From UHGV virus genome UHGV-0128496: DNA of 16,551 nucleotides; one strand, written 5' to 3'. The notes under the pieces were generated by a model that did not search any database, had not been told where the DNA came from, and was given only the letters and a program-made list of their open reading frames with translations. This DNA comes from a virus. How positions within the stretch are numbered: position 1 is the stretch's first letter; the number at the start of each line of letters is the position of its first letter. Shown here piece after piece: positions 1 through 16,551 of the stretch. The position numbers and the translations under genes were made by a program.

Positions 1-4
1 TAAA

Positions 5-25
5 GCGTGGTGTTGCCCTCCACGC
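5..25 (-). terminator. Possible weak terminator hairpin downstream of int (GCGTGG-N9-CCACGC)
   Basis: Inverted repeat gcgtgg (5-10) / ccacgc (20-25), 24 nt past the int stop; on the minus-strand RNA the hairpin is followed only by UUUA, so any U-tract is short. Confidence 0.25.
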
Positions 26-49
26 AGTTAACATGTCGGGTATGTTGGG

Positions 50-1363
50 TTAACTGACTGATTTTAATAGTCCTATGCTGTTTGTTTGTGGCCTATGGGG
101 CATCAATGGGGCAAAGTCGCCCAGCTTCTGATTCAGCATTGCGATCTGCTCTGCGTTATTGTCTGCCATCCATGCGCCGTACACATTGAAAACCATCTGC
201 GCGCTAGCGTGCCCCATCTGACTGGCTATAAAGCTTGGATTGGCGCCGGCGGCGAGTGACCAGCACGCGTAAGTGTGGCGCGACTGGTAAGCTTTTCGAT
301 GCCTGATCCCCGCCTTTTTTAGCCCTGCGTCCCATGAGTCACCAAACGAATCCACCTTGTAGATAATCCCCACATCCTTACTTCGACGGACTATCTTAGG
401 GTTAAAGACAAATGTACACCGGTGCTTCGCCGTTCTACCATACTCACGCAATTGCACGTTGATGTGATGCTGTTGCCCGAGTCTGGTCATTTCCATCTGA
501 TTCCTTAAAACATCGATGGCTGGCTGAATGAGGTGTATCACTCTATCCGTACTGGCGTCAGTTTTCGGTAGTGTGAACTCGCCCAGCTTTGTATAATTGC
601 GGCGAATTGTTATTGTACCTGCCTCAAGGTCGATATCTTCCCATGCCAGGGAAACCAGCTCCCCGTGACGAACACCTGTGTACACCGCCAGTGACCACAT
701 GTTTTTCGTCTGCTGATGCCGGCATGCATCTATCAGACGGATGAACTCATCACGACTGAGCGGGTCTGGCTCTACCCTGGCTCTTTTTAATGGCTTTATT
801 CCATCAAAGGGATTTGCCTTTATGTACCCATTATCGGCGGCGAACTGGAACATTCCGGCGATAGTCGTCATGTAGTAATTGACGGTGACCGCGCTCCGGC
901 CCTTAACGGGGATCCTGCCCTTTACAGCGCACTGATAACCCATCAAAAGCTCTTTCCTGATATACAGCAACTCTTCTTTCTCAATCGCTGTCACCAGTCG
1001 GCTAGACCCGATCAGCGGTACAACAACAGCAACGACCGACTCGTACCGTTTGTGCGCGTTCGAGCTGATTTCCATCTTTTTCAGATCCAGCCACTTCTCT
1101 TCGAGTTCTTTCACTGTGATTTCTTTCTTTCCCAACCCAAAAATTTTAAGGTTAGGTGAATCTGGAAACCGTTCAGCATAATCAAAGCTTCCCGTGCGGA
1201 TGGCAAAGCATACCGACACCCGCAGTTCCCCGGCTATCTTTCTGTTCTTAGCGGTGTCAGGGACACCGAGGCTTTCCCTGACACGCTTACCTTTAAAATT
1301 AAACCAGATGCGTAAAGTGCCACCGTGGTTTTCGACGCCTGTTGGATATGTGACTTTATCCAT
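50..1363 (-). CDS. int: Phage tyrosine integrase (lambda-Int-like site-specific recombinase)
   Basis: 437-aa ORF with N-terminal arm-type DNA-binding region and C-terminal catalytic-core signature (R in TGVRHGEL, H-x-x-R in HRKAYQSRHTYACW, GHASAQMVFNVYGAW with tyrosine). GGAGG RBS 5 nt upstream of the ATG at 1363. Terminal position and adjacency to xis are typical of a prophage end. Confidence 0.9.
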   Translation of the reverse strand: MDKVTYPTGVENHGGTLRIWFNFKGKRVRESLGVPDTAKNRKIAGELRVSVCFAIRTGSFDYAERFPDSPNLKIFGLGKKEITVKELEEKWLDLKKMEISSNAHKRYESVVAVVVPLIGSSRLVTAIEKEELLYIRKELLMGYQCAVKGRIPVKGRSAVTVNYYMTTIAGMFQFAADNGYIKANPFDGIKPLKRARVEPDPLSRDEFIRLIDACRHQQTKNMWSLAVYTGVRHGELVSLAWEDIDLEAGTITIRRNYTKLGEFTLPKTDASTDRVIHLIQPAIDVLRNQMEMTRLGQQHHINVQLREYGRTAKHRCTFVFNPKIVRRSKDVGIIYKVDSFGDSWDAGLKKAGIRHRKAYQSRHTYACWSLAAGANPSFIASQMGHASAQMVFNVYGAWMADNNAEQIAMLNQKLGDFAPLMPHRPQTNSIGLLKSVS

Positions 1364-1418
1364 TGATACCTCCAGACGCCCAAGAGCGATATGAGCTTAC
1401 CTTTTTCATGGCATCAAA

Positions 1419-1655
1419 TCACCCTGGCTGTTTGTTTTTCATTGAAGCCACCCAGGCATCGACCGCTTTACGGTTATACATGCATTCACTTGATGGCTTC
1501 GGGTTACCATCTGGTGAAACGTGGATATATTCCCGGCCAACCATCCAGCACTCTTTTCTGGCCCGGAGGATGGTACCGGGCTTGAGCCCGGTAACCGCGA
1601 TCAGAACGCTTTCACAAACCCAATCGTTGGGAGCTAACTGGAAAATATTGCTCAT
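1419..1655 (-). CDS. xis: Excisionase-like protein (Xis, DUF1233-type)
   Basis: 78-aa ORF immediately upstream of int on the same strand. The sequence MSNIFQLAPNDWVCESVLIAVTGLKPGT matches what I recall of enterobacterial prophage excisionase-like proteins. GGAGAAA RBS 6 nt before the ATG at 1655. Confidence 0.7.
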   Translation of the reverse strand: MSNIFQLAPNDWVCESVLIAVTGLKPGTILRARKECWMVGREYIHVSPDGNPKPSSECMYNRKAVDAWVASMKNKQPG

Positions 1656-1695
1656 AGTTATTTCTCCATTATCCCGGCTGCACCCGGGGAAAATT

Positions 1696-2274
1696 TTAGT
1701 TGTTGCTGGTGGTTGGGATTAGTTTCTGCCAAATCGCTGAAACATATTTCGCCTGGTGGCGGGCATCAGCCAGTGCGTTATGTGCAACCCCATCAAATGG
1801 CATATCACGCTTAGGATCGAAACCTACAACTCTGCCTAATGTGACGATGGTTCTGACGTCGTGATCATTCCAAAATTGCCACGGGCAAACCTGGCCGGCA
1901 CGCTCATATGCGCCGCGCAATATAACGTTGTCGAAAGTAGCTCCATTGCCCCAAACTTTTAAATATTTAGGGTTATCAGAATGCCGATTAATGAAATGGC
2001 TCAGTTCAGATAGGGCAGATGATATCGGCATCGCATCATCAACACAGATTGCTGATCGTGCTTCTGAGCTTTGTCTTAACCACCACAGAATAGTGTCACC
2101 GTCCGGCACCGCTCCCTGCTCCATAGCGCTTTCAAGGTTAACGGCGCTGTAAAACTCCTGACCCAGTTCACCGCTTTGCGGATCGAAGAACACGGCACCT
2201 ATGGAGACGATAGGGGCATTTGGTTTTTTGCCCATGGATTCGAGGTCGATCATTAAATTGTTCACGTTATACAT
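1696..2274 (-). CDS. DEDDh-family 3'-5' exonuclease (DnaQ-like)
   Basis: Exo motifs visible: LMIDLESMG (D-x-E), WGNGATFDNVIL, GVAHNALADARHQAKY (H-x4-D). I place the start at the internal ATG at 2274 (MYNVNN...), preceded directly by AGGAGA; the longer track ORF (to 2466) would overlap the upstream gene by 200 nt. Confidence 0.75.
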   Translation of the reverse strand: MYNVNNLMIDLESMGKKPNAPIVSIGAVFFDPQSGELGQEFYSAVNLESAMEQGAVPDGDTILWWLRQSSEARSAICVDDAMPISSALSELSHFINRHSDNPKYLKVWGNGATFDNVILRGAYERAGQVCPWQFWNDHDVRTIVTLGRVVGFDPKRDMPFDGVAHNALADARHQAKYVSAIWQKLIPTTSNN

Positions 2275-3049
2275 TCTCCTGCTGCGGTGCTGCTGCCTGC
2301 TCAGCTGCCATAGCTGCATCGATTTGCTCACGTAATTTGGTCGCGTGATAATCGTCATCTTCATCCGTGATGGTCTGCGACCAGAAAATGCTATGGCTTC
2401 CGTAAACCATAGGCTCACGAACATCAACGGTTTTAGATACCAGCCAGTCCATGCGGAGTACGTCATCCGGAGTTACCGGAGAGTTGCCAGCCTGGAGAAT
2501 AGATTTCAGCGCTGCCCTTGGCATTGCCGACCAGGCAAGGAATACGTCTGGCCTGTCGACATCTTCTGTCGGGAGAGTGTTTTCTATTTCGTCCAGCGCA
2601 TCACTTAGCTTCTGAAATGCGTCGTCTGGAACAACGTGGCACTCTTCGCCATCAACATCTTGCTGACAGCTATCATCTGCGAGTTCGAATGCGGCCCAGC
2701 AAACATTGAGCAGCATTTCAATAACGCGACGGTGTTCTGCTGTTACGCAATTCTCCGGCACTACCTGCGCTGGCGTGGCAGTGTAGAGCGGAATTACCGC
2801 ATCTCCCATTGGCTGAGACAGGCACTTAAGGTGAAGATCACCCATCTTTGCATAAGCCAGAGTTTCCTCAGCGGCATAAAGCACAGGCTCAGCATTCAGG
2901 ACTTCATCAATCACCTTCACAGCATCAGCCATTGCGTAGCCGAGATTACCGCCGTCGCTTTGTGCTGCTGCGTTGCTGAGTATTTCGCTTATCTGGTGCA
3001 GGCGATCGAGTGATACAGGACCGTGCGCCGGGTGGTTGTTAGTTGTCAT
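2267..3049 (-). CDS. Hypothetical acidic phage protein (260 aa), function unknown
   Basis: Long ORF in the coupled early-left operon; AGGGAGGA RBS 7 nt upstream of the ATG at 3049. Asp/Glu-rich with cysteine clusters; no motif I can assign. Confidence 0.6.
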   Translation of the reverse strand: MTTNNHPAHGPVSLDRLHQISEILSNAAAQSDGGNLGYAMADAVKVIDEVLNAEPVLYAAEETLAYAKMGDLHLKCLSQPMGDAVIPLYTATPAQVVPENCVTAEHRRVIEMLLNVCWAAFELADDSCQQDVDGEECHVVPDDAFQKLSDALDEIENTLPTEDVDRPDVFLAWSAMPRAALKSILQAGNSPVTPDDVLRMDWLVSKTVDVREPMVYGSHSIFWSQTITDEDDDYHATKLREQIDAAMAAEQAAAPQQENV

Positions 3050-3052
3050 GGG

Positions 3053-3271
3053 TTAGTCCTCCCTGTACGGATTTAATTTGTTGTGCAGTTTGTTAAATGG
3101 CCCCCATACGATGGAGCTATACCACTCAGCTATCTTTTCTGCCTGTTCTCCTGCTAACCAGATGAGGACTATCGGTGATATTGGAATCATTAAAATAAGA
3201 AAGAGAAGGAAAAATAGAGCCTCTTTAACACGGCTTTGGCGCGGATAATTCTTCAGGAATATTTTGGTCAC
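3053..3271 (-). CDS. Small hydrophobic (membrane) protein, 72 aa
   Basis: GTG start overlapping the stop of the upstream HNH gene (GTGA). Strongly hydrophobic central segment ALFFLLFLILMIPISPIVLIWLA suggests one transmembrane helix. Confidence 0.45.
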   Translation of the reverse strand: MTKIFLKNYPRQSRVKEALFFLLFLILMIPISPIVLIWLAGEQAEKIAEWYSSIVWGPFNKLHNKLNPYRED

Positions 3272-3645
3272 AAGTTATCCCCCTCTTGATACCGCTCGAA
3301 CCAGAACACAACTGGTGCGTTAGTCTGTTTAACCAGGCCAAATGATTCCGCTGTGCGGTAACTTCTTGACGCACGGCGAGTTACATCAACCTGAGTGGCT
3401 ATGCGGCTGCGAAAGTCTTCTACTGTGCTGCACATTTTGAACAAGTTGCATGGAATGCATGCTGGAACCATGTTGCTGACCGTGTCATTTTCTGGCCTGT
3501 CCATTGCGTAGCCGTTGCTGATATTTCTTCGTACCGCTTCTACATGGTCTGCATGCCACTTATCGCCAAGTTCACAGCCGCAATAAGCACAGCGACCGCC
3601 AAACTTCATGCGCAGTTCTGCACGCTGTTTTTTCGTCAGTGCCAT
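3268..3645 (-). CDS. HNH endonuclease
   Basis: CAYCGC ... WHADHVEAV ... N ... VPACIPCN: HNH core (His-Asp-His, Asn) flanked by two CxxC zinc ligand pairs. Start lies 1 nt from the upstream gene's stop. Confidence 0.75.
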   Translation of the reverse strand: MALTKKQRAELRMKFGGRCAYCGCELGDKWHADHVEAVRRNISNGYAMDRPENDTVSNMVPACIPCNLFKMCSTVEDFRSRIATQVDVTRRASRSYRTAESFGLVKQTNAPVVFWFERYQEGDNL

Positions 3646-3646
3646 C

Positions 3647-4204
3647 TCATTCCCCCTTCACGCCAATGCCAGCGGCGGCACGTTCGGCTTCACTTTGTTC
3701 CCAAAACCACTTGTGAAGCGCCATAAGCTCTTCGTCAATCGGTGCATATTTGCGGTCAAAGTAGGCCTGAGCATCTTTCTCAGATTCGTCAGGCAATTCA
3801 CCAGGCCCAAACAGCGTGTTATAAATCCATGACAGCCCGTTCTTAGCGTCACCAGTTGCCTGCCATTCGATAATCGCAGCTTGCATGACCAGAATGTTCT
3901 TCCCGATTAACAGGTCCAGTTCTTTGTGTCGGTTGCAGATATATGCATTCTCTCTCTGTAATTCAGCATTGCGCTTCTCTGCGGCTTCCAGCTCATCCAG
4001 CAGCGCCAGTACGGTGGGCGGGTTGGCGGCGGCGATGAATGCCGAATCAACTTTAAGGCAGTGTTGAGCTACCGCCTTTGCACCAACTTTTACTTCATAT
4101 CCTCTCGCGCCTTTGTGTGGCTTATACGACTCCCATTTACCCCATGAAGCTATGTTTGCGGCATTGTCCGCTTCACGCAACGCCTGTTTGTTGAGTGCTT
4201 TCAT
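3647..4204 (-). CDS. Ead/Ea22-like early-region protein (hypothetical)
   Basis: 185-aa ORF with N-terminal MKALNKQALREADNAA and a coiled-coil-like middle, resembling what I recall of Ead/Ea22-like prophage proteins. Its ATG overlaps the upstream stop (ATGA). Confidence 0.5.
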   Translation of the reverse strand: MKALNKQALREADNAANIASWGKWESYKPHKGARGYEVKVGAKAVAQHCLKVDSAFIAAANPPTVLALLDELEAAEKRNAELQRENAYICNRHKELDLLIGKNILVMQAAIIEWQATGDAKNGLSWIYNTLFGPGELPDESEKDAQAYFDRKYAPIDEELMALHKWFWEQSEAERAAAGIGVKGE

Positions 4205-4455
4205 TGGGCTGCTCCCTGTCTGGCGCTATTCAATAGCTGGTTAAACATCATGGTTAGGCTGTTACTGCACCCAAACGGCATATCGTTAACACGGTATGTT
4301 GGAATGCCCTTGCGAACACCAGACTTCACGATCCGGCCTGTGCCATAGAGTTGCGATAATGCTCCGGCGACCGCTGGCGTCGTTTTGTTCATGCCTTTGG
4401 CGATTTCACCGCTGGTGGTATTTGGATGAGCCTGGAGATATTCAAATACGGTCAT
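4201..4455 (-). CDS. Small DNA-binding (winged-helix-like) protein, 84 aa
   Basis: ORF coupled on both sides by ATGA overlaps. The segment TTSGEIAKGMNKTTPAVAGALSQLYGTGRIVK looks like an HTH recognition unit. Confidence 0.5.
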   Translation of the reverse strand: MTVFEYLQAHPNTTSGEIAKGMNKTTPAVAGALSQLYGTGRIVKSGVRKGIPTYRVNDMPFGCSNSLTMMFNQLLNSARQGAAQ

Positions 4456-4619
4456 GGCGTTTTACCTTTACGTTCCTGTTCCAGTTGCACCAGAGACTCT
4501 TTTAATGCTGCGAACGTAGCTTCTAGTCTGGTGGCGACTTCGCGCATAAGCGGTGCATGCTTTGGTGGCAATTCAGCAACGGAGGCAAACGCCTCCGCTA
4601 CGAGTTCTTTTACCTTCAT
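4452..4619 (-). CDS. Unannotated small ORF (55 aa) coupled between the HD and wHTH genes
   Basis: Hand translation gives MKVKELVAEAFASVAELPPKHAPLMREVATRLEATFAALKESLVQLEQERKGKTP. It is below the 60-aa cutoff of the ORF track. Its ATG overlaps the HD gene stop (ATGA) and its TGA overlaps the ATG of the next gene. Confidence 0.4.
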   Translation of the reverse strand: MKVKELVAEAFASVAELPPKHAPLMREVATRLEATFAALKESLVQLEQERKGKTP

Positions 4620-5155
4620 GCGGCGCATTGGCGCTGCTCCATCAATTCGTTAAAGCGATTGATGAACATGCCGTATGACTGGCCAGGACGAACTGGATTG
4701 ATAATGAATAAATCCGTTGGGACAACTCCCTCGAGGCATGGCCACACGGAACCTTCGTCAACCTCAAAATCGCGGCGTTCGCTGGCGAGCATCACCAGAT
4801 CGGCATATTTCACAGTTGGGTGTTGTTCCGTCGGTAGGCCGAACTTCTGCCGAATGGCTGCATCCACGCGAGCTTCGATCACCTGGTAATCCGGAAGCAG
4901 GTGCTTAAGCGGGGATGGGATGTCCTGCAGGTAGGCTTCAGCAGCATCATGAAGCAGTGCTTCTAATGCAAACTCCTGCGGAACGAGGTGGCTGGTTAAA
5001 ACGCTATGCTGGCCGACGCTATAAAACTCAGGAAGATGCCCTGCAAAACGGCAGATATGAGACAACGCGGTAGCAATATCCTCGATCACGATATCGTCCT
5101 GTTGGATATCGAGGTAATTAAAATGTTTGCCGGATAATGTCTGAATGTAGCTCAT
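4616..5155 (-). CDS. HD-domain phosphohydrolase (YfbR-like 5'-deoxynucleotidase family)
   Basis: H...HD metal-binding signature (QHSVLTSHL ... LLHDAAEAY). I place the start at the ATG at 5155 (MSYIQTL...), preceded by GGAGAAAA; the track ORF begins at a GTG at 5182 with no SD. Confidence 0.7.
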   Translation of the reverse strand: MSYIQTLSGKHFNYLDIQQDDIVIEDIATALSHICRFAGHLPEFYSVGQHSVLTSHLVPQEFALEALLHDAAEAYLQDIPSPLKHLLPDYQVIEARVDAAIRQKFGLPTEQHPTVKYADLVMLASERRDFEVDEGSVWPCLEGVVPTDLFIINPVRPGQSYGMFINRFNELMEQRQCAA

Positions 5156-5262
5156 GGTTTTCTCCATATTGGCGCGCTGCACCGCGCTATTAAATTAATG
5201 AATTGCTAAATTTAGCGTGCAGCAACCCAACCCATGACATGGGTTAATTACGGTCTGGGGTA

Positions 5263-6180
5263 TTAGGCTGCGGGTTTTTGTGGCTGTTCTTCTTTGTACG
5301 AAAGAAGATCACACATCAGGTTTACTACTTTGCTGAATTGGATTAGATCCGTCCCGGCCTGATGGCGCCATTGAAATGCTTTATCATCTTCATCGTTGAA
5401 TGTTTGGGCTTGGGTATTGATGCGCGAAAAATGGAAATTTTCGGTGAGGATGAACGATACACCGCATCCTGCTAGCTCCATTTTATCAGCGGTAAAGCCG
5501 CTATTAAGGCTATCAACTAGCTCGCTTTGAATTGAGTCGTGTTCAGCTGAGTAGCGAATAACTTCATTTTGATCGGCAAGGCGGGACAGCTGGATATAAT
5601 TGCCGACGGTAAACCCTTCAAAAGCATTGGCCACGCCATTGATATAGTTTTTCAACCGCGTAGTTAAACCGTTCTTAATATCGCTAATGTTGATTGTTTC
5701 TGTTTTAACGGAACCGACAACTTTCACCAGCATAGCCACAGCCATACCGGCAATATTTTTATTGGTCGTATTGACCACTAATAGCTTTTCGTTGGTGCTG
5801 TACAACGCAAGGATCAGCGTTGATTTAACAAATGCCCGTTTACACAGGTCAACGCGGACGCTGTCGATAATTGCTAATCGTTCGATACGTTTGATTTTAC
5901 TCCCGGACATATCTTCGATTCTTTGGATCCGTGCTGCGGCTTCCTTCAAAACAACATGCTGGGGAATGATTTTCTGATCATGGCGGATCACGATGGCATA
6001 CCCACCTGATATTGGGGTGACCAATTCGCCAGTGATCGGGTTTGGCACAAAAGAGGCGCGTGAAAACTCAGTTTCACCAATCTCGGAGTAGGGGAGTTCA
6101 AGCAGATGCCCCTCGATAGCTTCAATGCTAGGTAGTGTGGCGCGGTACACGATTGCGTTACGGAACTTAGGTAATTTCAT
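5263..6180 (-). CDS. rdgC: RdgC-like recombination-associated protein
   Basis: 305-aa ORF whose length and sequence pattern (N-terminal FRNAIVYR, central hydrophobic core, C-terminal acidic tail) match my memory of E. coli RdgC (about 303 aa). AGAGGAAAG RBS 5 nt upstream of the ATG at 6180. Confidence 0.65.
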   Translation of the reverse strand: MKLPKFRNAIVYRATLPSIEAIEGHLLELPYSEIGETEFSRASFVPNPITGELVTPISGGYAIVIRHDQKIIPQHVVLKEAAARIQRIEDMSGSKIKRIERLAIIDSVRVDLCKRAFVKSTLILALYSTNEKLLVVNTTNKNIAGMAVAMLVKVVGSVKTETINISDIKNGLTTRLKNYINGVANAFEGFTVGNYIQLSRLADQNEVIRYSAEHDSIQSELVDSLNSGFTADKMELAGCGVSFILTENFHFSRINTQAQTFNDEDDKAFQWRHQAGTDLIQFSKVVNLMCDLLSYKEEQPQKPAA

Positions 6181-6513
6181 TTAACTTTCCTCTGCACAAG
6201 GTTTTAGTCCATACACGAAGTTAAGGCGGCTGCCACCGCCGAACTTTCTCCATACACAACAGAGAAGGGCACCTGCATTAGTCGGCGGCTTGAGAGACCG
6301 CTTTCTTTTTGCCCGGGTGGATTGGGTTATGAGCCCGTCGCCCGGTGATGCCCTTTTCTGTTGTGCCCTGAAAAAGGCTGGCGGTTACCGGAAATACACG
6401 GGAAAACACCGGGCCGCCAGAACAGGGAGTTACTTGTTATTGCTTTAGCCTGCTTTTAACCACATCAGGCGCGGTGGTATCTTGGTGTTCTCACACAACC
6501 AAGAGGGATGTTT

Positions 6514-6711
6514 ATGGGCGCTTTTGATAACCAGGAAATTACGTTACCCGCATGCCCTAAGTGCGGCACTAAGACGAAGAAGAAAATCGCTTGGCTCAAG
6601 TCGAACAAAAGTTTCACTTGTCGATGTGGAGCTACTATCAATGTCAACAGCAGCCAGCTTACTTCCGAAATCAGGAAGGTTGAGGACAAGCTGAAGAAGC
6701 TCTTTAAATAG
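6514..6711 (+). CDS. Small Cys4 zinc-ribbon protein (about 65 aa), lysine-rich
   Basis: CPKCG-x15-CRCG zinc-ribbon signature. AGAGGGA RBS about 6 nt before the ATG at 6514; an intrinsic terminator follows the stop. It lies antisense to the 3' half of the minus-strand ORF 6544..6910. Confidence 0.45.
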   Translation: MGAFDNQEITLPACPKCGTKTKKKIAWLKSNKSFTCRCGATINVNSSQLTSEIRKVEDKLKKLFK

Positions 6712-6910
6712 TTTTTTATCGACTGATATTATTTCGTTATCAGAGGTTGGTTTTTCAGCCTCTGATTTTTTAGTCAGGATCATTTTTTCTACACATGTGA
6801 CTACGCATTCCGAACAGATGGCAGGTTCGTCCTTACCACCTTTTGCGACGATCTTTATCGCTCCCAGTTCGGTTGCTCCGCAAAATGAGCATGTGAATAA
6901 ATGATTCATG
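6544..6910 (-). CDS. ClpX-type C4 zinc-finger domain protein (N-position early gene)
   Basis: N-terminus MNHLFTCSFCGATELGAIKIVAKGGKDEPAICSECVVTCVEKMI aligns by eye with the ClpX N-terminal zinc-binding domain (CSFCG ... IC-x-EC-V-x-x-C). ATG at 6910 with GGTAGAGG RBS. It is the first ORF downstream of the PL-like promoter. The C-terminal about 55 codons are antisense to the plus-strand zinc-ribbon ORF. Confidence 0.45.
6739..6772 (+). terminator. Rho-independent terminator after the zinc-ribbon ORF
   Basis: Stem atcagagg (6739-6746) / cctctgat (6759-6766) with a 12-nt loop, followed by TTTTT(T). It is not a terminator in the minus orientation because no U-tract follows there. Confidence 0.5.
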
Positions 6911-7018
6911 TAAACCTCTACCCCCAACCTAAGTTTTCTGTCAGCGAATCATCCGGTTATTCATATGCCACCGGCGGCTACTTCGTGGGCGTCCTGCCTG
7001 TTCGCTTTCGATGCAATG

Positions 7019-7048
7019 ACTATAGCTACTTTAAGTAGATAATTGCAA
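7019..7048 (-). promoter_or_regulatory. PL-like leftward early promoter with embedded operator
   Basis: On the minus strand: -35 TTGCAA (7043-7048), 18-bp spacer, -10 TATAGT (complement of 7019-7024). The spacer contains the inverted repeat CTACT-TTA-AGTAG (7026-7038), the same motif found in the cI-cro intergenic region. Degenerate AGTAG half-sites lie at 7057-7061 and 7076-7080. Confidence 0.4.
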
Positions 7049-7110
7049 CAACAAAAAGTAGAAAATGAAATTTTTAGTAGTGTAGTGTTATGAGGTGAGG
7101 AATTGGAGGC

Positions 7111-7140
7111 GTAAAAAAAACCGGCTTTCGCCGGTTTCTT
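7111..7140 (-). terminator. Rho-independent terminator ending the cI transcript
   Basis: Stem CCGGC (7121-7125) / GCCGG (7130-7134) with TTTC loop, flanked by A8 on the plus strand. On the minus strand this reads hairpin plus U8, 14 nt past the cI stop. It is much weaker in the plus orientation (TTTCTT). Confidence 0.6.
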
Positions 7141-7153
7141 GATGAATTAATTA

Positions 7154-7873
7154 TTAGCCAAACTCTATCATTTTTAGAGGTAAGCATCTGATTAGCTTGC
7201 CGAATATGTATAGTTCATTCATTTCATGCTCCTCTATGAAGAAGGGCGGGTAATGTTCATTGTCTGAAAGAACTGCCAGTCGGCGCCCTTTTACCTTCTG
7301 CAAACGTTTAACGAACGTACTGTCTTCAAAATTGAACACATAAACGCCGTCGCCGCTGAATTGTTCAACCTTGCTGTCTATGAAAAGCAGGTCCTTTGGG
7401 CAAAGCGTGGGCATCATGCTATCGCCATCAACATTTATCATGACGATGCCATCAAGGCTTCTACGACCAAACAACTCGAAGATCCTCTCTTCTGGAATCT
7501 CTATTGAGCTCACTATTGTAGGGAATGGTTGGTTTATATATCCGGAACCGGCTGAAGCATGAACATCCAATTGCTCTATTCTGACCGTGCCTTTGGCTGG
7601 CGCGTCGCCACCATTAACAGGCACACCATAATCAAGATAAGCCGGTGAGACGGCAAGTCTTTCTGCAATTCGAATCATCTTCTCATCTCTCGGCTTTGCA
7701 GTACCAAGAGTGTAGCGCCGCGCCATCTCATACGAGACACCACTGAACTCTGACAATTCTTTAACTCCAATAGATTGCTCTTGGAGAGACCTGTTTAGCC
7801 TTTCGGCAAAGTCTTTGTATTTAGCATTTTCCACCATAAGTAGAAGATTAAGCGCACAAGGCATAGTTGTCAT
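7154..7873 (-). CDS. cI: CI-like prophage repressor (N-terminal HTH, C-terminal S24 LexA-type peptidase)
   Basis: HTH segment VKELSEFSGVSYEMARRY; S24 self-cleavage signature VDGDSMMPT (Ser) and FVKRL (Lys). Coordinates are the maximal ORF. The in-frame ATG at 7837 (MVENAKYKDF...) is the more likely start: a PRM-like promoter (-35 ATGACA, complement of 7868-7873; 17-bp spacer; -10 TAATCT, complement of 7845-7850) would place the transcript start at that ATG, giving a leaderless mRNA as for lambda cI. Confidence 0.85.
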   Translation of the reverse strand: MTTMPCALNLLLMVENAKYKDFAERLNRSLQEQSIGVKELSEFSGVSYEMARRYTLGTAKPRDEKMIRIAERLAVSPAYLDYGVPVNGGDAPAKGTVRIEQLDVHASAGSGYINQPFPTIVSSIEIPEERIFELFGRRSLDGIVMINVDGDSMMPTLCPKDLLFIDSKVEQFSGDGVYVFNFEDSTFVKRLQKVKGRRLAVLSDNEHYPPFFIEEHEMNELYIFGKLIRCLPLKMIEFG

Positions 7874-7914
7874 TTCTATTTTAAGTTGCTAATAATTGCT
7901 ACTATAAGTAGTAT
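7831..7914. promoter_or_regulatory. Immunity-region operators with divergent PRM/PR promoters
   Basis: Three inverted-repeat sites of type CTACT-N3-AGTAG: perfect CTACT-ATA-AGTAG (7899-7911), degenerate CTATT-TTA-AGTTG (7876-7888) and CCACC-ATA-AGTAG (7831-7843). PR candidate: -35 TTGCTA (7886-7891), 17-bp spacer, -10 TAGTAT (7909-7914), upstream of the cro RBS AGGAGA (7933-7938). The operators overlap the -35 and -10 elements of both promoters. Confidence 0.45.
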
Positions 7915-7942
7915 TGATGCAGGCTTAGTCATAGGAGAACAC

Positions 7943-8200
7943 ATGTCATCTCAACACAAGAATGTAACAGCTAAAGCTGTGAAGGCGATCGGGTCGATTT
8001 CAGAGGTATCAAGGCGGTTTGAATTCCAATCAGTTCAATCTGTTGCGAACTGGATTGCAAAGAACCGAGTACCTTCTGAAAGAGTTATTCAACTCTGCCA
8101 ATGGGGCGGATGGGTAGTAACTCCCCATCAATTACGACCTGATATTTATCCGAACAAAAATGACGGCATACCTTCCGCTAACAACAATAGTCAACTTTAA
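7943..8200 (+). CDS. cro: Cro-like HTH regulator (YdaS-like)
   Basis: First rightward gene, divergent from cI. AGGAGA RBS 5 nt before the ATG at 7943. The segment AIGSISEVSRRFEFQSVQSVANWIAKNRVP is HTH-like. The track ORF begins at an upstream start with no SD. Confidence 0.6.
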   Translation: MSSQHKNVTAKAVKAIGSISEVSRRFEFQSVQSVANWIAKNRVPSERVIQLCQWGGWVVTPHQLRPDIYPNKNDGIPSANNNSQL

Positions 8201-8231
8201 GTTGATTATTAACTACCAGAGGGAAATCAAC

Positions 8232-8795
8232 ATGGTAGACAGCATAAATACAGCAATCCGCCTGATGTGTAAGGCACACAAGCATGGTCGCTTAGGTATG
8301 GCTTCCGATTTAGGGATGACTATCGACCAGTTCCACAACCACCTGTACCAGAAGTGTGGCAGTCGGTTCTTTACCTTGGCAGAACTGGAACGGATGGAGG
8401 ACCTGTCTGGTTCTTGTTACTTGGCCGAGTACCAGGCGAACCGAAAAGGGAAATGGCTGGTGGATGTTCCAACTGCTGAGAGCCTGGATAACGTTGAGCT
8501 GTACAGCATTGAGATGAAAGCGGCAGCAGCATCTGGTGAGCTGGCTAATGCCAAGATGGCAGCAGCGGCTGATGGGGTAATTGATTCATCAGAGCGCAAA
8601 ACGCTTTCAGAATTATTCAGTAAGAAGCTCCGCCACCAGATTCACGGGTTCCTGGGATTTATGGCGCTTTATGGGGTTGGTGTTTCAGATCAGGCGATTG
8701 ACGTATTCGTTTCAACAGGCAGAAAAGGTGACGCCCGCGAGTGTGCAGCTCCGGGCGCCTTGGCGTGTCGTATCAGTGGAGAAACTAACGCATGA
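8232..8795 (+). CDS. cII-position early protein (possibly YdaT-like), function unknown
   Basis: ORF directly after cro with AGAGGGAAA RBS 7 nt before the ATG at 8232. Its position matches ydaS-ydaT of Rac-like prophages, but I cannot confirm sequence similarity from memory. Confidence 0.45.
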   Translation: MVDSINTAIRLMCKAHKHGRLGMASDLGMTIDQFHNHLYQKCGSRFFTLAELERMEDLSGSCYLAEYQANRKGKWLVDVPTAESLDNVELYSIEMKAAAASGELANAKMAAAADGVIDSSERKTLSELFSKKLRHQIHGFLGFMALYGVGVSDQAIDVFVSTGRKGDARECAAPGALACRISGETNA

Positions 8796-9130
8796 ACAGT
8801 GTAAACCGATTCAGACCAGCTAAGCAATTCAGATGTTTGCCGCTGGTGGGTAAAGATGCCCAGTTCGGCTATGTGGAAATCATAAATAACGCGGCTGATG
8901 GAGGCAACTACCAGCCAGCAGACTTGATGGTAGAAGCATTTGTTCAGATGAACGAGAAGGGGCGCGAGGAATGGCTGAAGTTAACCGGCGGTTCAGAGAT
9001 CACTACGGAGTTCCCGTCAGAGTTGTCCGCTGGGAGCCAGATACACAGCGCGTTATATACCTTCGCGAAGGGTACGATCATGAGTGCTTCAGCCCTCTTG
9101 AACAATTCCAGCGTAAATTTACAGAATTAA
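8792..9130 (+). CDS. Hypothetical early protein (112 aa)
   Basis: Its ATG overlaps the upstream stop (ATGA), so it is coupled within the early-right operon. No recognisable motif. Confidence 0.5.
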   Translation: MNSVNRFRPAKQFRCLPLVGKDAQFGYVEIINNAADGGNYQPADLMVEAFVQMNEKGREEWLKLTGGSEITTEFPSELSAGSQIHSALYTFAKGTIMSASALLNNSSVNLQN

Positions 9131-9139
9131 AGGACGACC

Positions 9140-9994
9140 ATGAGCACTAAATTAACCGGTTACGTATGGGATGCATGCGCTTCGTCAGGCATGAAGTTAT
9201 CCAGCGTTGCCATCATGGCGCGTCTGGCAGACTTCAGCAGTGATGAAGGGGTTAGCTGGCCTTCCATCGCTACCATCGCGCGCCAGATTGGTGCTGGTGA
9301 GAGCACGGTTCGTACAGCCATATCTCAGCTGGAAAAAGATGGTTGGTTAACCCGCCAGCAGCGCCGTAAAGGCAACCGAAATGCATCGAACGTTTACCAG
9401 CTCAATGTTGCGAAATTGCAGGCTGCTGCCTTTTCTCACCTGTCAGATTCTGACGCATCAAAATCTGATGCCTCAAAAACAGACGCGTCAAAATCTGAGG
9501 CATCAAAAAACGATGAAAAAGGCGGTTTTCACCCGTCAGAATCTGGGGGGGATCCGTCAGTAAATACAACTACTGATCCATCAGTTAAAAAACCTTCTTG
9601 TCCGGTTGCGCCGCAACCAGACCCTGAAGTGATGATCACCGATAACGCCATCCTGGTTCTGAATCATCTGAACCTGGTTAGTGGCTCACGATACCAAAAA
9701 TCAAAAACTTCTCTGGAAAACATCCGTGCTCGTCTGCGTGAAGGTTACACCGTTAGCGACTTACAGCTGGTGATCGACCTTAAGCATGAGCACTGGAACG
9801 GCAATGACGTGCAGTACCAGTACATGCGTCCTGAAACGCTCTTCGGTCCGAAAAAATTTGAAGGTTATCTGCAAAGCGGGATCCGCTGGGACAAGAAGGG
9901 GCGGCCACCGCGTGACAGCTGGGGTGAAAAGAAACATGACCCGATGAAGTTCGGTCCGGTTGATAGCAAGATTCCAGAGGGGTTCAGAGGATGA
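9140..9994 (+). CDS. Replication initiation protein (lambda-O-like; N-terminal winged HTH, conserved phage C-terminal domain)
   Basis: N-terminus VAIMARLADFSSDEGVSWPSIATIARQIGAGESTVRTAISQLEKDGWL is typical of HTH_36-type initiators. A low-complexity linker (DASKS x4) precedes a conserved C-terminal domain (VLNHLNLVSGSRYQ ... LFGPKKFEGYLQ). The position after the cro/cII module matches a replication gene. Confidence 0.7.
   Translation: MSTKLTGYVWDACASSGMKLSSVAIMARLADFSSDEGVSWPSIATIARQIGAGESTVRTAISQLEKDGWLTRQQRRKGNRNASNVYQLNVAKLQAAAFSHLSDSDASKSDASKTDASKSEASKNDEKGGFHPSESGGDPSVNTTTDPSVKKPSCPVAPQPDPEVMITDNAILVLNHLNLVSGSRYQKSKTSLENIRARLREGYTVSDLQLVIDLKHEHWNGNDVQYQYMRPETLFGPKKFEGYLQSGIRWDKKGRPPRDSWGEKKHDPMKFGPVDSKIPEGFRG
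9452..9511 (+). repeat. Four tandem 15-bp iteron-like repeats inside the initiator gene (putative origin)
   Basis: gacgcatcaaaatct / gatgcctcaaaaaca / gacgcgtcaaaatct / gaggcatcaaaaaac, with partial copies on both sides. Each has a near-palindromic GAYGCRTC core and an A-tract. Lambda ori likewise lies as iterons inside the O gene. Confidence 0.45.
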
Positions 9995-11325
9995 TGGAAA
10001 ATAAATACTGCCGTGCACTGGCTGAACTCCGTTCAAAACCAGCACACGAGTTGAAAGAGGTCGGTGATCAATGGCGCACTCCGGATCTGTTGTTTTGGGG
10101 GATCAATGCGATGTTCGGCCCTCTGGTGTTGGACCTTTTTGCCGACGACAGCAACGCGAAGTGCCCAGCATGGTACACGGCTGAAGATAATGCCCTGACG
10201 CAGGATTGGTCAGAGCGGCTGGCAGAACTCGGTGGTGCCGGGTTTGGCAACCCGCCTTACAGCCGCTCTCAGTACCACGACAAGCAGGCCGTTACCGGAA
10301 TGACCCACATCATTAACCACGCTATGGCCATGCGAGAAAAGGGTGGTCGGTACGTTTTTCTCATTAAGTCTGCGACGAGTGAAACGTGGTGGCCGGAAGA
10401 GGCAGATCACGTCACATTCATCCGTGGCCGAATTGGTTTCGATCTTCCTACATGGTTCGTGCCGAAAGACGAAAAGCAGCAGCCCACCAGCGCATTTTTT
10501 GCTGGCGCTATCGTGGTCTTCGACAAAACATGGCGGGGTGAGCGTTTCAGTTACATCAACCGCACCGACCTGGAGGCCAAAGGCCGTGCTGCGATGTCGC
10601 TGGCCCAATTTGCCGTGGGAAGAACGCAAACTGATGCGGCGCCAGAGCTGGACGCTGAGGTAGTGCCGAAGAAATCAGAGGCAGAACTGCCATTAACCCA
10701 AAAAGCCATTCTGGAAACCAGCGGTGTAGAGGCTTGGGCCTGTGTTGTCGCGGCGTTCGGCGAGAAAGACGAGTACACCTTCAGCGAGTCAAAGTTTGGT
10801 CATACCTGGGCTGCCGACTCTCTGGAAAACCCTGAATTTACCAATGTTTCACCGCTGACGATCGACAGAGCGAAAAAGCTGATCAGCGAGAGCATCCTGG
10901 TGGGTGTTAATGCATGGCTGGAAACATTGCCCTTTGATAGCGATGACGTGAAACAAGACATGTCAGAGCGGTTACGCACGGTTGCCGTTGAGTCTGCGAA
11001 AGAATACGGCATTAACCACAGTGAATTCATCGCGACCATGGAAAGCCTGGATAAAGCCAAATGGTCAAATATTCGGGGGATCCGCGCCCATGTCCGTGAG
11101 ACGCAGGAATCAAAGGACAAGGCGTTAAACGAATCGCGCGTTTGGCCTCTTGAGGTTGGACTGGTGTTTAACCAGATTGAAGGGGCTGACGCTCTACCTG
11201 TTTCGCAGCAGAACAAGCTGAAAGCCAATATCAACCAGCTGTGGCTCGAACGTATGCCGACGAGTGAAATTATCACGACCGCTGGTGGTCTCTTCAACAG
11301 CATGCAGGGGGCCGTCAATGCGTGA
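9991..11325 (+). CDS. Phage Dam-family N6-adenine DNA methyltransferase with about 240-aa C-terminal extension
   Basis: N-terminal about 200 aa carry WRTPD and the catalytic FGNPPYS (NPPY) motif of phage Dam-type N6A MTases. Its ATG overlaps the initiator stop (ATGATG). Residues about 205-444 have no motif I recognise. Confidence 0.8.
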   Translation: MMENKYCRALAELRSKPAHELKEVGDQWRTPDLLFWGINAMFGPLVLDLFADDSNAKCPAWYTAEDNALTQDWSERLAELGGAGFGNPPYSRSQYHDKQAVTGMTHIINHAMAMREKGGRYVFLIKSATSETWWPEEADHVTFIRGRIGFDLPTWFVPKDEKQQPTSAFFAGAIVVFDKTWRGERFSYINRTDLEAKGRAAMSLAQFAVGRTQTDAAPELDAEVVPKKSEAELPLTQKAILETSGVEAWACVVAAFGEKDEYTFSESKFGHTWAADSLENPEFTNVSPLTIDRAKKLISESILVGVNAWLETLPFDSDDVKQDMSERLRTVAVESAKEYGINHSEFIATMESLDKAKWSNIRGIRAHVRETQESKDKALNESRVWPLEVGLVFNQIEGADALPVSQQNKLKANINQLWLERMPTSEIITTAGGLFNSMQGAVNA

Positions 11326-13255
11326 AATTATCGTTGATAACTTTGCTGGTGGCGGCGGCGCGAGTACCGGCATTGAACTGGCGATCGGGCGTAGCGTGGA
11401 TATCGCTATCAACCACGACGAAAACGCTATTGCGATGCATAAGACGAATCACCCTGACACGCTGCATTATTGCGAGTCGGTGTTTGACGTTGACCCAAGC
11501 GCAGCCACCAGCGGTAAACCTGTCGGTCTGGCCTGGTTTAGCCCTGACTGCCGCCACTTTTCCAAGGCGAAGGGCGCTAAGCCGGTTAAGAAAGAGATTC
11601 GCGGGCTGGCGTGGATTGTCCTGCGCTGGGCGCTGGCAGTACGTCCCCGCGTCATGATGCTGGAGAACGTCGAAGAGTTTAAGACATGGGGCCCGCTGCT
11701 GGATGAAGAATTACGCCCGGATCCTGAGCGTGCTGGCGAAACATTCGAGGCATTTGTCGGCATGCTGTCGACGGGGATCGCGGCGAATCACCCTGCGCTG
11801 GCTGAGGTTTGTGAATTCCTTGCCATTGAGCCGCACGGCCAGCAGGCGCAACAGCTGATCGCCGGGCTTGGTTATGAGGTTGATTATCGGGAGCTGCGCG
11901 CATGTGACTACGGCGCGCCGACGATCAGAAAGCGTTTCTTCATGGTCATGCGCTGTGACGGCCGCAAGATTCATTGGCCTGAAGCGACTCATGGGGATCC
12001 AAAATCACTGGAAGTACAAAGCGGCAAGCTGGCGCCATGGCGTACCGCGGCGGAGTGCATTGACTGGAATATCCCGGCCCGGTCCATCTTCGACCGCAAA
12101 AAGCCGCTGGCGGAAAATACGCTCAAACGTATCGCGCGCGGCATCCAGCGCTTTGTTATCGAAAGCGCATCACCTTTCATCGTGAAGTGTAACCACACCA
12201 CGACGAAAGGAGGTTATGACTGTTTCCGCGGGCAATCGTTGTTAGAGCCATTGCAGACCATCACTAAAAAGCATGGCTACGCACTGGCGGTACCGCATCT
12301 TACTAAATTCCGCACCGGGGCCACCGGGCAGCCAGTGACCGAGCCGGTACCAACTGTCACCGCTGGTACGTCGGCGCGCCCGGGCGGGAATGGGCATGCG
12401 CTTGGCGTAGTTGAGGCCGCCCTGACACCGTTCCTGGCTGGCAATGGCGGCAGTGAGTACCAGGCAAAGCCGCGCCCGCTGGATAAACCCGCTCATACAA
12501 TCCTCAAGCAGTCCCGCGCGTGCGTGGTTGCGCCGGTCATCGCCCGCCAGTTTGGAGCCAGTGTTGGGCACAGGGCTGACGAACCGAGTGCGACGATTAC
12601 TGCAGGTGGTGGCGGTAAGTCGCAGCTGGTAACTCCAACACTGATCCAGATGGGGTACGGCGAACGCCCAGGGCAAGAACCGCGTGTTCTTCAACTGAAT
12701 AACCCGCTCGGCACGGTCACTGCTGGTGGTAATAAGTTTGCAACGGTGAGCGCGTTCCTGGCGAAGCACTATGGTGGGAATTACACGGGGCCGGGTGTTG
12801 GTATGGATGAGCCTGCCCACTCAGTCACTACTGTTGATCACCACGCGGTAGTTGCGTCGCACCTGGTGAAGCTGCGCGGAACCTGCCGCGACGGTCAGAC
12901 CATGGATACACCTATGCCGACGATTACCGCTGGTGGCCAGCACGTTGGCGAGGTCCGGACATTCCTCGAAACCTACTGCGGTGATAGCGAGGATGAATGG
13001 CTGGTGACGATCGAGGGGGTTAAGTACCAGATCGTCGATATCGGAATGCGCATGCTGCAACCGCATGAGCTTTATAAGGCGCAGGGCTTCCCTGACGGCT
13101 ACGTTATCGATCAGGACTATCGCGGCAATCGTTACGCCAAAGACAAGCAGGTAGCGCGCTGTGGTAACGCAGTACCGCCGCCGTTCGCTCGTGCGCTGGT
13201 AGAAGCAAATCTTCCTGAATTATGTGCAAATCAAAAGGCGGGTGCAGCCGCCTGA
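11318..13255 (+). CDS. DNA cytosine-5 methyltransferase (large, repeat-containing variable region)
   Basis: Motif I FAGGGGAS, an ENV motif (MLENVEEF) and C-terminal CGNAVPPP; the Cys motif reads SPDCRHFS rather than canonical PCQ. Start taken at the ATG at 11318 (MREIIVDNFAGGGG), overlapping the Dam stop; the track ORF extends upstream in the same frame. The region between the catalytic and C-terminal motifs holds about five P-x-x-T-[VI]-T-A-G-G repeats. Confidence 0.8.
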   Translation: MREIIVDNFAGGGGASTGIELAIGRSVDIAINHDENAIAMHKTNHPDTLHYCESVFDVDPSAATSGKPVGLAWFSPDCRHFSKAKGAKPVKKEIRGLAWIVLRWALAVRPRVMMLENVEEFKTWGPLLDEELRPDPERAGETFEAFVGMLSTGIAANHPALAEVCEFLAIEPHGQQAQQLIAGLGYEVDYRELRACDYGAPTIRKRFFMVMRCDGRKIHWPEATHGDPKSLEVQSGKLAPWRTAAECIDWNIPARSIFDRKKPLAENTLKRIARGIQRFVIESASPFIVKCNHTTTKGGYDCFRGQSLLEPLQTITKKHGYALAVPHLTKFRTGATGQPVTEPVPTVTAGTSARPGGNGHALGVVEAALTPFLAGNGGSEYQAKPRPLDKPAHTILKQSRACVVAPVIARQFGASVGHRADEPSATITAGGGGKSQLVTPTLIQMGYGERPGQEPRVLQLNNPLGTVTAGGNKFATVSAFLAKHYGGNYTGPGVGMDEPAHSVTTVDHHAVVASHLVKLRGTCRDGQTMDTPMPTITAGGQHVGEVRTFLETYCGDSEDEWLVTIEGVKYQIVDIGMRMLQPHELYKAQGFPDGYVIDQDYRGNRYAKDKQVARCGNAVPPPFARALVEANLPELCANQKAGAAA

Positions 13256-13269
13256 TATGGAGAAATAGC

Positions 13270-13962
13270 ATGAATCAGTTAACCGCTAAGGGTGTTGTGA
13301 CAATGTCCAGCCGTGAAATTGCCAGGCTGGTGCAGAGCAAACATGGTGATGTGAAGCGCTCAGCTGAGCGCCTTGCATCTGCTGGTATTTTAACCGCGCC
13401 GTTGGCGCACACCCCCTACACACACCCGCAAAACGGGCAAACCTACGAGGAGTATTGGTTTAACAAACGTGATTCTCTGGTGATCGTCGCCAGGCTGTCG
13501 CCAGAATTTACCGCCGCTGTTGTCGATCGCTGGCAAGAGCTGGAGAACAGCCAGGCCGTAAGTGTCCCGCAAACATTGCCGGAGGCATTACGTCTCGCCG
13601 CGGATCTGGCCGAGCAGAAAGAACAACTCAGCCAGCAGTTAGCCGCTGCCGCGCCGAAAGTTGAGTTTGTCGATCGATATTGTACTGCCAAAGGCTCAAT
13701 GTCTTTCCGCCAGGTGGCAAAGCTGTTGCAGGCCAAAGAGACCGATTTCCGCTTGTTCCTCATTGAGAGCGGCATTTTGTACCGGCTCAGTGGAGTGCTG
13801 ACACCTCGGCACCAGCACATTGCTGCCGGGCGGTTTGAAGTGAAAACTGGCACTACGAGCGAAACAAACTACGCCTTTAGCCAGGCACGTTTTACACCCA
13901 AAGGCATCGAGTGGATCGGCGGCCTGTGGACGGCACACATCGCTAAGGGGCATGCCGCGTGA
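13270..13962 (+). CDS. Rha-family regulator / antirepressor (Rha N-terminal domain plus KilA-C/ANT-like C-terminus)
   Basis: N-terminus MSSREIARLVQSKHGDVKRSAERL resembles the Rha domain; C-terminal EALRLAADLAEQKEQL ... KVEFVDRY resembles ANT/KilA-C. GGAGAAA RBS 5 nt before the ATG at 13270. Confidence 0.65.
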   Translation: MNQLTAKGVVTMSSREIARLVQSKHGDVKRSAERLASAGILTAPLAHTPYTHPQNGQTYEEYWFNKRDSLVIVARLSPEFTAAVVDRWQELENSQAVSVPQTLPEALRLAADLAEQKEQLSQQLAAAAPKVEFVDRYCTAKGSMSFRQVAKLLQAKETDFRLFLIESGILYRLSGVLTPRHQHIAAGRFEVKTGTTSETNYAFSQARFTPKGIEWIGGLWTAHIAKGHAA

Positions 13963-15020
13963 GAGGACTGTTTACAGCCGAGACTGTTCCGCGCCTTGGG
14001 CTTGTGCTGTTAAAGCCGGGTAGCGAACTGATGTCTTTGTTTCAACAGGGGCGTGTGCTGGTGGAGCCTCAGCCAAAAAGCATGGCTGGGCTTCCGTCGG
14101 GGCTCGTCCCTGATGCCCGGCAGCCGCTGGCAGAAGATAAGTCCCTCGAGGAATTCTTCACCGACGAGAGAGTTATCCGTGCAGCAGGCGGTTTGTCCGG
14201 GTTGGAATCCTGGCTAGAGCGTAACGTGAAGGAATGCCAGTACCCGCACACTAATTATCACCATCATGAGCTGGTAACGATGCGACATCCCCCTGGATCA
14301 ATGTTGCTCTGTTGGCATTGCGATAACCAGCTGCGCGAGCAAACCACCGCGGCGCTGGCAGAACTGGCCCGGCGTAATCTCATTAACTGGCTGATCAGTT
14401 CTATCCTGTCTTCGCTTGGCTACAACAACGAGCGTGAACTATCCCTCGGTGAATTGTGCTGGTGGGCCGTTTACTCAGGCATTGCTGATGCAATCACGGA
14501 AAGGATGGCCCAGCATGCGCTTCGCTTACCGGATGAGCCGTTTTTATCCGTATATCGCGAAAGTGACATTGTGCCGATGCCACCGACAAAAAACATTTTG
14601 CAGAAGAAGGTCACCCCTGCGGTCACGGCTGCGCATTTAAAGCATGGAACAAATCAGGAAGTGGCCTATGACCAGCCACAGGTTCTGGCTCTGCATGCGG
14701 ATCCTGAATCCCCTGAATCATTCATGTTGCGCCCAAAACACCGCAGGTGGGTGAATGAGGACTATACCCGGTGGGCTAAAACCCAGCCCTGTGAAGGTTG
14801 CCGGCGGCCAGCGGATGATCCACACCATGTCATTGGTCACGGCATGGGCGGTACCGCCACTAAAGCCCACGATTTGTTCGTGATCCCTCTGTGCAGAGAG
14901 TGTCACGACAAATTACATGCTGATGTTGCAGCGTTCGAGAAAAAACACGGTACCCAGCTGGAGCTGCTATTCCGATTTATGAATCGAGCGCTGGCGATCG
15001 GCGTAATAACAAAAGCGTAA
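13959..15020 (+). CDS. DUF968-like prophage protein with C-terminal HNH-like zinc motif
   Basis: GTG start overlapping the Rha stop (GTGA), with AAGGGG 8 nt upstream. C-terminus PCEGCRRPADDPHHVIGHGMGGTATKAHDLFVIPLCRECHDKLH has an HNH-like arrangement (CxxC ... HH ... CxxCH). I recall DUF968 (YdfU-like) proteins sitting next to Q in Qin-like prophages. Confidence 0.5.
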   Translation: MRGLFTAETVPRLGLVLLKPGSELMSLFQQGRVLVEPQPKSMAGLPSGLVPDARQPLAEDKSLEEFFTDERVIRAAGGLSGLESWLERNVKECQYPHTNYHHHELVTMRHPPGSMLLCWHCDNQLREQTTAALAELARRNLINWLISSILSSLGYNNERELSLGELCWWAVYSGIADAITERMAQHALRLPDEPFLSVYRESDIVPMPPTKNILQKKVTPAVTAAHLKHGTNQEVAYDQPQVLALHADPESPESFMLRPKHRRWVNEDYTRWAKTQPCEGCRRPADDPHHVIGHGMGGTATKAHDLFVIPLCRECHDKLHADVAAFEKKHGTQLELLFRFMNRALAIGVITKA

Positions 15021-15041
15021 TTGTATGGAGCGCTGAGCATA

Positions 15042-15734
15042 ATGAATTTACAAGAACTGGAATATACGCGGATTGAACTGCGCCGCGCGCTGGCGGATTT
15101 ATCAGGATCGACAAAAGGACAGCTGCAGGCGTTCAGTGAGCATCCACCAGCAGATAAGAATAAATACCCCCGGCACCATCCTGAAATCGTCATGGAGGGT
15201 GGGGAAGGTTGTGGGTCAAAGGTTGTAACAACGCTGGCCACTCCATTTTATGTTCTTGAGACAAGGAGCCGTCGTCGACCTTTGCCGCCTATTAAAGATA
15301 CGGAGTTCGCTTGTTCAGCATGGCGTCGTTCGGTCAATGGTCTGGGTGAGCATTTGCAGGCATGGGTGCGGTACTGCTATGGGTATGACCTTACTTTCCG
15401 GTACCAGACATTGATGTGCCAGCACGTGTGGGAACAGTTTCAGCGTCAGCATAGCGGCAAAAAAATACAGGGCCGCGTCACTAAAAAACTGGTAGGGCTT
15501 GTCTGGCTGGCGGCGCAAGAAGTTGCTGCCTCGCGTAATAACGATACCTATCAGGAGTATGCTGGTGCAGCTCTGGCGCGCATGGTCAGCGTTGAGCGTT
15601 CCACCTGGCTCAGAGTGTATTCAGGCCACTGGGCGGCTTTCAAAGCGTCGTTTGCTGAAATGGATAGCCAGGCACTAAGCGAAATTTTGTCACGGTACGA
15701 AGAGTACCAAGAACTGAAAGTGGCGGAAATGTGA
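15042..15734 (+). CDS. Late-gene antitermination protein Q-like
   Basis: Last gene of the early-right operon, immediately upstream of a promoter-plus-terminator pair. Size and sequence fit my recollection of enterobacterial Q-like proteins. Start placed at the ATG at 15042 (MNLQELEY...). Confidence 0.5.
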   Translation: MNLQELEYTRIELRRALADLSGSTKGQLQAFSEHPPADKNKYPRHHPEIVMEGGEGCGSKVVTTLATPFYVLETRSRRRPLPPIKDTEFACSAWRRSVNGLGEHLQAWVRYCYGYDLTFRYQTLMCQHVWEQFQRQHSGKKIQGRVTKKLVGLVWLAAQEVAASRNNDTYQEYAGAALARMVSVERSTWLRVYSGHWAAFKASFAEMDSQALSEILSRYEEYQELKVAEM

Positions 15735-15792
15735 GGTAACTTTCACTAACTCCCTCAAATGGGCTTGCAAAATGCAACAAAATGAGCCATAT

Positions 15793-15821
15793 TTGAAGCT
15801 AATTTTATATTTTGTCATAAT
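15793..15821 (+). promoter_or_regulatory. PR'-like late promoter candidate
   Basis: -35 TTGAAG (15793-15798), 17-bp spacer, -10 CATAAT (15816-15821), just upstream of a terminator. An alternative is TTGCAA (15765-15770) with CATATT (15788-15793). Confidence 0.4.
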
Positions 15822-15831
15822 TATATCTAAC

Positions 15832-15853
15832 CTCGCCTCGGCGGGGTTTTTTT
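15832..15853 (+). terminator. tR'-like rho-independent terminator
   Basis: GC-rich hairpin cctcgcc-tcg-gcgggg followed by T7 (15847-15853). Its position directly after Q and a promoter matches the lambdoid 6S-RNA/tR' arrangement. Confidence 0.6.
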
Positions 15854-15932
15854 ATGCCTTTTGTATCTAAAGCTTGATGCAAAAATGAACCAGAGTTATC
15901 TGTGTGTCACACGATAAAAAAGGGGAAAAGGC

Positions 15933-16124
15933 ATGCAAAATCAACCTTATATGACAGAAGAAGCAAAAGCGGTTTTTAACGAACTCAGCGCTTCACCAGC
16001 GACAGCTGGGGAAATTGCACAGAATACGCACCTAAGCCGAGAGAAATGCCAGCTCATCCTGACGCAGCTGGTTATGGCGGGGTTATCAGATTACCAGTTT
16101 GGATGTTACAAACGCCTCCACTGA
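15933..16124 (+). CDS. Small hypothetical protein (63 aa), possible winged-helix DNA-binding
   Basis: AAGGGGAAAAGG RBS directly upstream of the ATG at 15933. The segment ATAGEIAQNTHLSREKCQLILTQLVMAGL is HTH-like. It is the first gene after tR'. Confidence 0.4.
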   Translation: MQNQPYMTEEAKAVFNELSASPATAGEIAQNTHLSREKCQLILTQLVMAGLSDYQFGCYKRLH

Positions 16125-16274
16125 AGGGGGCATTCTGCTGTGGAAATGGGCGGCTGGTGGGTGTTGTAGCACCCAACCAGCCATTAGCTCATGCTTTCAG
16201 GTCACAAGCTAACCAAGGCCCACTGCTTTAGCGCAAAAGCATAGTGAGCCTATCAGAGTTACGCTTACGGATCT

Positions 16275-16530
16275 ATGAAAAATACTGTAAATATAAACAG
16301 TGTTGAGCTTATCAACGCTGACTGCCTGCAATACCTCGCTACCCTCCCAGATAACACCATCGACCTTATTGTTACGGATCCGCCTTATTTTAAGGTGAAG
16401 CCGAACGGCTGGGATAATCAGTGGAACGGTGACGCCGACTATCTTCGATGGCTTGATATGTGTCTTGCCCAGTTCTGGCGAGTGCTTAAGCCTGCCGGCA
16501 GCCTGTATTTGTTTTCAGGTCACCGACTTG
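16275..16530 (+). CDS. DNA methyltransferase, N6-adenine/N4-cytosine beta-class (5' fragment, truncated by contig end)
   Basis: Hand translation: MKNTVNINSVELINADCLQYLATLPDNTIDLIVTDPPYFKVKPNGWDNQWNGDADYLRWLDMCLAQFWRVLKPAGSLYLFSGHRL, with the DPPY catalytic motif near the N-terminus. No stop codon before the adapter junction at 16531. Confidence 0.7.
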
Positions 16531-16551
16531 AGATCGGAAGAGCACACGTCT
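16531..16551. other. Illumina TruSeq adapter (sequencing artifact, not biological)
   Basis: The last 21 nt, agatcggaagagcacacgtct, exactly match the start of the TruSeq adapter AGATCGGAAGAGCACACGTCTGAACTCCAGTCA. Confidence 0.9.

Follow-up and report, generated by a model that had tools for sequence, protein, structure and literature searches.

The stretch of DNA analysed here (the window; 16,551 nucleotides of virus genome UHGV-0128496) is a lambdoid E. coli prophage at the yecE/yecN/cmoA site; its block matches, at 99.9% identity, an E. coli prophage whose flanks hold int and yecE/yecN/cmoA. Three overlapping minus-strand genes sit in its early-left operon and encode an HD phosphohydrolase (4616–5155, 179 amino acids), a small protein (4452–4628, 58 amino acids) and a minimal winged helix-turn-helix (wHTH) protein (4201–4455, 84 amino acids). 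The upstream neighbour on the same strand is an rdgC-like gene (5263–6180; Pfam RdgC, E = 8e-33; rdgC in RefSeq) and the downstream neighbour an ead/Ea22-like gene (3647–4204, minus strand; Pfam Ead_Ea22, E = 1e-14). A perfect palindrome (5229–5245) and an inverted repeat (5172–5187) lie between rdgC and the HD gene. All the features listed in the initial annotation kept their positions on rechecking.

We expect this non-essential early-left operon to be transcribed leftward upon induction or infection. Clusters of the yfdP-yfdQ-yfdR type are common in such operons (PMC12315714). The idea, taken from the same paper, that rdgC belongs to the cI transcript and that PL lies between rdgC and the HD gene was not supported, as no promoter-like site was found at 5156–5262. 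A terminator-like hairpin (7118–7137) and a promoter-like site (7048–7019) just after cI also argue against placing rdgC in the cI transcript. The equivalent part of phage lambda is the exo-xis region, which has the same operon position, is likewise a mosaic of small early genes and has been connected both with inhibition of the host's DNA replication and with the choice between lysis and lysogeny (PMC10834534). The ead/Ea22-like neighbour is the sole gene with a homologue there; lambda has none of the HD, small and wHTH genes, nor the hairpin cassette described below.

Three genes in a mosaic operon

The HD protein aligns with K-12 YfdR (178 amino acids, cryptic prophage CPS-53) over the full length and without gaps (113 of 178 residues identical, 63%; E = 2e-89), which places it in the YfdR family, and it matches the PHROG 318 profile (E = 3e-95). 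Its AlphaFold2 (AF2) model is helical (pLDDT 88) and finds HD proteins as its best matches, the closest PDB entry being 2GZ4 (TM 0.75–0.77). This is Atu1052 of Agrobacterium tumefaciens, the best match by sequence as well (E = 2e-13, ∼26% identity), a structural-genomics deposit of unknown function that adds no mechanism. The protein has H50, H69, D70, E73, D78 and D119, all of them conserved, and the metal-binding set H50, H69-D70 and D119 is invariant among 37 homologues, so that the H...HD...D signature of the HD superfamily stands on an all-helical fold. Motif residues, fold and YfdR homology thus agree with the initial assignment of this gene as an HD phosphohydrolase. The protein resembles E. 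coli YfbR (PF12917) in its HD fold and in a local motif that aligns, HDxxE(x4)D-x-P-x-P-x-K, but scores below the cut-offs of the YfbR-like families (22.1 against 25.9 bits for Pfam PF12917, 17.8 against 122 for NCBIfam NF003009), and the Foldseek match to YfbR is weak (E > 1).

The supported start of the HD gene is ATG 5155, with GGAGA at 5165–5161. GTG 5182 merely opens the maximal open reading frame, since homologues, K-12 YfdR included, begin MS(F/Y)I and the GTG-to-ATG distance among them does not keep to multiples of three; it was rejected as a true N-terminal extension because it also lies within a conserved hairpin loop and is out of frame across homologues. Both the HD and the wHTH gene are under purifying selection (ω 0.03–0.23). 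Two HD allele classes, 70% identical, stand between near-identical flanks. Diversifying selection on the HD gene was considered and rejected; dN is 0.24 and dS is saturated, pointing to old divergence plus recombination.

The small open reading frame (PHROG 12248) has a pN/pS of 0.13 in frame compared with 1.06 and 3.1 out of frame, which indicates a real gene under purifying selection. The initial annotation was correct in proposing that it is coding, but had it as unannotated, whereas RefSeq already holds the product as a 58-residue hypothetical protein (WP_001253787.1); public databases carry it at both 55 and 58 residues. The shorter form would begin at the second in-frame ATG (4619), the one that creates an ATGA overlap with the HD stop codon and that had been taken as the start. 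Residue 4 is L, V or H in many homologues, and its codon is GTA in some Klebsiella loci; because it is not always Met, the start common to the family is ATG 4628, further upstream. A GGAG Shine-Dalgarno sequence (4637–4640, minus strand) lies 8 nt before this ATG, within the 3′ end of the HD gene, and is kept across junction variants. ATG 4628 is therefore most likely the start used, and translation of the small protein would initiate there, before the HD gene has ended, from its own GGAG.

The small gene directly follows and overlaps the HD gene in E. coli, Klebsiella, Flotzy and phiNP and in four of five divergent family members. It nearly always comes after a YfdR-type gene and its family is narrow, with ∼20 clusters among 1.84 billion proteins. 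The product is probably helical and most likely assists the HD protein as an accessory partner. One small-gene allele is found joined to HD alleles that are only 70% identical, which counts against tight allele-specific co-adaptation. Two ideas about its origin were discarded: it is not a truncated YfdS or YfdT (hhalign probability < 1%), nor a relative of a solved structure (no PDB match at E < 0.6).

The product of the third gene belongs to PHROG 1687 (E = 8e-25). Its AF2 model (pLDDT 84.5) has the topology H-H-H-β-β plus a C-terminal helix, with core elements H3–9, H15–21, H26–39, E42–48 and E51–56 at pLDDT > 90. Foldseek returned MarR, ArsR, TFE and Z-alpha proteins, with MepR, SlyA and MarR at probability 1.0 and target-normalized TM values of 0.35–0.39. 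Both methods thus agree that the gene encodes a winged-helix protein, as first proposed, and the winged helix-turn-helix core is present. Pfam matches to FaeA, FeoC and MarR are weak and all fall below the family cut-offs. True MarR repressors have ∼140 residues and dimerization helices, whereas this protein has 84 residues, lacks those helices and scores 13.1 against a Pfam cut-off of 24.6 bits. It shares its fold with minimal wHTH proteins of the PapI/FaeA/FeoC type and of PHROG 1687, and has 39–45% identity to PHROG 1687 proteins of P88 (there labelled 'MarR family') and of Stx phages, including the stretch PFG-x-x-N-x-L-x3-FNQLL of the conserved C-terminal motif N-x-(M/L)-P-F-G-C-x-N-x-L-x3-F-N-Q-L-L. 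We know of no characterized member among these small proteins.

The initial annotation treated the three genes as one unit linked by two ATGA overlaps. Both overlaps are there, at 4619–4616 (HD stop and second ATG of the small gene) and 4455–4452 (small-gene stop and wHTH start), and the genes are indeed packed for coupled translation. The delimited trio does not stand: a third ATGA, absent from that account, joins the wHTH stop to the ead/Ea22 start (4204–4201), so the chain of overlaps does not mark where a trio would end. Mosaic breakpoints fall at ∼4650, ∼4400, 4201, 5187 and 5236. Most YfdR-type HD genes are found without a wHTH gene, and the HD and small genes occur together without one in Klebsiella prophages, Flotzy and phiNP. 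The wHTH gene in turn occurs without an HD gene in the P2-like phage P88 and in Stx phages, is often followed by an Ead/Ea22-type gene and is an independent module within the operon. By this distribution the trio is a mosaic of separately exchangeable accessory genes and not a fixed module of an HD enzyme with its DNA-binding partner. PADLOC returned no defence-system match for the trio, and membership of a defence system was rejected on that result.

Hairpins between rdgC and the HD gene

The palindrome, AACCCATG-T-CATGGGTT on the minus strand (5229–5245), lies 18 nt past the rdgC stop codon and as RNA would form a hairpin of 7–9 bp. The window holds five perfect inverted repeats whose arms reach 8 bp or more; the chance expectation is one per 16.5 kb, and shuffled sequences gave 1.66 ± 1.37. 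The palindrome is not significant alone and gains support only from the fact that a hairpin is kept at the same position in relatives. There the loops are GTA, AAGC or ATC, the centre measures 1, 3 or 4 nt, and the stems carry compensatory changes (CCCAC/GTGGG). The perfect palindrome itself is confined to loci that share the same rdgC allele, and most loci with a wHTH gene have a different hairpin in its place.

It had been read as a site for a dimeric protein, with the wHTH protein as the candidate. A variable centre with compensatory stems fits a hairpin better than a dimer site of fixed spacing. No second copy was found in the window with three mismatches allowed, and a scan covering 5156–5262 gave no promoter-like site beside it. 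A cI/Cro-type or other dimeric-repressor operator was rejected on these grounds (varying spacing, single copy, no adjacent promoter-like site, absence from most wHTH loci), and as far as sequence can tell the wHTH protein does not use the palindrome as its operator; nothing ties one to the other. An intrinsic terminator was rejected as well: the stem is followed by GGGTTGCTG, with no T-run, and the minus-strand terminator scan made no call. The minimum free energy fold of the whole intergenic RNA bypasses the palindrome hairpin and has no significant gain in stability over shuffled sequence (z-score −1.25). We suggest instead that the palindrome is a small stem-loop of variable loop, probably active at the level of the transcript, for example as a 3′ stabilizer or a processing mark.

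The second inverted repeat is of a different kind. It forms a stem-loop, GCGCG-GTGCAG-CGCGC (5172–5187, minus strand; loop 5182–5177), in the 5′ UTR of the HD gene and is followed by the Shine-Dalgarno sequence ATGGAGAAA (5159–5167), 3 nt before the HD start codon. The same arrangement, with the same 9-mer, recurs twice in the window. On the minus strand CCCGG-GTGCAG-CCGGG (1673–1688) is followed by ATGGAGAAA (1669–1661) and the start (1655) of xis, which encodes a DUF1233 excisionase (1419–1655, E = 3e-32). On the plus strand GGCGG-GTGCAG-CCGCC (13237–13252) is followed by ATGGAGAAA (13257–13265) and the start (13270) of ant, whose product (13270–13962) has Rha and ANT domains. Degenerate remnants lie upstream of rdgC (6189–6253, minus strand): ATGGAGAAA at 6253–6245, GGCGG-TGGCAG-CCGCC at 6240–6225 and CCTT-GTGCAG-AGG at 6201–6189. 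The layout is a 5-bp stem of free sequence with a constant GUGCAG hexaloop, 3–9 nt before a AUGGAGAAA-type Shine-Dalgarno sequence, and an A/U-rich tract precedes the stem. The genes headed by such a cassette are functionally sensitive ones: YfdR-type HD genes, antirepressors of the Rha/KilAC and KilA-N types, excisionase-like genes of at least five families and, in some cases, rdgC. Every structured copy stands before a real open reading frame.

The hairpin travels with HD alleles of 64–100% amino acid identity. In an alignment of HD copies only, 86% of cells pair, all five pairs have changed on both sides and none of 500 shuffles reached the observed score; in an alignment across genes 81% are paired compared with 53% in shuffles. 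This covariation identifies the GCGCG-N6-CGCGC repeat as a stem-loop. It is one copy of a conserved cassette that also precedes xis and ant. We propose that it probably acts post-transcriptionally, either as a 5′ stabilizer or insulator or as a site for a shared factor. The nut element boxB offers a partial parallel, with a short GC stem of 5 bp and a conserved loop in early transcripts. It differs in that the cassette loop is GUGCAG and not a GNRA-like pentaloop, in the lack of boxA, and in that cassettes stand beside ribosome-binding sites deep in operons and on both strands, not just after promoters. Rfam gave no covariance-model match at 5100–5300 with E up to 1, neither lambda nor the scanned regions of P22 contain the cassette, and a literature search for a GTGCAG/GUGCAG hairpin found nothing relevant. 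Our tentative suggestion, and it may well prove wrong, is that the cassette represents an undescribed cis-regulatory RNA element in a subset of enterobacterial temperate phages.

Host replication, nucleotide pools and gene exchange

We read the locus as a set of exchangeable accessory genes (a YfdR-type HD gene, a 58-residue partner and a wHTH gene) combined with RNA-level hairpins in a lambdoid early-left operon, and give this reading a probability of roughly 0.6. K-12 YfdR has weak dNMP nucleotidase activity, binds DnaA and contributes to the inhibition of initiation at oriC; the contact is to DnaA domain I and depends on Phe46 (PMC4776307). By homology (63% identity) the HD enzyme would be a weak 5′-deoxynucleotidase that binds DnaA domain I and damps host initiation at oriC. 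The closest characterized relative thus points to dNMPs and DnaA and not to signalling nucleotides. The effect of YfdR on DnaA was seen in multicopy only, needed YfdQ plus either YfdS or YfdT, and is allowed by its authors to be a possible artefact (PMC4776307).

The two loci are alike beyond the protein itself. Both HD genes occupy the same place in a lambdoid early-left operon, both are overlapped at the end by the downstream gene (yfdS by 10 nt, the small gene here by 13 nt), and both have the same three-hairpin 5′ region with GCGC-GGTGCA-GCGC and then GGAGA. They differ in their neighbours: the upstream gene is yfdQ (DUF2303) in CPS-53 and rdgC here, and the downstream genes here are unrelated to YfdS (DUF551) and YfdT. 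Related loci, such as L314 and mEp460, have the order YfdP-DUF2303-HD. The small gene holds the position of YfdS in CPS-53, and its constant place after YfdR-type genes makes the 58-residue protein the first candidate for the helper that YfdR requires. More tentatively, it may be the missing cofactor through which YfdR-type proteins become effective against DnaA.

The HD protein might instead be purely a phosphatase of dNMPs or other nucleotides that reshapes deoxynucleotide pools in the manner of T5 Dmp, for instance to starve nucleotide-based defences, with DnaA binding irrelevant. The catalytic His, Asp and Glu residues are invariant across the family, and the PHROG 318 label is identical to the product name of T5 Dmp (deoxynucleoside-5′-monophosphatase), a phage enzyme whose depletion of dNMPs can defeat Kongming and affects Clover. 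Many virulent and jumbo phages also carry related HD genes, and in these the relevance of controlling host replication is less obvious. T5 Dmp is at best a functional analogue, however. It has no HD motif, its putative active-site residue is Asp22 (D22A abolishes dAMP phosphatase activity), and BLASTP against the HD protein gave nothing significant (best E = 2.8), so it was rejected as a homologue behind the label. The match to the Pfam YfbR-like family lies under the curated cut-off and the structural matches to YfbR are weak; the nucleotide affinities of YfdR, as relayed second-hand in PMC4776307 from Zimmerman 2008, are far lower than those of YfbR. We consider a purely enzymatic role rather unlikely and prefer a YfdR-type accessory protein.

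The palindrome and the GTGCAG cassette could also be DNA-level boundary sequences, that is, linkers for module swapping by homologous recombination, with no role as RNA. Short conserved boundary sequences at gene junctions have been proposed in some phage genomes, lambdoid phages among them (PMC3233612). Megablast matches and identity break at positions 5236 and 5187 and immediately 5′ of the cassette in several loci; since these breakpoints coincide with the hairpins, a DNA-level role is possible. Tandem degenerate remnants stand before rdgC, and in one locus (L316) the HD gene has been lost and the cassette is fused straight to the small gene. The stems nevertheless differ among copies while compensatory changes preserve their pairing. 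Recombination linkers need no pairing, and differing stems would cut the homology available, which weakens this explanation. The fixed short spacing to the Shine-Dalgarno sequence and start codon, and the presence of all structured copies before real open reading frames, count against it too. We hold a boundary role without RNA function to be improbable, and retain RNA-level hairpins in the favoured reading.

The most interesting part of the locus is the hairpin cassette and not the trio, which is an ordinary accessory set that adds little alone: further YfdR alleles and two uncharacterized small phage proteins. If the cassette does act in RNA, a single trans-acting protein or RNA that reads the loop could link excision, antirepression and the control of host replication post-transcriptionally. 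Were the cassette a common post-transcriptional operator, prophage excision and antirepression would prove to be under a further level of control.

Cyclic-nucleotide phosphodiesterases are among the members of the HD superfamily. On the model first put forward, the trio is one anti-defence module in which a wHTH dimer on 5229–5245 controls the breakdown of signalling nucleotides by the HD enzyme; the genes lie side by side with overlaps here and in ∼90 of 140 non-redundant related loci and the palindrome is perfect and intergenic, but the wHTH gene and the HD-small gene pair each occur without the other, the palindrome is a single-copy feature of one rdgC allele with a centre of varying length and is missing at most wHTH loci, PADLOC was empty and the closest characterized relative is YfdR and not a cyclic-nucleotide phosphodiesterase, so that we regard this model as very improbable. 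The three-gene block is also carried, at 96% identity, by E. coli Nissle 1917.

HD protein and its relation to YfdR

The locus is best read as separately exchangeable prophage accessory genes (a YfdR-type HD gene, the gene of a probable 58-aa partner and an independent wHTH gene) accompanied by hairpins that would act on RNA, a reading to which we assign a probability of about 0.6. Compared with the initial annotation, the analysis identifies the HD protein as YfdR-type, places the start of the small gene so as to give 58 aa, pairs that gene with the HD gene, sets the wHTH gene apart as independent and recognises the palindrome as a hairpin. The trio itself represents new alleles of familiar kinds of prophage gene and is of modest interest.

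The HD gene (4616-5155, minus strand; 179 aa) has its supported start at ATG 5155, behind GGAGA (5165-5161); GTG 5182, which opens only the maximal ORF, was rejected as a start. The protein matches PHROG 318 (E = 3e-95) and scored under the cut-offs of the Pfam YfbR-like and NCBIfam models. The product name given to PHROG 318 is that of T5 Dmp, which is unrelated to the HD protein in sequence. The informative relative is YfdR of the E. coli K-12 cryptic prophage CPS-53 (113 of 178 residues identical, gap-free). YfdR binds DnaA at Phe46 of domain I, where it is a moderate competitor of DiaA and DnaB, and multicopy yfdQ and yfdR together with yfdS or yfdT inhibit initiation at oriC (PMC4776307). 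Clusters of the yfdP-yfdQ-yfdR type are fairly common in early-left operons according to a survey of lambdoid phages (PMC12315714). The AF2 model (pLDDT 88) has a sole good match, Atu1052 (2GZ4, function unknown; TM 0.75), with weak structural matches to OxsA, YfbR and HDDC2. Five residues (H50, H69, D70, D78 and D119) do not vary among 37 homologues and E73 is almost constant, so the enzyme is probably active; omega for the gene is 0.04-0.07. A purely metabolic nucleotidase role is less likely than our main reading, with which it would in part overlap.

The HD gene of the window and those of a related locus, L154, and about 50 similar ones fall into two allele classes, whose proteins are only 70% identical (DNA identity 48-76%). 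The leader before them is common to both classes and the block of small and wHTH genes after them is 94-100% identical, with a breakpoint at ∼ 4650 of the window. dS between the classes is saturated, which argues for old divergence and recombination rather than diversifying selection.

Hairpins upstream of the HD gene

The GC repeat reported at 5172-5187 is present (GCGCG-GTGCAG-CGCGC, 5187-5172 on the minus strand) and is one copy of a cassette comprising a 5-bp stem, a GTGCAG loop (GUGCAG as RNA), a Shine-Dalgarno sequence and a start codon. Exact copies also precede xis (DUF1233 excisionase; CCCGG-GTGCAG-CCGGG, 1688-1673, minus) and the Rha/ANT antirepressor gene (GGCGG-GTGCAG-CCGCC, 13237-13252, plus), each followed by ATGGAGAAA and ATG. 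Across the three copies in the window the stems differ, and the loop and the Shine-Dalgarno ATGGAGAAA are identical. The antirepressor's mechanical ORF spans 13222-13962 (plus); the cassette and homologues (MNQLTAKGVV...) put the real start at 13270. GTGCAG-N7-16-GGAGAA occurs three times in the window against 0.03 expected, and none of 200 shuffles reaches three. That the HD gene, xis and ant have this cassette in common was an unexpected by-product and is the finding that merits experimental work.

The hairpin accompanies HD alleles of 64-100% protein identity, including K-12 yfdR. HD-leader stems read GCGCG/CGCGC, GCGCT/AGCGC, CGCG/CGCG, GCAG/CTGC and, in the related locus L315, TCAG/CTGA; the loop is constantly GTGCAG, its sole departure being TTGCAG in L315. 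Across 22 HD leaders that differ in sequence, pairing is kept in 86% of cells, five of five pairs have changes on both sides, and the score is reached by none of 500 shuffles. A larger set of 68 distinct cassette instances, chosen blind to the stem, behaved likewise: 81% of cells pair (53% in shuffles), double-change cells number 86 against 34 ± 5, and the covariation score is 0.59 against 0.19 (slid controls ≤ 0.18). A scan of IMG/VR was bimodal. At least 66 matches with four or more contiguous stem pairs all lay 5' of real ORFs; among the matches listed, ∼ 50 had 0-1 stem pairs and, few exceptions aside, no long ORF after them, and we read these as chance matches. Genes 3' of the cassette, again among the matches listed, encode YfdR-type HD proteins, several excisionase-like families and Rha/KilAC and KilA-N antirepressors, together with one rdgC and one small-gene copy. 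In loci chosen independently of the pattern, 5-bp hairpins immediately preceding ribosome-binding sites most often had a GTGCAG-type loop. The cassette is absent from lambda and from the P22 regions scanned, Rfam has no family for the GC-repeat hairpin, and a literature search on the loop sequence found no paper on the element.

Short 'boundary sequences' have been proposed at lambdoid gene junctions (PMC3233612) and could be the same thing as the cassette. Tandem degenerate remnants 5' of rdgC (6189-6253, minus; ATGGAGAAA, GGCGG-TGGCAG-CCGCC and CCTT-GTGCAG-AGG) look like scars of successive module exchanges. Set against the covariation of the stems, a purely DNA-level boundary role seems less likely; it, too, partly overlaps with the reading of hairpins acting on RNA. 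The HD leader also contains, some 35 nt further upstream, GCUGCAC (5211-5222, minus), which is complementary to the loop plus one base (GUGCAGC, 5177-5183); the complementarity is lost in the other leader type (CGTGCAAC) and is therefore probably fortuitous.

The perfect 8-bp-arm palindrome described between rdgC and the HD gene, AACCCATG-N-CATGGGTT (5229-5245, minus), was likewise found. The window holds five perfect inverted repeats with such arms against 1.66 ± 1.37 in shuffles, one being expected by chance. The palindrome is single-copy in the window even allowing three mismatches, and a cI/Cro-type operator was therefore rejected. Neither an adjacent promoter-like site nor a following U-tract was found. 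In relatives the perfect palindrome occurs only together with this rdgC allele. The remaining loci linked to rdgC carry AACCCAT-GTA-ATGGGTT, CCCAT-AAGC-ATGGG or CCCAC-ATC-GTGGG. Where another gene lies upstream, as in most loci that bear wHTH, this position is taken by TCGCC-NNNN-GGCGA or TCACC-NNNN-GGTGA, and a similar GGG(A)TT..TGCA tract comes next. Stems change in a compensatory manner and loops differ without constraint in both sequence and length, which marks a hairpin rather than a dimer site of fixed spacing. The palindrome also does not track the wHTH gene, so its proposed role as a dimeric wHTH-binding site is not borne out by the related loci. The TCGCC-NNNN-GGCGA form (L076, L080, L082, L112 and other related loci) lies ∼ 70-95 nt 5' of the HD start and has some 15 tetraloops (ACCC, AACC, ATCC, GCCC, ATAT, TTCT and others) on an almost invariant stem and flanks, which suggests that the loop either mutates unusually often or is driven to diversify. 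In mEp460, K-12 and L110 the stem is the compensatory TCACC/GGTGA.

Small gene, wHTH gene and their surroundings

The middle ORF, initially described as unannotated, already has a 58-aa RefSeq entry (WP_001253787.1). Its coding nature was upheld: 65 distinct DNA versions of the E. coli-type allele encode just 22 different proteins, third codon positions account for 38 of the 65 polymorphic sites, and pN/pS is 0.13 for the reading frame itself, the other two frames giving 1.06 and 3.1. The length of 55 aa from the ATGA start was not. The family N-terminus is M-x-x-(L/M/V/H)-K-V-K-E-L-V, in which the equivalent of the ATGA Met is Leu, Val or His in many members (codon GTA in some Klebsiella loci), whereas the ATG nine bases 5' of it, and GGAG eight bases before that ATG, are kept in every member. 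By this comparison the common start is 4628, giving 58 aa and a 13-nt overlap with the HD gene; re-initiation at 4619 is possible. The family is narrow: clustering at 50% identity gives ∼ 20 clusters from 1.84 billion proteins. Some 46 N-terminal residues are conserved and the tails vary; no relatives were found in the PDB, and neither YfdS nor YfdT is related.

In all lineages examined (E. coli/Citrobacter/Salmonella, Klebsiella, phages Flotzy and phiNP, and divergent representatives, four of five of which were linked) the small gene lies 3' of a YfdR-type HD gene and overlaps it, bar two exceptional loci. In L176 (∼ 2140-2800) unrelated DNA replaces most of the HD gene, leaving its last ∼ 40 nt before intact small and wHTH genes. 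In L316 (445-649) the family member P0219 has no HD gene, and a GCGCG-GTGCAG-CGCGC leader is fused straight to it; ParB-like and DndB-like genes lie downstream. The linkage is one-way, since the small gene is missing from most of the 280 phage records in which this HD gene occurs.

Among 140 non-redundant related loci, 90 carry HD, small and wHTH genes, 42 HD and small without wHTH, five HD alone and two wHTH alone. A further class of loci retains HD and small with a wHTH allele 68-76% identical. Sliding identity reveals mosaicism below the gene level, and megablast breakpoints fall at 5236, 5187, 4201 and 4171. Together these patterns indicate that HD and small form a stable pair with wHTH as an independent neighbour. 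The wHTH AF2 model (pLDDT 84.5) has a three-helix, two-strand winged helix (residues 1-56) and a C-terminal helix (66-82); Foldseek gave generic matches only (MepR/MarR, ArsR/SmtB, TFE-alpha, Z-alpha), and the Pfam hits (FaeA, FeoC, MarR, HTH_24) were all sub-threshold. Its C-terminal motif, N-x-(M/L)-P-F-G-C-x-N-x-L-x3-F-N-Q-L-L, is kept down to 39-45% identity in the P2-like phage P88 and Stx phages, where no HD gene lies near the wHTH relative; P88 has an Ead/Ea22-like gene 3' of it, as in the window. The regulatory trio of the initial annotation is, on these grounds and with 42 loci lacking wHTH, very improbable.

On the minus strand, both ATGA overlaps that had been taken to link the trio are present (HD stop/small ORF, 4619-4616; small stop/wHTH start, 4455-4452). 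A third (4204-4201) joins wHTH to the ead/Ea22-like gene (3647-4204), and an HNH gene begins one base after the end of the latter, so that the trio is a slice of a longer, tightly packed gene run. A block of 1.17 kb shares 99.9% identity with a prophage in an E. coli chromosome, where the order is cI-like repressor, rdgC, three 'hypothetical proteins', ead/Ea22-like, ..., 3'-5' exonuclease, excisionase and integrase, past which the record continues into the host genes yecE (DUF72), yecN and cmoA. The block occurs in 45 of 5,426 complete E. coli genomes; the Nissle 1917 copy is 95.7% identical.

The HNH endonuclease (125 aa; 3268-3645, minus) has weak PADLOC PtuB-like matches (E = 2e-06), and the best E. 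coli match (L001) carries other genes at this position, where the window departs from its closest relative. Residues 73-172 of the ead/Ea22-like protein match the PADLOC model 'DpdH' (E = 2e-34); either the model includes a prophage domain or the domain is shared with Dpd systems. At 7110-7172 (minus) there is a weak, sub-threshold Rfam match to STnc370 (E = 0.85). The minus strand has two further features directly after the cI-like gene: at 7118-7137 a perfect 8-bp hairpin followed by a T-run, a candidate immunity terminator, and at 7048-7019 a promoter-like site (TTGCAA-18-TATAGT), a candidate leftward early promoter.

Follow-up and report, generated by a model that had tools for sequence, protein, structure and literature searches.

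The untranslated gap of 330 nt that separates rdgC from the N-position locus of a lambdoid prophage very probably encodes, at positions 6249–6366 of the minus strand, a conserved structured RNA, the family of which was found in none of the databases or literature searched. The window, i.e. the whole stretch of 16,551 nucleotides analysed here (UHGV virus genome UHGV-0128496), represents a lambdoid prophage with near-identical counterparts in E. coli FAM21845 and Nissle 1917. The best explanation of the gap, tentative if taken as a whole, is that the delayed-early part of the pL operon, transcribed from the minus strand, has an untranslated leader of modular build here, with an sRNA-like unit and the structured RNA as its two functional units.

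Genomic context of the untranslated region

In the window, rdgC occupies positions 5263–6180 (Pfam RdgC, E 8e-33), and all ORFs from the integrase (50–1363) through rdgC are located on the minus strand, as are the gene of a LexA/cI-type repressor (7154–7873) and a pL-like promoter, TTGCAA-18-TATAGT, at 7048–7019. Since the gap at 6181–6513 lies within the leftward early transcript, the minus strand is its reading strand. On the side opposite rdgC, the gap is bounded by a plus-strand ORF starting at 6508/6514. An inserted block (6481 to about 6900) carries the overlapping ORFs 6514–6711 (plus) and 6544–6909 (minus). The N position is occupied by a ClpX-zinc-finger-like ORF, and the prophage lacks an N homologue.

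A sequence-only reading of the window had described the gap as GC-rich, structure-dense and devoid of ORFs of 60 aa or more, and all three descriptions held. GC content is 0.55–0.57 over 6200–6424, as compared to 0.41–0.47 in the flanks; folding outperforms that of dinucleotide shuffles, with z values of -3.4 (minus) and -4.1 (plus) and none of 100 shuffles as good; and no ORF of that length occurs between rdgC and the plus-strand ORF at 6508/6514. Read 5' to 3' on the minus strand, the gap comprises an sRNA-like unit with a terminator (6370–6480), the junction RNA, a short hairpin and, last, the ribosome-binding site of rdgC. The individual features are as follows:

6187–6192, minus: ribosome-binding site of rdgC, GAGGAA, 6 nt upstream of the ATG at 6180–6178, assigned from the sequence
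6208–6216, no strand assigned: first copy of the 9-bp direct repeat TCCATACAC, part of the rdgC-type junction, which reads GUGUAUGGA...CCUUGUGCAGAGG on the minus strand
6219–6246, minus: junction hairpin GAAGUUCGGCGG-UGGCAG-CCGCCUUAACUUC, a yfdP-type hairpin left before the rdgC leader
6249–6366, minus: three-way-junction, tRNA-like RNA of 118 nt including the GGAGAA 3' flank, assigned by covariance model R1 and covariation
6255–6273, minus: 3' arm of helix P1, GGUGCCCUUCUCUGUUGUG, partner of 6347–6365
6274–6312, minus: P3, the variable arm, with the core hairpin GCGG-UCUCUCAAG-CCGC at 6285–6301
6313–6345, minus: P2 arm, stem CCGGG/CCCGG (6341–6345 with 6313–6317) around the invariant tip
6318–6339, minus: invariant tip CGACGGGCUCAUAACCCAAUCC, with three G-C pairs and the 7-nt loop CUCAUAA (6324–6336)
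6347–6365, minus: 5' arm of P1, CACAACAGAAAAGGGCAUC, beginning directly past the terminator U-run
6370–6420, minus: intrinsic-terminator-like hairpin CUGGCGG...CCGCCAG (6414–6420 with 6378–6384), followed by CCUUUUUC (6370–6377)
6421–6480, minus: sRNA-like body, with a 5' hairpin ACCACCGCGCCUGAUGUGGU (6459–6478) and the single-stranded stretch AAGCAAUAACAAGUAACUCCCUGUU leading into the terminator
6481–6503, no strand assigned: hairpin at the joint with the inserted gene block, which includes a remnant of a CACAAC/GUUGUG stem arm; 6493–6507 is 80% identical to 6254–6268

The elements flagged by the sequence-only reading, namely the small hairpin, the 9-bp repeats and an 8-bp inverted repeat, do exist, but the dominant inverted repeat of the region had been missed. 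It measures 37 nt at 76% complementarity (6235–6271 with 6349–6385), and its core is the 19-bp stem P1. The assignment of the functional core to the three flagged elements is not supported; the main feature is the junction RNA closed by this stem. Nothing in the analysis points to a protein-binding DNA site, which had been listed as another option.

Fold and covariation of the junction RNA

Covariance model R1 gave a single match in the window, at 6256–6372 on the minus strand (97.6 bits, E 7e-23). Single-sequence folding of 18 diverse variants resulted in the same three-way junction, which measures 93–120 nt and is composed of a long P1, a P2 of 5–7 bp with an irregular tip, and a variable P3. 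RNAalifold, applied to 31 distinct sequences, independently recovered P1, P2, the tip and the foot of P3.

Both-strand folding combined with covariation analysis across homologous prophages, which had been suggested as a check of a non-coding structured RNA, supports such an RNA. Among the 31 distinct homologues, 95.0% of the cells of the proposed structure are paired, as compared to 40–54% when the partners are slid by 1–3 columns, and both sides are altered in eleven pairs. In a shuffle test with five measures, the observed value was reached by 0 of 500 shuffles on four of them and by 2 of 500 on the fifth. Within the 19-pair closing helix P1, 93.4% of the cells are paired and both sides have changed in 8 pairs; of the 27 pairs predicted by RNAalifold, 12 still pair after changes on both sides. 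The P2 stem occurs as CCGGG/CCCGG, CCGGA/UCCGG, CCAGG/CCUGG, CCUGAUG/CAUCAGG or GACGGAUG/CAUCCGU, and the predicted foot of P3 consists of three base pairs, one of which covaries from G-C to A-U in 9 sequences. The consensus of the tip is GACGGGCUCAUAAYCCAAUCCA.

The wobble pairs argue for an RNA of minus polarity. The alignment of the 31 sequences contains 54 G.U cells on the minus strand versus 11 that would be G.U on the plus strand only, and a U.G wobble beside the junction, which would correspond to an A.C mismatch on the plus strand, is kept in 29 sequences. The stronger argument for the strand, however, is the fixed orientation of the element, the polarity of which agrees with the direction of transcription in two unrelated contexts: in early-left operons after a terminator, and in late operons after tRNA genes or a terminator. 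Some variants (the L040 type, L071 and L079) contain mismatches that could form wobbles only on the plus strand; these variants are probably recombinants between variant types and slightly weaken the strand call. A clear recombinant element is L073.

Modules flanking the junction RNA

Upstream of the junction RNA on the minus strand, the terminator-like hairpin has a 7-bp stem, CUGGCGG/CCGCCAG, and an inner CCGG/CCGG helix, followed by the U-run. A simple scanner overlooked it because its loop exceeds 8 nt. In Flotzy and L145, the stem reads CUGGCUG/CAGCCAG around a wholly different interior, which amounts to compensatory change. Flotzy does not contain the block 6481 to about 6900; its sRNA-like unit directly abuts the pL leader, and the terminator is the first one after this leader, which makes 6370–6420 a predicted tL1 analogue of the pL operon. 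Like tL1 of lambda, it combines a G+C-rich hairpin with a U-run and would be the first terminator of the leftward operon. The earlier proposal of a tL1-like leader or attenuator thus fits the terminator-like hairpin and U-run, but not the conserved element, which is not itself an attenuator of rdgC because it is located downstream of the terminator and also occurs in late operons.

The sRNA-like block of 110 nt is conserved in 11 distinct sequences from 13 loci, with varying upstream context. Its succession of a 5' hairpin, a single-stranded stretch and a terminator resembles that of Hfq-type sRNAs, and sister cassettes elsewhere in prophages carry an RprA-like seed. Of the features of Hfq-type sRNAs, the terminator and the conserved single-stranded stretch are present at 6370–6480. 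In contrast to lambda tL1 and Hfq-type sRNAs, the unit has a branched or long-looped hairpin and no Rfam match, and no promoter of its own was found; promoter-like sites were detected on neither strand of 6181–6513, and the sequence upstream of the unit varies between loci. The place of the sRNA-like unit is taken in many other prophages by a cassette with an RprA-like seed fused to a terminator.

On the rdgC side, the hairpin reported as GGCGG-N6-CCGCC at 6225–6240 is present (GGCGG-CTGCCA-CCGCC) and extends to AAGTT/AACTT, spanning 6219–6246. Other prophages carry non-homologous hairpins with UGCAG-type loops at this position. The 9-bp direct repeats are likewise real, but the second copy is located at 6249–6257 rather than 6250–6258. 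The yfdP-type and rdgC-type 3' flanks of the element both start with GUGUAUGGA, and the repeats are due to the joining of these two alternative flanks, the yfdP-type one with the GGCGG hairpin and the rdgC-type one. Comparison with Nissle, MEI4O1 and L140 leads us to read the 9-bp repeat as a presumable recombination scar.

The 8-bp inverted repeat (6340–6347 with 6407–6414) also exists, but its proposed long-range pairing is at chance level, with roughly 0.8 inverted pairs of 8 bp expected by chance in 330 nt (an estimate), and is not conserved. Its arms reside in separate, better-supported helices, namely P2 of the element and the inside of the terminator hairpin, and the pairing is lost in homologues that have a different terminator interior.

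Occurrence in phages and prophages

About 40 E. coli genomes contain region 6245–6513 with an identity of at least 99%; at 6220–6245, it is joined to left-hand modules of either rdgC or yfdP. A 55-bp core (6311–6365) is 90–93% identical in SfV, SfII, SfIV, mEp460, ST64B and Stx2 phages, and at least 120 IMG/VR contigs, representing 83 distinct neighbourhoods, contain an exact copy of the 22-mer GGATTGGGTTATGAGCCCGTCG. Of 5426 complete E. coli genomes, 2492 contain the mEp460-type element, a close variant, together with its terminator, with as many as 5 loci in a single genome; in PGAP annotations it is either not annotated or labelled as a hypothetical protein. Carriers of the close variant include Shiga-toxin phages, serotype-converting phages of Shigella, Salmonella ST64B and Nissle 1917. 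The invariant motif GACGGGCTCATAAYCCAATCCA was found in 23 genomes, all of which belong to the Enterobacterales except one assembly labelled Chryseobacterium, probably a contaminant. The tip is identical in every retrieved copy, from Escherichia to Pantoea and Erwinia; because the homologues were all retrieved by exact match to the tip motif, this invariance is not independent evidence of conservation.

Model R1 gave zero matches in HK022 (locus L006), phi80 and K-12 CPS-53; the upstream region of yfdP in CPS-53, considered as a possible carrier, thus lacks the element. Searches of Rfam 15 returned no match in the whole window at the gathering score, a chance match to MIR918 (E 1.1) as the sole hit in window positions 6200–6520, and nothing inside 6181–6513 when 6000–7200 was scanned at E values up to 10. 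Likewise, no Rfam family fits the junction RNA in Flotzy, FAM21845 and one late-operon copy. A full-text literature search with core sequence strings yielded no paper, although the element might be described elsewhere. The phage RNAs AgvB/AsxR, the Pas sRNAs and svsR/C0293 map elsewhere in the phage and are unrelated, as is the RNase P-processed M3 RNA of phi80, which is an oop homologue.

Several other identities were considered. The CUGAUGA sequence of the Klebsiella copies is reminiscent of a hammerhead, but the motif is missing in the E. coli copies, and no Rfam ribozyme matched. UGCUCUU in the 3' arm of P1 was considered as a boxA; it is not conserved (GCCCUU in the window) and is buried in the stem.

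Late-operon form and relation to tRNAs

A second genomic context is observed in the Klebsiella phages Chronis and GZ7, one Raoultella genome and 98 IMG/VR contigs, where the core is located between Q and the lysis genes. These late-operon copies share their strand with tRNA genes, e.g. those of tRNA-Asn(GUU) and tRNA-Arg(UCU), and follow them immediately. In the Pantoea phage PA-1, the element follows a terminator in the lysis-gene region. The closing stem of the late-operon form has merely 6–7 bp, (U)GGCCUG/CAGGCC, and is directly followed by RCCA in 95 of the 98 copies; a GAUAAU spacer separates the CCA of the preceding tRNA from the element in 77 of the 98. The late-operon form has a size of about 70 nt and no D arm.

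The position after tRNA genes, the short stem and the RCCA end make the family look tRNA-derived, and we consider a tRNA-related origin probable. Similar to the phage tRNAs that form arrays downstream of Q in lambdoid phages, the late form stands in line with tRNA-Asn, tRNA-Arg and one further tRNA, and it ends in a 6–7-bp terminal stem and RCCA. All forms share with tRNA-fMet a 7-nt loop closed by three G-C pairs. The invariant tip includes the 14-mer CGGGCUCAUAACCC, which the anticodon arm of E. coli tRNA-fMet contains in identical form (sequence taken from PMC8887418), a match noticed after the fact. The loop CUCAUAA has the layout of a tRNA anticodon loop, with 7 nt, U33, CAU at positions 34–36 and A37. 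The anticodon-like stem, however, comprises just 3 bp (GGG/CCC), with C.A instead of C-G at position 28:42.

Unlike canonical tRNAs, the element forms a three-way rather than a four-way junction, lacks a D arm and the T-loop motif, and has an extended, irregular anticodon-like arm. In place of an acceptor stem of 7 bp with a discriminator base and CCA, the form in the window has a 19-bp closing stem and no CCA, and because of both it is unable to work as a tRNA. ARAGORN, in standard and in relaxed/mitochondrial modes, detected no tRNA in the window or the elements, and the Rfam tRNA model matched only two real tRNAs in L128 and nothing in window positions 6200–6520.

Structured RNAs that reproduce part of a tRNA are known, e.g. 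the YrlA Y RNAs, viral tRNA-like structures and the thrS operator. Like the element, YrlA has a long stem formed by the 5' and 3' ends and topped by a tRNA-like module; however, YrlA, which binds Rsr, imitates the acceptor, T and D arms, and the element the anticodon arm. The Rfam YrlA model did not match the element, its weak match of 20.7 bits in L128 corresponding to true tRNAs, and neither rsr nor rtcB occurs near the element.

Possible functions of the junction RNA

We tentatively propose that the junction RNA may be a stable, tRNA-like RNA which is excised from read-through lytic transcripts and acts via its anticodon-like loop. The element is always located just past a terminator or a tRNA array, in operons that are read by antiterminated polymerase, and its ends consist of a long duplex in one form and of a tRNA-like stem plus CCA in the other; together with the tip, identical across the copies retrieved by exact match to it, these features suggest an excised small RNA acting through an anticodon-like hairpin. 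Judging from its position, the element would be made only upon read-through of the terminator by RNA polymerase, i.e. during lytic development from pL. Excision from the long transcript might occur at the closing duplex, a putative RNase III-type substrate of 19 bp that can be extended to as much as 37 nt (76% complementarity); the late-operon form would instead be released by enzymes of tRNA processing. More speculatively, the stable small RNA could engage a conserved host factor that recognises the anticodon arm of tRNA(CAU), either as a decoy or as a modulator. Candidate factors are an anticodon nuclease, e.g. VapC, as well as MetRS, TilS, or the 30S P site with IF3.

A more specific version of this proposal appears improbable: lambdoid phages and related temperate phages of Enterobacterales would devote this RNA to imitating the anticodon arm of initiator tRNA and, once antiterminated lytic transcripts have given rise to it, would use it as a decoy against tRNA-fMet-directed host nucleases (VapC-type) or to modulate the initiation of translation (30S P site, IF3, MetRS). 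A literature search on phage VapC decoys and tRNA mimics returned nothing relevant. All steps beyond the conserved structured RNA are ones that we infer, and a purely cis-acting role would fit the position of the element equally well.

Such a cis role in processing, stability or Rho protection is the main rival to release of a functional RNA. The element would then be a structured spacer between the non-coding cassettes and the first protein gene, from which no functional RNA is released. It might serve as an RNase III site at which the sRNA is separated from the mRNA, thereby determining the 5' end and the stability of the latter, or as a Rho shield for the untranslated stretch of about 200 nt. 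Consistent with this, the series of non-coding units invariably ends with the element, after which come a small hairpin and the ribosome-binding site belonging to genes of the yfdP or rdgC type, and the conserved GGAGAA 3' flank of the element can pair with the terminator U-run solely in read-through transcripts. Phage RNase III sites include those of the lambda N leader, lambda sib and T7 early RNA. The long closing duplex would resemble these sites, as well as the stems of rRNA operons, in that an imperfect duplex of about 19 bp flanks a functional RNA within a polycistronic transcript; unlike these, the stem of the element closes a multi-branch loop with a conserved tip instead of a simple hairpin. 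A solely cis-acting role leaves unexplained why the un- or weakly paired tip of 22 nt is identical in all copies from Escherichia to Pantoea/Erwinia (copies retrieved by exact match to this tip), and why an RCCA-ending form resides inside tRNA arrays. Moreover, the genes that follow the element have nothing in common from one context to another (rdgC, yfdP, lysis genes). We consider a cis-only role, in any of its variants, rather unlikely.

The prophage has no N homologue, and the element is a conserved structured RNA of its early pL transcript, as is put in the lambdoid phage HK022. The element might thus be a put-like, processive antiterminator RNA that substitutes for the missing N protein by modifying the very RNA polymerase transcribing it, with later terminators of the early-left operon being read through, the more so as related phages such as LLS have been proposed to use a put-type RNA (PMC12315714). 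Because of its position and fold, and because a better candidate exists in the pL leader, we regard this role as very unlikely. The element lies downstream, not upstream, of the first terminator, contrasting with the two stem-loops, about 70 nt in size, expected of a put RNA upstream of the terminators to be suppressed, and it also occurs in late operons, which have their own Q antiterminator. Its three-way junction differs from the V shape formed by the two hairpins of HK022 put (PMC9378689). Comparison with putL and the pL leader of HK022 revealed no sequence similarity, and model R1 drew a blank in HK022, so that an identity with HK022 put was rejected. The better candidate for such a function is the promoter-proximal pL leader at about 6935–7005, which is conserved in many temperate phages (in most of which the N gene was not checked).

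A role at the DNA level, with a site of hairpin formation or recombination that drives the exchange of sRNA cassettes, the CACAAC/GUUGUG ends acting as crossovers and the RNA fold being incidental, is poorly supported and hardly likely. It would account for an extra GTTGTG-flanked cassette of about 250 bp, inserted exactly at the GTTGTG end of P1 in FAM21845 and Flotzy, for recombinant elements such as L073, for the CACAAC remnants at module joints, and for the 9-bp repeat of the window as the scar of such an event. However, ordinary homologous recombination between repeated conserved flanks explains cassette exchange well enough. A single-stranded RNA with one defined polarity is favoured by the G.U asymmetry and by the U.G wobble that most homologues retain; the element keeps its direction with respect to transcription in both operon contexts; and neither the invariant tip nor the RCCA tail makes sense at the level of DNA. 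No recombinase co-occurs with the element. An integron attC site was rejected, since the stem ends CACAAC/GTTGTGT do not conform to RYYYAAC and the integron core GTTRRRY and the annotations of those homologous loci that were inspected list no gene of the IntI type.

Coding is poorly supported as well. The plus-strand small ORF that had been noted in the gap is present, but ends at 6448 instead of 6454 (6329–6448, 39 aa). That this ORF, or a minus-strand ORF of 43 codons (6278–6409), encodes a small protein is extremely improbable: a GGTGGA precedes the ATG at 6329 at a plausible distance, and the annotation of mEp460 has a 47-aa ORF with the same start, but this ATG is just the complement of CAU in the invariant loop, the 39-aa product found no counterpart in Pfam or PHROG, the frame lacks conservation (11 codons and then a stop in L058, 47 aa in mEp460, unrelated terminator sequence elsewhere), and substitutions that look like third-position changes are compensated in the opposite stem arm.

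Implications for the biology of lambdoid prophages

The gap suggests a layout of early-left leaders in which a pL leader is followed by variable sRNA cassettes with terminators, a conserved element and then the genes; this layout would account for mosaic joints and for small ORFs that many phage annotations call wrongly. If real, the junction RNA would be among the most widespread unannotated structured RNAs of E. coli prophages, a close variant being present in 46% of the complete genomes. It would also provide a testable candidate for the use of tRNA-like RNAs by N-less phages and phage tRNA arrays, and a tie to current work on tRNA-targeting defences and phage countermeasures. Should the mimicry of the initiator-tRNA anticodon arm prove true, about half of E. 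coli genomes would harbour an RNA-based device serving counter-defence or takeover.

Leader RNA and neighbouring genes

The early-left (pL) leader includes, on the minus strand at window ~6935-7005, an RNA that shows 83-97% conservation among temperate phages of several genera, with relatives in Salmonella (ST64B), Shigella (SfII, SfV, SfIV), Yersinia, Pectobacterium (ZF40), Providencia, Aeromonas and Klebsiella, and that occurs in two places in some phages. This leader RNA is a candidate put-like processive antiterminator; comparison with putL, the copy of the HK022 antiterminator RNA in that phage's pL leader, revealed no similarity, and the fold energy is ordinary (z 0.47). Further features are a hairpin and two reading frames, the latter in the inserted gene block:

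7110-7172, minus strand: hairpin AAACCGGCGAAAGCCGGUUUUUUUU, overlapping the repressor gene at its 3' end and reaching slightly past it
6514-6711, plus strand: putative Cys-rich ORF of 65 aa with a good ribosome-binding site (AGAGGG)
6544-6909, minus strand: putative ORF of 121 aa, annotated by PGAP as 'ClpX C4 zinc finger protein'

The hairpin, which matched Rfam STnc370 weakly (28.5 bits, E 0.22) and under the gathering score, is probably simply the repressor terminator. The 65-aa ORF is preceded by a possible extended -10 (TGGTATCTT, window 6473-6481) and followed by a plus-strand terminator at window 6739-6766. Within the 121-aa ORF, the Pfam domain is restricted to residues 6-41, and the match to a PHROG profile of 70 positions is confined to residues 1-56. 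The two ORFs are antisense to each other over 6544-6711.

Modules around the conserved element

Many prophages carry an sRNA cassette immediately 5' of the conserved tRNA-like element (Flotzy, L001 2647-2783, minus strand; loci L131-L153). Its seed, AUUGCUGUGUGUAGUCUU, is joined to a terminator, GGCGGUACCAG...CUGGUACCGCC, and matches RprA in the 3' half of that sRNA (Rfam RprA, 43 bits, E 0.01), making the cassette a possible phage-encoded RprA mimic. The cassette at the corresponding place in the window differs from this type. Cassette and stem ends bear a CACAAC/GUUGUG motif (window 6493-6507, 6254-6268 and 6360-6365), and a remnant of it, ACACAACCAAGAGGG, is present where the inserted gene block joins the leader. 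This pattern would fit these short conserved flanks having recombined with one another repeatedly.

A paralogous second long-stem element (CACAACGAUGAGAACAUUG... / ...CAAUGUUCUCUUCGUUGUG) is located in E. coli FAM21845 (L003 3268-3518), with weak matches to R1, the covariance model of the conserved element, in L140, L145, L132 and L150. The paralogue encloses two T-arm-like hairpins (GGUUCGAUUCC), which suggests a broader set of long-stem scaffolds that would present tRNA parts.

Follow-up and report, generated by a model that had tools for sequence, protein, structure and literature searches.

An early gene of a lambdoid prophage encodes a free-standing homologue of the ClpX zinc-binding domain and overlaps a conserved antisense gene

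Which protein takes the place that lambda gives to its antiterminator N, as the first product of the leftward early operon, in a lambdoid prophage that does not appear to encode N, and what might such a protein do? We addressed this question in a 16,551-nt stretch of the virus genome UHGV-0128496 (the window). The ORF in question lies on the minus strand (6544..6909) and encodes 121 amino acids, with its ATG at 6909-6907, its stop at 6546-6544 and a Shine-Dalgarno sequence, AGAGG, at 6919-6915. An earlier reading of the window, made from the sequence only, had reported an ORF of 122 amino acids; the ORF is indeed present, with a length of 121 residues when counted from the ATG at 6909. An alternative TTG start at 6927 would yield 127 residues, and PGAP likewise picks the ATG. 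In the NCBI annotation by PGAP the product (WP_016240143.1) is named "ClpX C4-type zinc finger protein", and profile searches matched it to PHROG 20296 over residues 1-121 (E 3.2e-68) and to PHROG 5259 over residues 1-56 (E 2.8e-20), both of which are annotated as unknown function.

A 1-kb query around the ORF found 31 E. coli genomes that match most of it, among them that of Nissle 1917, where the gene lies in a lambdoid prophage, downstream of yecN. Its 311-bp core is carried by 39 of 5426 complete E. coli genomes, never with less than 99% identity. The work on the "phage repressor pr" of Nissle prophage 3 (PMC5987069) has no bearing on this gene, as the primers published there find no match in the window or in the 17-kb Nissle locus. 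As an early gene of a lambdoid prophage the ORF is real, and its assignment as a zinc-binding domain (ZBD) is already part of the public annotation. Neither the conserved antisense zinc-ribbon gene nor the modular build of head and tail described below is found there.

The genomic context of the ORF resembles that of an operator-controlled leftward operon. Directly upstream, on the same strand, lies a gene for a CI-type repressor with HTH_3 and Peptidase_S24 domains (7154..7873, 239 aa; Pfam S24 E 3.5e-17), which PGAP calls 'LexA family transcriptional regulator'. This gene is followed by a predicted intrinsic terminator on the minus strand (7113..7140), an inverted repeat forming the hairpin AAACCGGC/GCCGGTTT together with a run of 8 T, and it should keep transcription of the repressor gene out of the ZBD gene. 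Next comes a PL-like sigma-70 promoter on the minus strand (7019..7048), TTGCAA-18-TATAGT, recognized by consensus match only (9 of 12 positions), whose spacer contains a 13-bp palindromic operator, CTACTTTAAGTAG (7026..7038). Related copies of CTACTTTAAGTAG occur at 7876-7888 and 7899-7911, between the repressor gene and the YdaS/cro-like gene, and the seven operator matches in total compare with 0.63 expected, a number reached in none of 200 shuffles. The leader of about 100 nt (6910..7012, minus strand), which carries the AGAGG, was searched for boxA without success and shows no stable fold (z-score +1.23). An Rfam scan of positions 5000-9000 returned a single sub-threshold match, to STnc370 on the repressor terminator (28.5 bits vs 54, E 0.72). 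The ORF is, as the sequence-only reading had it, the first one behind a leftward sigma-70-like promoter (7048-7019) with an operator in it (7026-7038), and we infer that it is expressed only upon derepression or infection, from an insulated promoter-like site. Comparison with IMG/VR loci by blastn further delimits a mosaic cassette (6220..7006, ends approximate), composed of the leader, the ZBD ORF, the convergent small gene and the region upstream of the latter, which recurs at 96-99% identity behind different repressor genes.

The relationship to ClpX is confined to a head of 45 residues (6775..6909, minus strand), and it emerges from Pfam, profile and structural comparisons alike. The Pfam model zf-C4_ClpX (PF06689), with a curated cut-off of 27 bits, scores residues 1-60 alone above this cut-off (28.4 bits, E 1.5e-6) and the full-length ORF just below it (26.2 bits, E 7.6e-6), and it matches 12 of 13 family members, with a best E of 1.7e-15. 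When a profile built from the 13 relatives was compared with the PDB, ClpX N-domains alone were matched (E 5e-7 to 1e-6); a single-sequence search against PDB sequences gave weak matches to ClpX (E 0.15-1). For an AF2 model based on the alignment of these relatives (a predicted model, pLDDT 73.9), the four top Foldseek matches in the PDB were all ClpX chains with a probability of 1.00, three of them from ZBD crystal structures (2DS5, 2DS6) and one from a full-length ClpX model, with the remaining matches at 0.13 or less. The model superposes on the 2DS5/2DS6 chains with a TM score on the target of 0.72-0.75 and an rmsd of 1.4-1.8 A over 40 columns, at 35% identity. Single-sequence AF2 prediction of all 121 residues reached a pLDDT of 44.7 and left the tail without a usable structural model.

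The predicted zinc ligands, arranged as C-x2-C ... C-x2-C, are Cys7, Cys10, Cys32 and Cys35. In the 13-sequence alignment every member has C32 and C35, at least 90% have C7 and 11 of 13 have C10, which is missing from P0032 and P0040, two sequences with degenerate N-termini. F9, within the CSFCG motif, is the retained equivalent of ClpX F16. Between the two Cys pairs there are 21 residues, as compared to 18 in E. coli ClpX, so that the residue-for-residue alignment claimed earlier does not strictly hold, although the homology does. The difference lies in the beta-hairpin loop, where three residues are inserted (AKGGKDEP vs AGPSV in ClpX), and judging from this insertion the binding surface may differ from that of ClpX. 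Over the 45 ZBD codons dN/dS was 0.10-0.27 where it could be computed, dS being saturated, and the head is therefore a selected protein domain. No AAA+ module is present in the 121-aa protein, which reaches 15-21 bits with the NCBIfam models of ClpX, where the cut-offs are 359-371. These results establish the head as a free-standing homologue of the ClpX N-terminal zinc-binding domain, with a similarity beyond chance; the earlier ZBD reading stands for residues 1-45 and does not extend to the rest of the ORF. It had also named no characterized phage protein of this type, and our literature search likewise brought up no work on a free ZBD encoded by a phage.

Proteins of this kind form a small, stand-alone family. 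When 1.84e9 representative proteins were searched exhaustively by HMMER with residues 1-60, 29 matches were retrieved, none of ClpX length: these were proteins of 62-123 aa and proteins in which between two and six ZBD-like units follow each other in tandem. Family proteins span 61-147 aa, most relatives having 61-67 aa. In the enterobacterial prophage group conservation is confined to residues 1-45, which are followed by unrelated tails of 15-100 residues, and the Salmonella ZBD genes lack the tail seen here entirely. Small stand-alone proteins resembling the ZBD are also encoded by a Pseudomonas phage and by Bacillus phage G. Among 25 distinct products drawn from 80 IMG/VR viral contigs, 22 have a same-strand ORF of 208-239 aa located 124-342 nt upstream of the ZBD gene, the other three having no such ORF within the limits of the scan. 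This neighbour is an S24 repressor gene in every locus with Pfam calls, and a repressor gene is also the neighbour in the Salmonella phages 118970_sal3 and F1055. On the other side the ZBD gene is typically followed by a convergent small gene, which in Salmonella belongs to the BssS family.

Examination of the opposite strand revealed a convergent small gene in the window as well (6514..6711, plus strand; Shine-Dalgarno GAGGG at 6503-6507). It encodes a basic zinc-ribbon protein of 65 aa, MGAFDNQEITLPACPKCGTKTKKKIAWLKSNKSFTCRCGATINVNSSQLTSEIRKVEDKLKKLFK, with a CPxCG-x18-CxCG arrangement and a C-terminal amphipathic helix ending in KKLFK. The sequence-only reading had overlooked this antisense gene, which lies under the 3' 168 nt of the long ORF. 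Identical start and stop positions are found in 11 diverged lineages (Escherichia, Kluyvera, Serratia, Shimwellia, Ewingella and metagenomes), with protein identities as low as 63%. Most of these lineages come from metagenome and IMG/VR contigs; a genome_contigs scan contributed two enterobacterial loci with a full-length small gene, and the phage-record collection one record. The gene has been called as a protein once among 5.8e9 database proteins. A family search with the small protein gave weak generic zinc-ribbon matches only (Lar_restr_allev 17.8 bits vs a cut-off of 28.6), and the PADLOC defence models matched neither it nor the ZBD protein at E <= 1.

Upstream of the small gene, a block of about 80 nt (6430..6513, plus strand) is kept in 12 of the 12 loci compared and contains a candidate extended -10 element, TGgTATCTT, at 6475-6483 with a weak -35 at 6455-6460. 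We infer a promoter within this block, where a standard promoter scan raised no flag. Downstream, a predicted unidirectional intrinsic terminator with a 12-bp stem and TTTTT (6739..6771, plus strand) is embedded in the linker codons of the long ORF; at the sixth pair of its stem the window has A-T and the lineage L002 has G-C. The small-gene terminator is lineage-specific: in the lineages L005 and L008 a canonical terminator was looked for behind this gene and not found.

The two genes share 168 nt (6544..6711) in an antisense, codon-aligned overlap that pairs residues 66-121 of the long ORF with residues 11-65 of the small one. Within the overlap dN/dS is 0.05-0.26 in the small frame and 0.35-1.8 in the long frame, and variable sites are distributed 20/9/31 over positions 1/2/3 of the small-frame codons. 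Because of these values, we conclude that the small gene is real and that it is the more strongly constrained of the two frames.

The long frame nevertheless stays open across the overlap in 11 of 11 lineages, with a chance of 0.11-0.26 per independent lineage for an open antisense frame of such length, and in all of them it ends at the same small-gene Leu codon, which is always TTA or CTA. What precedes the tail, on the other hand, is exchangeable. At least seven unrelated heads, none with a stop of its own, are fused in frame to the same tail: the ZBD, two AlpA-type HTH versions, a PF27050 domain, a 143-aa coiled-coil family, a 226-aa Shimwellia protein with a remnant of the ZBD helix, and the heads of the lineages L047 and L052. 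Wherever the context is known, these heads occupy the first-gene position after the repressor.

Selection on the tail was assessed through single-base changes that leave the small-frame product unaltered. Of 97 such possible changes 37 were seen and 60 were not, and those seen were much more conservative in the long frame (mean BLOSUM62 +0.59 vs -1.08; P = 0.001 in a permutation test stratified by transition/transversion, in which the lineages are not independent and codon-preference effects may contribute in part). None of the six changes that would create a stop was seen. The mirror test for the small frame gave P = 0.00015. For example, AAG, GAG and CAG are swapped in the small frame while the long frame holds Leu, and the rare codons AGG or CGG are retained where the long frame reads Pro. 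These results indicate that both frames are under purifying selection, the small gene more strongly. A view of the tail as a mere shadow of the small gene is weakened by this permutation test and by the count of in-frame head swaps. Separately, small-frame dS in the overlap is 0.3-0.4, as compared to more than 1 in the adjacent head; such lower divergence could reflect dual constraint or, equally, a recent exchange of the cassette, and we do not count it as evidence.

What might a ClpX-type ZBD do without the rest of ClpX? The N-domain of ClpX dimerizes on its own and is needed for the recognition of MuA, FtsZ and adaptors, while it is dispensable for ssrA substrates (PMC5415555). Degradation of lambda O requires the ZBD, whose hydrophobic patch, with F16 and I46 in it, is where lambda O, SspB, RssB and trigger factor bind (PMC7804408). 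In our preferred reading, to which we assign a probability of roughly 0.4, the phage protein acts as a decoy of the ClpX N-domain or as a poison subunit. It would bind N-domain clients, or pair with the N-domain of ClpX itself, and so transiently block N-domain-dependent recognition by ClpXP just after derepression. Labile early proteins of the phage, or host proteins of the antitoxin type, would then be stabilized, with ssrA-type degradation left unaffected. The functional idea of the sequence-only reading, interference with ClpXP recognition or a role as a regulator, is likewise plausible. The isolated ZBD supplied in trans is said, in work by Wojtyra et al. of 2003 and Thibault et al. of 2006, to inhibit the degradation of lambda O and MuA. 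Several observations count against the decoy. Single-sequence phmmer searches did not reach ClpX, and the identity to the E. coli ClpX ZBD is no more than about 35%; of the two patch residues F16 has its equivalent in F9, but the place of I46 is taken by Lys42, and by A, T, I or V in the relatives; and since unrelated heads (AlpA-type HTH, PF27050, coiled-coil) occupy the same slot in related phages, the slot does not require a ClpX-related activity.

The main rival, which we rate as somewhat less probable than the decoy, is that the ZBD fold serves as a generic dimeric treble-clef module directed at a target other than ClpX, making the protein an early regulator similar to an anti-sigma factor or an anti-repressor, or a partner of the small protein. 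The AlpA-type HTH heads found in this slot of related prophages suggest a regulator slot, the family-specific AKGG-x-DE-x-AIC, absent from ClpX, hints at another binding surface, and proteins other than ClpX with one to six tandem ZBD-like units do exist. [quoted passage not shown] However, by far the closest match, in sequence as in the model, is the ClpX ZBD, CsfB (5N7Y) is missing from both the profile matches at E <= 1 and the Foldseek list at E <= 10, and the CSFCG motif is retained together with its F16 equivalent. A function in transcription could take still another form, namely an N-type antiterminator in a new guise that acts on a nut-like RNA. Position alone, first after the leftward early promoter, would favour it. 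The first arginine of the long ORF is residue 103, with none in residues 1-102, so that an arginine-rich motif is missing, the leader offers neither boxA nor structure, no Rfam element was detected, and a Q-type antiterminator is present elsewhere. We therefore reject this reading, which retains next to no probability, in line with the sequence-only reading that had excluded an N-type protein.

The overlap invites two further explanations. That the minus-strand ORF is an artefact of gene calling, with the plus-strand small gene alone being real, would fit the better conservation of the small frame seen in the dN/dS values and codon-position counts given above. The overlap, however, does not reach the ZBD part, on which purifying selection acts, a Shine-Dalgarno sequence and promoter are present, the position is conserved in 80 loci, and the tail frame is constrained as well, which makes an artefact very improbable. 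A subtler possibility, in our judgement improbable as well but less extremely so, is that the second half of the long ORF is selected mainly in cis, at the RNA level: its translation would cover the early transcript, protecting it from Rho or from antisense pairing, and switch off the small gene expressed in the lysogen, the head being an exchangeable accessory. The joining of at least seven unrelated heads to one tail, in 11 lineages that all end at TTA/CTA, agrees with this explanation, as do the chance of only 0.11-0.26 for each open frame and the long-frame dN/dS, which fits weak constraint on the sequence combined with a requirement for an open frame. Against it, the small-frame-synonymous changes seen are conservative in the tail and the tail Leu and Pro residues are held, pointing to constraint at the protein level; moreover, the tail is absent from the Salmonella ZBD genes, and about 360 nt of untranslated RNA would still lie between the stop and rdgC.

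The decoy reading can be extended to both genes of the cassette. The small gene is probably on in the lysogen, where its transcript of about 280 nt would be complementary to the ZBD message over the 3' half of the latter, so that the two genes would antagonize each other. In its fullest form, which is speculative and which we rate as having a slim chance of being correct in all its parts, the 0.8-kb cassette would be a two-product antisense toggle that makes the zinc-ribbon protein in the lysogen and the ClpX N-domain mimic upon derepression. Transcription from PL would then run through the zinc-ribbon gene, whose complementary strand encodes the tail of the mimic. The mimic would block N-domain-dependent recognition by ClpXP, both frames would be selected, and the two products may bind each other.

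If the phage protein is indeed a decoy, it would be the first phage factor to copy a substrate-docking domain of a protease in order to disarm that protease, and it would explain how N-less lambdoid phages shield their short-lived early proteins from ClpXP. Whatever its function, the locus provides a clean and statistically supported protein-coding antisense overlap, conserved in prophages of Escherichia, Kluyvera, Serratia, Shimwellia and Ewingella, in which the small gene is almost always missed by automatic annotation. Since the prophage resides in the probiotic strain E. coli Nissle 1917, both products are readily testable.

Among known systems, the closest counterpart of the head is the ClpX ZBD itself (PF06689; PDB 1OVX, 2DS5-2DS8), with which it shares the treble-clef C-x2-C ... 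C-x2-C and the motifs CSFCG and IC-x-EC-V-x-x-C. Unlike ClpX, the phage protein is free-standing, lacks the AAA+ module, is encoded by a phage and is presumably placed under repressor control; it also differs from the ClpX ZBD in the three residues inserted between the zinc knuckles, in the unconserved equivalent of I46 and in the unrelated tail of 60 residues fused to it. CsfB/Gin of Bacillus subtilis (PDB 5N7Y) is likewise a small free-standing treble-clef zinc-finger protein. It is an anti-sigma factor that forms a ClpX-N-domain-like dimer essential for its function, and its identity to ClpX is about 20%, its authors doubting that the two are related (PMC5890618). In contrast to the phage protein, CsfB acts in sporulation, and neither our family profile nor Foldseek detected it.

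With lambda N, as with P22 gp24 and HK022 Nun, the phage gene has in common its first position in the PL operon and the presumed timing of its expression; it differs in having presumed zinc-binding cysteines and another fold, and no arginine-rich motif or nut/boxA. Phages are known to modulate the AAA+ proteases of their hosts, as T4 PinA and T7 gp4.5 do with Lon, lambda CIII with FtsH and lambda RexB with ClpXP. If the decoy reading is right, the protein would join these as an early or immunity-region product that blunts a host protease; to our knowledge, none of the four mimics the protease's own substrate-docking domain. Temperate phages also offer antisense pairs, such as lambda OOP/cII, P22 sar/ant and the convergent promoters of phage 186, which resemble the present locus in having convergent transcription across an early gene beside the immunity region. 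Unlike in these pairs, the antisense transcript here encodes a conserved protein, and the two strands are dual-coding over 56 codons.

Salmonella prophages carry a ClpX-type zinc-binding domain (ZBD) gene of 61-67 aa, immediately followed by a convergent gene of the BssS family (PF13991). This arrangement was found in loci L022-L025 (4267-4518, minus strand in the locus), and also in L084 and its relatives. A convergent small gene directly after the first early gene looks like a conserved architecture, regardless of what that small gene encodes. In one IMG/VR contig (3300045988_109666, represented by both L051 and L066), loss of a single nucleotide close to the LPACP codons disrupts the small zinc-ribbon ORF and simultaneously lengthens the long ZBD-headed ORF to 147 aa. 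This deletion is either an error of sequencing or a naturally occurring small-gene knockout.

The first gene of the Shimwellia type encodes a product of 226 aa (L011, 3031-3711, minus strand; also L041 and L046). What is left of the last ZBD helix persists in this gene as '...ACVETIITIKKSEIEK', which suggests that the head was swapped by recombination within a ZBD-tail gene.

In the window, an inverted repeat, CCAC-x-TCAGGCG-x-CGGTGG (6460-6477), falls within the spacer of the putative promoter of the small gene; it is kept in 12/12 loci and could be the binding site of a regulator. Two additional operator-like palindromes, each with two mismatches, are present, one within the start of the repressor gene (7831-7843) and the other where the cro-like gene ends (8192-8204). 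Rfam also matches the sRNA STnc370 below threshold (28.5 bits vs 54) over the repressor-gene terminator (7110-7172, minus strand), which probably reflects no more than the terminator hairpin.

The rightward early region contains two large DNA methyltransferase ORFs back to back (9991-11325 and 11264-13255), one of the N6-adenine type and the other, of 663 aa, of the C5-cytosine type. From these ORFs onward, the copy of this prophage in E. coli Nissle 1917 differs in gene content.

Units resembling the ClpX ZBD also occur outside ClpX. Certain metagenomic proteins (P0020, P0022, P0024, P0025, P0027 and others) contain 2-6 such units in tandem and lack the AAA+ module, with P0020 composed of six near-identical 55-residue repeats in a row. 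Unrelated phages, too, encode small free-standing ZBD-like proteins, some of them wrongly labelled 'Clp protease'; BFVD matches include a 65-aa protein of Pseudomonas phage PP9W2 (A0A9E7CCK4), gp683 of Bacillus phage G (G3MB63), and A0A8S5U781. The stand-alone phage ZBD may represent a wider, so far unstudied, class.

Follow-up and report, generated by a model that had tools for sequence, protein, structure and literature searches.

A conserved zinc-ribbon gene antisense to the first pL-operon ORF of a prophage, carried on a putative reverse-oriented cassette

Well-supported antisense overlaps between protein-coding frames are rare in bacteria, and contested. A candidate lies in the viral genome UHGV-0128496 (16,551 nt; this whole stretch is referred to as the window), where a short plus-strand ORF beside a gene for a CI/LexA-like repressor runs opposite a longer minus-strand ORF with a ClpX-type zinc finger (ClpX-ZnF). 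Which of the two frames is a gene, and does selection act on both? The initial annotation judged a chance antisense frame unlikely here, suggested a true convergent overlapping pair or an antisense-regulated module, and placed the whole of the plus ORF opposite the C-terminal third of the minus ORF. The overlap exists, but its extent is different. The stretch open on both strands is 168 nt long (6544–6711) and comprises plus codons 11–66, or 168 of the 198 nt of the plus ORF, whose codons 1–10 lie outside the minus ORF. It occupies 46% of the 121-aa minus ORF, and about 60% of that ORF (6544 to ~6796), rather than a third, is non-ClpX sequence that derives from the cassette described below.

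The plus-strand zinc-ribbon gene

The plus ORF extends from an ATG at 6514 to a TAG at 6709–6711 (198 nt) and specifies a protein of 65 aa, MGAFDNQEITLPACPKCGTKTKKKIAWLKSNKSFTCRCGATINVNSSQLTSEIRKVEDKLKKLFK. The strong Shine-Dalgarno (SD) sequence noted earlier was borne out as GAGGG at 6503–6507, with a spacing of 6 nt to the ATG. A second in-frame ATG at 6508 is improbable as the start because it directly abuts the SD, and the start codons of all plus homologues align with ATG 6514. The zinc ribbon itself also stood, although its spacing is not CPKCG-x15-CRCG as first given: the motif is C14-P-K-C17 ... C36-R-C38, or CPxC-x18-CxC. In an alignment of 47 sequences C14, C17, C36 and C38 were invariant or at least 90% conserved, and K23, W27, G39 and a KTKKK-x2-W motif were conserved in the family as well. 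The AF2 model (pLDDT 82.6) has a zinc ribbon with four short strands and a C-terminal helix (residues 46–63). From the conserved cysteines and this fold we predict with confidence that the product is a Cys4 zinc ribbon.

Searches beyond the family gave little that is specific. Foldseek comparison of the model with PDB and BFVD returned only generic zinc ribbons, the nearest structures at E≥0.1 and the best viral match an uncharacterised protein (E = 1.7e-3). Pfam and PHROGs gave only sub-threshold generic zinc-ribbon matches, and PADLOC had no match to either protein of the pair or to their relatives. Our guess is that the protein, which combines a Lys-rich ribbon with an amphipathic helix and is of a kind typical for phage switch regions, might be a nucleic-acid- or protein-binding regulator or an exclusion factor.

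Homologues of the plus protein fell into 331 clusters at E≤1e-3, mostly of 62–76 aa and matched over their full length. The start and stop codons of the gene were kept in nearly all loci examined. Plus-frame dN/dS lay between 0.10 and 0.32 in 20 of 21 pairwise comparisons; the one outlier (0.73) came from L029 and L030, which are nearly identical and differ by very few substitutions. The initial annotation had called for a comparison of conservation in the two frames, and when this was run dN/dS was 0.1–0.3 in the plus frame versus 0.5–1.1 in the minus frame. Conservation was thus not confined to the minus frame; the opposite was found, with purifying selection on the plus frame. Within a Photorhabdus clade, GG of the minus frame becomes CC or CS with no change in the plus protein. 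Distant plus homologues are stand-alone genes within phage switch regions, and in two of the three cases examined their antisense frame contains stops. Lesions of the plus gene were seen in four lineages, the minus frame being open throughout: W27stop (L094), C36Y (L025/L076), C17R (L055) and a 1-nt deletion (L024/L082).

These comparisons identify the plus ORF as a genuine and conserved gene, and the case is made by homology and substitution pattern, not by openness alone. The earlier argument that a chance antisense frame is unlikely holds on those grounds only: with the codon usage of the window, an open codon-registered antisense frame is expected for this protein with P ~0.11, which is not rare.

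The gene lacks annotation in RefSeq, where the longer opposite-strand ORF is recorded alone, and it is invisible there because gene callers favour the longer antisense ORF. It was called in one older GenBank record, and the plus subfamily was called once among 5.8 billion predicted proteins (P0001). By sequence it was found in 39 complete E. coli genomes out of 5426. Among them is the probiotic strain Nissle 1917, in which the cassette described below (NZ_CP022686.1, 463820–464148) is 100% identical to that of the window. A tblastn search of 50,697 GenBank phage records found one partial, unannotated record only. A metagenome scan added no further lineages; the viral-contig scan was run with the alignment of the plus subfamily (A6), the alignment of the broad family (A3) having no sufficiently conserved block. 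Literature searches on the accessions, ECs_2282 and YnfU yielded nothing about this locus. The case is a concrete, checkable example of systematic mis-annotation, in which a conserved prophage gene is hidden by a longer antisense ORF.

Cassette anatomy and the read-through tail of the minus ORF

The plus gene is part of a cassette of ~330 bp (about 6447–6775, in this clade to about 6797). Upstream of the ORF is a portable block of putative promoter and 5' leader (6447–6513, plus strand), recognised by consensus match and conservation. It contains a candidate -35 element (TTAACC, 6456–6461) 16 nt upstream of a candidate -10 (TATCTT, 6478–6483) that has a TGn extension (6475–6477), and two inverted repeats, IR1 (6459–6463/6474–6478) and IR2 (TCTTGG 6480–6485/CCAAGA 6499–6504). 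The block is near-invariant in 10 of 13 cassette lineages, although their coding regions have diverged to a plus-frame pS of ~0.5. A copy at 82–89% identity also stands ahead of small, unrelated ORFs in ~430 further E. coli records; ymfI of the K-12 e14 element is one such ORF. From this conservation we infer that the block acts as the promoter of the plus gene. The elements proposed earlier gain from lying in the near-invariant block and from the TGn extension, but the candidate TTAACC-16-TGnTATCTT promoter was absent from the list of a strict consensus scan.

IR2 covaries, with compensatory double changes in 2 of 6 pairs and 98.6% of cells paired. It was considered as a CI operator and rejected: its arms recur unchanged among prophages whose repressors differ and also in cassettes of the late region, and they are unlike the CTACTT/AAGTAG palindromes near pL. 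A LexA box is also unlikely, the spacing of its arms being 15 nt versus the 10 nt of the LexA consensus. The shared block with its covarying inverted repeat may be a reusable expression module for small pL-facing genes of e14-, Rac- and CPS-53-like prophages.

At the other end of the plus gene a terminator scan found an intrinsic terminator (6739–6772, plus strand), in agreement with the hairpin and T6 run noted initially after the stop codon. Its 12-bp stem with a 4-nt loop occupies 6739–6766 and the T6 run 6767–6772; the fold has -22 kcal/mol (z = -5.2) and was equalled by none of 200 shuffles. A canonical terminator is present only in the clade of the window, L044 and L004, and other lineages have none. 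Within this clade the stem is preserved through compensatory changes, while the minus-frame residues encoded by it vary (SEAEKPTSD, SGAVIPTPD, SEIEKTIPD). The hairpin-encoding stretch evolves as RNA structure and not as protein. An Rfam search of the entire window gave no matches at E≤1.

The cassette was found at three positions, namely after the repressor, at the lysis–terminase junction, and between terminase and gpW. Prophage SX12, which has a ClpX-ZnF gene of 67 aa, does not carry it. The suggestion of a moron next to the repressor was strengthened by this anatomy, with its own candidate promoter block, a terminator, and absence where ClpX-ZnF has 67 aa. The cassette accordingly resembles a reverse-oriented, moron-like unit that may be expressed in the lysogen.

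The minus ORF, read from its ATG, occupies 6544–6909 and encodes 121 aa. The ATG (at 6909) has GAGG 7 nt upstream. It is the first ORF of the pL operon, and the part of it with ClpX-C4 zinc-finger homology extends over 6797–6909 on the minus strand (aa 1 to ~38). PF06689 matched the ORF with 26.2 bits (cut-off 27) over aa 6–41 only, with C7xxC10 and C32xxC35 present, and homology to the stand-alone 66–67-aa ClpX-ZnF proteins of prophages ends at ~6797. The remaining 80 aa belong to no family and have no homology to ClpX-ZnF proteins. The coding sequence of this tail (6544–6796, minus strand; aa ~39–121 and the stop at 6544–6546) is the antisense strand of the cassette, in codon register with the plus ORF (plus position 3 being minus position 1), and its stop is in every case antisense to plus Leu11 (TTA or CTA). 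Judged by these limits of homology, what the minus ORF has in the overlap is not native ClpX-ZnF sequence but read-through into the cassette. The annotated 121-aa "ClpX C4-type zinc finger protein" is a chimera, and its final ~80 residues come from reading the cassette of another gene in reverse complement.

The same tail, with a consensus of ~60 aa ([IV]DKxLFKQLLQLVLNLPDxGS...LEPSDFLLRLSAALRACG), was found at 52–87% identity joined in frame to at least seven unrelated N-termini, including ClpX-ZnF, an AlpA HTH, Phage_P22_Y8K6 and a coiled coil. Some tails begin at an SD and ATG of their own, giving stand-alone versions of 73–92 aa. In every case an ATG or a gene in the same frame lies ahead of the tail.

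Between the repressor gene (7154–7873, minus strand) and the ClpX-ZnF ATG, a consensus scan found a candidate pL promoter, TTGCAA-18-TATAGT (7019–7048, minus strand), with palindromes CTACTTTAAGTAG nearby. The minus ORF would be transcribed from this promoter, which faces the plus gene in a convergent arrangement ~520 bp away. The pL leader (6941–7005) is conserved, and a structured RNA in it was not supported (z = +1.25).

Selection on the antisense frame and competing readings

Openness of the antisense frame was assessed on sequences discovered through the plus protein; a sample drawn partly from matches to the minus-ORF protein is biased, and the P-values are weaker on the plus-discovered set with a codon-usage-aware model than on the biased sample. 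In all 19 distinct plus-query sequences the antisense frame was open and ended at the same codon, while ~10–13 would be expected open under selection on the plus frame only. The probability that all 19 are open was 0.005–0.013 under a uniform model and 0.059–0.084 under the codon-usage-aware model. Minus-frame dN/dS (0.5–1.1) was set against a plus-only expectation with a median of ~1.9 and a 5–95% range of 0.83–6.3, and the P-value for minus amino-acid identity against its null ranged from 0.008 to 0.73 depending on calibration. Plus Lys codons are nearly frozen as AAG, which is Leu in the minus frame, and plus synonymous sites are frozen at codons 17–29 and 50–66. For the leader of the 90-aa minus ORFs, ~30 codons outside the overlap that offer few sites to compare, dN/dS singled out no frame. 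These results are suggestive of selection against minus-frame stops, and they hint at an extra constraint that merely incidental read-through of the tail may not fully explain. The pair originally suggested is therefore genuine on the plus side, where purifying selection acts; selection on amino acids of the minus frame is not established, given its dN/dS and poor AF2 model (pLDDT 58 overall, ~50–64 in the tail).

The reading that we favour, with some reserve, is expression of the overlapping pair in alternate states, arising from a moron cassette in reverse orientation. A cassette with a real zinc-ribbon gene, its own putative extended -10 promoter, an SD and, in this clade, an intrinsic terminator would have entered in reverse orientation at the 3' end of the gene that opens the pL operon, beside the CI/LexA-like repressor. 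At the recombination junction the ClpX-type zinc-finger gene would have lost its original C-terminus and stop codon, so that the minus ORF runs antisense across the cassette, in codon register with the plus gene, as far as the stop supplied opposite plus Leu11 (TTA). In the lysogen, with pL repressed, the plus gene would be transcribed alone, and its terminator would halt the lysogen transcript short of pL and cI. Upon induction, transcription from pL and translation would cross the cassette antisense and yield the 121-aa fusion protein, while the plus gene would probably be suppressed through convergent transcription and antisense pairing. The tail would, on this reading, need openness rather than a particular sequence.

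True dual coding is a doubtful alternative. Here the ~60-aa tail would be a functional domain overprinted on an old zinc-ribbon gene and moving with the cassette, with both frames under selection, both proteins mattering, possibly as partners, and the two made in mutually exclusive states. Such a pair would be a mobile antisense module that travels among lambdoid prophages of Enterobacterales and inserts backwards into operons, giving a zinc-ribbon protein in the lysogen and a tail-bearing protein in lytic growth. The 19 of 19 plus-discovered lineages with an open frame and the same end codon point this way under the uniform model, yet P is 0.06–0.08 under the codon-usage-aware null, and codon-registered antisense "shadow" ORFs are a known by-product of codon usage. 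The seven or more unrelated in-frame N-terminal partners and the stand-alone forms with SD and ATG are likewise consistent with a domain, as is L094, in which the plus gene is broken and the minus frame intact; against this, the antisense ORF is missing in distant plus homologues, and the non-overlapping leader has no coding signature. At the level of residues, minus amino-acid identity exceeded the calibrated null in one calibration (P = 0.008; range to 0.73), and the frozen plus synonymous sites and the AAG codons for Lys, read as Leu on the minus strand, argue for constraint. However, minus dN/dS is 0.5–1.1, radical minus changes (GG to CC) occur under an unchanged plus protein, the tail reaches a pLDDT of only 50–64, and its hairpin-encoding part evolves as RNA structure rather than protein.

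It is unlikely that the antisense frame is kept open for the sake of translation itself, with ribosomes covering the pL or late mRNA against Rho-dependent polarity, pairing with the plus RNA, or both. Such a role would fit a frame whose openness is conserved while its sequence is not, which can take its N-terminus from whatever ORF lies upstream or from a short leader that brings an SD, and which is arranged in the same way wherever the cassette lies within an operon, at all three positions; it would also fit the antisense stops in two of three stand-alone relatives that are not embedded. However, ~360 nt without a convincing long ORF lie between the minus stop (6544) and rdgC (6180), so shielding would be incomplete, and lambdoid late operons are normally protected by Q-type antitermination. 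The statistics for stop avoidance are, moreover, borderline.

We consider it very unlikely that the long minus ORF is an annotation artefact, with pL transcripts or translation ending before the cassette, only a short ClpX-ZnF peptide being made, and no dual coding in practice. The ClpX-ZnF homologues are complete at 66–67 aa, and the stem of the terminator would form in minus-strand RNA too, but there the hairpin is followed by AACGAAAUAAUAUC and not by a U-run. The minus frame has no stop from the ATG at 6909 down to 6546, and rdgC and other downstream early genes require the pL transcript. The equivalent first pL gene of e14, ymfJ, is strongly induced, as is its protein (PMC11002266).

It is scarcely credible that the plus ORF arose as a shadow frame by chance or works solely as an antisense RNA, with the minus ORF as the sole protein-coding gene: RefSeq/PGAP gives the minus ORF alone in all records inspected and the plus ORF is hardly ever picked up by gene callers, yet the 331-cluster family with conserved Cys, Trp and Gly, the plus dN/dS of 0.1–0.3, the conserved start, stop and SD, the confident AF2 model and the stand-alone members with a closed antisense frame appear to have effectively refuted it.

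The evolutionary sample at this locus is unusually favourable, covering numerous lineages, three contexts of insertion and seven or more fusion partners. Whether antisense openness is selected is directly testable, because clean mutations that are silent in one frame are possible.

Comparison with known systems

Morons are autonomous promoter–ORF–terminator units that lambdoid phages have gained between their genes and that the prophage expresses. The cassette resembles lambda bor and lom and the morons of HK97 and HK022 in having a small ORF with a sigma-70-type promoter (here a candidate) and an intrinsic terminator (here in this clade), in being present or absent between related prophages, and in occupying classic moron sites beside the repressor and at the lysis–terminase junction; like bor, it is also oriented against the flanking operon. 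In contrast to these morons it is not placed between genes but embedded in the 3' coding end of an operon ORF, with the frame kept open, and it has a promoter block that is conserved and portable, a module common to unrelated ORFs.

Convergent or antisense control is well known in temperate phages, as in lambda oop RNA against cII, P22 sar against ant, and the face-to-face pR and pL of 186 and P2. A promoter facing the early operon near the immunity region and overlapping transcripts are common to these systems and to the locus described here, and such an overlap therefore makes mutual interference between lysogenic and lytic expression plausible. The antisense transcripts of those systems are non-coding or overlap briefly, whereas here a conserved protein is encoded and it is the regulation that we infer.

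In e14 (ymfI/ymfJ) and in Rac-like and CPS-53-like pairs, a convergent small ORF likewise meets the first pL gene after a CI-like repressor, behind the same promoter block (82–89% identity). The ORFs driven by the block in these pairs are unrelated to the zinc-ribbon protein, and the 3' ends overlap by 14–63 nt, compared with 85% of the plus gene here.

YnfU of the Qin prophage in E. coli K-12 is a small prophage zinc-knuckle protein that came to light through ribosome profiling and tagging (bioRxiv 10.1101/511675). Like the plus protein, it is a Cys4 zinc-binding protein missed by annotation. The YnfU model NF038384 matched the window protein with 16.9 bits (E = 0.0034), below the curated cut-off of 36, and gave matches at E<0.01 to 33 of 47 relatives (best E 8.8e-9). 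The window protein differs in the CxC of its second knuckle, in an extra C-terminal amphipathic helix and in the KTKKK-x2-W motif. The two may at most be related at the level of a superfamily.

The closest parallels for the overlap are nog1, ano, laoB and pop, antisense overlapping gene candidates of E. coli described by Neuhaus and Scherer (PMC5960689, PMC9927249, bioRxiv 10.1101/2020.11.18.388249). There, too, each locus has two long ORFs on opposite strands, only the longer of which is annotated. Their embedded ORF is young and supported by expression, whereas the hidden ORF described here is old and conserved and its evidence is evolutionary; in this locus it is the tail of the annotated ORF that is the questionable part.

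The zinc-ribbon gene

The window represents the immunity region of a lambdoid prophage of the e14/SfV-like type. The genes annotated or inferred in it are rdgC (5263-6180), a long ORF (6544-6909) and a CI/LexA-like repressor gene (7154-7873), all three on the minus strand, with cro-like and YmfL-like genes further right. E. coli Nissle 1917 matches the region 6447-6775 at 100% identity. Within it, a plus-strand ORF of 65 aa runs from ATG 6514 to TAG 6711. The Shine-Dalgarno (SD) sequence and terminator proposed in the initial annotation were both confirmed, as GAGGG 6 nt upstream of the ATG and as a 12-bp hairpin plus T6 at 6739-6772 (-22 kcal/mol, z = -5.2 by folding). The four cysteines were also correctly recognized, but their spacing is CPKC-x18-CRC, with CxC as the second knuckle, rather than CPKCG-x15-CRCG. 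The antisense overlap with the long minus ORF, said to be complete, extends over 6544-6711, which is 85% of the plus gene. Codons in this overlap are exactly antisense-registered (plus position 3 = minus position 1).

Exhaustive phmmer searching recovered 331 clusters for the plus protein (E<=1e-3), nearly all of 62-76 aa and aligning end to end, with C14, C17, K23, W27, C36, C38 and G39 kept. Pfam gave no family above threshold, and NCBIfam matches to the YnfU family were below threshold (16.9 bits for the window protein versus a cut-off of 36). YnfU is a Qin-prophage zinc-knuckle protein discovered via ribosome profiling (10.1101/511675). The AF2 model built with the family alignment (pLDDT 82.6) consists of a zinc ribbon and a C-terminal helix, and structure searches with it returned generic zinc ribbons only. 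Where copies are 60-100% identical, they retain the ATG start, the stop codon and a length of 65 codons. Purifying selection falls on the plus frame, with dN/dS across the overlap of 0.10-0.32 (Nei-Gojobori; one near-identical pair excepted) versus 0.5-1.1 for the minus frame. In the Photorhabdus clade the minus frame changes from DFGGH to DLCCH or DLCSH while the plus protein is constant. The distant homologues (53-57% identity) are stand-alone genes within phage switch or early regions, and in two of three the antisense-registered frame holds 2-4 stops. The homology, the dN/dS values, the Photorhabdus pattern and these stops show the plus gene to be ancestral and under selection. That it is a chance shadow of the minus ORF, which the initial annotation had considered improbable, is essentially excluded by the family size, the conserved cysteines and the plus-frame dN/dS. 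RefSeq annotates the minus ORF without the plus ORF, and the plus subfamily was called just once among 5.8 billion predicted proteins.

Four lineages combine a damaged plus gene with an intact antisense ORF: L094 (IMGVR_UViG_2585428140_000002) has W27stop and has lost the ATG, L025/L076 has C36Y, L055 has C17R, and L024/L082 has a 1-nt deletion through which the minus ORF also runs beyond its usual stop. Some of these copies come from metagenome assemblies, in which sequencing or assembly errors are possible. Separately, one family member of 216 aa from a metagenome (P0027) has a cold-shock domain fused to a C-terminal zinc-ribbon domain and weakly matches the retron Se72 effector model. This fusion may hint at an RNA-related role for the family.

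A mobile, reverse-oriented cassette with a shared putative promoter block

The zinc-ribbon gene was found in three contexts: on the pL side directly after the repressor (window, L044-L046, L056), at the lysis-terminase junction (L029, L053) and between terminase and gpW (L054). It runs against the host operon in all three, and the comparison of these loci indicates a mobile, reverse-oriented cassette. The canonical terminator is restricted to the clade of the window, L044 and L004. Its stem is kept via compensatory changes while the encoded minus peptide drifts (SEAEKPTSD, SGAVIPTPD, SEIEKTIPD), so this stretch evolves as a hairpin and not as protein.

The roughly 60 nt that precede the plus ATG (6447-6508) form a block that is near-invariant in 10 of 13 lineages. 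At 82-89% identity it occupies the same slot in about 430 other E. coli records, before unrelated small ORFs, which points to a reusable promoter and leader module. It precedes ymfI of K-12 e14 (113 aa; L095 1501-1572), which overlaps ymfJ by 63 nt, and 63-, 75- and 77-aa ORFs in Rac-like and CPS-53-like prophages (L097, L098, L099). These ORFs are convergent with the pL operon. Three of them run 14-63 nt into the 3' end of the gene opposite; for the fourth, the 63-aa ORF of L098, no opposing gene is annotated. Predicted plus-strand elements of the block are a -35 (TTAACC/TTCACC), a 16-17-nt spacer, TGn-TATxxT and an SD. The block also holds inverted repeats IR1 (6459-6463/6474-6478) and IR2 (6480-6485/6499-6504), of which IR2 stretches from the -10 hexamer almost to the SD. 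IR2 has undergone two compensatory double changes across prophages (TCTTGG/CCAAGA, TACTGG/CCAGTA, TGCTGG/CCAGCA). Because its 5' arm overlaps the -10, IR2 may act either as a DNA dyad or operator, or as a hairpin within the minus-strand pL RNA.

In the gap between rdgC and the cassette, 6311-6365 (L001 about 3000-3600) is a short element common to SfV, SfII, ST64B and mEp460-type phages; the SfV record has a terminator feature and orf33 under the two-piece match containing it. Strain FAM21845 carries 251 bp extra between rdgC and the minus-ORF stop.

The minus ORF and selection on its frame

The ClpX-C4 zinc finger match is limited to aa 6-41 of the minus ORF (26.2 bits, cut-off 27). Stand-alone ClpX-ZnF homologues are 66-67 aa, and nucleotide homology to a prophage carrying one ends at about 6797. 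The overlapped region is thus not the C-terminal third of a ClpX-ZnF protein, as initially described; the remaining approximately 80 residues correspond to the cassette read in reverse complement. At 52-87% identity this tail recurs in-frame behind AlpA HTH domains. It is also fused in-frame to a Phage_P22_Y8K6 domain and to coiled-coil proteins of 143 and 226-231 aa, is joined to further unrelated N-termini, or forms 73-92-aa ORFs with their own SD and ATG. It invariably terminates opposite plus Leu11 (TTA or CTA), whose complement supplies the stop. Judged by these sequence comparisons, the minus ORF is a chimera.

Codon-registered antisense frames stay open most easily, as stops arise solely from sense TTA, CTA and TCA. 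For the plus protein with window codon usage, such a frame would be open by chance with a probability of about 0.11. Loci were rediscovered by plus-protein query, avoiding ascertainment bias, and the frame was open in all 19 distinct sequences. Evolution simulated along the synonymous-distance tree under plus-only selection, calibrated to observed pS and pN, predicts about 10-13 of 19; the probability that all are open is 0.005-0.013 with uniform synonymous codons and 0.059-0.084 with window codon usage. Lys is encoded by AAG (minus Leu) at 10 of 12 plus codons, six of them invariant across 16 sequences, and window genes use AAA for 57% of Lys codons. This bias is compatible with a preference for minus Leu over Phe, or with A-run avoidance. 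Across the sequences the Lys codons rarely change, whereas two-fold plus codons ending in Y vary freely. Minus-frame amino-acid identity against the null gave P values between 0.008 and 0.73 according to the calibration used, AF2 reached pLDDT 50-64 only for the tail, and the non-overlapping leader of the minus ORF has no coding signature. The results are suggestive of antisense stop avoidance and do not prove sequence-level selection on the minus frame; that the tail is a functional overprinted domain, as the open frames might imply, seems to us rather unlikely. A functional tail, if true, would raise the interest of the cassette system.

Predicted behavior of the locus and known systems

With the candidate pL promoter (7048-7019, minus) repressed, the plus gene would be transcribed alone, ending at about 6770 ahead of pL and cI. 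The minus frame has no stop codon between the ClpX-ZnF ATG (6909) and 6546, and the hairpin lacks a U-tract when read on the minus strand. Upon induction, pL transcription and translation would cross the cassette to yield a 121-aa chimera, and convergent transcription would probably silence the plus gene. In e14 the counterpart of the minus ORF is ymfJ, the first pL gene, which shows strong induction late in the SOS response; induction of ymfI is only weak (PMC11002266). The uninterrupted frame could also be read as antisense translation shielding against polarity, which we consider unlikely; that the tail is never translated is highly improbable.

The stretch from candidate pL to the ClpX-ZnF start (6941-7063), which has no annotated feature, recurs at 80-97% identity in about 1,400 E. 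coli genomes as well as in many phages of Salmonella, Shigella and Yersinia. As minus-strand RNA it has no unusual structure (z = +1.25). Just 3' of the repressor gene, a minus-strand hairpin at 7113-7140 (AAACCGGC...GCCGGTTT) is followed by T8; it is probably the cI terminator, keeping cI apart from pL.

There are precedents for morons, for small prophage zinc-binding proteins and for convergent promoters near immunity regions. The locus is unusual in combining four features: a conserved gene hidden beneath an annotated antisense ORF, a host ORF that reads through in every case, a portable putative promoter module common to unrelated genes, and an 85% overlap of the plus gene kept across all sampled lineages and insertion contexts.

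Follow-up and report, generated by a model that had tools for sequence, protein, structure and literature searches.

A predicted lambda-like immunity switch with the operator code CTACTT-N-AAGTAG and a putative leaderless repressor start

The region around the repressor gene of the virus genome UHGV-0128496 is most probably a lambda-like immunity switch, with operators over the promoters PR, PL and PRM and a repressor mRNA predicted to be leaderless. The window, which is the whole stretch of DNA analysed (16,551 nucleotides), encodes a LexA-like repressor and a YdaS-type Cro, divergently transcribed. Both proteins would be expected to bind sites of the palindrome family CTACTT-N-AAGTAG. Over the switch region, the window is 100% identical to a prophage of E. 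coli Nissle 1917.

The palindrome CTACT-N3-AGTAG occurs in two perfect copies in the window, at 7026-7038 and 7899-7911, as the initial annotation had proposed. The expected number is 0.01, and none of 200 shuffles reached two. When up to two mismatches are allowed, the 16.5 kb window contains seven matches against 3.35 expected. Five of these seven lie within the two intergenic stretches beside the repressor gene (about 165 bp in total). By arithmetic from the whole-window rate, about 0.03 sites would be expected there.

The sites, none of which is assigned to a strand, form a right and a left group. OR1 (7899..7911, CTACTATAAGTAG) matches the 5-3-5 pattern perfectly. OR2 (7876..7888, CTATTTTAAGTTG; minus strand CAACTTAAAATAG) is 23 bp from OR1 and ends 2 bp from the PRM -35 hexamer. 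OR3 (7831..7843, CCACCATAAGTAG; minus strand CTACTTATGGTGG) has its centre on the ATG at 7837. These last two had been described as degenerate copies, and direct reading shows two mismatches in each. On the left side, OL1 (7026..7038, CTACTTTAAGTAG) is the perfect 13-bp palindrome CTACTT-T-AAGTAG and lies within the PL spacer. OL2 (7049..7061, CAACAAAAAGTAG) adjoins the PL -35 and has two mismatches to the 5-3-5 pattern. It stands 23 bp from OL1, the same distance as between OR1 and OR2. Two AGTAG half-sites had also been noted, at 7057-7061 and 7076-7080, and both are present. The first is the right arm of the full site OL2. The second belongs to a weak, possible OL3 (7068..7080), with four mismatches and only the AGTAG arm in good shape. 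The operator code is better given as a 6-1-6 palindrome, CTACTT-N-AAGTAG, than as CTACT-N3-AGTAG. No description of this code was found in the searchable literature. A search with six operator sequences returned one unrelated human case report and nothing else.

We compared the region with related loci, found in Enterobacterales and in a small number of other proteobacteria. Of these, 98 loci with 63 distinct OR regions were from the genome and viral collections. With the metagenome loci included, 136 loci gave 54 distinct stretches from the -35 to OR3 of the ATGACn type. The spacers were thinned at six or more differences, because single-linkage clustering merged too many of them. The same switch is present in Citrobacter, Enterobacter, Pantoea, Yersinia, Serratia, Providencia, Proteus and Morganella, and its architecture is still recognisable out to Haemophilus and Acinetobacter. 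The layout in relatives is free of gaps: OR1, 10 nt, OR2, AA, ATGACn, 17 nt, TAnnnT, T and OR3. OR1 is at offset -38 from the repressor gene in 57 of the 63 distinct OR regions, mostly with no or one mismatch. OR2 (offset -15) and OR3 (offset +30) keep their places in all 63. The departures of OR2 from the consensus are themselves conserved, and so is the ATG within OR3, which is invariant. The site tables of the relatives show C1, A3, C4, T11 and G13 to be 100% conserved across all three OR sites. Likewise, the relatives carry a pair of OL sites 23 bp apart, just beyond the repressor stop. An equivalent of OL1 is found in nearly all relatives with at least 59% identity, and OL2 keeps its 23-bp distance from OL1 with the conserved form CTACTTTTTGT(T/A)G. 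A degenerate third OL site, 19-22 bp past OL2, appears in some relatives only (loci L002, L003 and L089).

The palindromes could also be sites for Cro only or for another factor, or chance repeats in AT-rich DNA. We regard this as extremely unlikely. Chance is excluded by the shuffle test, and positional coincidence by the fixed offsets in relatives. The sites always stand alongside a homologous repressor N-domain and a homologous Cro. This co-occurrence is in favour of such a reading, because conserved sites cannot tell binding by the repressor from binding by Cro when both proteins are always present. On the other hand, the sites stay with relatives that share just the repressor N-domain and have a different C-domain. 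Repressors with other recognition helices (34-38% identical) have different palindromes beside them, and the motif search that the initial annotation had called for found neither CTACT nor AGTAG there. The layout over PR, PRM and PL also matches that of studied lambdoid switches. To our knowledge, cI and Cro share their operators in every lambdoid switch studied. For a YdaS-type Cro there is a precedent of shared operators (PMC8630535). The operator motif is thus linked, in these comparisons, to the type of repressor and Cro. The earlier idea that it defines an immunity type holds to the extent that the motif tracks the repressor/Cro type. It does not hold as the private immunity of one phage, since the motif is common to a very broad repressor family.

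The repressor in its 227-aa form (7154..7837, minus strand, MVENAKYKDF...) consists of an HTH N-domain and an S24 autocleavage C-domain. Pfam detects HTH_3 in the first (E 5e-5) and Peptidase_S24 in the second (E 3.5e-17). In the structure model the N-domain has five helices, and YEMARRYTL (residues 48-56 in the numbering of the long form) is the recognition helix. In the alignment, S152 and K189 of the Ser/Lys dyad are invariant, and A108-G109, the putative Ala-Gly cleavage site in the linker, is nearly so. Fold matches from Foldseek include LexA C-domains (target TM-scores near 0.8), lambda cI, UmuD' and 186 CI. A phmmer search against PDB sequences gave no match at E ≤ 0.01. In the searchable literature, no binding, footprint or transcript-start data were found for this repressor. 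The Nissle gene EcN_1294, named 'phage repressor pr' (Bury et al. 2018, PMC5987069), is another gene, as its four primers are all absent from the window and from the 17-kb Nissle locus.

The cro-like gene (7943..8200, plus strand) belongs to the YdaS family (Pfam PF15943, E 4.8e-9, above the curated cut-off; phrog_35). It has a Shine-Dalgarno sequence, AGGAG, at 7933-7937. A Cro homolog (58-100% identical) is present in every operator-bearing locus compared. It is divergent, and about 70 nt from the long ATG of the repressor, in all of these loci except one. The next gene (8232..8795, plus strand) encodes a cII-like activator of the CP76/YmfL family (Pfam PF06892; phrog_101), found in most relatives.

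The candidate PR (7886..7914, plus strand) consists of the -35 TTGCTA (7886-7891), which overlaps OR2, a 17-bp spacer, and the -10 TAGTAT (7909-7914), which overlaps OR1. It was identified by eye; at 8 of 12 consensus positions it is under the threshold of the scan. A TTG in or beside OR2 is conserved among relatives, and so is the ATA flank of OR1 (A 97%, T 98%). The conserved TAGTAT overlaps OR1 in relatives too, which supports the earlier placement of this site over the PR -10. A second pair competes with it. TTGTCA (7867-7872) and AATAAT (7891-7896), with an 18-bp spacer, would start transcription near 7903, with OR2 between the two hexamers and OR1 at the start point. This pair is the best plus-strand promoter of the scan (10 of 12), and the opposite strand of the conserved ATGACnA gives TnGTCA in nearly all relatives. 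We still consider it rather unlikely to be PR. Its AATAAT falls in the 10-nt gap between OR1 and OR2, which is variable among relatives and often has no usable hexamer. The conserved letters are instead the TTG in or next to OR2 and the (T/C)AT flank of OR1. Moreover, PL has the same site geometry, with its -35 beside OL2 and its -10 beside OL1. Whichever pair is the true PR, the promoter would be blocked by occupancy of OR1 and OR2.

The candidate PL (7019..7048, minus strand) has the -35 TTGCAA (7048-7043), an 18-bp spacer and the -10 TATAGT (7024-7019), and scores 9 of 12 in the scan. Its geometry is common to the relatives, often with a perfect TTGACA. There, a TTGACA-like -35 follows directly after OL2 and the -10 directly after OL1. 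The conserved pair spans OL1, so the position of this site inside a PL-like spacer, as first noted, is upheld. An element in the PL leader, at 6944-7005, was considered as a homolog of HK022 put, but no such homology was detected in the HK022 stretches searched. BLAST found no match in the 24.5-30 kb region of HK022, nor did a covariance model of the element in the 24.5-38 kb region. The position directly after PL is the sole agreement with put. The covariance model found no second copy of the element in the window. Rfam gave no match in the window at the gathering threshold, nor around PL at E ≤ 10. The repressor transcript would end at an intrinsic terminator (7113..7140, minus strand) with an 11-bp stem, a GAAA loop and a T8 run. 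Its fold energy is -16 kcal/mol (z -4.4), which none of 200 shuffles equalled; the consensus terminator scan overlooked it.

The candidate PRM (7845..7873, minus strand) is formed by the -35 ATGACA (7873-7868), a 17-bp spacer and the -10 TAATCT (7850-7845). The predicted start of the transcript is the A at 7837. This is also the first letter of a minus-strand ATG (CAT at 7835-7837). The order is TAATCT, seven nucleotides and ATG, and no GGAG-like sequence is present upstream. With 8 of 12 positions matching the consensus, PRM received no call in the promoter scan. The relatives are informative here. The blocks ATGACn and TAnnnT are conserved around a hypervariable spacer that shows no change in length, being 17 nt in all 54 of the 54 distinct ATGACn-type stretches. 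The distance from TAnnnT to the ATG is constant in all of them as well. The variable letters of TAnnnT are positions 3-5 of the -10 hexamer. In relatives from Haemophilus, Aggregatibacter and Acinetobacter, the position of PRM is occupied by TTGAAT or TTGGTG, a 17-nt spacer and TAnnnT. These -35 sequences support the promoter reading. The conserved blocks, the fixed spacer, the 7-nt gap and the distant relatives together favour the earlier proposal of a PRM start on ATG 7837. A leaderless start at 7837 is therefore supported by sequence comparison. We also considered, and rejected, a leaderless start at 7873: the one candidate -10 for it, the hexamer TAAAAT in OR2, stops 4 nt short of that ATG and would have to be paired with TATAGT as its -35.

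The ATG at 7873 needs its own explanation. All public annotations place the start of the gene there, which gives a protein of 239 aa. The in-frame upstream extension of 12 codons (7838..7873, minus strand, MTTMPCALNLLL) overlaps the PRM core promoter. Neither this ATG nor the one at 7837 is preceded by a Shine-Dalgarno sequence. Across the 54 distinct stretches, the ATG of ATGACn within the -35 hexamer is invariant, and position 6 of the hexamer varies freely. The 36 nt from 7873 to 7837 hold no in-frame stop in any of these stretches, whereas the other two frames contain 25 and 21 stops. In a column-permutation null, the open frame between both ATGs has P = 0.013. The DNA upstream of 7837 is thus not free of coding constraint, given the open frame and the invariant ATG. 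A purely non-coding promoter would need neither the invariant A of ATGACn nor the open frame. An excess of Cys codons in the extension was also considered and set aside, as it is not specific to the frame (9, 4 and 6 sequences in frames 0, 1 and 2).

The invariant ATG, the open frame in the 54 relatives and the public start would all fit a repressor made only as the annotated 239-aa protein, from ATG 7873 of a leadered transcript. The PRM-like blocks would then be a chance likeness in coding sequence. We find this very improbable. The extension is hypervariable in its middle part in the alignment, yet constant in length, as would be expected of a promoter spacer rather than of a peptide. What is conserved is precisely the TGAC of the -35 and the TA...T of the -10. 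Distant relatives keep the blocks as plainly non-coding sequence, TTGAAT-17-TATCTT, followed by a stop and a Shine-Dalgarno sequence. M13, encoded by the ATG at 7837, never varies in the alignment, even though the G of this codon makes OR3 a weaker site. No promoter was found upstream of the ATG at 7873, which also lacks a Shine-Dalgarno sequence. Finally, residues 1-14 of the long form are disordered in the structure model. The public annotation of 239 aa seems, from these data, to begin inside the promoter of its own gene.

Leaderless translation from 7837 is probably not the only way in which the protein is made, because the in-frame ATG at 7873 and its open frame are maintained. These same features make a longer isoform from leadered transcripts plausible. 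Tentatively, and at somewhat less than even chances, we propose two nested starts for two kinds of transcript. PRM would give a leaderless mRNA and a protein of 227 aa from ATG 7837. Leadered transcripts from an upstream promoter, presumably of the cII-dependent PRE kind, would begin translation at ATG 7873. Such transcripts should use ATG 7837 poorly, because it has no Shine-Dalgarno sequence and OR3 and the -10 fill the space for one. The ATG at 7873 is in frame by promoter geometry alone, being exactly 36 nt upstream. The long product would have 12 extra residues, whose sequence would be irrelevant. The proposal of nested starts would account for the invariant A of ATGACn and for the frame that is never closed. 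It would also account for what is seen in distant relatives. The two distant lineages checked (TTGAAT and TTTACG types) have a consensus-like OR3 followed by AAGGAG and ATG, a start led by a Shine-Dalgarno sequence; other TTG-type relatives have no ATG within OR3.

The switch as a whole might work as follows. The repressor on OR1 and OR2 would cover the -10 and the -35 of PR, and cro and the rightward operon would be off. OL1 fills the PL spacer and OL2 lies against the PL -35, and their occupancy would silence the leftward operon. OR2 is 2 bp before the weak -35 ATGACA, and the repressor bound there would probably stimulate PRM. This activation is uncertain, since the centre of OR2 is at -45 from the PRM start, compared with -42 in lambda. 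Transcription from PRM would begin with the A of ATG 7837 and yield a leaderless repressor mRNA. OR3, the weakest site, lies on the PRM start point and would turn PRM off when the repressor is abundant. After SOS activation, RecA would promote cleavage at the Ala-Gly site and lead to prophage induction.

Many of these features are shared with lambda. The cI and cro genes are divergent, and a three-site OR and a multi-site OL derive from one palindrome family, with neighbouring sites about 23 bp apart. The best sites are by PR and PL and the weakest on PRM, an order that is predicted from sequence in our case. A weak PRM adjoins OR2, and the repressor has HTH and S24 domains with an Ala-Gly site. 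In lambda, a stop codon stands directly upstream of the cI ATG, whereas here an in-frame ATG lies inside the PRM -35. The operators have 13 bp (CTACTT-N-AAGTAG) instead of 17 bp. OR3 is 45 bp from OR2, on the PRM start and start codon, and not over the -35 and -10 as in lambda. Likewise, OL is about 870 bp from OR with the repressor gene alone between them, Cro is of the YdaS family and cII of the CP76/YmfL family. The cI mRNA from the lambda PRM is leaderless (PMC10491246), as is predicted for the cI mRNA here.

Other systems show partial likeness. The operators of phage 434 have 14 bp (ACAA-N6-TTGT), and its repressor is an HTH dimer. A textbook comparison gives short operators with four to five strict outer bases and a variable, AT-rich centre in both cases, and HTH dimers as repressors. 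However, the operators have no sequence relationship, nor are the two repressors closely homologous. In CP-933P of E. coli O157:H7, the repressor PaaR2 is encoded with a Cro analogue of the YdaS family. 5' RACE and N-terminal sequencing showed that its paaR2 mRNA has no leader (PMC8630535), a property that we only predict here. CP-933P also has PR, PRM and PL with shared operators, and a cII analogue that activates PRE, where we presume a promoter of the PRE kind. In contrast, PaaR2 is a different protein without an S24 domain, the operators are 18-bp palindromes with the half-site GTTTAGTAA, and the cII analogue is YdaT and not a CP76/YmfL protein (PMC8630535). The closest sequenced phages with our repressor type are the Providencia phages PSTRCR_117lys and PSTCR8lys, whose repressors are 60-63% identical. 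Providencia genome and viral loci have the same OR and OL layout. These two phages differ from that of the window in their hosts. No functional study of their switch was found in the literature.

The kind of switch is ordinary, and its operator code is what appears undescribed. Sequence analysis provides a predicted code, CTACTT-N-AAGTAG, and a promoter map for an uncharacterised immunity type, which is present in a prophage of the probiotic strain E. coli Nissle 1917. Its breadth across many genera makes predictions of cross-immunity possible. The same breadth also supplies ready parts for engineering or curing such prophages. If both nested starts are real, they would be a compact way to translate one repressor gene from leaderless and leadered mRNAs, and a different answer from that of lambda.

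The window is the early part of a lambdoid prophage. Integrase, excisionase and rdgC occupy its leftward part, followed by a small ClpX-type zinc-finger ORF (6544-6927) and the repressor gene (7154-7873 by the longest ORF), both on the minus strand. A cro-like gene (7943-8200) and a cII-like gene (8232-8795) run rightward, and replication genes, methylase genes and Q come past the latter. Positions 6293-9228 are identical to the E. coli Nissle 1917 prophage and the remaining window is mosaic; in 1-6292 and 9229-16551, only a few short blocks match that prophage. The gene called 'pr' in the Nissle study was considered as this repressor and rejected, as it is a different gene. Most of the immunity region is present in only 33 of 5,426 complete E. 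coli genomes. Over the whole window, E. coli MEI4O1-23 matches best (85%); among phage records, the unannotated and partial Phi06_2987 is closest (62%). Among sequenced phages that carry this type of repressor, two Providencia phages come nearest (60-63% identity).

The initial annotation proposed an operator CTACT-N3-AGTAG at both OR and OL, and its coordinates are all correct on direct reading. The 5-3-5 description was borne out and could be extended to 6-bp arms, giving the 13-bp consensus palindrome CTACTT-N-AAGTAG. Exact copies of CTACTNNNAGTAG occur twice, at OL1 (7026-7038) and OR1 (7899-7911), against 0.01 expected. Allowing up to two mismatches, the window has seven matches (3.35 expected), and five of them sit in two short intergenic stretches flanking the repressor gene. 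The AGTAG at 7057-7061, first listed as a half-site, is present and forms the right arm of OL2 (7049-7061), a full site. OL1 and OL2 are spaced by 23 bp, as are OR1 and OR2 (7876-7888). A further perfect palindrome, CAACTTTAAGTTG, differs from the operator at two positions and overlaps the end of cro, stop codon included, at 8192-8204. Its offset (-331) is unchanged in the closest relatives, even with a different cII gene beyond, and in one homologous locus (L095) the OL2-like CTACTTTTTGTTG takes its place. This palindrome may be either a fourth operator or a scar left by recombination.

We fetched the DNA around many repressor homologs (45-100% identical) from one-genome-per-species bacteria, viral contigs and metagenomes. 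The motif offsets from the long repressor ATG (7873) are fixed in every locus, at -38, -15 and +30. Almost all relatives at least 59% identical have two motif copies, 23 bp apart, just past the repressor stop. Stacked without gaps, the 63 distinct OR regions form a classical phylogenetic footprint. It reads AT(A/G), OR1 CTACTTAAAGTAG, 10 variable nt, OR2 C(A/T)ACTTAAAATAG, AA, ATGACn, 17 hypervariable nt, TAnnnT, T, and OR3 CTACyTATGGT(A/G)G. In the literature search, no paper contained these operator sequences and none reported functional work on this type of repressor.

Every operator-bearing locus also encodes a homolog of Cro (58-100% identical), divergent at a fixed distance in all but one. 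More distant repressors (34-38% identical) differ in their recognition helices and have instead palindromes such as ATAAC-N4-GTTAT, ATAGC-N4-GCTAT and GCAAT-N4-ATTGC; CTACT/AGTAG is absent beside them. Judged by these sequences, the operator motif tracks this repressor/Cro type, since a Cro homolog is always present and distant repressors carry other palindromes. Because the two proteins always co-occur, repressor and Cro binding are not separable from these data. Relatives with repressors 26-44% identical (L032-L059 from Haemophilus, Aggregatibacter and Acinetobacter; L202, L207 and L208) keep the layout OR2, -35, 17 nt, -10, OR3 with CTAC...GTAG arms. Their -35 begins with TTG (TTT in L208), and some Acinetobacter loci have ATG, TTG or GTG in OR3 at the leaderless-start position.

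The minus strand presents ATGACA (7873-7868), a 17-nt spacer, TAATCT (7850-7845) and, after 7 nt, the short ATG at 7837, inside OR3 (7831-7843). Four observations argue that this block is a promoter, PRM. First, the conserved letters (-35 TGAC; -10 T, A and final T) match those important in a sigma-70 promoter, and -10 positions 3-5 and -35 position 6 vary freely in relatives. Second, the spacer is saturated with substitutions, yet it measures 17 nt in 54/54 distinct ATGACn-type stretches. Third, at the PRM position the Haemophilus, Aggregatibacter and Acinetobacter relatives have TTGAAT or TTGGTG, followed by 17 nt and then TAnnnT. In the two lineages checked (TTGAAT type, L202/L207; TTTACG type, L208), a stop codon, AAGGAG and then the ATG of the repressor come after a consensus-like OR3, and the blocks plainly read as non-coding promoter elements. 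Fourth, M13, encoded by ATG 7837, is invariant in the protein alignment even though the G of this codon disrupts the right arm of OR3. Preceding M13 are 12 residues made up of 'MT', six hypervariable residues and 'NLLL', and residues 1-14 are disordered in the structure model.

A Shine-Dalgarno sequence was sought upstream of both ATGs and none was found. OR3 and the -10 occupy the spot where that of ATG 7837 would lie. The lambda repressor mRNA is leaderless (PMC10491246), and that of CP-933P, whose repressor is paired with a YdaS-type Cro, was shown leaderless by experiment (PMC8630535). With the conserved PRM blocks, no Shine-Dalgarno and these precedents, the leaderless start originally placed at 7837 is well supported. 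The RefSeq repressor (WP_032140310.1, 239 aa) starts at the ATG inside the PRM -35, and for relatives that are otherwise identical, such as P0067/P0070 and P0076/P0077, databases list both a long and a short form.

The two ATGs are in frame, because 6 + 17 + 6 + 7 = 36. Counted over 54 distinct relatives, spacer stops are absent from the repressor frame but number 25 and 21 in the other two. With the set thinned to 26 well-separated sequences, these figures become 0, 13 and 10. Under a column-composition null, which is conservative, 3.5/23 interrupted sequences were expected (P = 0.013). The -35 begins with A in 54/54 stretches, although the consensus is T; T is used by the two relatives shown to have a Shine-Dalgarno-led start. 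A non-coding promoter needs neither an open frame nor an invariant A, so we conclude, on sequence grounds, that translation in the repressor frame across PRM is under selection. The simplest account would be that leadered transcripts, on which a leaderless-type ATG would be used poorly, yield a longer isoform; no PRE-like promoter was located for them. This nested in-frame start inside the -35 is the one feature worth an experiment.

For PR, the best rightward pair in the promoter scan was TTGTCA-18-AATAAT. However, its -10 falls in the variable 10-nt stretch between OR1 and OR2. The conserved features are a TTG at the OR2 edge and three bases flanking OR1 (A 97%, T 98%), and for this reason we take TTGCTA (7886-7891)-17-TAGTAT (7909-7914) as PR, with the scanned pair retained as a rival. 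Under either pair, OR1 and OR2 cover the core promoter. For PL, the scan gave TTGCAA (7048-7043)-18-TATAGT (7024-7019) on the minus strand. In relatives, the -35 comes directly after OL2 and is often a perfect TTGACA, OL1 fills the spacer, and the -10 follows OL1 directly. Scan and geometry both support the earlier placement of PL with OL1 in its spacer.

Immediately past PL and ahead of the first leftward gene, the leader contains a conserved structured RNA (6931-7016, core 6944-7005, minus strand). The element recurs, always in the same place and with one copy per phage, in ST64B, SfV, ZF40 and Flotzy, whose repressors are unrelated. A match was found in 1,382 complete E. coli genomes; in most, the sole matched part of the query is a short stretch, ~6940-7020, within which the element lies. 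Of its three helices, helix 3 has compensatory changes in 4/5 pairs, and 97% of cells pair versus 23-45% in slid controls. The element had no Rfam match, and homology to HK022 put was rejected for lack of a detectable relationship. It may be a cis-acting antiterminator in N-less phages, an attractive idea because LLS, a close relative of this phage, is without N protein (PMC12315714).

The repressor has HTH_3 and S24 peptidase domains, and its model matches LexA, lambda cI, 186 CI and UmuD'. S152 and K189 do not vary in the alignment, and A108-G109 is almost invariant. Because of the S24 domain, these residues and the LexA-like model, RecA-dependent self-cleavage and SOS induction are likely. 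Short relatives of 143-171 aa (P0089-P0120; L021, L023, L024, L028, L029, L036, L039) have the N-domain and the same OR/OL operators. Their S24 is replaced by another C-terminal domain, with a motif like EKRLLRxFRxFP...NMLLAFE; as predicted from this replacement, they could not be induced by RecA-driven self-cleavage. Between the repressor stop and OL, a strong intrinsic terminator (7113-7140, minus strand) shows an 11-bp stem, a GAAA loop and T8. It folds at -16 kcal/mol (z -4.4) and was missed by the consensus terminator scan.

The switch probably works as follows. Repressor dimers would fill OR1 with OR2 and OL1 with OL2 cooperatively, each pair at 23 bp, and block PR and PL. PRM may be stimulated by the dimer at OR2, which has its centre at -45 and stops 2 bp short of the PRM -35. 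When repressor is abundant, it would shut PRM off through OR3, the weakest site, whose centre falls on the PRM start; looping to OL, 873 bp away, might aid this. Cro would shut PRM through the same sites. The main geometric difference from lambda is that OR3 here sits on the transcription start and the start codon, whereas lambda OR3 lies over the -35/-10. The switch belongs to a very well-known kind, and its operator code is broad and unusually well conserved.

Follow-up and report, generated by a model that had tools for sequence, protein, structure and literature searches.

A predicted replication origin within the linker-coding part of a lambdoid phage initiator gene

The segment from position 9442 to 9599 of the viral DNA analysed here (UHGV-0128496, 16,551 nucleotides; 'the window' denotes this whole stretch) is probably the bidirectional (theta) replication origin of the phage, and it is predicted from sequence to lie within the linker-coding part of the phage's own initiator gene (Table 1). 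We favour this reading because the segment holds a conserved dyad-symmetric repeat array, because the repeats co-vary with the N-domain of the initiator, because a stability minimum adjoins the array, and because no phage helicase or loader was found. A previous sequence-only reading had already proposed a likely origin inside this gene, and our analysis supports that prediction with rather good confidence. The extent it had assigned, 9444-9521, is too small, since the feature also includes the distal site at 9535-9547 and the GATC units at 9551-9598. In the searchable papers on this initiator family, no data on binding, unwinding or origin activity and no origin mapping were found.

Table 1. 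Positions of the candidate origin elements and of the surrounding genes in the window.
Feature	Position	Strand	Description
DUF4222 gene	8971..9150	+	overlaps initiator start; Pfam DUF4222 E=5e-18; its own frame is the selected one
Replication-initiator gene	9140..9994	+	284 aa; N-terminal winged helix, repeat-encoded linker, Phg_2220_C C-domain
N-terminal DNA-binding (specificity) domain coding region, predicted	9140..9439	+	aa 1-100; from alignment of 12 relatives
Iteron array	9442..9514	.	five 13-bp near-palindromes, (G/A/C)TCARAWNNNGA(C/T/G), 15-bp spacing
Array units	9442-9454, 9457-9469, 9472-9484, 9487-9499, 9502-9514		units 3 and 5 degenerate
Distal sixth site	9535..9547	.	GTCAGAATCTGGG; 33 bp after fifth unit; in all clade members
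AT-rich candidate unwinding region	9549..9599	.	two 24-bp units, GATCCGTCAGTAAATACAACTACT / GATCCATCAGTTAAAAAACCTTCT
C-terminal module	9590..9994	+	Phg_2220_C and tail VDSKIPEGFRG
Phage Dam (N6-adenine) methyltransferase	9991..11325	+	Pfam Dam E=1.9e-43; TIGR01712 204.9 bits
C5 methyltransferase	11264-13255		second gene after initiator, following Dam

A tandem repeat within the initiator gene

The 15-bp tandem repeat noted in the sequence-only reading is real and exceeds chance. TRF reported it with a period of 15 (9449-9508, 4.0 copies, 77% match, score 78) and, fitting better, with a period of 30 (9452-9509, 89% match, score 95), whereas 100 dinucleotide-preserving shuffles of the window yielded scores no higher than 59. 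A repeat finder returned four copies with 15-bp spacing over 9442-9515. Exact matches to TCARAWTCTG occur in the whole window only at 9443, 9458, 9488 and 9536, and a combination of TRF and motif scanning revealed no other repeat arrays in this 16.5-kb early region. What looked like an inverted copy at 9526-9545 is the sixth direct site; the inverted reading was dropped because the repeat unit is itself palindromic.

Within the open reading frame 9140-9994 the array encodes LSDSD-ASKSD-ASKTD-ASKSE-ASKND. In the window's own clade the period corresponds to five codons and is in frame, and the five units together with the distal site occupy codons 102-137, beyond the part coding for the winged helix (aa 1-100). 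Duplex stability in the initiator gene is lowest in the 40-mer at 9560-9599 (z=3.0, 70% AT), directly 3' of the array. This AT-rich tract is modest and may partly result from the coding of a Lys/Asn/Thr-rich linker. Both of its 24-bp units start with GATC (at 9551 and 9575); across the window, GATC is not enriched overall (71 observed vs 65 expected). No DnaA boxes (TTWTNCACA) were found in 8700-10300, where the two one-mismatch matches are both located away from the array.

The sequence-only reading had suggested a DNA-bending prediction; the geometry of the array differs from that of lambda. The units abut, and their 15-bp spacing amounts to 1.43 turns, or 154 degrees per step. The A-tracts of the array are unphased, with a vector sum of 0.22 as compared to 0.60 in lambda. 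The array thus does not have the two-helical-turn spacing with phased A-tracts that would go with an intrinsic bend and O-some wrapping.

The initiator and its gene neighbourhood

The initiator belongs to the HTH_36 plus Phg_2220_C (TIGR02220) phage replication proteins, as both domains score above the curated Pfam cut-offs (HTH_36, aa 23-70, 37.6 bits, cut-off 25; Phg_2220_C, aa 173-245, 81.5 bits, cut-off 27), and TIGR02220 reaches 70.3 bits (cut-off 66.65). Initiators of this type, with 2,431 protein clusters, are widespread among E. coli, Enterobacter, Klebsiella, Citrobacter, Salmonella and Shigella prophages. The previous view of an O-like protein with a (D/E)ASK(S/T/N) linker was correct for the linker coding, and the PHROG families matched (11896, 428 and 391, the last at E 5.5e-49) are indeed labelled 'replication initiation / O-like'. 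However, Phage_rep_O (PF04492) gave no match in the window initiator at a Pfam E-value of 0.01 or below, whereas lambda O scored 123.4 bits in the same type of search. 'O-like' is therefore a functional label only, and the window initiator stands outside the Pfam lambda O family.

Other family links were weaker. DnaD_N scored 24.7 bits, which is under the Pfam cut-off of 27, and there were weak matches to two PHROG 'DnaD-like helicase loader' families (phrog_1701 and phrog_186). A link of the C-domain to DnaD or DnaB_2 is unsupported, since even at Pfam E-values up to 10 nothing except Phg_2220_C was matched, and no DnaB_2. Likewise, the label 'primosomal protein' carried by relatives was rejected: the window protein has no DnaT match, and a sub-threshold DnaT domain was seen only in RothD. 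A PDB sequence search returned only generic winged-helix regulators (E>0.02), and AlphaFold, given a shallow alignment, produced a poor model (mean pLDDT 46).

Helicase, loader and primase genes are missing from the window, according to domain searches of its larger open reading frames, and from the complete related phage LLS. In both, the initiator is the only replication-type gene. The earlier statement that no P-type or DnaC/DnaB-like gene follows the initiator and that methyltransferases come next thus holds for the window, and the lack of a phage loader or helicase extends to the LLS genome. In a syntenic phage assembled as a 44-kb circle, 41 of the 46 features were covered, and neither a helicase nor a loader is among them. 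The position directly downstream of the initiator, where a helicase loader would be, is taken by the Dam gene, a recurrent neighbour of this initiator type; elsewhere, homologous N-domains adjoin DnaC and DnaB, primase-helicase or P-like genes. Among the initiators compared, the C-terminal tail motif VD(Y)Sx(I/L)Px(x)GFR(G/S) was present only in those without a phage helicase or loader. Looking through a plasmid collection for natural mini-replicons with this initiator gave no clear-cut case; the matches included the excised e14 element, a circularised whole phage, and a 16-kb circle that resembles the lambda-dv mini-plasmid and has its own DnaC-like gene.

Conservation of the repeat DNA among relatives

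Taken by itself, the window could be read as encoding a slippage-prone peptide linker, given its in-frame period and its Asp and Ala/Pro codons that vary at the third position. The relatives were compared at the DNA level. These were collected by tblastn against phage genomes, a protein search with the N-domain having yielded mostly truncated fragments. The core TCARAWTCTGA is kept in SfIV, phiNP, YeP2, Klebsiella phages, phiP27, EKP1 and the circular Klebsiella phage L103, although the linker peptides of the core-keeping relatives differ (DASKS, DPSKS, DTSKS, EPSKS, DPSDS, GRSESEPSESGRPESE). The nucleotide repeat is retained in homologues down to 52-64% N-domain or protein identity. Homologues without nucleotide-level repeats had been named beforehand as evidence against an origin; homologous initiator genes down to this identity pass that check, keeping the DNA repeat under different linker peptides. 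phiP27 and Stx2_KH16-043 even have two copies of the 19-nt motif, which are 32 nt apart and differ in reading frame.

Codon usage points in the same direction. The identical-codon fraction at conserved N-domain residues drops to 0.32, and synonymous sites outside the linker are near saturation. Nevertheless, 167 of the 190 linker Ser codons are TCA or TCT, whereas in the remainder of the protein this holds for 62 of 247. In the window by itself the figures are 14/14 in the linker and 5/20 outside (Fisher p=1e-5). Within the array of the window's clade, the third positions of Asp and Ala/Pro codons do vary. The copy number of the array, which the sequence-only reading had proposed to compare, differs between relatives by whole units (-2, -1, +2) and ranges from about 2 to 6 units. 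The GATC units of the AT-rich tract are conserved in relatives as well, their number varying in P0213. The N-domain segment ESTVRTAI is invariant in relatives that share the repeat core; in L103, where it is altered to STVITLI, the repeat flanks are altered too.

The palindromic repeats might instead form an mRNA structure that tunes translation or stability of the initiator transcript. Indeed, the folding energy of the RNA of 9430-9610 is -55.2 kcal/mol, whereas shuffles average -36.4 (z = -5.2). We nevertheless consider such a role extremely improbable, as this fold arises automatically from tandem dyad-symmetric units, and the variation in unit number would shift every long-range pair. Moreover, the units are conserved as self-contained palindromes and not via compensatory changes, and no Rfam family matches the repeat region.

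Repeat types, N-domain types and exchangeable modules

Beyond the window's clade, six other N-domain types were distinguished, and each of the seven has its own repeat at the equivalent place. Among those with unrelated or distant N-domains, the repeats measure 22 bp in five copies (L006 type), 23 bp in six copies (L095 type), 24 bp in three copies (F403/Min27 and Vibrio D77) and 24 bp in two copies (RothD). The units are dyad-symmetric in every type, and the periods of 22 and 23 bp are not divisible by three. No array was found in the HTH_36 relative Salmonella SI8. Across the types, the repeat co-varies with the initiator N-domain, as expected for type specificity. DUF4222 does not co-vary with the repeats; its gene is a conserved neighbour and not a specificity determinant.

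These observations bear on whether the repeat merely reflects a slippage-prone, low-complexity Asp/Ala/Ser/Lys linker, in which nucleotide similarity stems from recent unit duplications and the DNA itself plays no role. The in-frame period, the whole-unit copy changes and the variable Asp and Ala/Pro third positions would fit this explanation, and so would aa 103-161, which in the poor structural model have low confidence and no secondary structure, although this evidence is weak. On the other hand, the same DNA core underlies entirely different peptides, the motif is kept in a second reading frame, and TCA/TCT remains fixed against a background of nearly saturated synonymous sites elsewhere. 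Periods of 22 and 23 bp are seen in the arrays of other N-domain types, and every type shows dyad symmetry. The linker explanation is already disfavoured, and we judge it decidedly unlikely. The conserved core under different peptides, the out-of-frame copy, the fixation of TCA/TCT, the N-domain-linked repeats and the 22- and 23-bp periods together indicate, from sequence comparison, that selection acts on the repeat DNA and not solely on the linker peptide.

A different possibility is that the sites are bound, by either the initiator or a different phage protein, for autoregulation of the early operon, for handcuffing copy control or as a roadblock, the true origin being located elsewhere. 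Co-variation with the N-domain speaks for cognate recognition alone and not for unwinding, and the AT-rich tract is modest. Plasmid iteron-binding Rep proteins use such sites for autorepression and handcuffing too. However, position and polarity match the proven origin of lambda, with repeats followed by the least stable segment inside the initiator open reading frame, and the 16.5-kb early region has no other array or exact motif match elsewhere. Furthermore, by the gene map the divergent repressor/cro promoter region is about 1.5 kb upstream of the array, which is thus poorly placed for an operator. This alternative is therefore unlikely.

Lastly, the linker DNA could mainly serve as a homology patch for the recombination that shuffles N- and C-terminal modules among lambdoid phages. 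Three unrelated N-domains share a C-terminal module at 85-100% identity (80 IMG/VR loci), and the mosaic breakpoints at nucleotides 369, 452 and 451-457 of the open reading frame mark where the array and the AT-rich tract end. However, the junction at which three N-types meet one C-domain, CPVAPQPDPEV, follows the AT-rich tract, while the repeats themselves are type-specific. A homology patch also leaves the dyad symmetry, the tandem layout and the second-frame motif unexplained. We regard it as very improbable as the main function; a role in recombination is more likely a side effect. N-domain, iterons and AT-rich tract constitute one exchangeable specificity module, and the C-domain is a separate module.

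Proposed mechanism and significance

If 9442-9599 is the origin, derepression would lead to the rightward early transcript and to production of the initiator. The N-domain of the initiator, probably as dimers, would fill the five or six sites and form an O-some-like nucleoprotein complex, and the strain would be released by melting of the adjoining AT-rich, GATC-starting repeats. The Phg_2220_C domain and/or the conserved C-terminal tail might then recruit the DnaB-DnaC complex of the host or engage a different host primosome pathway. We infer this recruitment step purely from the fact that the phage supplies no loader; replication may rely on a host loader, as had been suggested, or on an unrecognised partner. 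A more specific proposal, which we consider doubtful, is an 'initiator-only' lambdoid replicon with packed 15-bp palindromic sites. Here, the VD(Y)Sx(I/L)Px(x)GFR(G/S) tail would dock the host helicase machinery directly, and the adjacent phage Dam would act on the GATC-starting unwinding repeats, thereby licensing or timing repeated firing.

The unit of N-domain, repeat and AT-rich tract suggests a simple rule for locating origins across the whole initiator family. Related initiator types are present in Stx phages with non-lambda replication regions, for which origin mapping is absent from the accessible papers. A precise origin prediction would offer a handle on controlling prophage induction and toxin-phage copy number through replication, and could be useful for building mini-replicons. 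It would also help in asking by what route DnaB is loaded in a lambdoid phage that carries none of the genes P, DnaC and DnaB.

Comparison with known systems

The sequence-only reading had seen a mirror of lambda in this arrangement, which is apt for the position of the repeats and the AT-rich tract on their 3' side, but not for the spacing, the A-tracts or the partner gene. The lambda origin lies inside gene O, and its dyad-symmetric repeats likewise directly follow the part coding for the DNA-binding domain: in our lambda control, Phage_rep_O covers aa 22-115 and the annotated iterons codons 117-145. In lambda (z 3.0), as in the window, L006 (3.0), YeP2 (2.9) and F403 (2.0), the least stable 40-mer directly follows the repeats on their 3' side, and the tract is 77% AT in lambda and 70% in the window. 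In both phages the element is part of the rightward early operon, after cro and cII or their analogues. As in lambda and the Stx phages (933W/P27-type), the repeats encode a dispensable linker and vary in copy number between relatives, lambda having 4 iterons and Stx phages 6 (PMC7466680). Lambda differs in its unit spacing of 20-24 bp and its helically phased A-tracts, and GATC-starting units in the AT-rich tract distinguish the window. Moreover, the window has HTH_36 and Phg_2220_C instead of Phage_rep_O, and no lambda-type P loader gene follows its initiator.

Relatives of the same HTH_36 type are the initiators phiP27 L17, the Min27/Stx2a_F403 'O' (Eru5), RothD (Klebsiella), Vibrio D77 and the 'replication protein' of SfII/SfIV/SfV, with N-domains homologous to that of the window (41-90% identity for the whole group). 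The Eru papers mention HTH_36 proteins and contain no origin analysis (PMC8951638, PMC8044961). Initiators of this type also have a tandem dyad-symmetric repeat in the equivalent place and share the early-region synteny, but they have different C-domains, and the more distant ones carry 24-bp repeats of other sequence. In addition, they differ from the window in their partner genes: phiP27 has DnaC and DnaB, RothD a P-like gene, and F403, SI8 and EKP1 have a primase-helicase.

Origin repeats inside the gene of an origin-binding protein are also known from SPP1 (G38P/oriL) and from lactococcal and staphylococcal phages. For G38P, the origin-binding role has been described (PMC5499656). The similarity of the window initiator to these Gram-positive replisome organisers is limited to the sub-threshold DnaD_N and phrog_1701/186 matches, and unlike the window their modules encode a helicase loader and/or a helicase. 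The unwinding element of E. coli oriC consists of AT-rich 13-mers that start with GATC and are under Dam/SeqA control. In the window, too, short AT-rich repeats starting with GATC adjoin the initiator sites, and a Dam gene is adjacent; the differences are that no DnaA boxes are nearby and that the units measure 24 bp in the window's clade.

A distant Phg_2220_C 'replication protein', Fhv_0043 of the Francisella phage KIRK, contains an internal KDNNK repeat in three copies and annotated iterons, and a putative iteron origin is annotated in the same regulatory region (PMC7924643). Compared by description, it resembles the window initiator in being a Phg_2220_C protein with an internal repeat of five amino acids (15 bp), but host and sequence are distant and a putative helicase gene is reported nearby (PMC7924643). 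Altogether, the element in the window is likely to follow the lambda plan, but to use another initiator family and to do without a helicase loader from the phage, and would thus belong to the known kind of origin that lies inside the initiator gene.

Organization of the early region and the repeat array

The window is a lambdoid temperate phage early region. Its initiator gene matches the partial record KM389288.1 (Escherichia phage Phi06_2987 S) at 100% identity, and in the complete coliphages Flotzy, LLS and Eeyore the corresponding gene is ~96% identical to it. Upstream, a 112-aa ORF overlaps the 59-aa DUF4222 frame and both have family support; since 24 of the 35 substitutions separating the overlap from SfIV-type relatives fall at codon position 3 of DUF4222, the latter is the selected frame. 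The 112-aa ORF is still open in every relative checked. The Dam enzyme seems to contain a large insertion or extra domain, because its Dam domain is limited to residues 19-199 of 444, PHROG 111 aligns over residues 1-443 with profile positions 40-344 of 345, and the LLS homologue has 295 residues.

Features of the window (positions in nt)
Feature	Position	Strand	Remarks
Integrase	50-1363	-	
Exonuclease	1696-2466	-	
RdgC	5263-6180	-	
Tandem repeat ACCGGGAAAAC x2.5	6387-6413		RdgC/ClpX-zinc-finger gene gap
LexA/S24-type repressor	7154-7873	-	
Cro-like YdaS	7886-8200	+	
CII/YmfL-like	8160-8795	+	
112-aa ORF	8792-9130		phrog_1170, annotated SfIV_40
DUF4222	8971-9150	+	
Initiator	9140-9994	+	HTH_36 aa 23-70; Phg_2220_C aa 173-245
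Five 13-bp near-palindromes	9442-9514		
Sixth site	9535-9547		
AT-rich tract	9549-9599		
Two 24-bp units starting GATC	9551-9598		
Least stable 40-mer of the initiator gene	9560-9599		z 3.0, 70% AT
Tail VDSKIPEGFRG	9962-9991		C-terminal initiator residues
Dam methyltransferase	9991-11325	+	
C5 methyltransferase	11264-13255	+	
Tandem repeat, 11 bp x1.9	12546-12567		Inside C5 methyltransferase gene
Ant	13222-13962	+	
DUF968/HNH	13959-15020	+	
Q	15021-15734	+	

The sequence-only reading had placed an iteron array, marking the likely origin, at 9444-9521. TRF found a 15-bp array at 9449-9508 (4.0 copies, score 78) and, as a better fit, a 30-bp period (89% match, score 95), the maximum over 100 dinucleotide shuffles of the window being 59. 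A repeat search returned four copies spaced 15 bp apart, and TCARAWTCTG matches exactly only at 9443, 9458, 9488 and 9536 in the 16.5 kb. These results confirm the tandem array within the initiator gene, but the feature is larger than proposed, extending to a sixth site and the GATC units. The peptide encoded by the array, SDSD-ASKSD-ASKTD-ASKSE-ASKND, lies between the two Pfam domains of the initiator. The other two tandem repeats in the Table have low scores (33 and 37) that shuffled sequence also reaches.

Evidence for selection on the array DNA

All relatives with the same N-domain carry a 15-bp array directly after the winged helix. With identities from 90% to ~52-64%, they comprised Klebsiella phages, SfIV, Citrobacter phiNP, Yersinia YeP2, phiP27, Stx2_KH16-043, 'Elizabethkingia' EKP1 and a circular Klebsiella phage (L103). 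The origin proposal had been tied to nucleotide-level repeats in homologous genes, and these persist to the lowest identities: the linker peptides differ (DASKS, DPSKS, DTSKS, EPSKS, DPSDS, and GRSESEPSESGRPESE in L103), and under all of them the DNA core CAGAWTCTG or the 13-bp palindrome GTCAGAWTCTGAC is kept. phiP27 and KH16-043 each have two copies of the 19-nt motif TTGACCCTTCAGAWTCTGG, 32 nt apart and in two frames (F-D-P-S-D-S-G versus L-T-L-Q-N-L). The identical-codon fraction at conserved N-domain residues falls to 0.32 in 64%-identical relatives. Serine is encoded by TCA or TCT at 167 of 190 linker positions in the relatives versus 62 of 247 elsewhere (window alone: 14/14 versus 5/20, p=1e-5). 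Copy number ranges from 3.3 to 6.3 and changes by whole units, with one fewer in the related protein P0214, two fewer in P0220, two more (30 bp) in E. coli ECONIH4 and up to about six in ECONIH6. The conserved core, the second frame, the codon choice and the whole-unit variation argue for selection on the array DNA itself. In P0224, from a single 961-nt contig, the repeat region is in another frame (PTRQNLRHQKTMRKAVFTRQNLG) and in frame again at DPSVNTTT, reflecting either a dispensable linker peptide or a sequencing error.

The RNA of 9430-9610 folds at -55.2 kcal/mol versus -36.4 for shuffles (z -5.2), as would suit a conserved RNA structure. However, such a fold is by construction a by-product of tandem palindromes and the variable copy number is incompatible with a conserved structure, which makes this explanation extremely unlikely; an Rfam search found no family for the repeat region. 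The same folding property would permit unwound origin DNA to form hairpins or a cruciform.

Exchange of N-domain, repeats and AT-rich tract

The repeat sequence changes with the initiator N-domain.

Repeats accompanying other initiator N-domains
Source	N-domain	Repeat	Sequence	Loci
F403/Min27	Distant HTH_36 (41-44% identity)	24 bp x3	GGGGCAG-GAG-CTGCCCC	
Klebsiella RothD	Distant HTH_36	24 bp x2	TGCCAT-CTG-ATGGCA	
Vibrio D77	Distant HTH_36	24 bp x3	GTGAC...GTCAC	
L006 type	Unrelated	22 bp x5	TTCCGC-N6-GCGGAA	9/10
L095 type	Unrelated	23 bp x6	GGTCAAARTGNAC	

A C-domain scan of IMG/VR yielded 80 loci with C-domains 85-100% identical to that of the window. Their N-domains are of three unrelated types, that of the window (69 loci) and those of loci L006 and L095. 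A peptide repeat cannot give periods of 22 and 23 bp. Together with the core kept under differing peptides, the second frame and the codon fixation, these periods disfavour the view that the repeat is purely a peptide linker, which we regard as quite improbable.

The three types converge on a common junction (...CPVAPQPDPEV), and megablast breakpoints in E. coli genomes lie at ORF nt 369, 452 and 451-457. By the junction and breakpoint positions, N-domain, repeats and AT-rich tract behave as one exchangeable module. DUF4222 does not co-vary with the repeats, being 69% identical in L006, where these differ, and 33-38% identical in YeP2 and EKP1, where they match. Linker DNA acting as a recombination patch would account for the shared junction but leaves the type-specific repeats unexplained, and is very unlikely.

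Many short proteins (~100-170 aa, including P0053-P0068) consist of the initiator N-domain ending at or near the repeats. Some match Pfam PF05866, with source names RusA family or 'phage O protein family', and some occur on as many as 39 contigs. Such proteins resemble products of prophage-decay deletions or of contigs broken at the repeat.

The predicted origin and its AT-rich tract

The least stable 40-mer of the window's initiator gene lies immediately 3' of the array, as it does in L006 (z 3.0), YeP2 (2.9) and F403 (2.0); in phiP27 the 40-mer 3' of the repeats ranks second. That the array consists of binding sites serving some role other than an origin is unlikely. We predict with good confidence that array and AT-rich tract together are the phage replication origin, located within the initiator gene. 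No DnaA boxes were found near the array.

The AT-rich tract consists of short GATC-starting repeats in the window and in L006, L007, L008, L010, L011, L012, L018 and L103. phiP27, EKP1 and L103 have three GATC, and L006 has three ~13-bp units (GATCAT...), one in another codon frame. Where a module has GATC units, a phage Dam gene comes next; both are missing from the distant types F403, RothD and D77. The window as a whole shows no GATC enrichment (71 observed, 65 expected). The GATC-starting units and Dam gene seen here are reminiscent of the E. coli oriC 13-mers, which also start with GATC, and of Dam/SeqA control.

Helicase loading

The sequence-only reading had noted methyltransferase genes, and no loader, after the initiator. 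This was right on both counts: no helicase, loader or primase was found among the domains of the window, the 63 features of LLS (complete, cohesive-ended genome; recorded host E. coli K-12) or 41 of the 46 features in the 44-kb circular assembly of a syntenic phage. Elsewhere, homologous N-domains are followed by DnaC and DnaB (phiP27), a P-like gene (RothD), or a primase-helicase or toprim gene (SI8, F403, EKP1). We infer that the phage uses host DnaB-DnaC or another host route.

Six initiators (window, L003, L006, L008, L009, L010), with two C-domain types and no neighbouring phage helicase or loader, end in VD(Y)Sx(I/L)Px(x)GFR(G/S). This tail, which may dock a host replication factor, is absent from seven partner-bearing initiators (phiP27, KH16-043, SI8, F403, RothD, EKP1, lambda) and also from YeP2 and D77. 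A circular E. coli 'plasmid' (NZ_CP148542.1; 15,977 bp, no plasmid replicon typing) carries an unannotated initiator homologue (34% identity) with a phage early and late fragment (repressor, cro, DnaC-like ATPase, RusA, Q, lysis genes); the record may be a natural lambda-dv-type mini-replicon or an assembly artefact.

Comparison with known systems

An origin within the initiator gene is the textbook plan of lambda. Points of mild interest here are the packed 15-bp sites, the GATC-starting AT-rich units beside a phage Dam gene, and the lack of a loader. Our literature search found no origin mapping for the HTH_36 plus Phg_2220_C initiator family. A distant Phg_2220_C protein of Francisella phage KIRK is reported to contain a 5-aa repeat and to have annotated iterons (PMC7924643). 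HTH_36 proteins, but no origins, are mentioned in the Eru papers, which deal with the replication regions of Stx phages (PMC8044961, PMC8951638).

With lambda (NC_001416) as a control for layout, the lambda-like placement held: annotated iterons occupy codons 117-145 of O, directly after Phage_rep_O (aa 22-115), just as codons 102-137 of the window initiator, which hold its sites, come straight after the winged helix, and in both the least stable 40-mer (lambda: z 3.0, 77% AT) follows directly 3'. In lambda and Stx phages the origin lies mid-O, with four and six iterons, respectively, the latter making O 13 residues longer, and unwinding needs no more than two iterons and the AT tract (PMC7466680). 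Unlike lambda O, the window initiator is outside the Phage_rep_O family; its sites are spaced 15 bp (1.43 turns), so that adjacent sites would lie on nearly opposite sides of the helix, and its A-tracts are unphased (0.22 versus 0.60 in lambda).

Follow-up and report, generated by a model that had tools for sequence, protein, structure and literature searches.

A phage Dam-family methyltransferase carries a rare helical module that also occurs on ParB-like proteins

The gene at positions 9991 to 11325 of the window (the whole 16,551-nucleotide stretch of viral DNA that we analyzed, from virus genome UHGV-0128496) joins a prophage Dam-type adenine methyltransferase core to two helical modules, which we designate M and T. 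Judged from its structure model, M is a genuine folded domain and represents a previously undescribed family. Phage orphan methyltransferases are usually regarded as single-function restriction-evasion enzymes. The series Dam, Dam-T, Dam-M and Dam-M-T, all found in one genomic slot, suggests a modular set of accessories that could determine the place and time of the enzyme's action and the partners with which it acts. M makes a new family, but nothing so far points to a new mechanism.

Gene boundaries and the Dam catalytic core

The features discussed here, all on the plus strand, are as follows.

9140..9994 (+), replication initiator (HTH_36 + Phg_2220_C), from Pfam and PHROG matches
9991..11325 (+), Dam-M-T gene, complete, 444 aa plus stop codon, from the ORF listing
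9991..10605 (+), Dam-type N6-adenine methyltransferase domain, residues 1-205 (PF05869 and TIGR01712)
10606..10683 (+), linker 1, residues 206-231, acidic, Pro/Ala-rich, predicted disordered
10684..11118 (+), module M, residues 232-376 (145 residues), rare helical accessory domain, inserted into the Dam-T linker
11131..11322 (+), tail T, residues 381-444 (64 residues), three-helix module, from phrog_16025, the C-terminal part of phrog_111 and PADLOC PDLC03332
11306..11325 (+), coupling junction read from the sequence: AGGGGG at 11306-11311, C5-methyltransferase ATG at 11318-11320, Dam stop TGA at 11323-11325
11318..13255 (+), C5-cytosine DNA methyltransferase, 645 aa, PF00145 match, optional downstream cassette

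The protein begins at an ATG and ends in ...IITTAGGLFNSMQGAVNA. Its intact reading frame is also present in three phage records (Phi06_2987, Eeyore and Flotzy), in identical form in 13 complete E. coli genomes, and in >70 IMG/VR contigs that fall into two lineages with a mutual M identity of only 66-70%. Given this recurrence, the C-terminal region does not stem from a sequencing frameshift, an origin that the first-pass annotation had named as possible. The N-terminus of the C5-methyltransferase (MREIIVDNFAGGGG, from the ATG at 11318) overlaps the Dam gene by 8 nt, an arrangement annotated identically in Eeyore and phiNP, and the preceding AGGGGG looks like a Shine-Dalgarno site. The overlap proposed earlier is thus real, but the pairing that was read as translational coupling is not obligatory: a C5-methyltransferase is present in only some Dam-M-T loci in IMG/VR, and many others carry RusA or Ant immediately downstream in its place. 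We therefore rejected an obligatory coupling of either T or M to the C5-methyltransferase.

The catalytic core matches Pfam Dam (PF05869) at residues 19-199 (148.5 bits; cutoff 28.1), confirming that the Dam-type region ends near residue 200, and the equivalog model TIGR01712 at residues 16-197 (204.9 bits; cutoff 97.05). Its catalytic NPPY motif is intact (residues 87-90; nt 10249-10260) and is kept in the aligned homologues wherever the alignment reaches that region, and the core has a dN/dS of ~0.03 against a Citrobacter/Enterobacter-type homologue. Characterized members of PF05869/TIGR01712 carry out m6A methylation of GATC. From family membership we infer methylation activity for the window's protein and assume GATC as its target. 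GATC occurs 71 times in the window against 65 expected, which is about chance level. A literature search found no description of a C-terminal extension, and the prophage adenine methyltransferase M.EcoGII was rejected as a relative, being an unrelated enzyme of a different class (beta).

Two helical modules behind the core

Neither Pfam nor NCBIfam has a match to residues 205-444, which show a pI of 4.76, a net charge of -13 and an all-helical AlphaFold2 model and so agree with the first-pass description of an acidic, helical, unassigned region. That description had treated the region as a single 240-aa domain; we instead find two modules, M and T, joined by flexible linkers. Linker 1 is modeled with pLDDT <50 (model residues 1-32, AlphaFold2), retains only 41% identity between lineages at a dN/dS of ~0.25, and corresponds in alignments to the short Pro/Ala linker found in Dam-T proteins.

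The AlphaFold2 model of M is an all-helical bundle with disordered flanks (pLDDT 89.8, pTM 0.71); since the alignment behind it is shallow, at 12 sequences, the model, though confident, rests on few sequences. M is characterized by a core motif, SGVEAWACVVAAFGEKDEYTFSESKFGHTWAADS, and a C-terminal EFI...W.N.R..R motif, and its invariant or nearly invariant polar residues are S, K, H, W, D, R, N, R and R. It is under purifying selection (dN/dS ~0.14) and evolves faster than the Dam core, with 67% versus 88% identity between lineages. Acidity is a constant feature, seen in 12 of the 12 homologues examined (pI 4.4-6.0, acidic fraction 15-19%; ~18% and pI ~4.8 for the window's M). When the C-terminal region and M by itself were scanned against Pfam, NCBIfam, PHROG and PADLOC, M matched nothing and the only matches were to T. 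PDB sequence searches with the protein and the M profile returned chance-level matches only (E 0.035 or worse), and Foldseek against BFVD gave no match at E 0.001 or better. Comparison of the M profile by hhalign with the upstream O-like initiator and with T indicated no relationship to either, leaving a DnaD/Phg_2220_C-like domain and a duplicate of T both unsupported as origins of M.

Sequence similarity identifies T as the tail typical of a large Dam subfamily (~295 aa) in enterobacterial prophages. It matches phrog_16025 at residues 383-437, and the 297-position PADLOC profile PDLC03332 matches the Dam-M-T protein in two stretches. The window's protein carries the T motif, ESR[IV]WPLEV...NKLKANINQLWLER..., after a flexible linker, as Dam-T proteins do, and its T is 82-98% identical to the tails of the short forms. 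Hundreds of Dam-T proteins of 291-299 aa occur in Enterobacter, Citrobacter and E. coli prophages, and T is present in ST64B Sb44 and phiNP Mtase. The possibility, raised beforehand, that the C-terminal region is a conserved part of known phage Dam enzymes with a structural role consequently applies to T insofar as it is the common tail of a large subfamily, but T has no known structural role, and only M, with its 145 residues, is unusual.

Module M in other genomes and its place in the early operon

M is rare. An exhaustive profile search recovered 24 cluster representatives among 1.84 billion proteins, and M on its own, used in a word-indexed search for homologues, gave 3 fragments only. It occurs in three architectures (Dam-M-T, Dam-M and ParB-like-M), and nearly every M recovered was fused to the C-terminal side of a partner; the handful of short representatives may be fragments. 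The slot after the initiator holds four grades of protein: bare Dam (217-237 aa), Dam-T (~295 aa), Dam-M (415 aa; P0016) and Dam-M-T. Because bare Dam proteins fill the same slot, M and T are optional accessories. The ParB-like protein likewise occurs both with M and without it (L090 and L091), the latter having a short tail only. From these architectures M is, as far as sequence comparison can tell, an independently mobile domain that recombined into the Dam-T linker.

Three groups of relatives place the window's protein. Bare PF05869/TIGR01712 forms of the T1/HP1/VT2-type Dam family (Escherichia phage SKA5, 217 aa; Yersinia phage YeP2, 237 aa) share the catalytic domain, the NPPY motif and the slot downstream of the initiator, but stop soon after the catalytic domain, without M or T. 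The Dam-T proteins of Salmonella phage ST64B (Sb44) and Citrobacter phage phiNP (Mtase) have the Dam core, the Pro/Ala-rich linker and T in common with the window's protein, yet lack the 145-residue M that the latter has inside the linker; in phiNP, too, the gene overlaps a C5-methyltransferase by 8 nt, while ST64B has RusA downstream of Dam-T, where the window has the C5-methyltransferase. Pantoea phage AH07 gp48 and ParB-like proteins of Pantoea/Erwinia prophages (P0122, P0124, P0125 and P0127) carry a homologous C-terminal M at 36-43% identity and sit at the equivalent point of the early operon, behind an initiator of the HTH_36/Phg_2220_C type and a PerC-like gene. In place of a methyltransferase, however, their N-terminal partner comprises a ParB-like domain, which bears a DG(H/Q)HRY motif, and a ParB HTH; they lack T, and some members adjoin a DpdA-like gene.

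An HTH_36/Phg_2220_C initiator lies upstream of almost all M-bearing genes in the early-right operon, with Dam-M-T or another M carrier a few genes downstream; on blast maps, L074, L089 and L093 showed no such initiator match upstream of the M-bearing gene. In the window's lineage the initiator is directly upstream of Dam, its stop codon overlapping the Dam start by 4 nt (ATGA), whereas in other lineages a PerC-like or other small ORF lies between. The O-like/Dam/C5/Ant/DUF968/Q gene chain is overlapping or abutting throughout. No restriction endonuclease was found among the neighboring genes, and the PADLOC matches were to methyltransferase models only. M-bearing genes sit among DNA-modification genes (DpdA-like, MT-A70-like and C5-methyltransferase). 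DpdA belongs to the 7-deazaguanine pathway. Since M is shared with ParB-like proteins that sometimes adjoin a DpdA-like gene, M may be a common handle for different DNA-modification systems. An obligatory coupling of M to DpdA was rejected, as a DpdA-like gene is nearby only in AH07, L088 and L093.

Possible roles of module M and a naming error

The account that we favor, with slightly more doubt than belief, is that the protein is an orphan, self-protective phage Dam-family m6A methyltransferase with non-catalytic helical adaptor modules. The Dam gene would share its transcript with the replication initiator of the early-right operon and be translationally coupled to it; its presumed early expression, at the start of replication, would lead to methylated phage DNA that is protected against the restriction systems of the next host. 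Disordered linkers would tie the catalytic core (residues 1-205) to M and T, both helical and neither of them catalytic. M would act as an adaptor by contacting a protein or a specific ligand (it might self-associate, say, or dock on the phage replication or DNA-modification machinery), and this contact would localize or regulate whichever DNA-acting enzyme bears M.

M, acidic in all homologues examined, looks like an interaction module, and we do not think that it is either a second enzyme or a DNA mimic. The first-pass annotation had offered an enzymatic domain, a DNA-targeting domain and an anti-restriction module as alternatives, none of which found positive support: M matched no enzyme family in sequence or fold; no HTH or other DNA-binding family was matched, in a module that is consistently acidic; and M is only ~18% acidic, with no Ocr/ArdA-like fold match. 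It is equally conceivable that a small catalytic or nucleotide/phosphate-binding site is built from the invariant S/K/H/D and R/N/R/R residues. A more specific form of the adaptor account, possible if doubtful, is that the M family is a docking or sensor module that tethers Dam or DpdB-like ParB carriers to a common partner, perhaps at the replicating phage genome, with S-K-H-D and R/N/R/R as the binding site; the HTH_36/Phg_2220_C initiator complex and a host replisome component are candidate partners. The identity of this partner could reveal how phages couple DNA modification to replication.

An unlikely alternative treats M as a specificity module whose invariant Lys/His/Arg residues would bind DNA, a structure or modification in DNA, or a nucleotide, and which would so shift where or when a TRD-poor Dam core or ParB-like protein acts. 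Both fusion partners of M act on DNA, M-bearing genes lie near the modification genes named above, and R100, N133, R135, R138, K41 and H44 (A5 numbering) show no or almost no variation in an otherwise acidic domain. To our knowledge, PF05869 enzymes are moreover minimal methyltransferases without a discrete target-recognition domain.

It is improbable that M is an anti-defense module (an inhibitor or decoy of a host restriction or defense protein, or a DNA mimic) delivered by its fusion at the start of infection. M is an acidic, helical, rare and mobile module that lies in an early operon and diverges faster than the Dam core does, and such traits are typical of counter-defense genes; T7 Ocr and ArdA, from phages or plasmids, are likewise acidic, mostly helical and expressed early. 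However, Ocr/ArdA-type mimics are far more acidic than M, whose acidic fraction is 15-19% and whose pI is ~4.8, M has no structural match to known anti-restriction proteins in PDB or BFVD, it was seen nearly always as a C-terminal fusion, and its dN/dS corresponds to ordinary purifying selection rather than an arms race.

We give as little weight to M being a self-association domain (dimerization or oligomerization) that would replace the canonical C-terminal dimerization domain in ParB-M and make Dam-M-T multivalent. Canonical ParB proteins have their dimerization domain C-terminal to the ParB N-terminal and HTH domains, and M, modeled as a helical bundle, takes this very position in ParB-like-M proteins; yet no similarity of M to ParB C-terminal domains was detected, and the ParB-like proteins without M have only the short tail. 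Finally, that the long frame is an artefact (two genes fused by a sequencing frameshift, or a pseudogene in decay) has next to no chance of being correct. Some database entries are indeed broken or rearranged (P0010, a deletion fusion with the C5-methyltransferase; P0014, a read-through; L048/L078, with half of M duplicated with a frame change), but the recurrence of the intact frame across finished E. coli genomes, isolated phages (Eeyore and Flotzy), IMG/VR contigs and two lineages, together with purifying selection on M, refutes it.

The Eeyore, Flotzy and RefSeq ST64B genes are annotated as ‘phosphoadenosine phosphosulfate reductase’. Judging by profile matches, this name is wrong and is an annotation carry-over: a PAPS reductase-Dam fusion (phrog_33262) was rejected, as the match covered only profile positions 283-490 of 495, which are the Dam part, and the Dam-M-T protein has no Pfam match to PAPS_reduct. 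The name on such genes should become phage Dam methyltransferase.

Two modules beyond the Dam core

The window is early-region DNA of a temperate lambdoid phage, with genes for an integrase, an exonuclease-like protein, RdgC, a CI-type repressor, a CII-like protein, an O-like initiator, two methyltransferases, Ant, DUF968 and Q. Its early-right ORFs (9140-15734) are chained without a break, each overlapping or abutting the next:

9140-9994, + strand, O-like initiator; 4-nt overlap (ATGA) with the Dam gene
9991-11325, + strand, Dam-M-T protein, 444 aa, ending in ...GGLFNSMQGAVNA; 8-nt overlap with the C5-methyltransferase gene
11318-13255, + strand, C5-cytosine methyltransferase, 645 aa; 34-nt overlap with Ant
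Ant; 4-nt overlap with DUF968
DUF968; abutting Q

The first-pass annotation had described a Dam-type part ending near residue 200 and an acidic, helical remainder without an assignable motif, and both descriptions held. Residues 19-199 match Pfam Dam (PF05869) and residues 16-197 match TIGR01712, with scores far over the curated cutoffs, and residues 87-90 read NPPY. Residues 205-444 gave no Pfam or NCBIfam match, are acidic (pI 4.76, net charge -13) and are all-helical by AlphaFold2 prediction. The 8-nt overlap noted earlier was also confirmed: the C5-methyltransferase gene opens with the ATG at 11318, so that its first 8 nt are the last 8 nt of the Dam gene, and AGGGGG precedes it. By sequence the protein is a genuine phage Dam of the PF05869/TIGR01712 family, and within it belongs to the Dam-T subfamily. 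The long form is present in 13 of 5,426 complete E. coli genomes, and it is highly improbable that the long ORF is an artefact.

The C-terminal 240 aa had been taken as one domain, a description that now gives way to two modules. A tblastn search of phage genomes with residues 205-444 returned two separate matching parts: for residues about 227-371 the sole match was the C-terminal part of the ParB-like gp48 of Pantoea phage AH07 (41% identity), and residues 382-444 matched the ends of shorter Dam proteins of ST64B (Sb44), phiNP, 118970_sal3 and Klebsiella phages. Searching for homologues gave 615 relatives; among the matches listed, the great majority were 291-299-aa "phage N-6-adenine-methyltransferase" proteins from Enterobacter, Citrobacter and E. 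coli prophages that share only the last ~64 residues with the query region. Our alignment of the family (A1) resolves a Dam core (residues 1-205), a Pro/Ala/acid-rich linker, M (residues 232-376; seen in long forms only) and T (residues 381-444). AlphaFold2 modelled the first linker as disordered (pLDDT <50), with a second drop in confidence where M gives way to T. The modules are strung like beads, and the long form is a Dam-T protein whose linker has received M. PHROG 111, PHROG 16025 and PADLOC PDLC03332 (297 positions, to which the window protein aligned in two separate stretches) all cover Dam and T, and M is absent from each.

Occurrence and annotation of M

When 1.84 billion cluster representatives were searched exhaustively with an HMMER profile, only 24 proteins proved to carry M. 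A Dam-domain homologue is present in 489 records of the phage genome collection; Dam is joined to M only in Phi06_2987, Eeyore and Flotzy, and AH07 carries M on its ParB-like protein. The window's Dam-M-T gene is 100% identical to that of Escherichia phage Phi06_2987 and ~98% identical to those of Eeyore and Flotzy.

Architectures of M-bearing proteins
Dam-M-T: as in the window protein
Dam-M without T: database protein P0016; Pantoea dispersa locus L093
Dam, acidic linker, M-like module, more helical repeats: P0134, P0135
ParB-like N-terminal domain (motif DG(H/Q)HRY), ParB HTH, M: AH07 gp48, P0122, P0124, P0125, P0127

Dam-T was the common form in the homologue search; SKA5 and YeP2 have a bare Dam of 217-237 aa in the same slot as the M-bearing forms, and two loci (L090, L091) encode ParB-like proteins without M. 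M is a real, rare and mobile domain. Some copies are broken or rearranged: at L048 4086-4720 and L078 5070-5704 (IMG/VR sample 2775507004) the N-terminal half of M is in part tandemly duplicated with a change of frame, in P0010 (405 aa) a deletion fuses Dam-M to the C5-methyltransferase C-terminus, and P0014 runs on past T into the C5-methyltransferase. Assembly errors or prophage decay are the probable causes.

The Dam genes of Eeyore (L001 5001-6335), Flotzy and RefSeq ST64B sb44 (L004 3299-4192) are labelled "phosphoadenosine phosphosulfate reductase", a name that comes from phrog_33262, a PAPS-reductase-Dam fusion family. Because only the Dam part of that family (positions 283-490) was matched, we rejected the name as annotation carry-over; the Eeyore and ST64B proteins have no PAPS-reductase domain. 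M itself is without description in Pfam, NCBIfam, PHROGs and PADLOC, nor did literature searches turn up any mention of it. We describe a known enzyme family, phage Dam, carrying a new accessory domain that is both rare and mobile; that ParB-like proteins share it is intriguing, and there is so far no pointer to a new mechanism.

Properties and possible role of M

Modelled alone, M consists of nine helices plus a beta bridge of two residues (pLDDT 89.8, pTM 0.71). Between E. coli-type and Citrobacter/Enterobacter-type lineages, M shows 67% identity (dN/dS about 0.14), the Dam core 88% (about 0.03) and the linker 41% (about 0.25), ratios that are approximate because dS is near saturation. A helix F-S-E-S-K-F-x-H-T-W-A-A-D-S and the C-terminal EFI...W-N-x-R-x-x-R are invariant or nearly so. 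Foldseek gave no significant match to M in BFVD, no PDB sequence matched the M profile, and hhalign related M neither to the adjacent initiator nor to T.

On the reading with most support, the Dam core would act as an orphan, self-protective m6A methyltransferase, putatively expressed from the early-right operon together with the replication genes; no endonuclease was seen among the neighbouring genes. T and M would be helical add-ons, optional and non-catalytic, attached by flexible tethers. M occurs on two unrelated DNA-acting proteins (Dam and ParB-like), is acidic in 12/12 homologues examined, has a conserved polar patch and resembles only small interaction bundles. On these grounds we tentatively favor, at somewhat short of even odds, an adaptor that would serve protein-protein docking or self-association, or would use its invariant Lys, His and Arg to bind a specific anionic ligand. 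A nucleic-acid or ligand specificity module is unlikely. Slightly less likely still is dimerization by M in place of the ParB C-terminal domain, which overlaps the adaptor reading, and an anti-defence role has a similarly small chance. The DNA mimicry suggested in the first-pass annotation is weakened, since acidic residues make up only 15-19% of M and no Ocr/ArdA-like fold was matched. A second enzyme finds no support, though the conserved polar residues leave it a small chance.

A slot for DNA-modification genes

Across 80 IMG/VR loci, 9 genome loci and 2 metagenome contigs, an HTH_36/Phg_2220_C initiator almost always lies a few genes upstream of the M-bearing gene, sometimes with a PerC/YfdN-like gene between; blast maps gave no initiator match at L074, L089 and L093. 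In the window's lineage the initiator and Dam genes overlap by ATGA; in the window itself (9140-15734), no helicase or helicase-loader gene adjoins the initiator. Among phages with near-identical Dam-M-T the initiator ranges from 49 to 100% identity, so the two do not co-vary tightly. The gene after Dam-M-T varies (C5-methyltransferase, 8-nt overlap; RusA, 4-nt overlap; Ant; LexA-like), and the C5-methyltransferase is an optional cassette; because RusA follows Sb44 in ST64B, T is not its dedicated partner.

DNA-modification genes have a hotspot in this slot, where different phages carry Dam, C5-methyltransferase, MT-A70-like methyltransferase or DpdA-like genes. DpdA-like genes lie near M only in AH07, L088 and L093, and the DpdA-like protein had no Pfam or PADLOC match. 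M-bearing ParB-like proteins sometimes adjoin one (L002 3155-5229, AH07 gp48-gp49; L088 4812-7665, with an MT-A70-like (DPPW) methyltransferase between), and at L093 3326-5486 a DpdA-like gene directly precedes the Dam-M gene. The DG(H/Q)HRY motif of the M-bearing ParB-like proteins recalls the DGQHR ParB-like domain of DndB/DpdB, and these proteins may be phage DpdB analogues.

The C5-methyltransferase has a long variable region (residues 343-540) with five copies of a TRD-like motif, P-x(2-3)-[ST]-[VI]-T-[AT] (residues 343, 423, 463, 499, 532), which may mark several tandem target-recognition domains, as in multispecific Bacillus phage methyltransferases. The early-left side encodes:

1696-2466, - strand, Rv2179c-like 3'-5' exoribonuclease-domain protein
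4616-5182, - strand, weak YfbR-like 5'-deoxynucleotidase match
5263-6180, - strand, RdgC-like protein

Against mononucleotide shuffles, GATC and CCWGG occur as expected in the window, and GCGC (108 sites against 67 expected) and GCNGC (129 against 68 expected) are strongly over-represented, an excess that may reflect codon or dinucleotide bias.

Follow-up and report, generated by a model that had tools for sequence, protein, structure and literature searches.

Three DNA methyltransferases (MTases) of different classes are encoded within positions 9991–16530 of the window, by which we mean the whole 16,551-nucleotide stretch of virus genome UHGV-0128496 that was analysed; this region is the right-hand arm of a lambda-like prophage of E. 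coli, integrated next to yecE/cmoA. We consider it probable (roughly 0.6) that these are three independent orphan modules, expressed only in the lytic phase, that pre-methylate progeny DNA as an anti-restriction measure. We infer the functions of the MTases from homology and gene position; Table 1 gives the features on which this reading draws.

Table 1. Features of the prophage arm, in window coordinates.
Feature	Position	Strand	Basis or remark
pR-like early promoter	7867..7896	+	TTGTCA-18-AATAAT, 10/12 consensus matches; putative, consensus only
Replication-initiator-like gene (O-like; HTH + Phg_2220_C)	9140..9994	+	PF09524 E=4.7e-23, PF13730 E=1.9e-9
Dam-family N6-adenine MTase, 444 aa	9991..11325	+	PF05869, TIGR01712
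Dam MTase domain	aa 1–~205, nt 9991–10605	+	
Dam inserted domain	aa ~225–370, nt 10663–11100	+	
Dam conserved C-terminal tail	aa 383–444, nt 11137–11322	+	matches C-terminus of phrog_111 and phrog_16025
C5-cytosine MTase, 645 aa	11318..13255	+	PF00145 E=1.9e-20, 74 bits (cut-off 22)
C5 variable region, seven tandem units	aa 297–555, nt 12206–12982	+	P-x-x-[TS]-[IV]-[TL] core
Rha/KilAC antirepressor (Ant)	13222..13962	+	PF03374 E=2e-24, PF09669 E=1.9e-9
DUF968 protein, HNH-like C-terminus	13959..15020	+	PF06147 E=2.2e-70; phrog_96 E=6.9e-151
Antitermination protein Q	15042..15734	+	PF06323 E=4.6e-41
pR'-like late promoter	15793..15821	+	TTGAAG-17-CATAAT, extended -10 TG; consensus match
Strong intrinsic terminator (predicted)	stem 15829–15848, element to 15856	+	8-bp stem, 5 GC pairs, then TTTTTTT
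Small winged-helix ORF, 63 aa	15933..16124	+	phrog_331 E=2.6e-29; weak DprA_WH and TrmB matches
Conserved non-coding leader of M.EcoGII-type MTase gene	16133..16274	+	
Beta-class N6-adenine MTase, M.EcoGII clade by sequence, first 85 codons	16275..16530	+	ATG 16275, DPPY aa 35–38
Illumina adapter read-through	16531..16551	no strand	AGATCGGAAGAGCACACGTCT; non-genomic

Orphan methyltransferases in lytic operons

A sequence-only reading of this DNA had recognised a Dam-family, a C5-cytosine and a beta-class MTase, and the three assignments stand: all three open reading frames lie on the plus strand and each scores above the curated cut-offs of its family. It had also placed the first two in a coupled early operon and the third after Q, and the layout agrees on both points. 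The pR-like promoter lies upstream of the Dam and C5 genes and points away from a LexA/CI-like repressor gene (7154–7873, minus strand); downstream of it the order is cro-like, cII-like, replication gene, Dam, C5 MTase, Ant, DUF968 and Q. At the junction between the O-like gene and Dam, stop and start share an ATGA overlap. The C5 MTase, whose true start is ATG 11318, overlaps the Dam stop by 8 nt (ATGCGTGA) and is predicted to be translationally coupled to Dam. Further downstream, the start of Ant in RefSeq homologues is equivalent to window position 13270, the DUF968 gene is one often found in the nin region of lambdoid phages, and the start of Q was taken from the RefSeq annotation of a 99%-identical prophage. 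The third MTase comes after Q, the pR'-like promoter and the terminator; from their position, the latter two would form a Q-dependent gate in front of it.

Because positions 16531–16551 are adapter (AGATCGGAAGAGCACACGTCT), the genuine sequence ends at 16530, and in a megablast search against complete genomes the match ends at the same place (query 6540). This search also found a complete prophage 99% identical to the window (L001), in which holin, lysozyme and spanin genes directly follow the third MTase and no nuclease gene is close by; no restriction gene lies past the contig end. The orphan status proposed for all three enzymes was likewise upheld, as none of the surrounding ORFs, whether on the plus or the minus strand, was hit by a restriction-enzyme or defence model, and antisense and alternative-frame ORFs between 10210 and 16231 gave no Pfam matches. 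The DUF968 protein and a small HNH protein were considered as candidate restriction enzymes and set aside, since neither matched a restriction-enzyme model or PADLOC. The MTases are not pseudogenes either: their catalytic motifs are intact and do not vary among homologues. The three genes are separable, in that the C5 gene is absent in strain ECONIH5, cleanly missing from an otherwise identical prophage, and the cargo before the third MTase varies.

A Dam-family methyltransferase with an inserted domain

The Dam protein matches PF05869 (E=1.9e-43, 148.5 bits against a cut-off of 28.1) and TIGR01712 (phage_N6A_met; 204.9 bits against a cut-off of 97.05, profile positions 2–164 of 165), and its catalytic motif NPPY (aa 87–90) aligns to the NPPY of T1 Dam and of the Dam of phage 1720a-02. 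Like other phage MTases of these families (1720a-02, ST64B Sb44, T1), it adjoins replication genes. However, such phage N6-adenine MTases are about 200–300 aa long, whereas this protein has 444 aa, with a C-terminal extension of 245 aa that is unusual for a family whose usual single-domain size is ~170–300 aa. The 217-aa Dam of 1720a-02 is 73% identical to aa 1–202; among 402 phage records with a match, only 3 cover at least 80% of Dam. Unlike its ST64B, phiNP and LLS relatives, it also has an additional internal domain of ~145 aa. This insert occurs in just three other phage records and in gp48 of Pantoea phage AH07, a ParB-HTH protein to whose C-terminal domain it is 39% identical. The Dam protein is a fusion, and the long form is an architectural variant whose catalytic domain still falls in the PF05869/TIGR01712 family. 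No solved structure homologous to Dam was found. In AH07, gp48 holds the same genome position as Dam does here, and its neighbour is annotated as an archaeosine tRNA-guanine transglycosylase, which we ourselves read as DpdA-like.

T1 and HP1 Dam are reported to target GATC. The Dam domain described here shares just 29% identity with T1 Dam across 100 aa, so that GATC specificity cannot be assumed for it, and an assignment by homology to T1 Dam was dropped. If it did target GATC, it would duplicate the host Dam, which would suggest that it serves replication, packaging or timing and not anti-restriction.

A C5-cytosine methyltransferase built around a repeat array

The C5 MTase contains motifs I, IV, VI, VIII, IX and X in order, invariant across 41 homologues: FAGGGG (aa 9–14), SPDC (aa 75–78, a family-wide variant of PC), ENV (aa 116–118) and RKR (aa 204–206) from the N-terminus, and QGFP (aa 589–592) and GNAVPPP (aa 616–622, with GNAV at 616–619) on the C-terminal side. 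In the AlphaFold model, 10-residue pLDDT means are mostly >85 over aa 1–250 and 580–640, and the best Foldseek matches of these confident parts were 3g7u (E=5e-11), MET1/DNMT1, M.HaeIII and M.HhaI, with E-values from 5e-11 to 3e-8. As modelled, the protein has the C5 catalytic-domain fold.

A modular repeat array accounts for the size of this enzyme. Its units are 32–48 aa each (~35 aa), with anchors at aa 311, 343, 391, 423, 463, 499 and 532. Homologues more than 85% identical to one another differ by the clean gain or loss of single units, and a unit HMM found between 1 and 12 units per protein among 150 representatives of the family, which is very large (>2,500 clusters at 50% identity). 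The stretch from aa ~292 to 557 had pLDDT <50 in both AlphaFold runs, one with a shallow and one with a diverse alignment. Typing of the units proved too noisy, with single-linkage clustering fusing all of them and best-hit labels mostly ambiguous.

The array resembles that of the SPR/phi3T-type enzymes of Bacillus phages. In both cases an orphan C5 MTase of a temperate phage has, between motifs VIII and IX, a run of short modules that directly adjoin one another; each module has a Thr-[Ile/Val/Leu] core, and modules can be singly lost or gained. The Bacillus target-recognising domains reportedly measure about 40–50 aa, in work by Trautner and colleagues from 1996. The window enzyme differs in its Gram-negative host, in having SPDC rather than PPCQ at the active site, and in that its units show no demonstrable similarity to known target-recognising domains in a PDB profile search: unit profiles built from 7 and from 129 sequences retrieved no C5 MTase chain at E≤10. 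PacBio methylomes barely register m5C, a possible reason why this repeat-array family stayed uncharacterised.

Bacillus phages SPR, phi3T, rho11s and H2 carry multispecific C5 MTases (PMC12707154). By analogy, it is tempting to speculate that the C5 MTase is multispecific as well, each of its seven units being an independent target-recognising module, the first outside Bacillus phages, and that repertoires in the family evolve by unit gain and loss; we hold this only tentatively and think it somewhat doubtful. Alternatively, the units together could form one composite DNA-binding domain. If the multispecific reading is correct, the C5 MTase and a non-specific adenine MTase would between them shield the phage at restriction sites that contain A and at those made up of G+C only.

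A third methyltransferase of the M.EcoGII clade

The gene of the third MTase is cut by the contig end, and its complete 350-aa orthologue is found at L001:18285–19337. This orthologue matches PF01555 (E=4.2e-43) and has FMGSGS near aa 310, and the motif order of the enzyme is that of the beta class: DPPY, recognition domain, FxGxG. Over its full length it is 83.8% identical to the reconstructed ancestor Anc291, 85.5% to the active reconstructed ancestor Anc289, 72.5% to SUPREM/Anc284 and 76.4% to M.EcoGII, the last figure being approximate as the M.EcoGII sequence came from a machine-read supplement. The nearest outgroup of the M.EcoGII clade is ~27% identical (PMC11551740). Judged by these identities, the third MTase belongs to that clade. 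M.EcoGII and the third MTase are alike in length (349 and 350 aa), in an N-terminal DPPY and C-terminal FxGxG and in being encoded by lambdoid prophages; they differ at approximately 24% of residues, the third MTase being closer to Anc289.

M.EcoGII, from a prophage of E. coli O104:H4 C227-11, methylates adenine in any context (PMC5778455), and every reconstructed ancestor of the clade methylates DNA (PMC11551740). Extrapolated from the clade across 24% divergence, the third MTase is probably sequence-non-specific. M.EcoGII is unexpressed in the lysogen and deleterious under constitutive expression (PMC5778455), homologous genes in lysogens of ST131 and STEC are likewise silent (PMC4659465, PMC6602927), and prophage MTases of the M.EcoGI/GII type are either not transcribed or not active in lysogens, and are toxic if expressed (PMC5778455, PMC4659465, PMC6602927).

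The M.EcoGII paper names phage 1720a-02 as the carrier of a very similar MTase (PMC5778455). This enzyme is 76% identical to the third MTase and occupies the same post-Q, pre-lysis slot. In this phage, too, Q, the small ORF and the MTase form a module, and both the small upstream ORF and the conserved leader are shared with the window.

Proposed lytic-phase pre-methylation and its alternatives

Under the reading we prefer, induction or infection would start transcription from pR, and the Dam-family MTase and the coupled C5 MTase would be made alongside the replication protein. We propose that, because of this early expression, replicating phage DNA is methylated at their targets. Q would then allow RNA polymerase to pass the terminator, and the M.EcoGII-type MTase, the product of the first large late gene, would methylate adenines in most or all contexts shortly before packaging. 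Toxic M.EcoGII-type activity would be confined to the final minutes of the phage cycle, sparing the lysogen. The packaged DNA would reach the next host pre-modified and resist Type I, II and III systems with adenine-containing sites, while the C5 MTase would cover what adenine methylation cannot, namely G+C-only sites and m5C-sensitive enzymes. The cost would be sensitivity to the methyl-dependent Type IV nucleases McrA, McrBC and Mrr, and since heavy m6A and m5C would expose the phage to them, the net benefit should depend on the host. Precisely such a ‘Trojan horse’ strategy has been described in a review for M.EcoGII and for the multi-domain C5 MTases of Bacillus phages (PMC12707154). Read in this way, the arm would be a compact natural case of staged multi-chemistry self-methylation, in which two enzymes act early and a third, non-specific one acts late, and would bear on how temperate coliphages cross restriction barriers and on host range in phage therapy.

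The sequence-only reading had offered two interpretations, anti-restriction and lysogenic epigenetic conversion. Its families, operon positions and orphan status hold, and anti-restriction is, by inference, the better supported of the two; lysogenic conversion we consider quite improbable. Under it, one or more MTases from the repressed prophage would re-pattern host methylation and so alter expression or confer immunity to incoming restriction-modification systems. Some prophage MTases do alter the host phenotype, for example one from an S. aureus prophage (PMC12435837) and M.EcoGIII (PMC6602927), and the region after Q is a hot-spot for morons, where the cargo varies. However, M.EcoGIII belongs to a complete restriction-modification system and the window genes do not, and a consensus scan of the plus strand found no promoter-like site directly upstream of any of the three MTases. 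All three genes lie in lytic operons, two downstream of pR and the third behind pR'/tR', and this placement, together with the published silence of M.EcoGI/GII-type MTases in lysogens and their toxicity when expressed, is what weighs against conversion. The earlier reading missed the M.EcoGII-clade identity, the C5 repeat array and the Dam fusion.

Two further explanations were considered. The Dam fusion, and perhaps the C5 MTase, might serve replication, packaging or timing within the phage and not protection, on the model of P1 Dam at pac; the extra C-terminal domains would tether Dam to phage DNA or to the machinery of replication. Dam overlaps and follows the replication-initiator-like gene, in a slot usually taken by a helicase loader in lambdoid phages; its 245-aa extension is missing from most family members, the central part is homologous to the ParB-HTH C-terminal domain of AH07 gp48, and P1 packaging requires Dam methylation (review, PMC12707154). 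We nevertheless think this explanation unlikely, as most Dam relatives are short and single-domain, so that the extension is dispensable for the function of the family, the prophage survives loss of the C5 gene (ECONIH5), and it leaves unexplained why a single phage has three enzymes that differ in chemistry and specificity. We regard as very improbable that the third MTase acts mainly on RNA (rRNA or mRNA), with the 63-aa winged-helix protein as its specificity subunit, and modulates translation or prophage induction instead of shielding DNA. M.EcoGII and the reconstructed ancestors methylate RNA besides DNA (PMC5778455, PMC11551740), but the activity of M.EcoGII on DNA exceeds that on RNA (PMC11551740). 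Similarly, an MTase of Stx phages binds 1:1 to a winged-helix protein encoded upstream, and the complex prefers 16S rRNA (PMC10810198), yet this MTase is an MT-A70/DPPW enzyme located elsewhere in the phage and not a PF01555/DPPY one; we therefore did not count this STEC ‘prophage rRNA methyltransferase’ among the homologues of the third MTase and treat it as an analogy only. The pairing of small ORF and MTase is conserved across genera, but natural variants retain the MTase and the leader while swapping the small ORF.

A conserved leader upstream of the third methyltransferase

The 63-aa ORF usually precedes M.EcoGII-type MTase genes and is 75% identical to its 1720a-02 counterpart. Its slot is also filled in Providencia, Hafnia, phiP27 and Stx2a phages, and it is swapped for other cargo in two of the variants (L005 and L006). 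The leader that follows is kept regardless of which gene precedes it, and is present in 58 phage records and at least 120 IMG/VR contigs. It is probably a structured RNA: in its proposed helices, 93.9% of cells pair, against 20–43% with the partners slid, and double changes occur at 6 pairs. The leader has no Rfam family, and tRNA and Rfam scans of the window gave no matches. It is the most novel side observation of this analysis, and it may explain the restraint of a toxic and biotechnologically important type of enzyme.

Known relatives of the trio

The MTase trio is real but fairly ordinary, its families and gene order being already annotated in public phage genomes. It also occurs in the Escherichia phages Flotzy, Eeyore and Phi06_2987 S (Dam 98–100%, C5 99–100% and third MTase 86–99% identical) and in Citrobacter phiNP and Klebsiella Kp4866-6 (identities of 69–83%). 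Flotzy, the one annotation inspected, has the same order of replication gene, Dam, C5 MTase and Ant. A literature search found no functional or methylome data for the phage records that carry the trio; a C. rodentium prophage paper does not mention methylation, and a paper on helper-embedded satellites does not mention MTases. Since the families, the strategy and even the exact genes are already public, this prophage by itself adds little, and the two by-products of interest are the C5 modular repeat-array family and the conserved, probably structured leader of M.EcoGII-type genes. In Flotzy, Eeyore and the RefSeq record of ST64B, Dam is mislabelled as ‘phosphoadenosine phosphosulfate reductase’.

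Three orphan methyltransferase genes

Each of the three methyltransferase (MTase) ORFs matches its own family profile, so the three genes of different families proposed in the sequence-only reading are real. The Dam-family ORF (444 aa) matches Pfam PF05869 (Dam, E=1.9e-43) and scores 204.9 bits against the NCBIfam equivalog TIGR01712, 'phage N-6-adenine-methyltransferase' (cut-off 97), with NPPY at aa 87-90. The C5 ORF (645 aa) scores 74 bits against PF00145 (cut-off 22), and its motifs I, IV, VI, VIII, IX and X are all present and in order; a longer GTG ORF from 11264 was discarded as an artefact in favor of the ATG at 11318. The beta-class gene carries DPPY at aa 35-38 and is cut by the contig end after 85 codons, and its 350-aa orthologue in L001, a complete 99%-identical prophage, matches PF01555 (E=4.2e-43). 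The catalytic motifs are intact and do not vary among 41 homologues, and the phages Flotzy, Eeyore, phiNP and Kp4866-6, whose complete genomes are deposited, have the same genes; we therefore conclude that the MTases are not pseudogenes.

The last 21 bases (16531-16551) are Illumina TruSeq adapter, AGATCGGAAGAGCACACGTCT; genuine sequence therefore stops at 16530, and the contig end is an assembly artefact that marks no biological boundary. In L001, the third MTase is directly followed by holin, lysozyme and spanin genes and then by terminase and head genes, which removes the concern that a cognate restriction gene lies past the contig end. Between the MTases lie genes for a Rha/KilAC antirepressor, a DUF968 protein and the antitermination protein Q; neither these nor the small HNH protein of the left arm matched PADLOC defence/restriction models, and no Pfam hits were obtained for ORFs lying antisense or out of frame in this region. 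The orphan status assigned from sequence thus holds for all three genes.

None of this is new in kind: each family had been described and annotated before, GenBank and RefSeq already contain the same trio, and prophages with several silent orphan MTases have been documented (PMC5778455, PMC4659465, PMC6602927).

Prophage setting and expression layout

The 16.5-kb window holds the left and central portions of a lambda-like prophage. Region 9991-16530 is contained in 12 of 5,426 complete E. coli genomes (megablast; 96-99% identity, coverage at least 95%), and in the one genome record inspected the prophage adjoins yecE/cmoA. The minus strand carries the integrase, the excisionase and the early-left genes, whose products also include an Ead/Ea22 protein and a ClpX zinc-finger protein. 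None of the early-left genes of DNA or nucleotide metabolism (HNH, YfbR-like, RdgC-like and DEDDh exonuclease) is linked to the MTases.

Features of the window that bear on the setting and expression of the MTase genes
Feature	Position	Strand	Remark
DEDDh 3'-5' exonuclease	1696-2466	-	early-left operon
Small HNH protein	3268-3645	-	early-left operon
YfbR-like 5'-deoxynucleotidase (phosphatase)	4616-5182	-	early-left operon
RdgC-like protein	5263-6180	-	early-left operon
LexA/CI-type repressor	7154-7873	-	precedes rightward plus-strand operon
pR-like promoter	7867-7896	+	10/12 consensus positions; faces cro-like gene
Dam-family MTase	9991-11325	+	
C5-cytosine MTase	11318-13255	+	
Q	15042-15734		antitermination protein
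Promoter-like site	15793-15821	+	extended -10; Q ends 15734
Strong intrinsic terminator	15829-15848	+	plus T-run; immediately after promoter-like site
Winged-helix ORF	15933-16124		63 aa; phrog_331
Leader	16133-16274		142 nt; non-coding
M.EcoGII-type MTase	from 16275	+	

The operon placement suggested earlier was borne out, with the Dam and C5 genes coupled in the early operon and the third MTase after Q. An ATGA overlap joins the O-like gene to the Dam gene, and an 8-nt overlap joins the latter to the C5 gene. To judge from their position, the promoter-like site and terminator at 15793-15848 would form a classical pR'/tR' arrangement; 3' of the terminator follow the winged-helix ORF, the leader and the third MTase. 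None of the three MTase genes has a promoter-like site on the plus strand directly 5' of it. This layout predicts expression in the lytic cycle only, with two MTases made early and one late.

Within the replication module at 9140-11325, the O-like initiator (Phg_2220_C) is followed directly by the Dam fusion, and no helicase or helicase-loader gene was recognisable between the initiator and Q.

The third enzyme and its leader

Assignment of the third MTase to the M.EcoGII clade is well supported. The full-length orthologue shares 76% identity with the enzyme of phage 1720a-02, whose gene likewise lies downstream of Q and of a small ORF homologous to the one here; this phage was named in the M.EcoGII paper as bearing a very similar enzyme (PMC5778455). 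Compared with machine-read sequences in the SUPREM paper's supplement, which make the values approximate, the orthologue shares 76.4% identity with M.EcoGII, 85.5% with the reconstructed ancestor Anc289 and 72.5% with SUPREM. M.EcoGII itself modifies adenines whatever their context, is silent in the lysogen and is harmful if expressed constitutively (PMC5778455), and all reconstructed ancestors of the clade methylate DNA (PMC11551740). By clade membership, the third MTase is probably non-specific for sequence.

The leader directly 5' of this gene is at least as conserved as the gene's coding sequence, and its 1-nt indels mark it as non-coding. It is present in 58 records from phages of Escherichia, Klebsiella, Citrobacter, Providencia, Hafnia and Morganella, as well as in at least 120 contigs of IMG/VR. 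It persists with any gene on its 5' side, even where the small ORF is replaced; no Rfam family matches it. In a three-helix model, 93.9% of cells pair, compared to 20-43% with partners slid, across 62 distinct and closely related sequences from which the structure was itself derived. Double changes occur in six pairs (pair 58-82 is UA in 31, AU in 20 and CG in 6; pair 71-149 is AU in 25, GC in 18 and GU in 12). This covariation backs two helices, P2 and a long-range helix in which [A/G]G[G/A]UC pairs with GAUC[U/C] immediately 5' of the AUG; hairpin P1 shows little variation, and RNAalifold favours a competing pairing. The leader may serve to control the translation of a toxic enzyme.

The winged-helix ORF, located between the late terminator and the MTase, is conserved alongside the latter in Stx2, phiP27, Providencia and Hafnia phages, and is swapped for other cargo in two E. 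coli prophages. Its product could be a regulator or partner of the MTase. The interval from Q to the MTase is a cargo hot-spot (6150-6320 in L005, the ECONIH5 prophage; 7673-8796 in L006, another E. coli prophage): ECONIH5 has a reverse-strand hypothetical gene there, and three genomes have an 'SDH family Clp fold serine proteinase' with a small ORF.

A probable anti-restriction role and its alternatives

Two functions had been offered for the three MTases, anti-restriction and lysogenic epigenetic conversion of the host. The first is the best-supported reading, with the steps from gene identity to function inferred, and corresponds to the 'Trojan horse' strategy described for orphan MTases (PMC12707154): made only on exit, the enzymes would pre-methylate progeny DNA, which would then withstand restriction on entering a new host. 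Every adenine-containing site would be covered by the late enzyme, an adenine MTase that is probably non-specific, and G+C-only or m5C-sensitive sites by the C5 enzyme; the Dam-family enzyme may add protection, or may serve replication or packaging. Lysogenic conversion, in which the MTases would act on the host from the prophage, is improbable, given the position of the genes in the operons and the published silence of homologues, including those in ST131 and STEC lysogens (PMC4659465, PMC6602927).

A housekeeping role for the Dam fusion seems unlikely, though less so than lysogenic conversion. It is very improbable that the third MTase methylates RNA with the winged-helix protein as its partner, the sole precedent being an MTase of a different family.

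Unit array of the C5 enzyme

The C5 catalytic core (aa 1-250 and 580-640) is modelled with confidence over most of its length, and the model matches solved C5 MTases. Between motifs VIII and IX, aa 297-555 form seven tandem units of 32-48 aa, each with a P-x-x-[TS]-[IV]-[TL] core followed by hydrophobic strands; no confident structure was obtained for this region. Pairwise identity among units is 18-32% and there is hardly any repetition at the DNA level, which points to old duplications. Among homologues more than 85% identical, some cleanly lack unit 3, some unit 5, and others carry one more unit behind unit 6. The family is very large: Enterobacteriaceae contribute over 8,000 close sequences, and clustering at 50% identity (E<1e-30) gives 2,589 clusters; with a unit HMM we counted 1-12 units per protein, 5-8 being commonest, so seven is typical. 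The array is similar in organisation to multispecific C5 MTases from Bacillus phages, in which one polypeptide holds several recognition domains (PMC12707154). For the units, no homology to known recognition domains could be demonstrated, and we regard multispecificity as a tentative possibility. In the otherwise identical ECONIH5 prophage, the C5 gene is cleanly absent.

The Dam fusion protein

The Dam protein is a fusion, with the MTase domain limited to aa 1 to ~205. This domain and the 217-aa Dam of phage 1720a-02 share 73% identity; compared to T1 Dam, identity is only 29%, and specificity can therefore not be inferred from that enzyme. The final ~60 aa match the phage family phrog_111 at its C-terminus and are common to ST64B Sb44, phiNP and LLS. 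The middle ~145 aa (aa ~225-370; 10663-11100 in the window) are confined to this phage group with one exception, a ParB-HTH protein of Pantoea phage AH07 (L004:1655-2977), whose C-terminal domain is 39% identical to them. The AH07 gene occupies the same genomic slot, and its 3' neighbour is annotated as an archaeosine tRNA-guanine transglycosylase, which we infer to be DpdA-like. The internal domain may be an accessory module shared by DNA-modification proteins.

The Dam-family gene is labelled 'phosphoadenosine phosphosulfate reductase' in the Flotzy (6674-8008), Eeyore and ST64B RefSeq records. The likely source of this mislabel is PHROG 33262, which was built on PAPS-reductase/Dam fusions and bears the reductase label.

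Follow-up and report, generated by a model that had tools for sequence, protein, structure and literature searches.

Orphan methyltransferases are a main route by which phages escape restriction, and Bacillus phage enzymes with two to five specificities are known. To our knowledge, joining recognition domains in series to broaden protection is confined to one small group, the SPbeta-like phages of Bacillus. The multispecific group studied by Trautner and colleagues includes M.SPRI, M.Phi3TI, M.Rho11sI, M.SPBetaI/MtbP and M.H2I (PMC12707154; PMC8936443). As these two sources describe them, the Bacillus phage enzymes carry tandem target-recognition domains (TRDs) and have demonstrated multispecificity (PMC12707154; PMC8936443). 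E. coli O104:H4 has a prophage-encoded adenine methyltransferase, M.EcoGII, that is non-specific (PMC5778455). Here we describe the same design principle as in the Bacillus enzymes in an unrelated and far larger family, which spans enterobacterial prophages, actinophages and a haloarchaeal virus.

The window, meaning the whole stretch of 16,551 nt that was analysed (UHGV virus genome UHGV-0128496), is 100% identical to a phage record. Translation bore out the initial annotation of one of its open reading frames as a 645-aa C5-cytosine methyltransferase (Table 1), as did a match to PF00145 in three stretches (74 bits against a cut-off of 22, E = 1.9e-20). The protein has the two-domain C5-methyltransferase fold, with motifs I, VI, VIII, IX and X in canonical order, and shares this catalytic fold and motif order with the monospecific bacterial enzymes M.HhaI, M.HaeIII and 3g7u of prophage CP-933R. 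It is very likely a C5-methyltransferase with canonical chemistry, and from its sequence we predict that it is active in forming 5-methylcytosine.

The gene sits in the early-right operon of a lambdoid phage, in a context of CI, Cro and CII-like genes, an O-like replication gene, a Dam-type gene, the C5-methyltransferase gene, ant, DUF968/HNH and Q. Its ATG and the stop codon of the preceding methyltransferase gene overlap (ATGCGTGA), and a Shine-Dalgarno-like AGGGGG stretch lies 5' of the ATG; the two genes are probably translationally coupled. The upstream product is named 'phage N-6-adenine-methyltransferase' in RefSeq, and its C-terminal extension of ~245 aa is without a Pfam match. The C5-methyltransferase is phage-borne, with no partner restriction endonuclease among its neighbours (O-like, Dam-type, ant, DUF968/HNH, Q). 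An orphan gene in the early-right operon of a lambdoid phage agrees with the anti-restriction role that had been suggested as fitting.

Table 1 Features of the C5-methyltransferase locus, with nucleotide positions in the window and amino acid positions in the encoded protein
Feature	Position	Strand	Evidence
Upstream Dam-type N6-adenine methyltransferase, 444 aa	9991..11325	+	PF05869 on aa 19-199
C5-cytosine DNA methyltransferase gene, 645 aa	11318..13255	+	translation; 99-100% identical proteins including P0001
Motif I, DNFAGGGG (AdoMet-binding loop), aa 7-14	11336..11359	+	G11, G13, G14 invariant
Motif IV, SPDCRHFS, aa 75-82, catalytic Cys78	11540..11563	+	aligned with GPPCQGFS of 3g7u
Motif VI, ENV, aa 116-118	11663..11671	+	invariant in family
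Motif VIII, TIRKRFF, aa 202-208	11921..11941	+	T202, R204, R206 invariant
Possible leading half-module, strand/tail only, SPFIVKCNHTTTKGG, aa 285-299	12170..12214	+	1.1 bits, weak
Module R1 (type D), aa 306-337, ...EPLQTITKKHGYALAVPHLTKFRTGATG	12233..12328	+	25.8 bits
Module R2 (type J, long loop), aa 338-384, ...EPVPTVTAGTSARPGGNGHALGVVEAALTPFLAGNGG...	12329..12469	+	15.4 bits
Module R3 (type ambiguous), aa 385-417, ...DKPAHTILKQSRACVVAPVIARQFGASVG	12470..12568	+	23.3 bits
Module R4 (type E), aa 418-457, ...DEPSATITAGGGGKSQLVTPTLIQMGYGERPGQEPRV	12569..12688	+	27.2 bits
Module R5 (type B), aa 458-496, ...NNPLGTVTAGGNKFATVSAFLAKHYGGNYTG...	12689..12805	+	33.6 bits
Module R6 (type A), aa 497-526, DEPAHSVTTVDHHAVVASHLVKLRGTCRDG	12806..12895	+	30.9 bits
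Module R7 (type C), aa 527-562, ...DTPMPTITAGGQHVGEVRTFLETYCGDSEDEWL	12896..13003	+	27.5 bits
Terminal type H remnant and beta-hairpin into motif IX, WLVTIEGVKYQIVDIG	12998..13045	+	strands 562-565, 568-571 (pLDDT 76-97)
Motif IX, RMLQPHELYKAQGFP, aa 578-592	13049..13093	+	canonical order; residues invariant in family
Motif X, GNAV, aa 616-619	13163..13174	+	Asn617 invariant

The enzyme contains seven contiguous tandem modules of 30–47 aa (aa 306–562) with the type string D-J-x-E-B-A-C. The module consensus is SVDEPLPTVTAGNHHALVAAFLVKYYGGSV, and each query module carries P-x-x-[TS]-[IV]-[TL]. A profile built from homologs, with the query left out, detects all seven at 15.4–33.6 bits, while the maximum in 200 shuffles was 3.3. 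T[VI]TAG alone occurs four times in the protein; among 100,000 protein shuffles, 411 hold one copy and none holds two. The initial annotation had described a fivefold repeat of a TxTAGG string, and every string it quoted is present (PTVTAGT at 344, ATITAGGGG at 425, GTVTAGGN at 465, SVTTVD at 502, PTITAGGQ at 533). The tandem repeat is real and the string does recur, but there are seven modules, R1 (LQTITKK) and R3 (AHTILKQ) having been overlooked, and each is longer than TxTAGG. The repeat was correctly placed in the target-recognition region, which is enlarged between motifs VIII and IX. However, the ~370 aa said to separate ENV from GNAV are actually ~497 aa; ~370 aa is the distance from motif VIII (RKRFF, aa 204) to motif IX (RMLQPHE, aa 578).

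At the margins of the array, a tail like the possible half-module at aa 285–299 follows a full TxT module in other family members, and the TxT part of type H is missing from the query. The same H-type loop is missing from 45/131 sequences (the query and representatives with a locatable motif IX). Repetition at the DNA level is limited to an 18–19-nt stretch encoding T-I/V-T-A-G-G, implying that module duplication is old rather than recent. The repeat region, all modules included, is under purifying selection (pN/pS = 0.04 in the repeat versus 0.03 in the core, window against phage Eeyore). Its loops are short and Gly/Thr/Ala-rich with few typical base-reading side chains, and the array carries a net charge of +2 over 272 aa.

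In ordinary enzymes, motif IX is preceded by a single 'P-x-x-T-[LIV]-T - loop - hydrophobic strand' element. The module core appears to resemble the single conserved 'T-L/V' element of monospecific recognition domains (Thr250-Leu251 in M.HhaI). Monospecific enzymes have one such element in a domain of ~80–100 aa, whereas here there are seven in ~260 aa. The array is likely to be a recognition domain built from paralogs of the canonical TRD core. We found no description of this module array in the literature.

The family is large (>8,600 clusters at 50% identity), with 1–12 modules per member, and includes a mycobacteriophage enzyme and a haloarchaeal virus enzyme that also have modules. Module number varies even among close relatives: in 120 clusters at least 78% identical to the query, 32 have six modules, 40 seven, 46 eight and two nine. 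The architectures seen are DJxEBAC, DJxBAC, DJEBAC, DJxEBAAC and DJxEBGAC, with or without H. One natural allele (P0026) is without R3, and in another (P0037) R4 and R5 are fused. Whole modules are gained and lost among these enzymes, with the junctions in register, and no single module is indispensable; minimal members keep an A-C-H core. The N-to-C order of module types is conserved across distant homologs. In homologs less than 50% identical, D comes before E in 51:7 cases, E before B in 84:9, B before A in 100:13, A before C in 95:0 and C before H in 24:0. Every module type, loop included, is conserved across hosts from different phyla.

Like the Bacillus phage enzymes, this protein is a phage-borne orphan C5-methyltransferase whose variable region, lying between motifs VIII and IX, is enlarged (~370 aa here, aa 208–578) and consists of contiguous tandem units of roughly 40 aa that have a P-x-x-T-[LIV] core. 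This core is seen twice in M.SPbeta, which also carries LSPTLTTMGGG. The family's terminal H-type module and motifs IX-X are collinear with EPAFTVNTIDRHGV...RKLSPLE of M.SPbeta from the first conserved residue (14.6 bits). The protein nevertheless belongs to a separate sequence family: only the terminal module and motifs IX-X align, BLASTP against MtbP gave short local matches only (best E = 0.004), and the module profile scored 0.1 bits on M.SPbeta, where the internal units had no significant match. Since the terminal module is collinear with the last M.SPbeta unit, the resemblance to multispecific phage C5-methyltransferases noted initially holds for architecture, but not for membership of the SPbeta family. 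The arrays differ further in size: the Bacillus enzymes have two to three active units, whereas this enzyme has seven and its relatives have as many as 12. Here, in contrast to Bacillus, the units are clear paralogs of each other with a conserved type order, and copy number is polymorphic among near-identical alleles. Motif IV reads P-D-C here and P-C there. Multispecificity has been demonstrated for the Bacillus enzymes, and may hold here. Another phage methyltransferase, the bifunctional P1 Dmt, has a canonical GTPCQAFS and no modules, and its C5 half gave no BLASTP match to the 645-aa protein at E <= 1e-3.

The explanation we favor, with confidence a little short of even, is an active orphan phage C5-methyltransferase of ordinary chemistry and anti-restriction function, having an expandable modular recognition domain whose module set determines the methylated contexts. 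Cys78 would attack C6, and the methyl group would be transferred from AdoMet. Position in the early-right operon of a lambdoid phage suggests that the enzyme is produced on infection or induction and is absent from the lysogen. Replicating phage DNA would then be methylated, allowing progeny to escape restriction in the next host. Each module copy may add one long strand and one Gly/Thr-rich loop, and the set of modules present would determine which, and how many, sequence contexts become methylated. Loops that differ could give the enzyme a choice of recognition elements, as the multispecific Bacillus phage enzymes have, and the specificity repertoire would change when modules recombine in register. 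Most conjectural of all is the link between modules and specificity: that module content sets multiple or alternative specificities is a plausible proposition to which we give somewhat less than even weight. There is precedent in M.EcoGII, a prophage methyltransferase of broadened specificity that lysogens keep silent (PMC5778455), and in the TRDs that Bacillus phage enzymes carry in tandem (PMC12707154; PMC8936443).

Several observations count against this explanation. Cassettes adapted to different restriction systems would be less likely to show the strongly polar type order and the cross-phylum loop conservation, and the loops are short and Gly-rich in an array almost without net charge. 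The Pfam C5-methyltransferase profile reaches into none of the modules, and the module profile found no match among solved structures, as it found none of significance in the internal units of M.SPbeta. Halovirus phiH encodes a distant family member with three modules, and HPLC of its DNA showed no modified bases (PMC6210493).

Structure prediction also bears on whether modules act independently. AF2 modeled the catalytic domain of the query at pLDDT >90 and its array at pLDDT <50, the latter giving little guidance on how the array is arranged. In the model of P0261, a member with three modules, the long strand of one module appears to pair with that of the next (pLDDT ~70–75), which suggests that modules are packed against one another rather than acting singly. 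The seven modules may form a single composite domain, one ordered beta-structure with one specificity and possibly a long or degenerate target. Gain or loss of a module would then only lengthen or shorten an open-ended sheet, changing specificity little or not at all. We regard this as a serious possibility, though less likely than not. The conserved type order is about equally compatible with an ordered composite domain and with cassettes that act independently, and sequence conservation within each module type, the A-C-H core retained by minimal members and purifying selection on all modules would be expected of it. In the P0261 array, moreover, prediction is best for the long strands of A and C (aa 355–362, 386–392). 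However, AF2 gave no confident common array fold, even at alignment coverage >=0.9, and about one third of members do without the canonical terminal TxT loop. Whole modules (x, E, extra A, G, H) also come and go between enzymes of at least 78% identity, which is frequent for neutral change within a single fold.

The reading that assigns the modules the greatest autonomy is rather unlikely. It holds that the roughly ten module types are self-contained mini recognition domains, each for one sequence context, of which one catalytic core uses up to a dozen in turn, with unequal recombination between modules quickly rewriting the protected sites. If true, it would represent natural combinatorial DNA recognition by hyper-multispecific enzymes, far beyond the two to five specificities of the Bacillus phage enzymes.

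The modules might instead be generic DNA-binding or processivity elements of a relaxed, nearly non-specific cytosine methyltransferase, a cytosine counterpart of M.EcoGII. They would keep the enzyme attached to DNA, with short Gly-rich loops that sense little of the sequence. By analogy with that enzyme, ours is a prophage-encoded orphan that would be silent in the lysogen and is presumed to serve anti-restriction through broadened specificity. M.EcoGII, however, is a sequence-unrelated N6-adenine (beta-class) enzyme without a repeat array, and its non-specificity is demonstrated. Loops with so few base-reading side chains, the predicted flexibility of the array, and a gene under prophage repression, like those of toxic broad-specificity enzymes (PMC5778455), are in keeping with this idea. 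We nonetheless consider it improbable, because non-specific DNA binding is not usually associated with so little positive charge, loops are conserved within each type, and phiH DNA showed no bulk modification by HPLC (PMC6210493).

Natural alleles with six, seven and eight modules make the relation between modules and specificity directly testable. Members carry up to 12 units, and near-identical alleles visibly differ in unit content. Were specificity set by the modules present, one could understand how temperate phages hold their own against the variety of restriction systems in their hosts. Such modules would also provide small portable cytosine-context readers for methyltransferase engineering and a handle on how C5-methyltransferase recognition domains encode sequence. 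Should the array prove to be a single domain, it would still be an undescribed repeat architecture for DNA recognition.

The Pro-Cys dipeptide is nearly universal among C5-methyltransferases. In motif IV of this enzyme, Asp replaces the Pro before Cys78 and the Gln of PCQxFS is absent. SPDCRHFS was read correctly at aa 75–82, and it does depart from the canonical P-C-Q-x-F-S, but the 'non-canonical' form is the family norm. P-[DE]-C-x-H-F-S occurs family-wide, with SPDC[KTR]HFS in 110/151 sequences (the query and the 150 best cluster representatives). G11, G13, G14, C78, E116-N117-V118, R204, R206 and N617 are invariant across 109 family members. In seven homologs, inteins are inserted exactly before the catalytic Cys, and this targeting, along with strong purifying selection, points to a working active site. 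The modified catalytic mechanism raised in the initial annotation is not supported.

The phage enzyme CmoX (PDB 8yf3) is a DNA cytosine C5-carboxymethyltransferase with SPPC and cmoA linkage; to use carboxy-SAM it carries Arg (R350 in SpCmoX) at the Asn position of motif X (PMC12783734). The protein here does not match the CmoX type, having SPDC and a GNAV whose family-invariant Asn617 is a marker of methyl transfer. No CmoA-like gene was found among the ORFs scanned against PHROGs and Pfam, a set covering some of the small ORFs of the window; E. coli has its own CmoA.

Altered chemistry (another alkyl donor or a base modification other than methylation) or a non-catalytic protein, as might be read from the replacement of Pro-Cys by P-D-C and of the following Gln by Arg/Lys/Thr, from an NCBIfam TIGR00675 ('dcm') score of 53.2 bits, under the cut-off of 100.65, and from several family-specific residues, is highly improbable given that P-D-C is the norm across a family of thousands, that Cys78, ENV, RxR and GNAV are invariant, that Asn617 is kept where CmoX needs Arg, that inteins target the Cys, that purifying selection is strong, and that the neighboring ORFs scanned showed no CmoA-like or other modification gene. 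The family-specific residues, H33, N44, H45 and H50, which are invariant, and H80, which is nearly so, lie in the cofactor-binding half of the protein.

Translation of the ORF confirmed the 645-aa protein and all of the motif strings quoted for it in the initial annotation. The protein is a C5-cytosine DNA methyltransferase, matching PF00145 at 74 bits (cut-off 22); among solved structures, those closest to it in sequence are the CP-933R prophage enzyme (3g7u) and DNMT1/MET1. In an exhaustive search of representatives of 50%-identity clusters, 8,619 matched at E ≤ 1e-3, of which 2,589 reached E ≤ 1e-30. The P1 Dmt enzyme was considered as the closest known relative for its Dam+Dcm pairing and rejected: its C5 half carries the canonical GTPCQAFS, gives no BLAST match and has no modules.

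The window corresponds to the early region of a temperate lambdoid phage. Its positions 9000-16551 match Escherichia phage Phi06_2987 S (KM389288.1) at 100% identity and phage Eeyore at 96%. The start codon (ATG) of the C5-methyltransferase gene overlaps the Dam-type stop codon (ATGCGTGA) and is preceded by an AGGGGG stretch, so that coupled translation of both methyltransferases from the early-right transcript is probable, the timing being judged from position. The gene is rare in this species, present in 13 of 5,426 complete E. coli genomes, where it is annotated as 'DNA cytosine methyltransferase'. No restriction endonuclease partner gene was found in the window. The DUF968/HNH-type gene between ant and Q occupies the nin-region position and is not recognisable as a restriction partner for the two methyltransferases. 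The ant ORF begins in a different frame, 34 nt before the methyltransferase ORF ends. In the Dam-type protein, PF05869 covers aa 19-199 and is followed by a C-terminal extension of ~245 aa without a Pfam match; the 'IITTAGG' at its C-terminus was examined as a possible module and is not one.

Coordinates of genes in the window and of elements within the C5-methyltransferase.
Feature	Window position	Strand	Protein position (aa)	Remarks
Integrase		-		first of the minus-strand genes, listed in order
Rv2179c-like 3'-5' exoribonuclease	1696-2466	-
Recombination genes		-
CI-like repressor		-
Cro-like and CII-like regulators		+
O-like replication initiator	9140-9994	+
Dam-type N6-adenine methyltransferase	9991-11325	+		444 aa
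C5-cytosine methyltransferase	11318-13255	+		645 aa
Stretch with the family-specific His and Asn residues	11318-11560	+	1-82
Lineage-specific insertion	11765-11857	+	150-180
Module R1			306-337	type D
Module R2			338-384	type J
Module R3			385-417	type x (ambiguous)
Module R4			418-457	type E
Module R5			458-496	type B
Module R6			497-526	type A
Module R7			527-562	type C
Antirepressor (ant)	13222-13962	+		overlap with methyltransferase ORF, 13222-13255
DUF968/HNH-type protein	13959-15020	+		353 aa, phrog_96
Q-like antiterminator		+		after DUF968/HNH gene

The fivefold repeat proposed in the initial annotation is real, but its count was too low: anchoring on T-x-T and aligning the flanks revealed seven tandem modules (R1-R7). 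The protein contains four copies of T[VI]TAG, while 100,000 shuffles of its sequence produced one copy in only 411 cases and two copies in none. About 30 positions are conserved in each module (consensus SVDEPLPTVTAGNHHALVAAFLVKYYGGSV). All seven were detected by a profile built from the modules of other family members only (15.4–33.6 bits, i-Evalues 1e-6 to 2e-12), against a top score of ≤3.3 bits in 200 shuffles of the repeat region. The spacing between the ENV and GNAV motifs had been given as ~370 aa and is actually ~497 aa; the former figure corresponds to the distance from motif VIII (aa 204-208) to motif IX (aa 578).

The module copies are old, because similarity among them at the DNA level is limited to the 18–19 nt encoding T-I/V-T-A-G-G. 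Recent duplication or phase variation through DNA tandem repeats was rejected on these same short matches at the TITAGG codons. Relative to phage Eeyore, the repeat differs by nine synonymous and one non-synonymous substitutions (pN/pS 0.04) and the catalytic core by 20 synonymous and two non-synonymous substitutions (pN/pS 0.03); despite these small counts, the repeat region is clearly not drifting. At +2 over 272 aa, the net charge of the array is close to zero.

AlphaFold2 did not yield a confident fold of the array for either this protein or P0261, a three-module homolog. Residues 294-557 of the seven-module protein were mostly below pLDDT 50, with alignment coverage there mostly 0.6–0.95. 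P0261 reached a mean pLDDT of 84 with only ~55–75 in the module region, where the hydrophobic long strands in module A (aa 355-362) and module C (aa 386-392) scored ~70–75 and the T-x-T loops 40–60. We tentatively picture each module as adding a single long strand to a sheet, plus a flexible loop rich in Gly and Thr that may become ordered only on DNA.

Modules number from 1 to 12 per protein, with a mode of 5–8, among this protein and the best 150 cluster representatives; mycobacteriophage Dori gp72 and halovirus phiH Dcm5 have three each. Of the 120 clusters that share ≥78% identity with our protein, 32 have six modules, 40 seven, 46 eight and two nine, and the protein length classes of close relatives, between 605 and 695 aa, correspond to module number. 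Junctions are in register: one homolog (P0026) lacks exactly R3, another (P0037) joins the R4 loop to the R5 strand, and two more (P0002 and P0036) each carry one additional module, of type G in the former and type A in the latter.

Clustering of 1,004 modules from the protein and representatives gave ~10 types that differ mainly in the loop following T-x-T and in the tail, including types C (AGG-H-x-EVRAFL-KYYG), E (TLIQTGYGERPGQ-PR), B (AFLAKHYGGNY), A (HLVKLRGTCRDG) and H (EPLHTITTKDRFGLVT). Their order is not shuffled. D precedes E in 51:7 cases, E precedes B in 84:9, B precedes A in 100:13, A precedes C in 95:0 and C precedes H in 24:0. The architecture D-J-x-E-B-A-C found here has close relatives with DJxBAC, DJEBAC, DJxEBAAC and DJxEBGAC, occasionally with a terminal H, and short family members keep A-C-H or C-H. 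Because of this ordering, these architectures and the composition of the short members, the array looks like an ancestral A-C-H core enlarged by N-terminal extension and local duplication. The T-x-T part of type H is absent from our protein and from 45 of the 131 sequences with a locatable motif IX; its loop is either non-essential or replaceable by another module.

Target-recognizing units of Bacillus phage enzymes reportedly span ~40 aa (Trautner et al., 1996). Type H directly precedes a hairpin and motif IX, and a profile combining type H with the C-terminal motifs gives a 14.6-bit alignment to M.SPbeta (MtbP), a multispecific Bacillus phage C5-methyltransferase. The alignment runs from the first conserved module residue, EPAFTVNTIDRHGV..., through RKLSPLE to GNS, and a second such core, LSPTLTTMGGG, lies further upstream in M.SPbeta. 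Together, the terminal alignment and the second core argue that the modules are paralogs of the element that characterises every target-recognizing unit in the Bacillus phage enzymes, whose several specificities come from recognition domains arranged in tandem (PMC12707154; PMC8936443). The likeness to multispecific phage enzymes suggested at the outset thus holds for the terminal type H but does not extend to the general module profile, which gave no significant match to the internal units of M.SPbeta. Against solved structures the module profile returned only chance matches (E > 1), and in all 'module + C-terminal tail' chimeras PF00145 began at profile position 260–270, covering no module.

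Annotation of the protein family is routine, and multispecific C5-methyltransferases are already known from phages. We could not find a description of the tandem arrangement of modules in this family, of the polymorphism in their copy number or of their ordered types, nor of the repeat or the SPDC family, in a literature search that lay outside most subscription journals and REBASE, so a prior description is possible.

Family, context and precedent make it very probable that this is an early-expressed orphan methyltransferase shielding phage DNA from restriction. As to the array, we slightly and tentatively favour the prediction that module content sets which contexts are methylated and how many. 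We do so because the modules appear homologous to genuine recognition units, because particular module types are present or absent among near-identical alleles, because the canonical terminal loop is dispensable, and because of arms-race logic against restriction systems. The main rival comes close to this prediction and is a serious, if somewhat doubtful, possibility: the array would form one ordered, composite domain that has a single specificity, as suggested by the conserved module order, by the preservation of every type in different phyla and by a hint of pairing between module strands. A relaxed, nearly non-specific enzyme is a slim possibility, made less likely by the array's want of positive charge and by the absence of modified bases, by HPLC, in the DNA of phiH, which encodes a distant family member (PMC6210493).

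The initial annotation had read the deviant motif IV as leaving room for a modified catalytic mechanism. SPDCRHFS aligns with GPPCQGFS of 3g7u, with Asp in place of Pro beside the catalytic Cys. SPDC[KTR]HFS is, however, the standard form among the protein and the best 150 cluster representatives, and a distant haloarchaeal virus member has P-E-C-T-H-F-S. In a 109-sequence alignment G11, G13, G14, C78, S82, E116, N117, V118, R204, R206 and N617 are invariant. The phage DNA cytosine carboxymethyltransferase CmoX uses carboxy-SAM via an Arg at exactly the Asn617 position and has the motif SPPC (PMC12783734), whereas our protein combines the invariant Asn617 with SPDC; a CmoX-like reading of motif IV is thereby ruled out, and Asn617 points to ordinary methyl transfer.

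Inteins are typically placed at the most constrained catalytic positions. Seven homologs of ~930–1110 aa (P0131, P0189, P0209, P0198, P0215, P0221 and P0255) carry one exactly between SPD and C (SPD|CFPAGT...VVHN|CKHFS), equivalent to window 11546/11547 between the Asp77 and Cys78 codons, so that the catalytic Cys is the +1 extein residue, the first after the intein. Hint domains were present in all six intein homologs scanned against Pfam, with LAGLIDADG homing-endonuclease matches in four. With the variant family-wide, the catalytic residues invariant, Asn617 kept and inteins at the Cys, we conclude that the odd motif IV is a family signature and not evidence of a changed mechanism, and altered chemistry or inactivity is very unlikely. 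Fusion of Dam and Dcm was rejected as the cause of the long homologs (~900–1100 aa), as six of seven scanned (907–1113 aa) have inteins; the scan of one 907-aa homolog found no extra domain.

Several minor features were also observed. In the cofactor-binding half (AINHD, NHP, C-x-H-F-S), H33, N44, H45 and H50 are invariant and H80 is nearly invariant; these family-specific residues are without counterpart in canonical C5-methyltransferase motifs II–IV. Between motifs VI and VIII there is a lineage-specific insertion (STGIAANHPALAEVCEFLAIEPHGQQAQQL), a segment with residues in only ~20% of family members, for which the model shows helices with high confidence. Distant family members are preceded by a phosphohydrolase and a 3'-5' exoribonuclease in Pseudomonas phage pAN (L006 1130-2442) and by a nucleoside-triphosphate pyrophosphohydrolase in phiH (L005 1-290), and the exoribonuclease of the window lies on the other arm from the methyltransferase gene; a recurrent association of such genes with the family is possible. 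Finally, an unannotated stretch of KY197768.1 ('Bacillus phage phi105', 29227-30543) encodes, split in two, a protein 50% identical to our enterobacterial enzyme over 99% of its length, a match unexpected for that host which may reflect a frameshifted gene or a mislabelled record.
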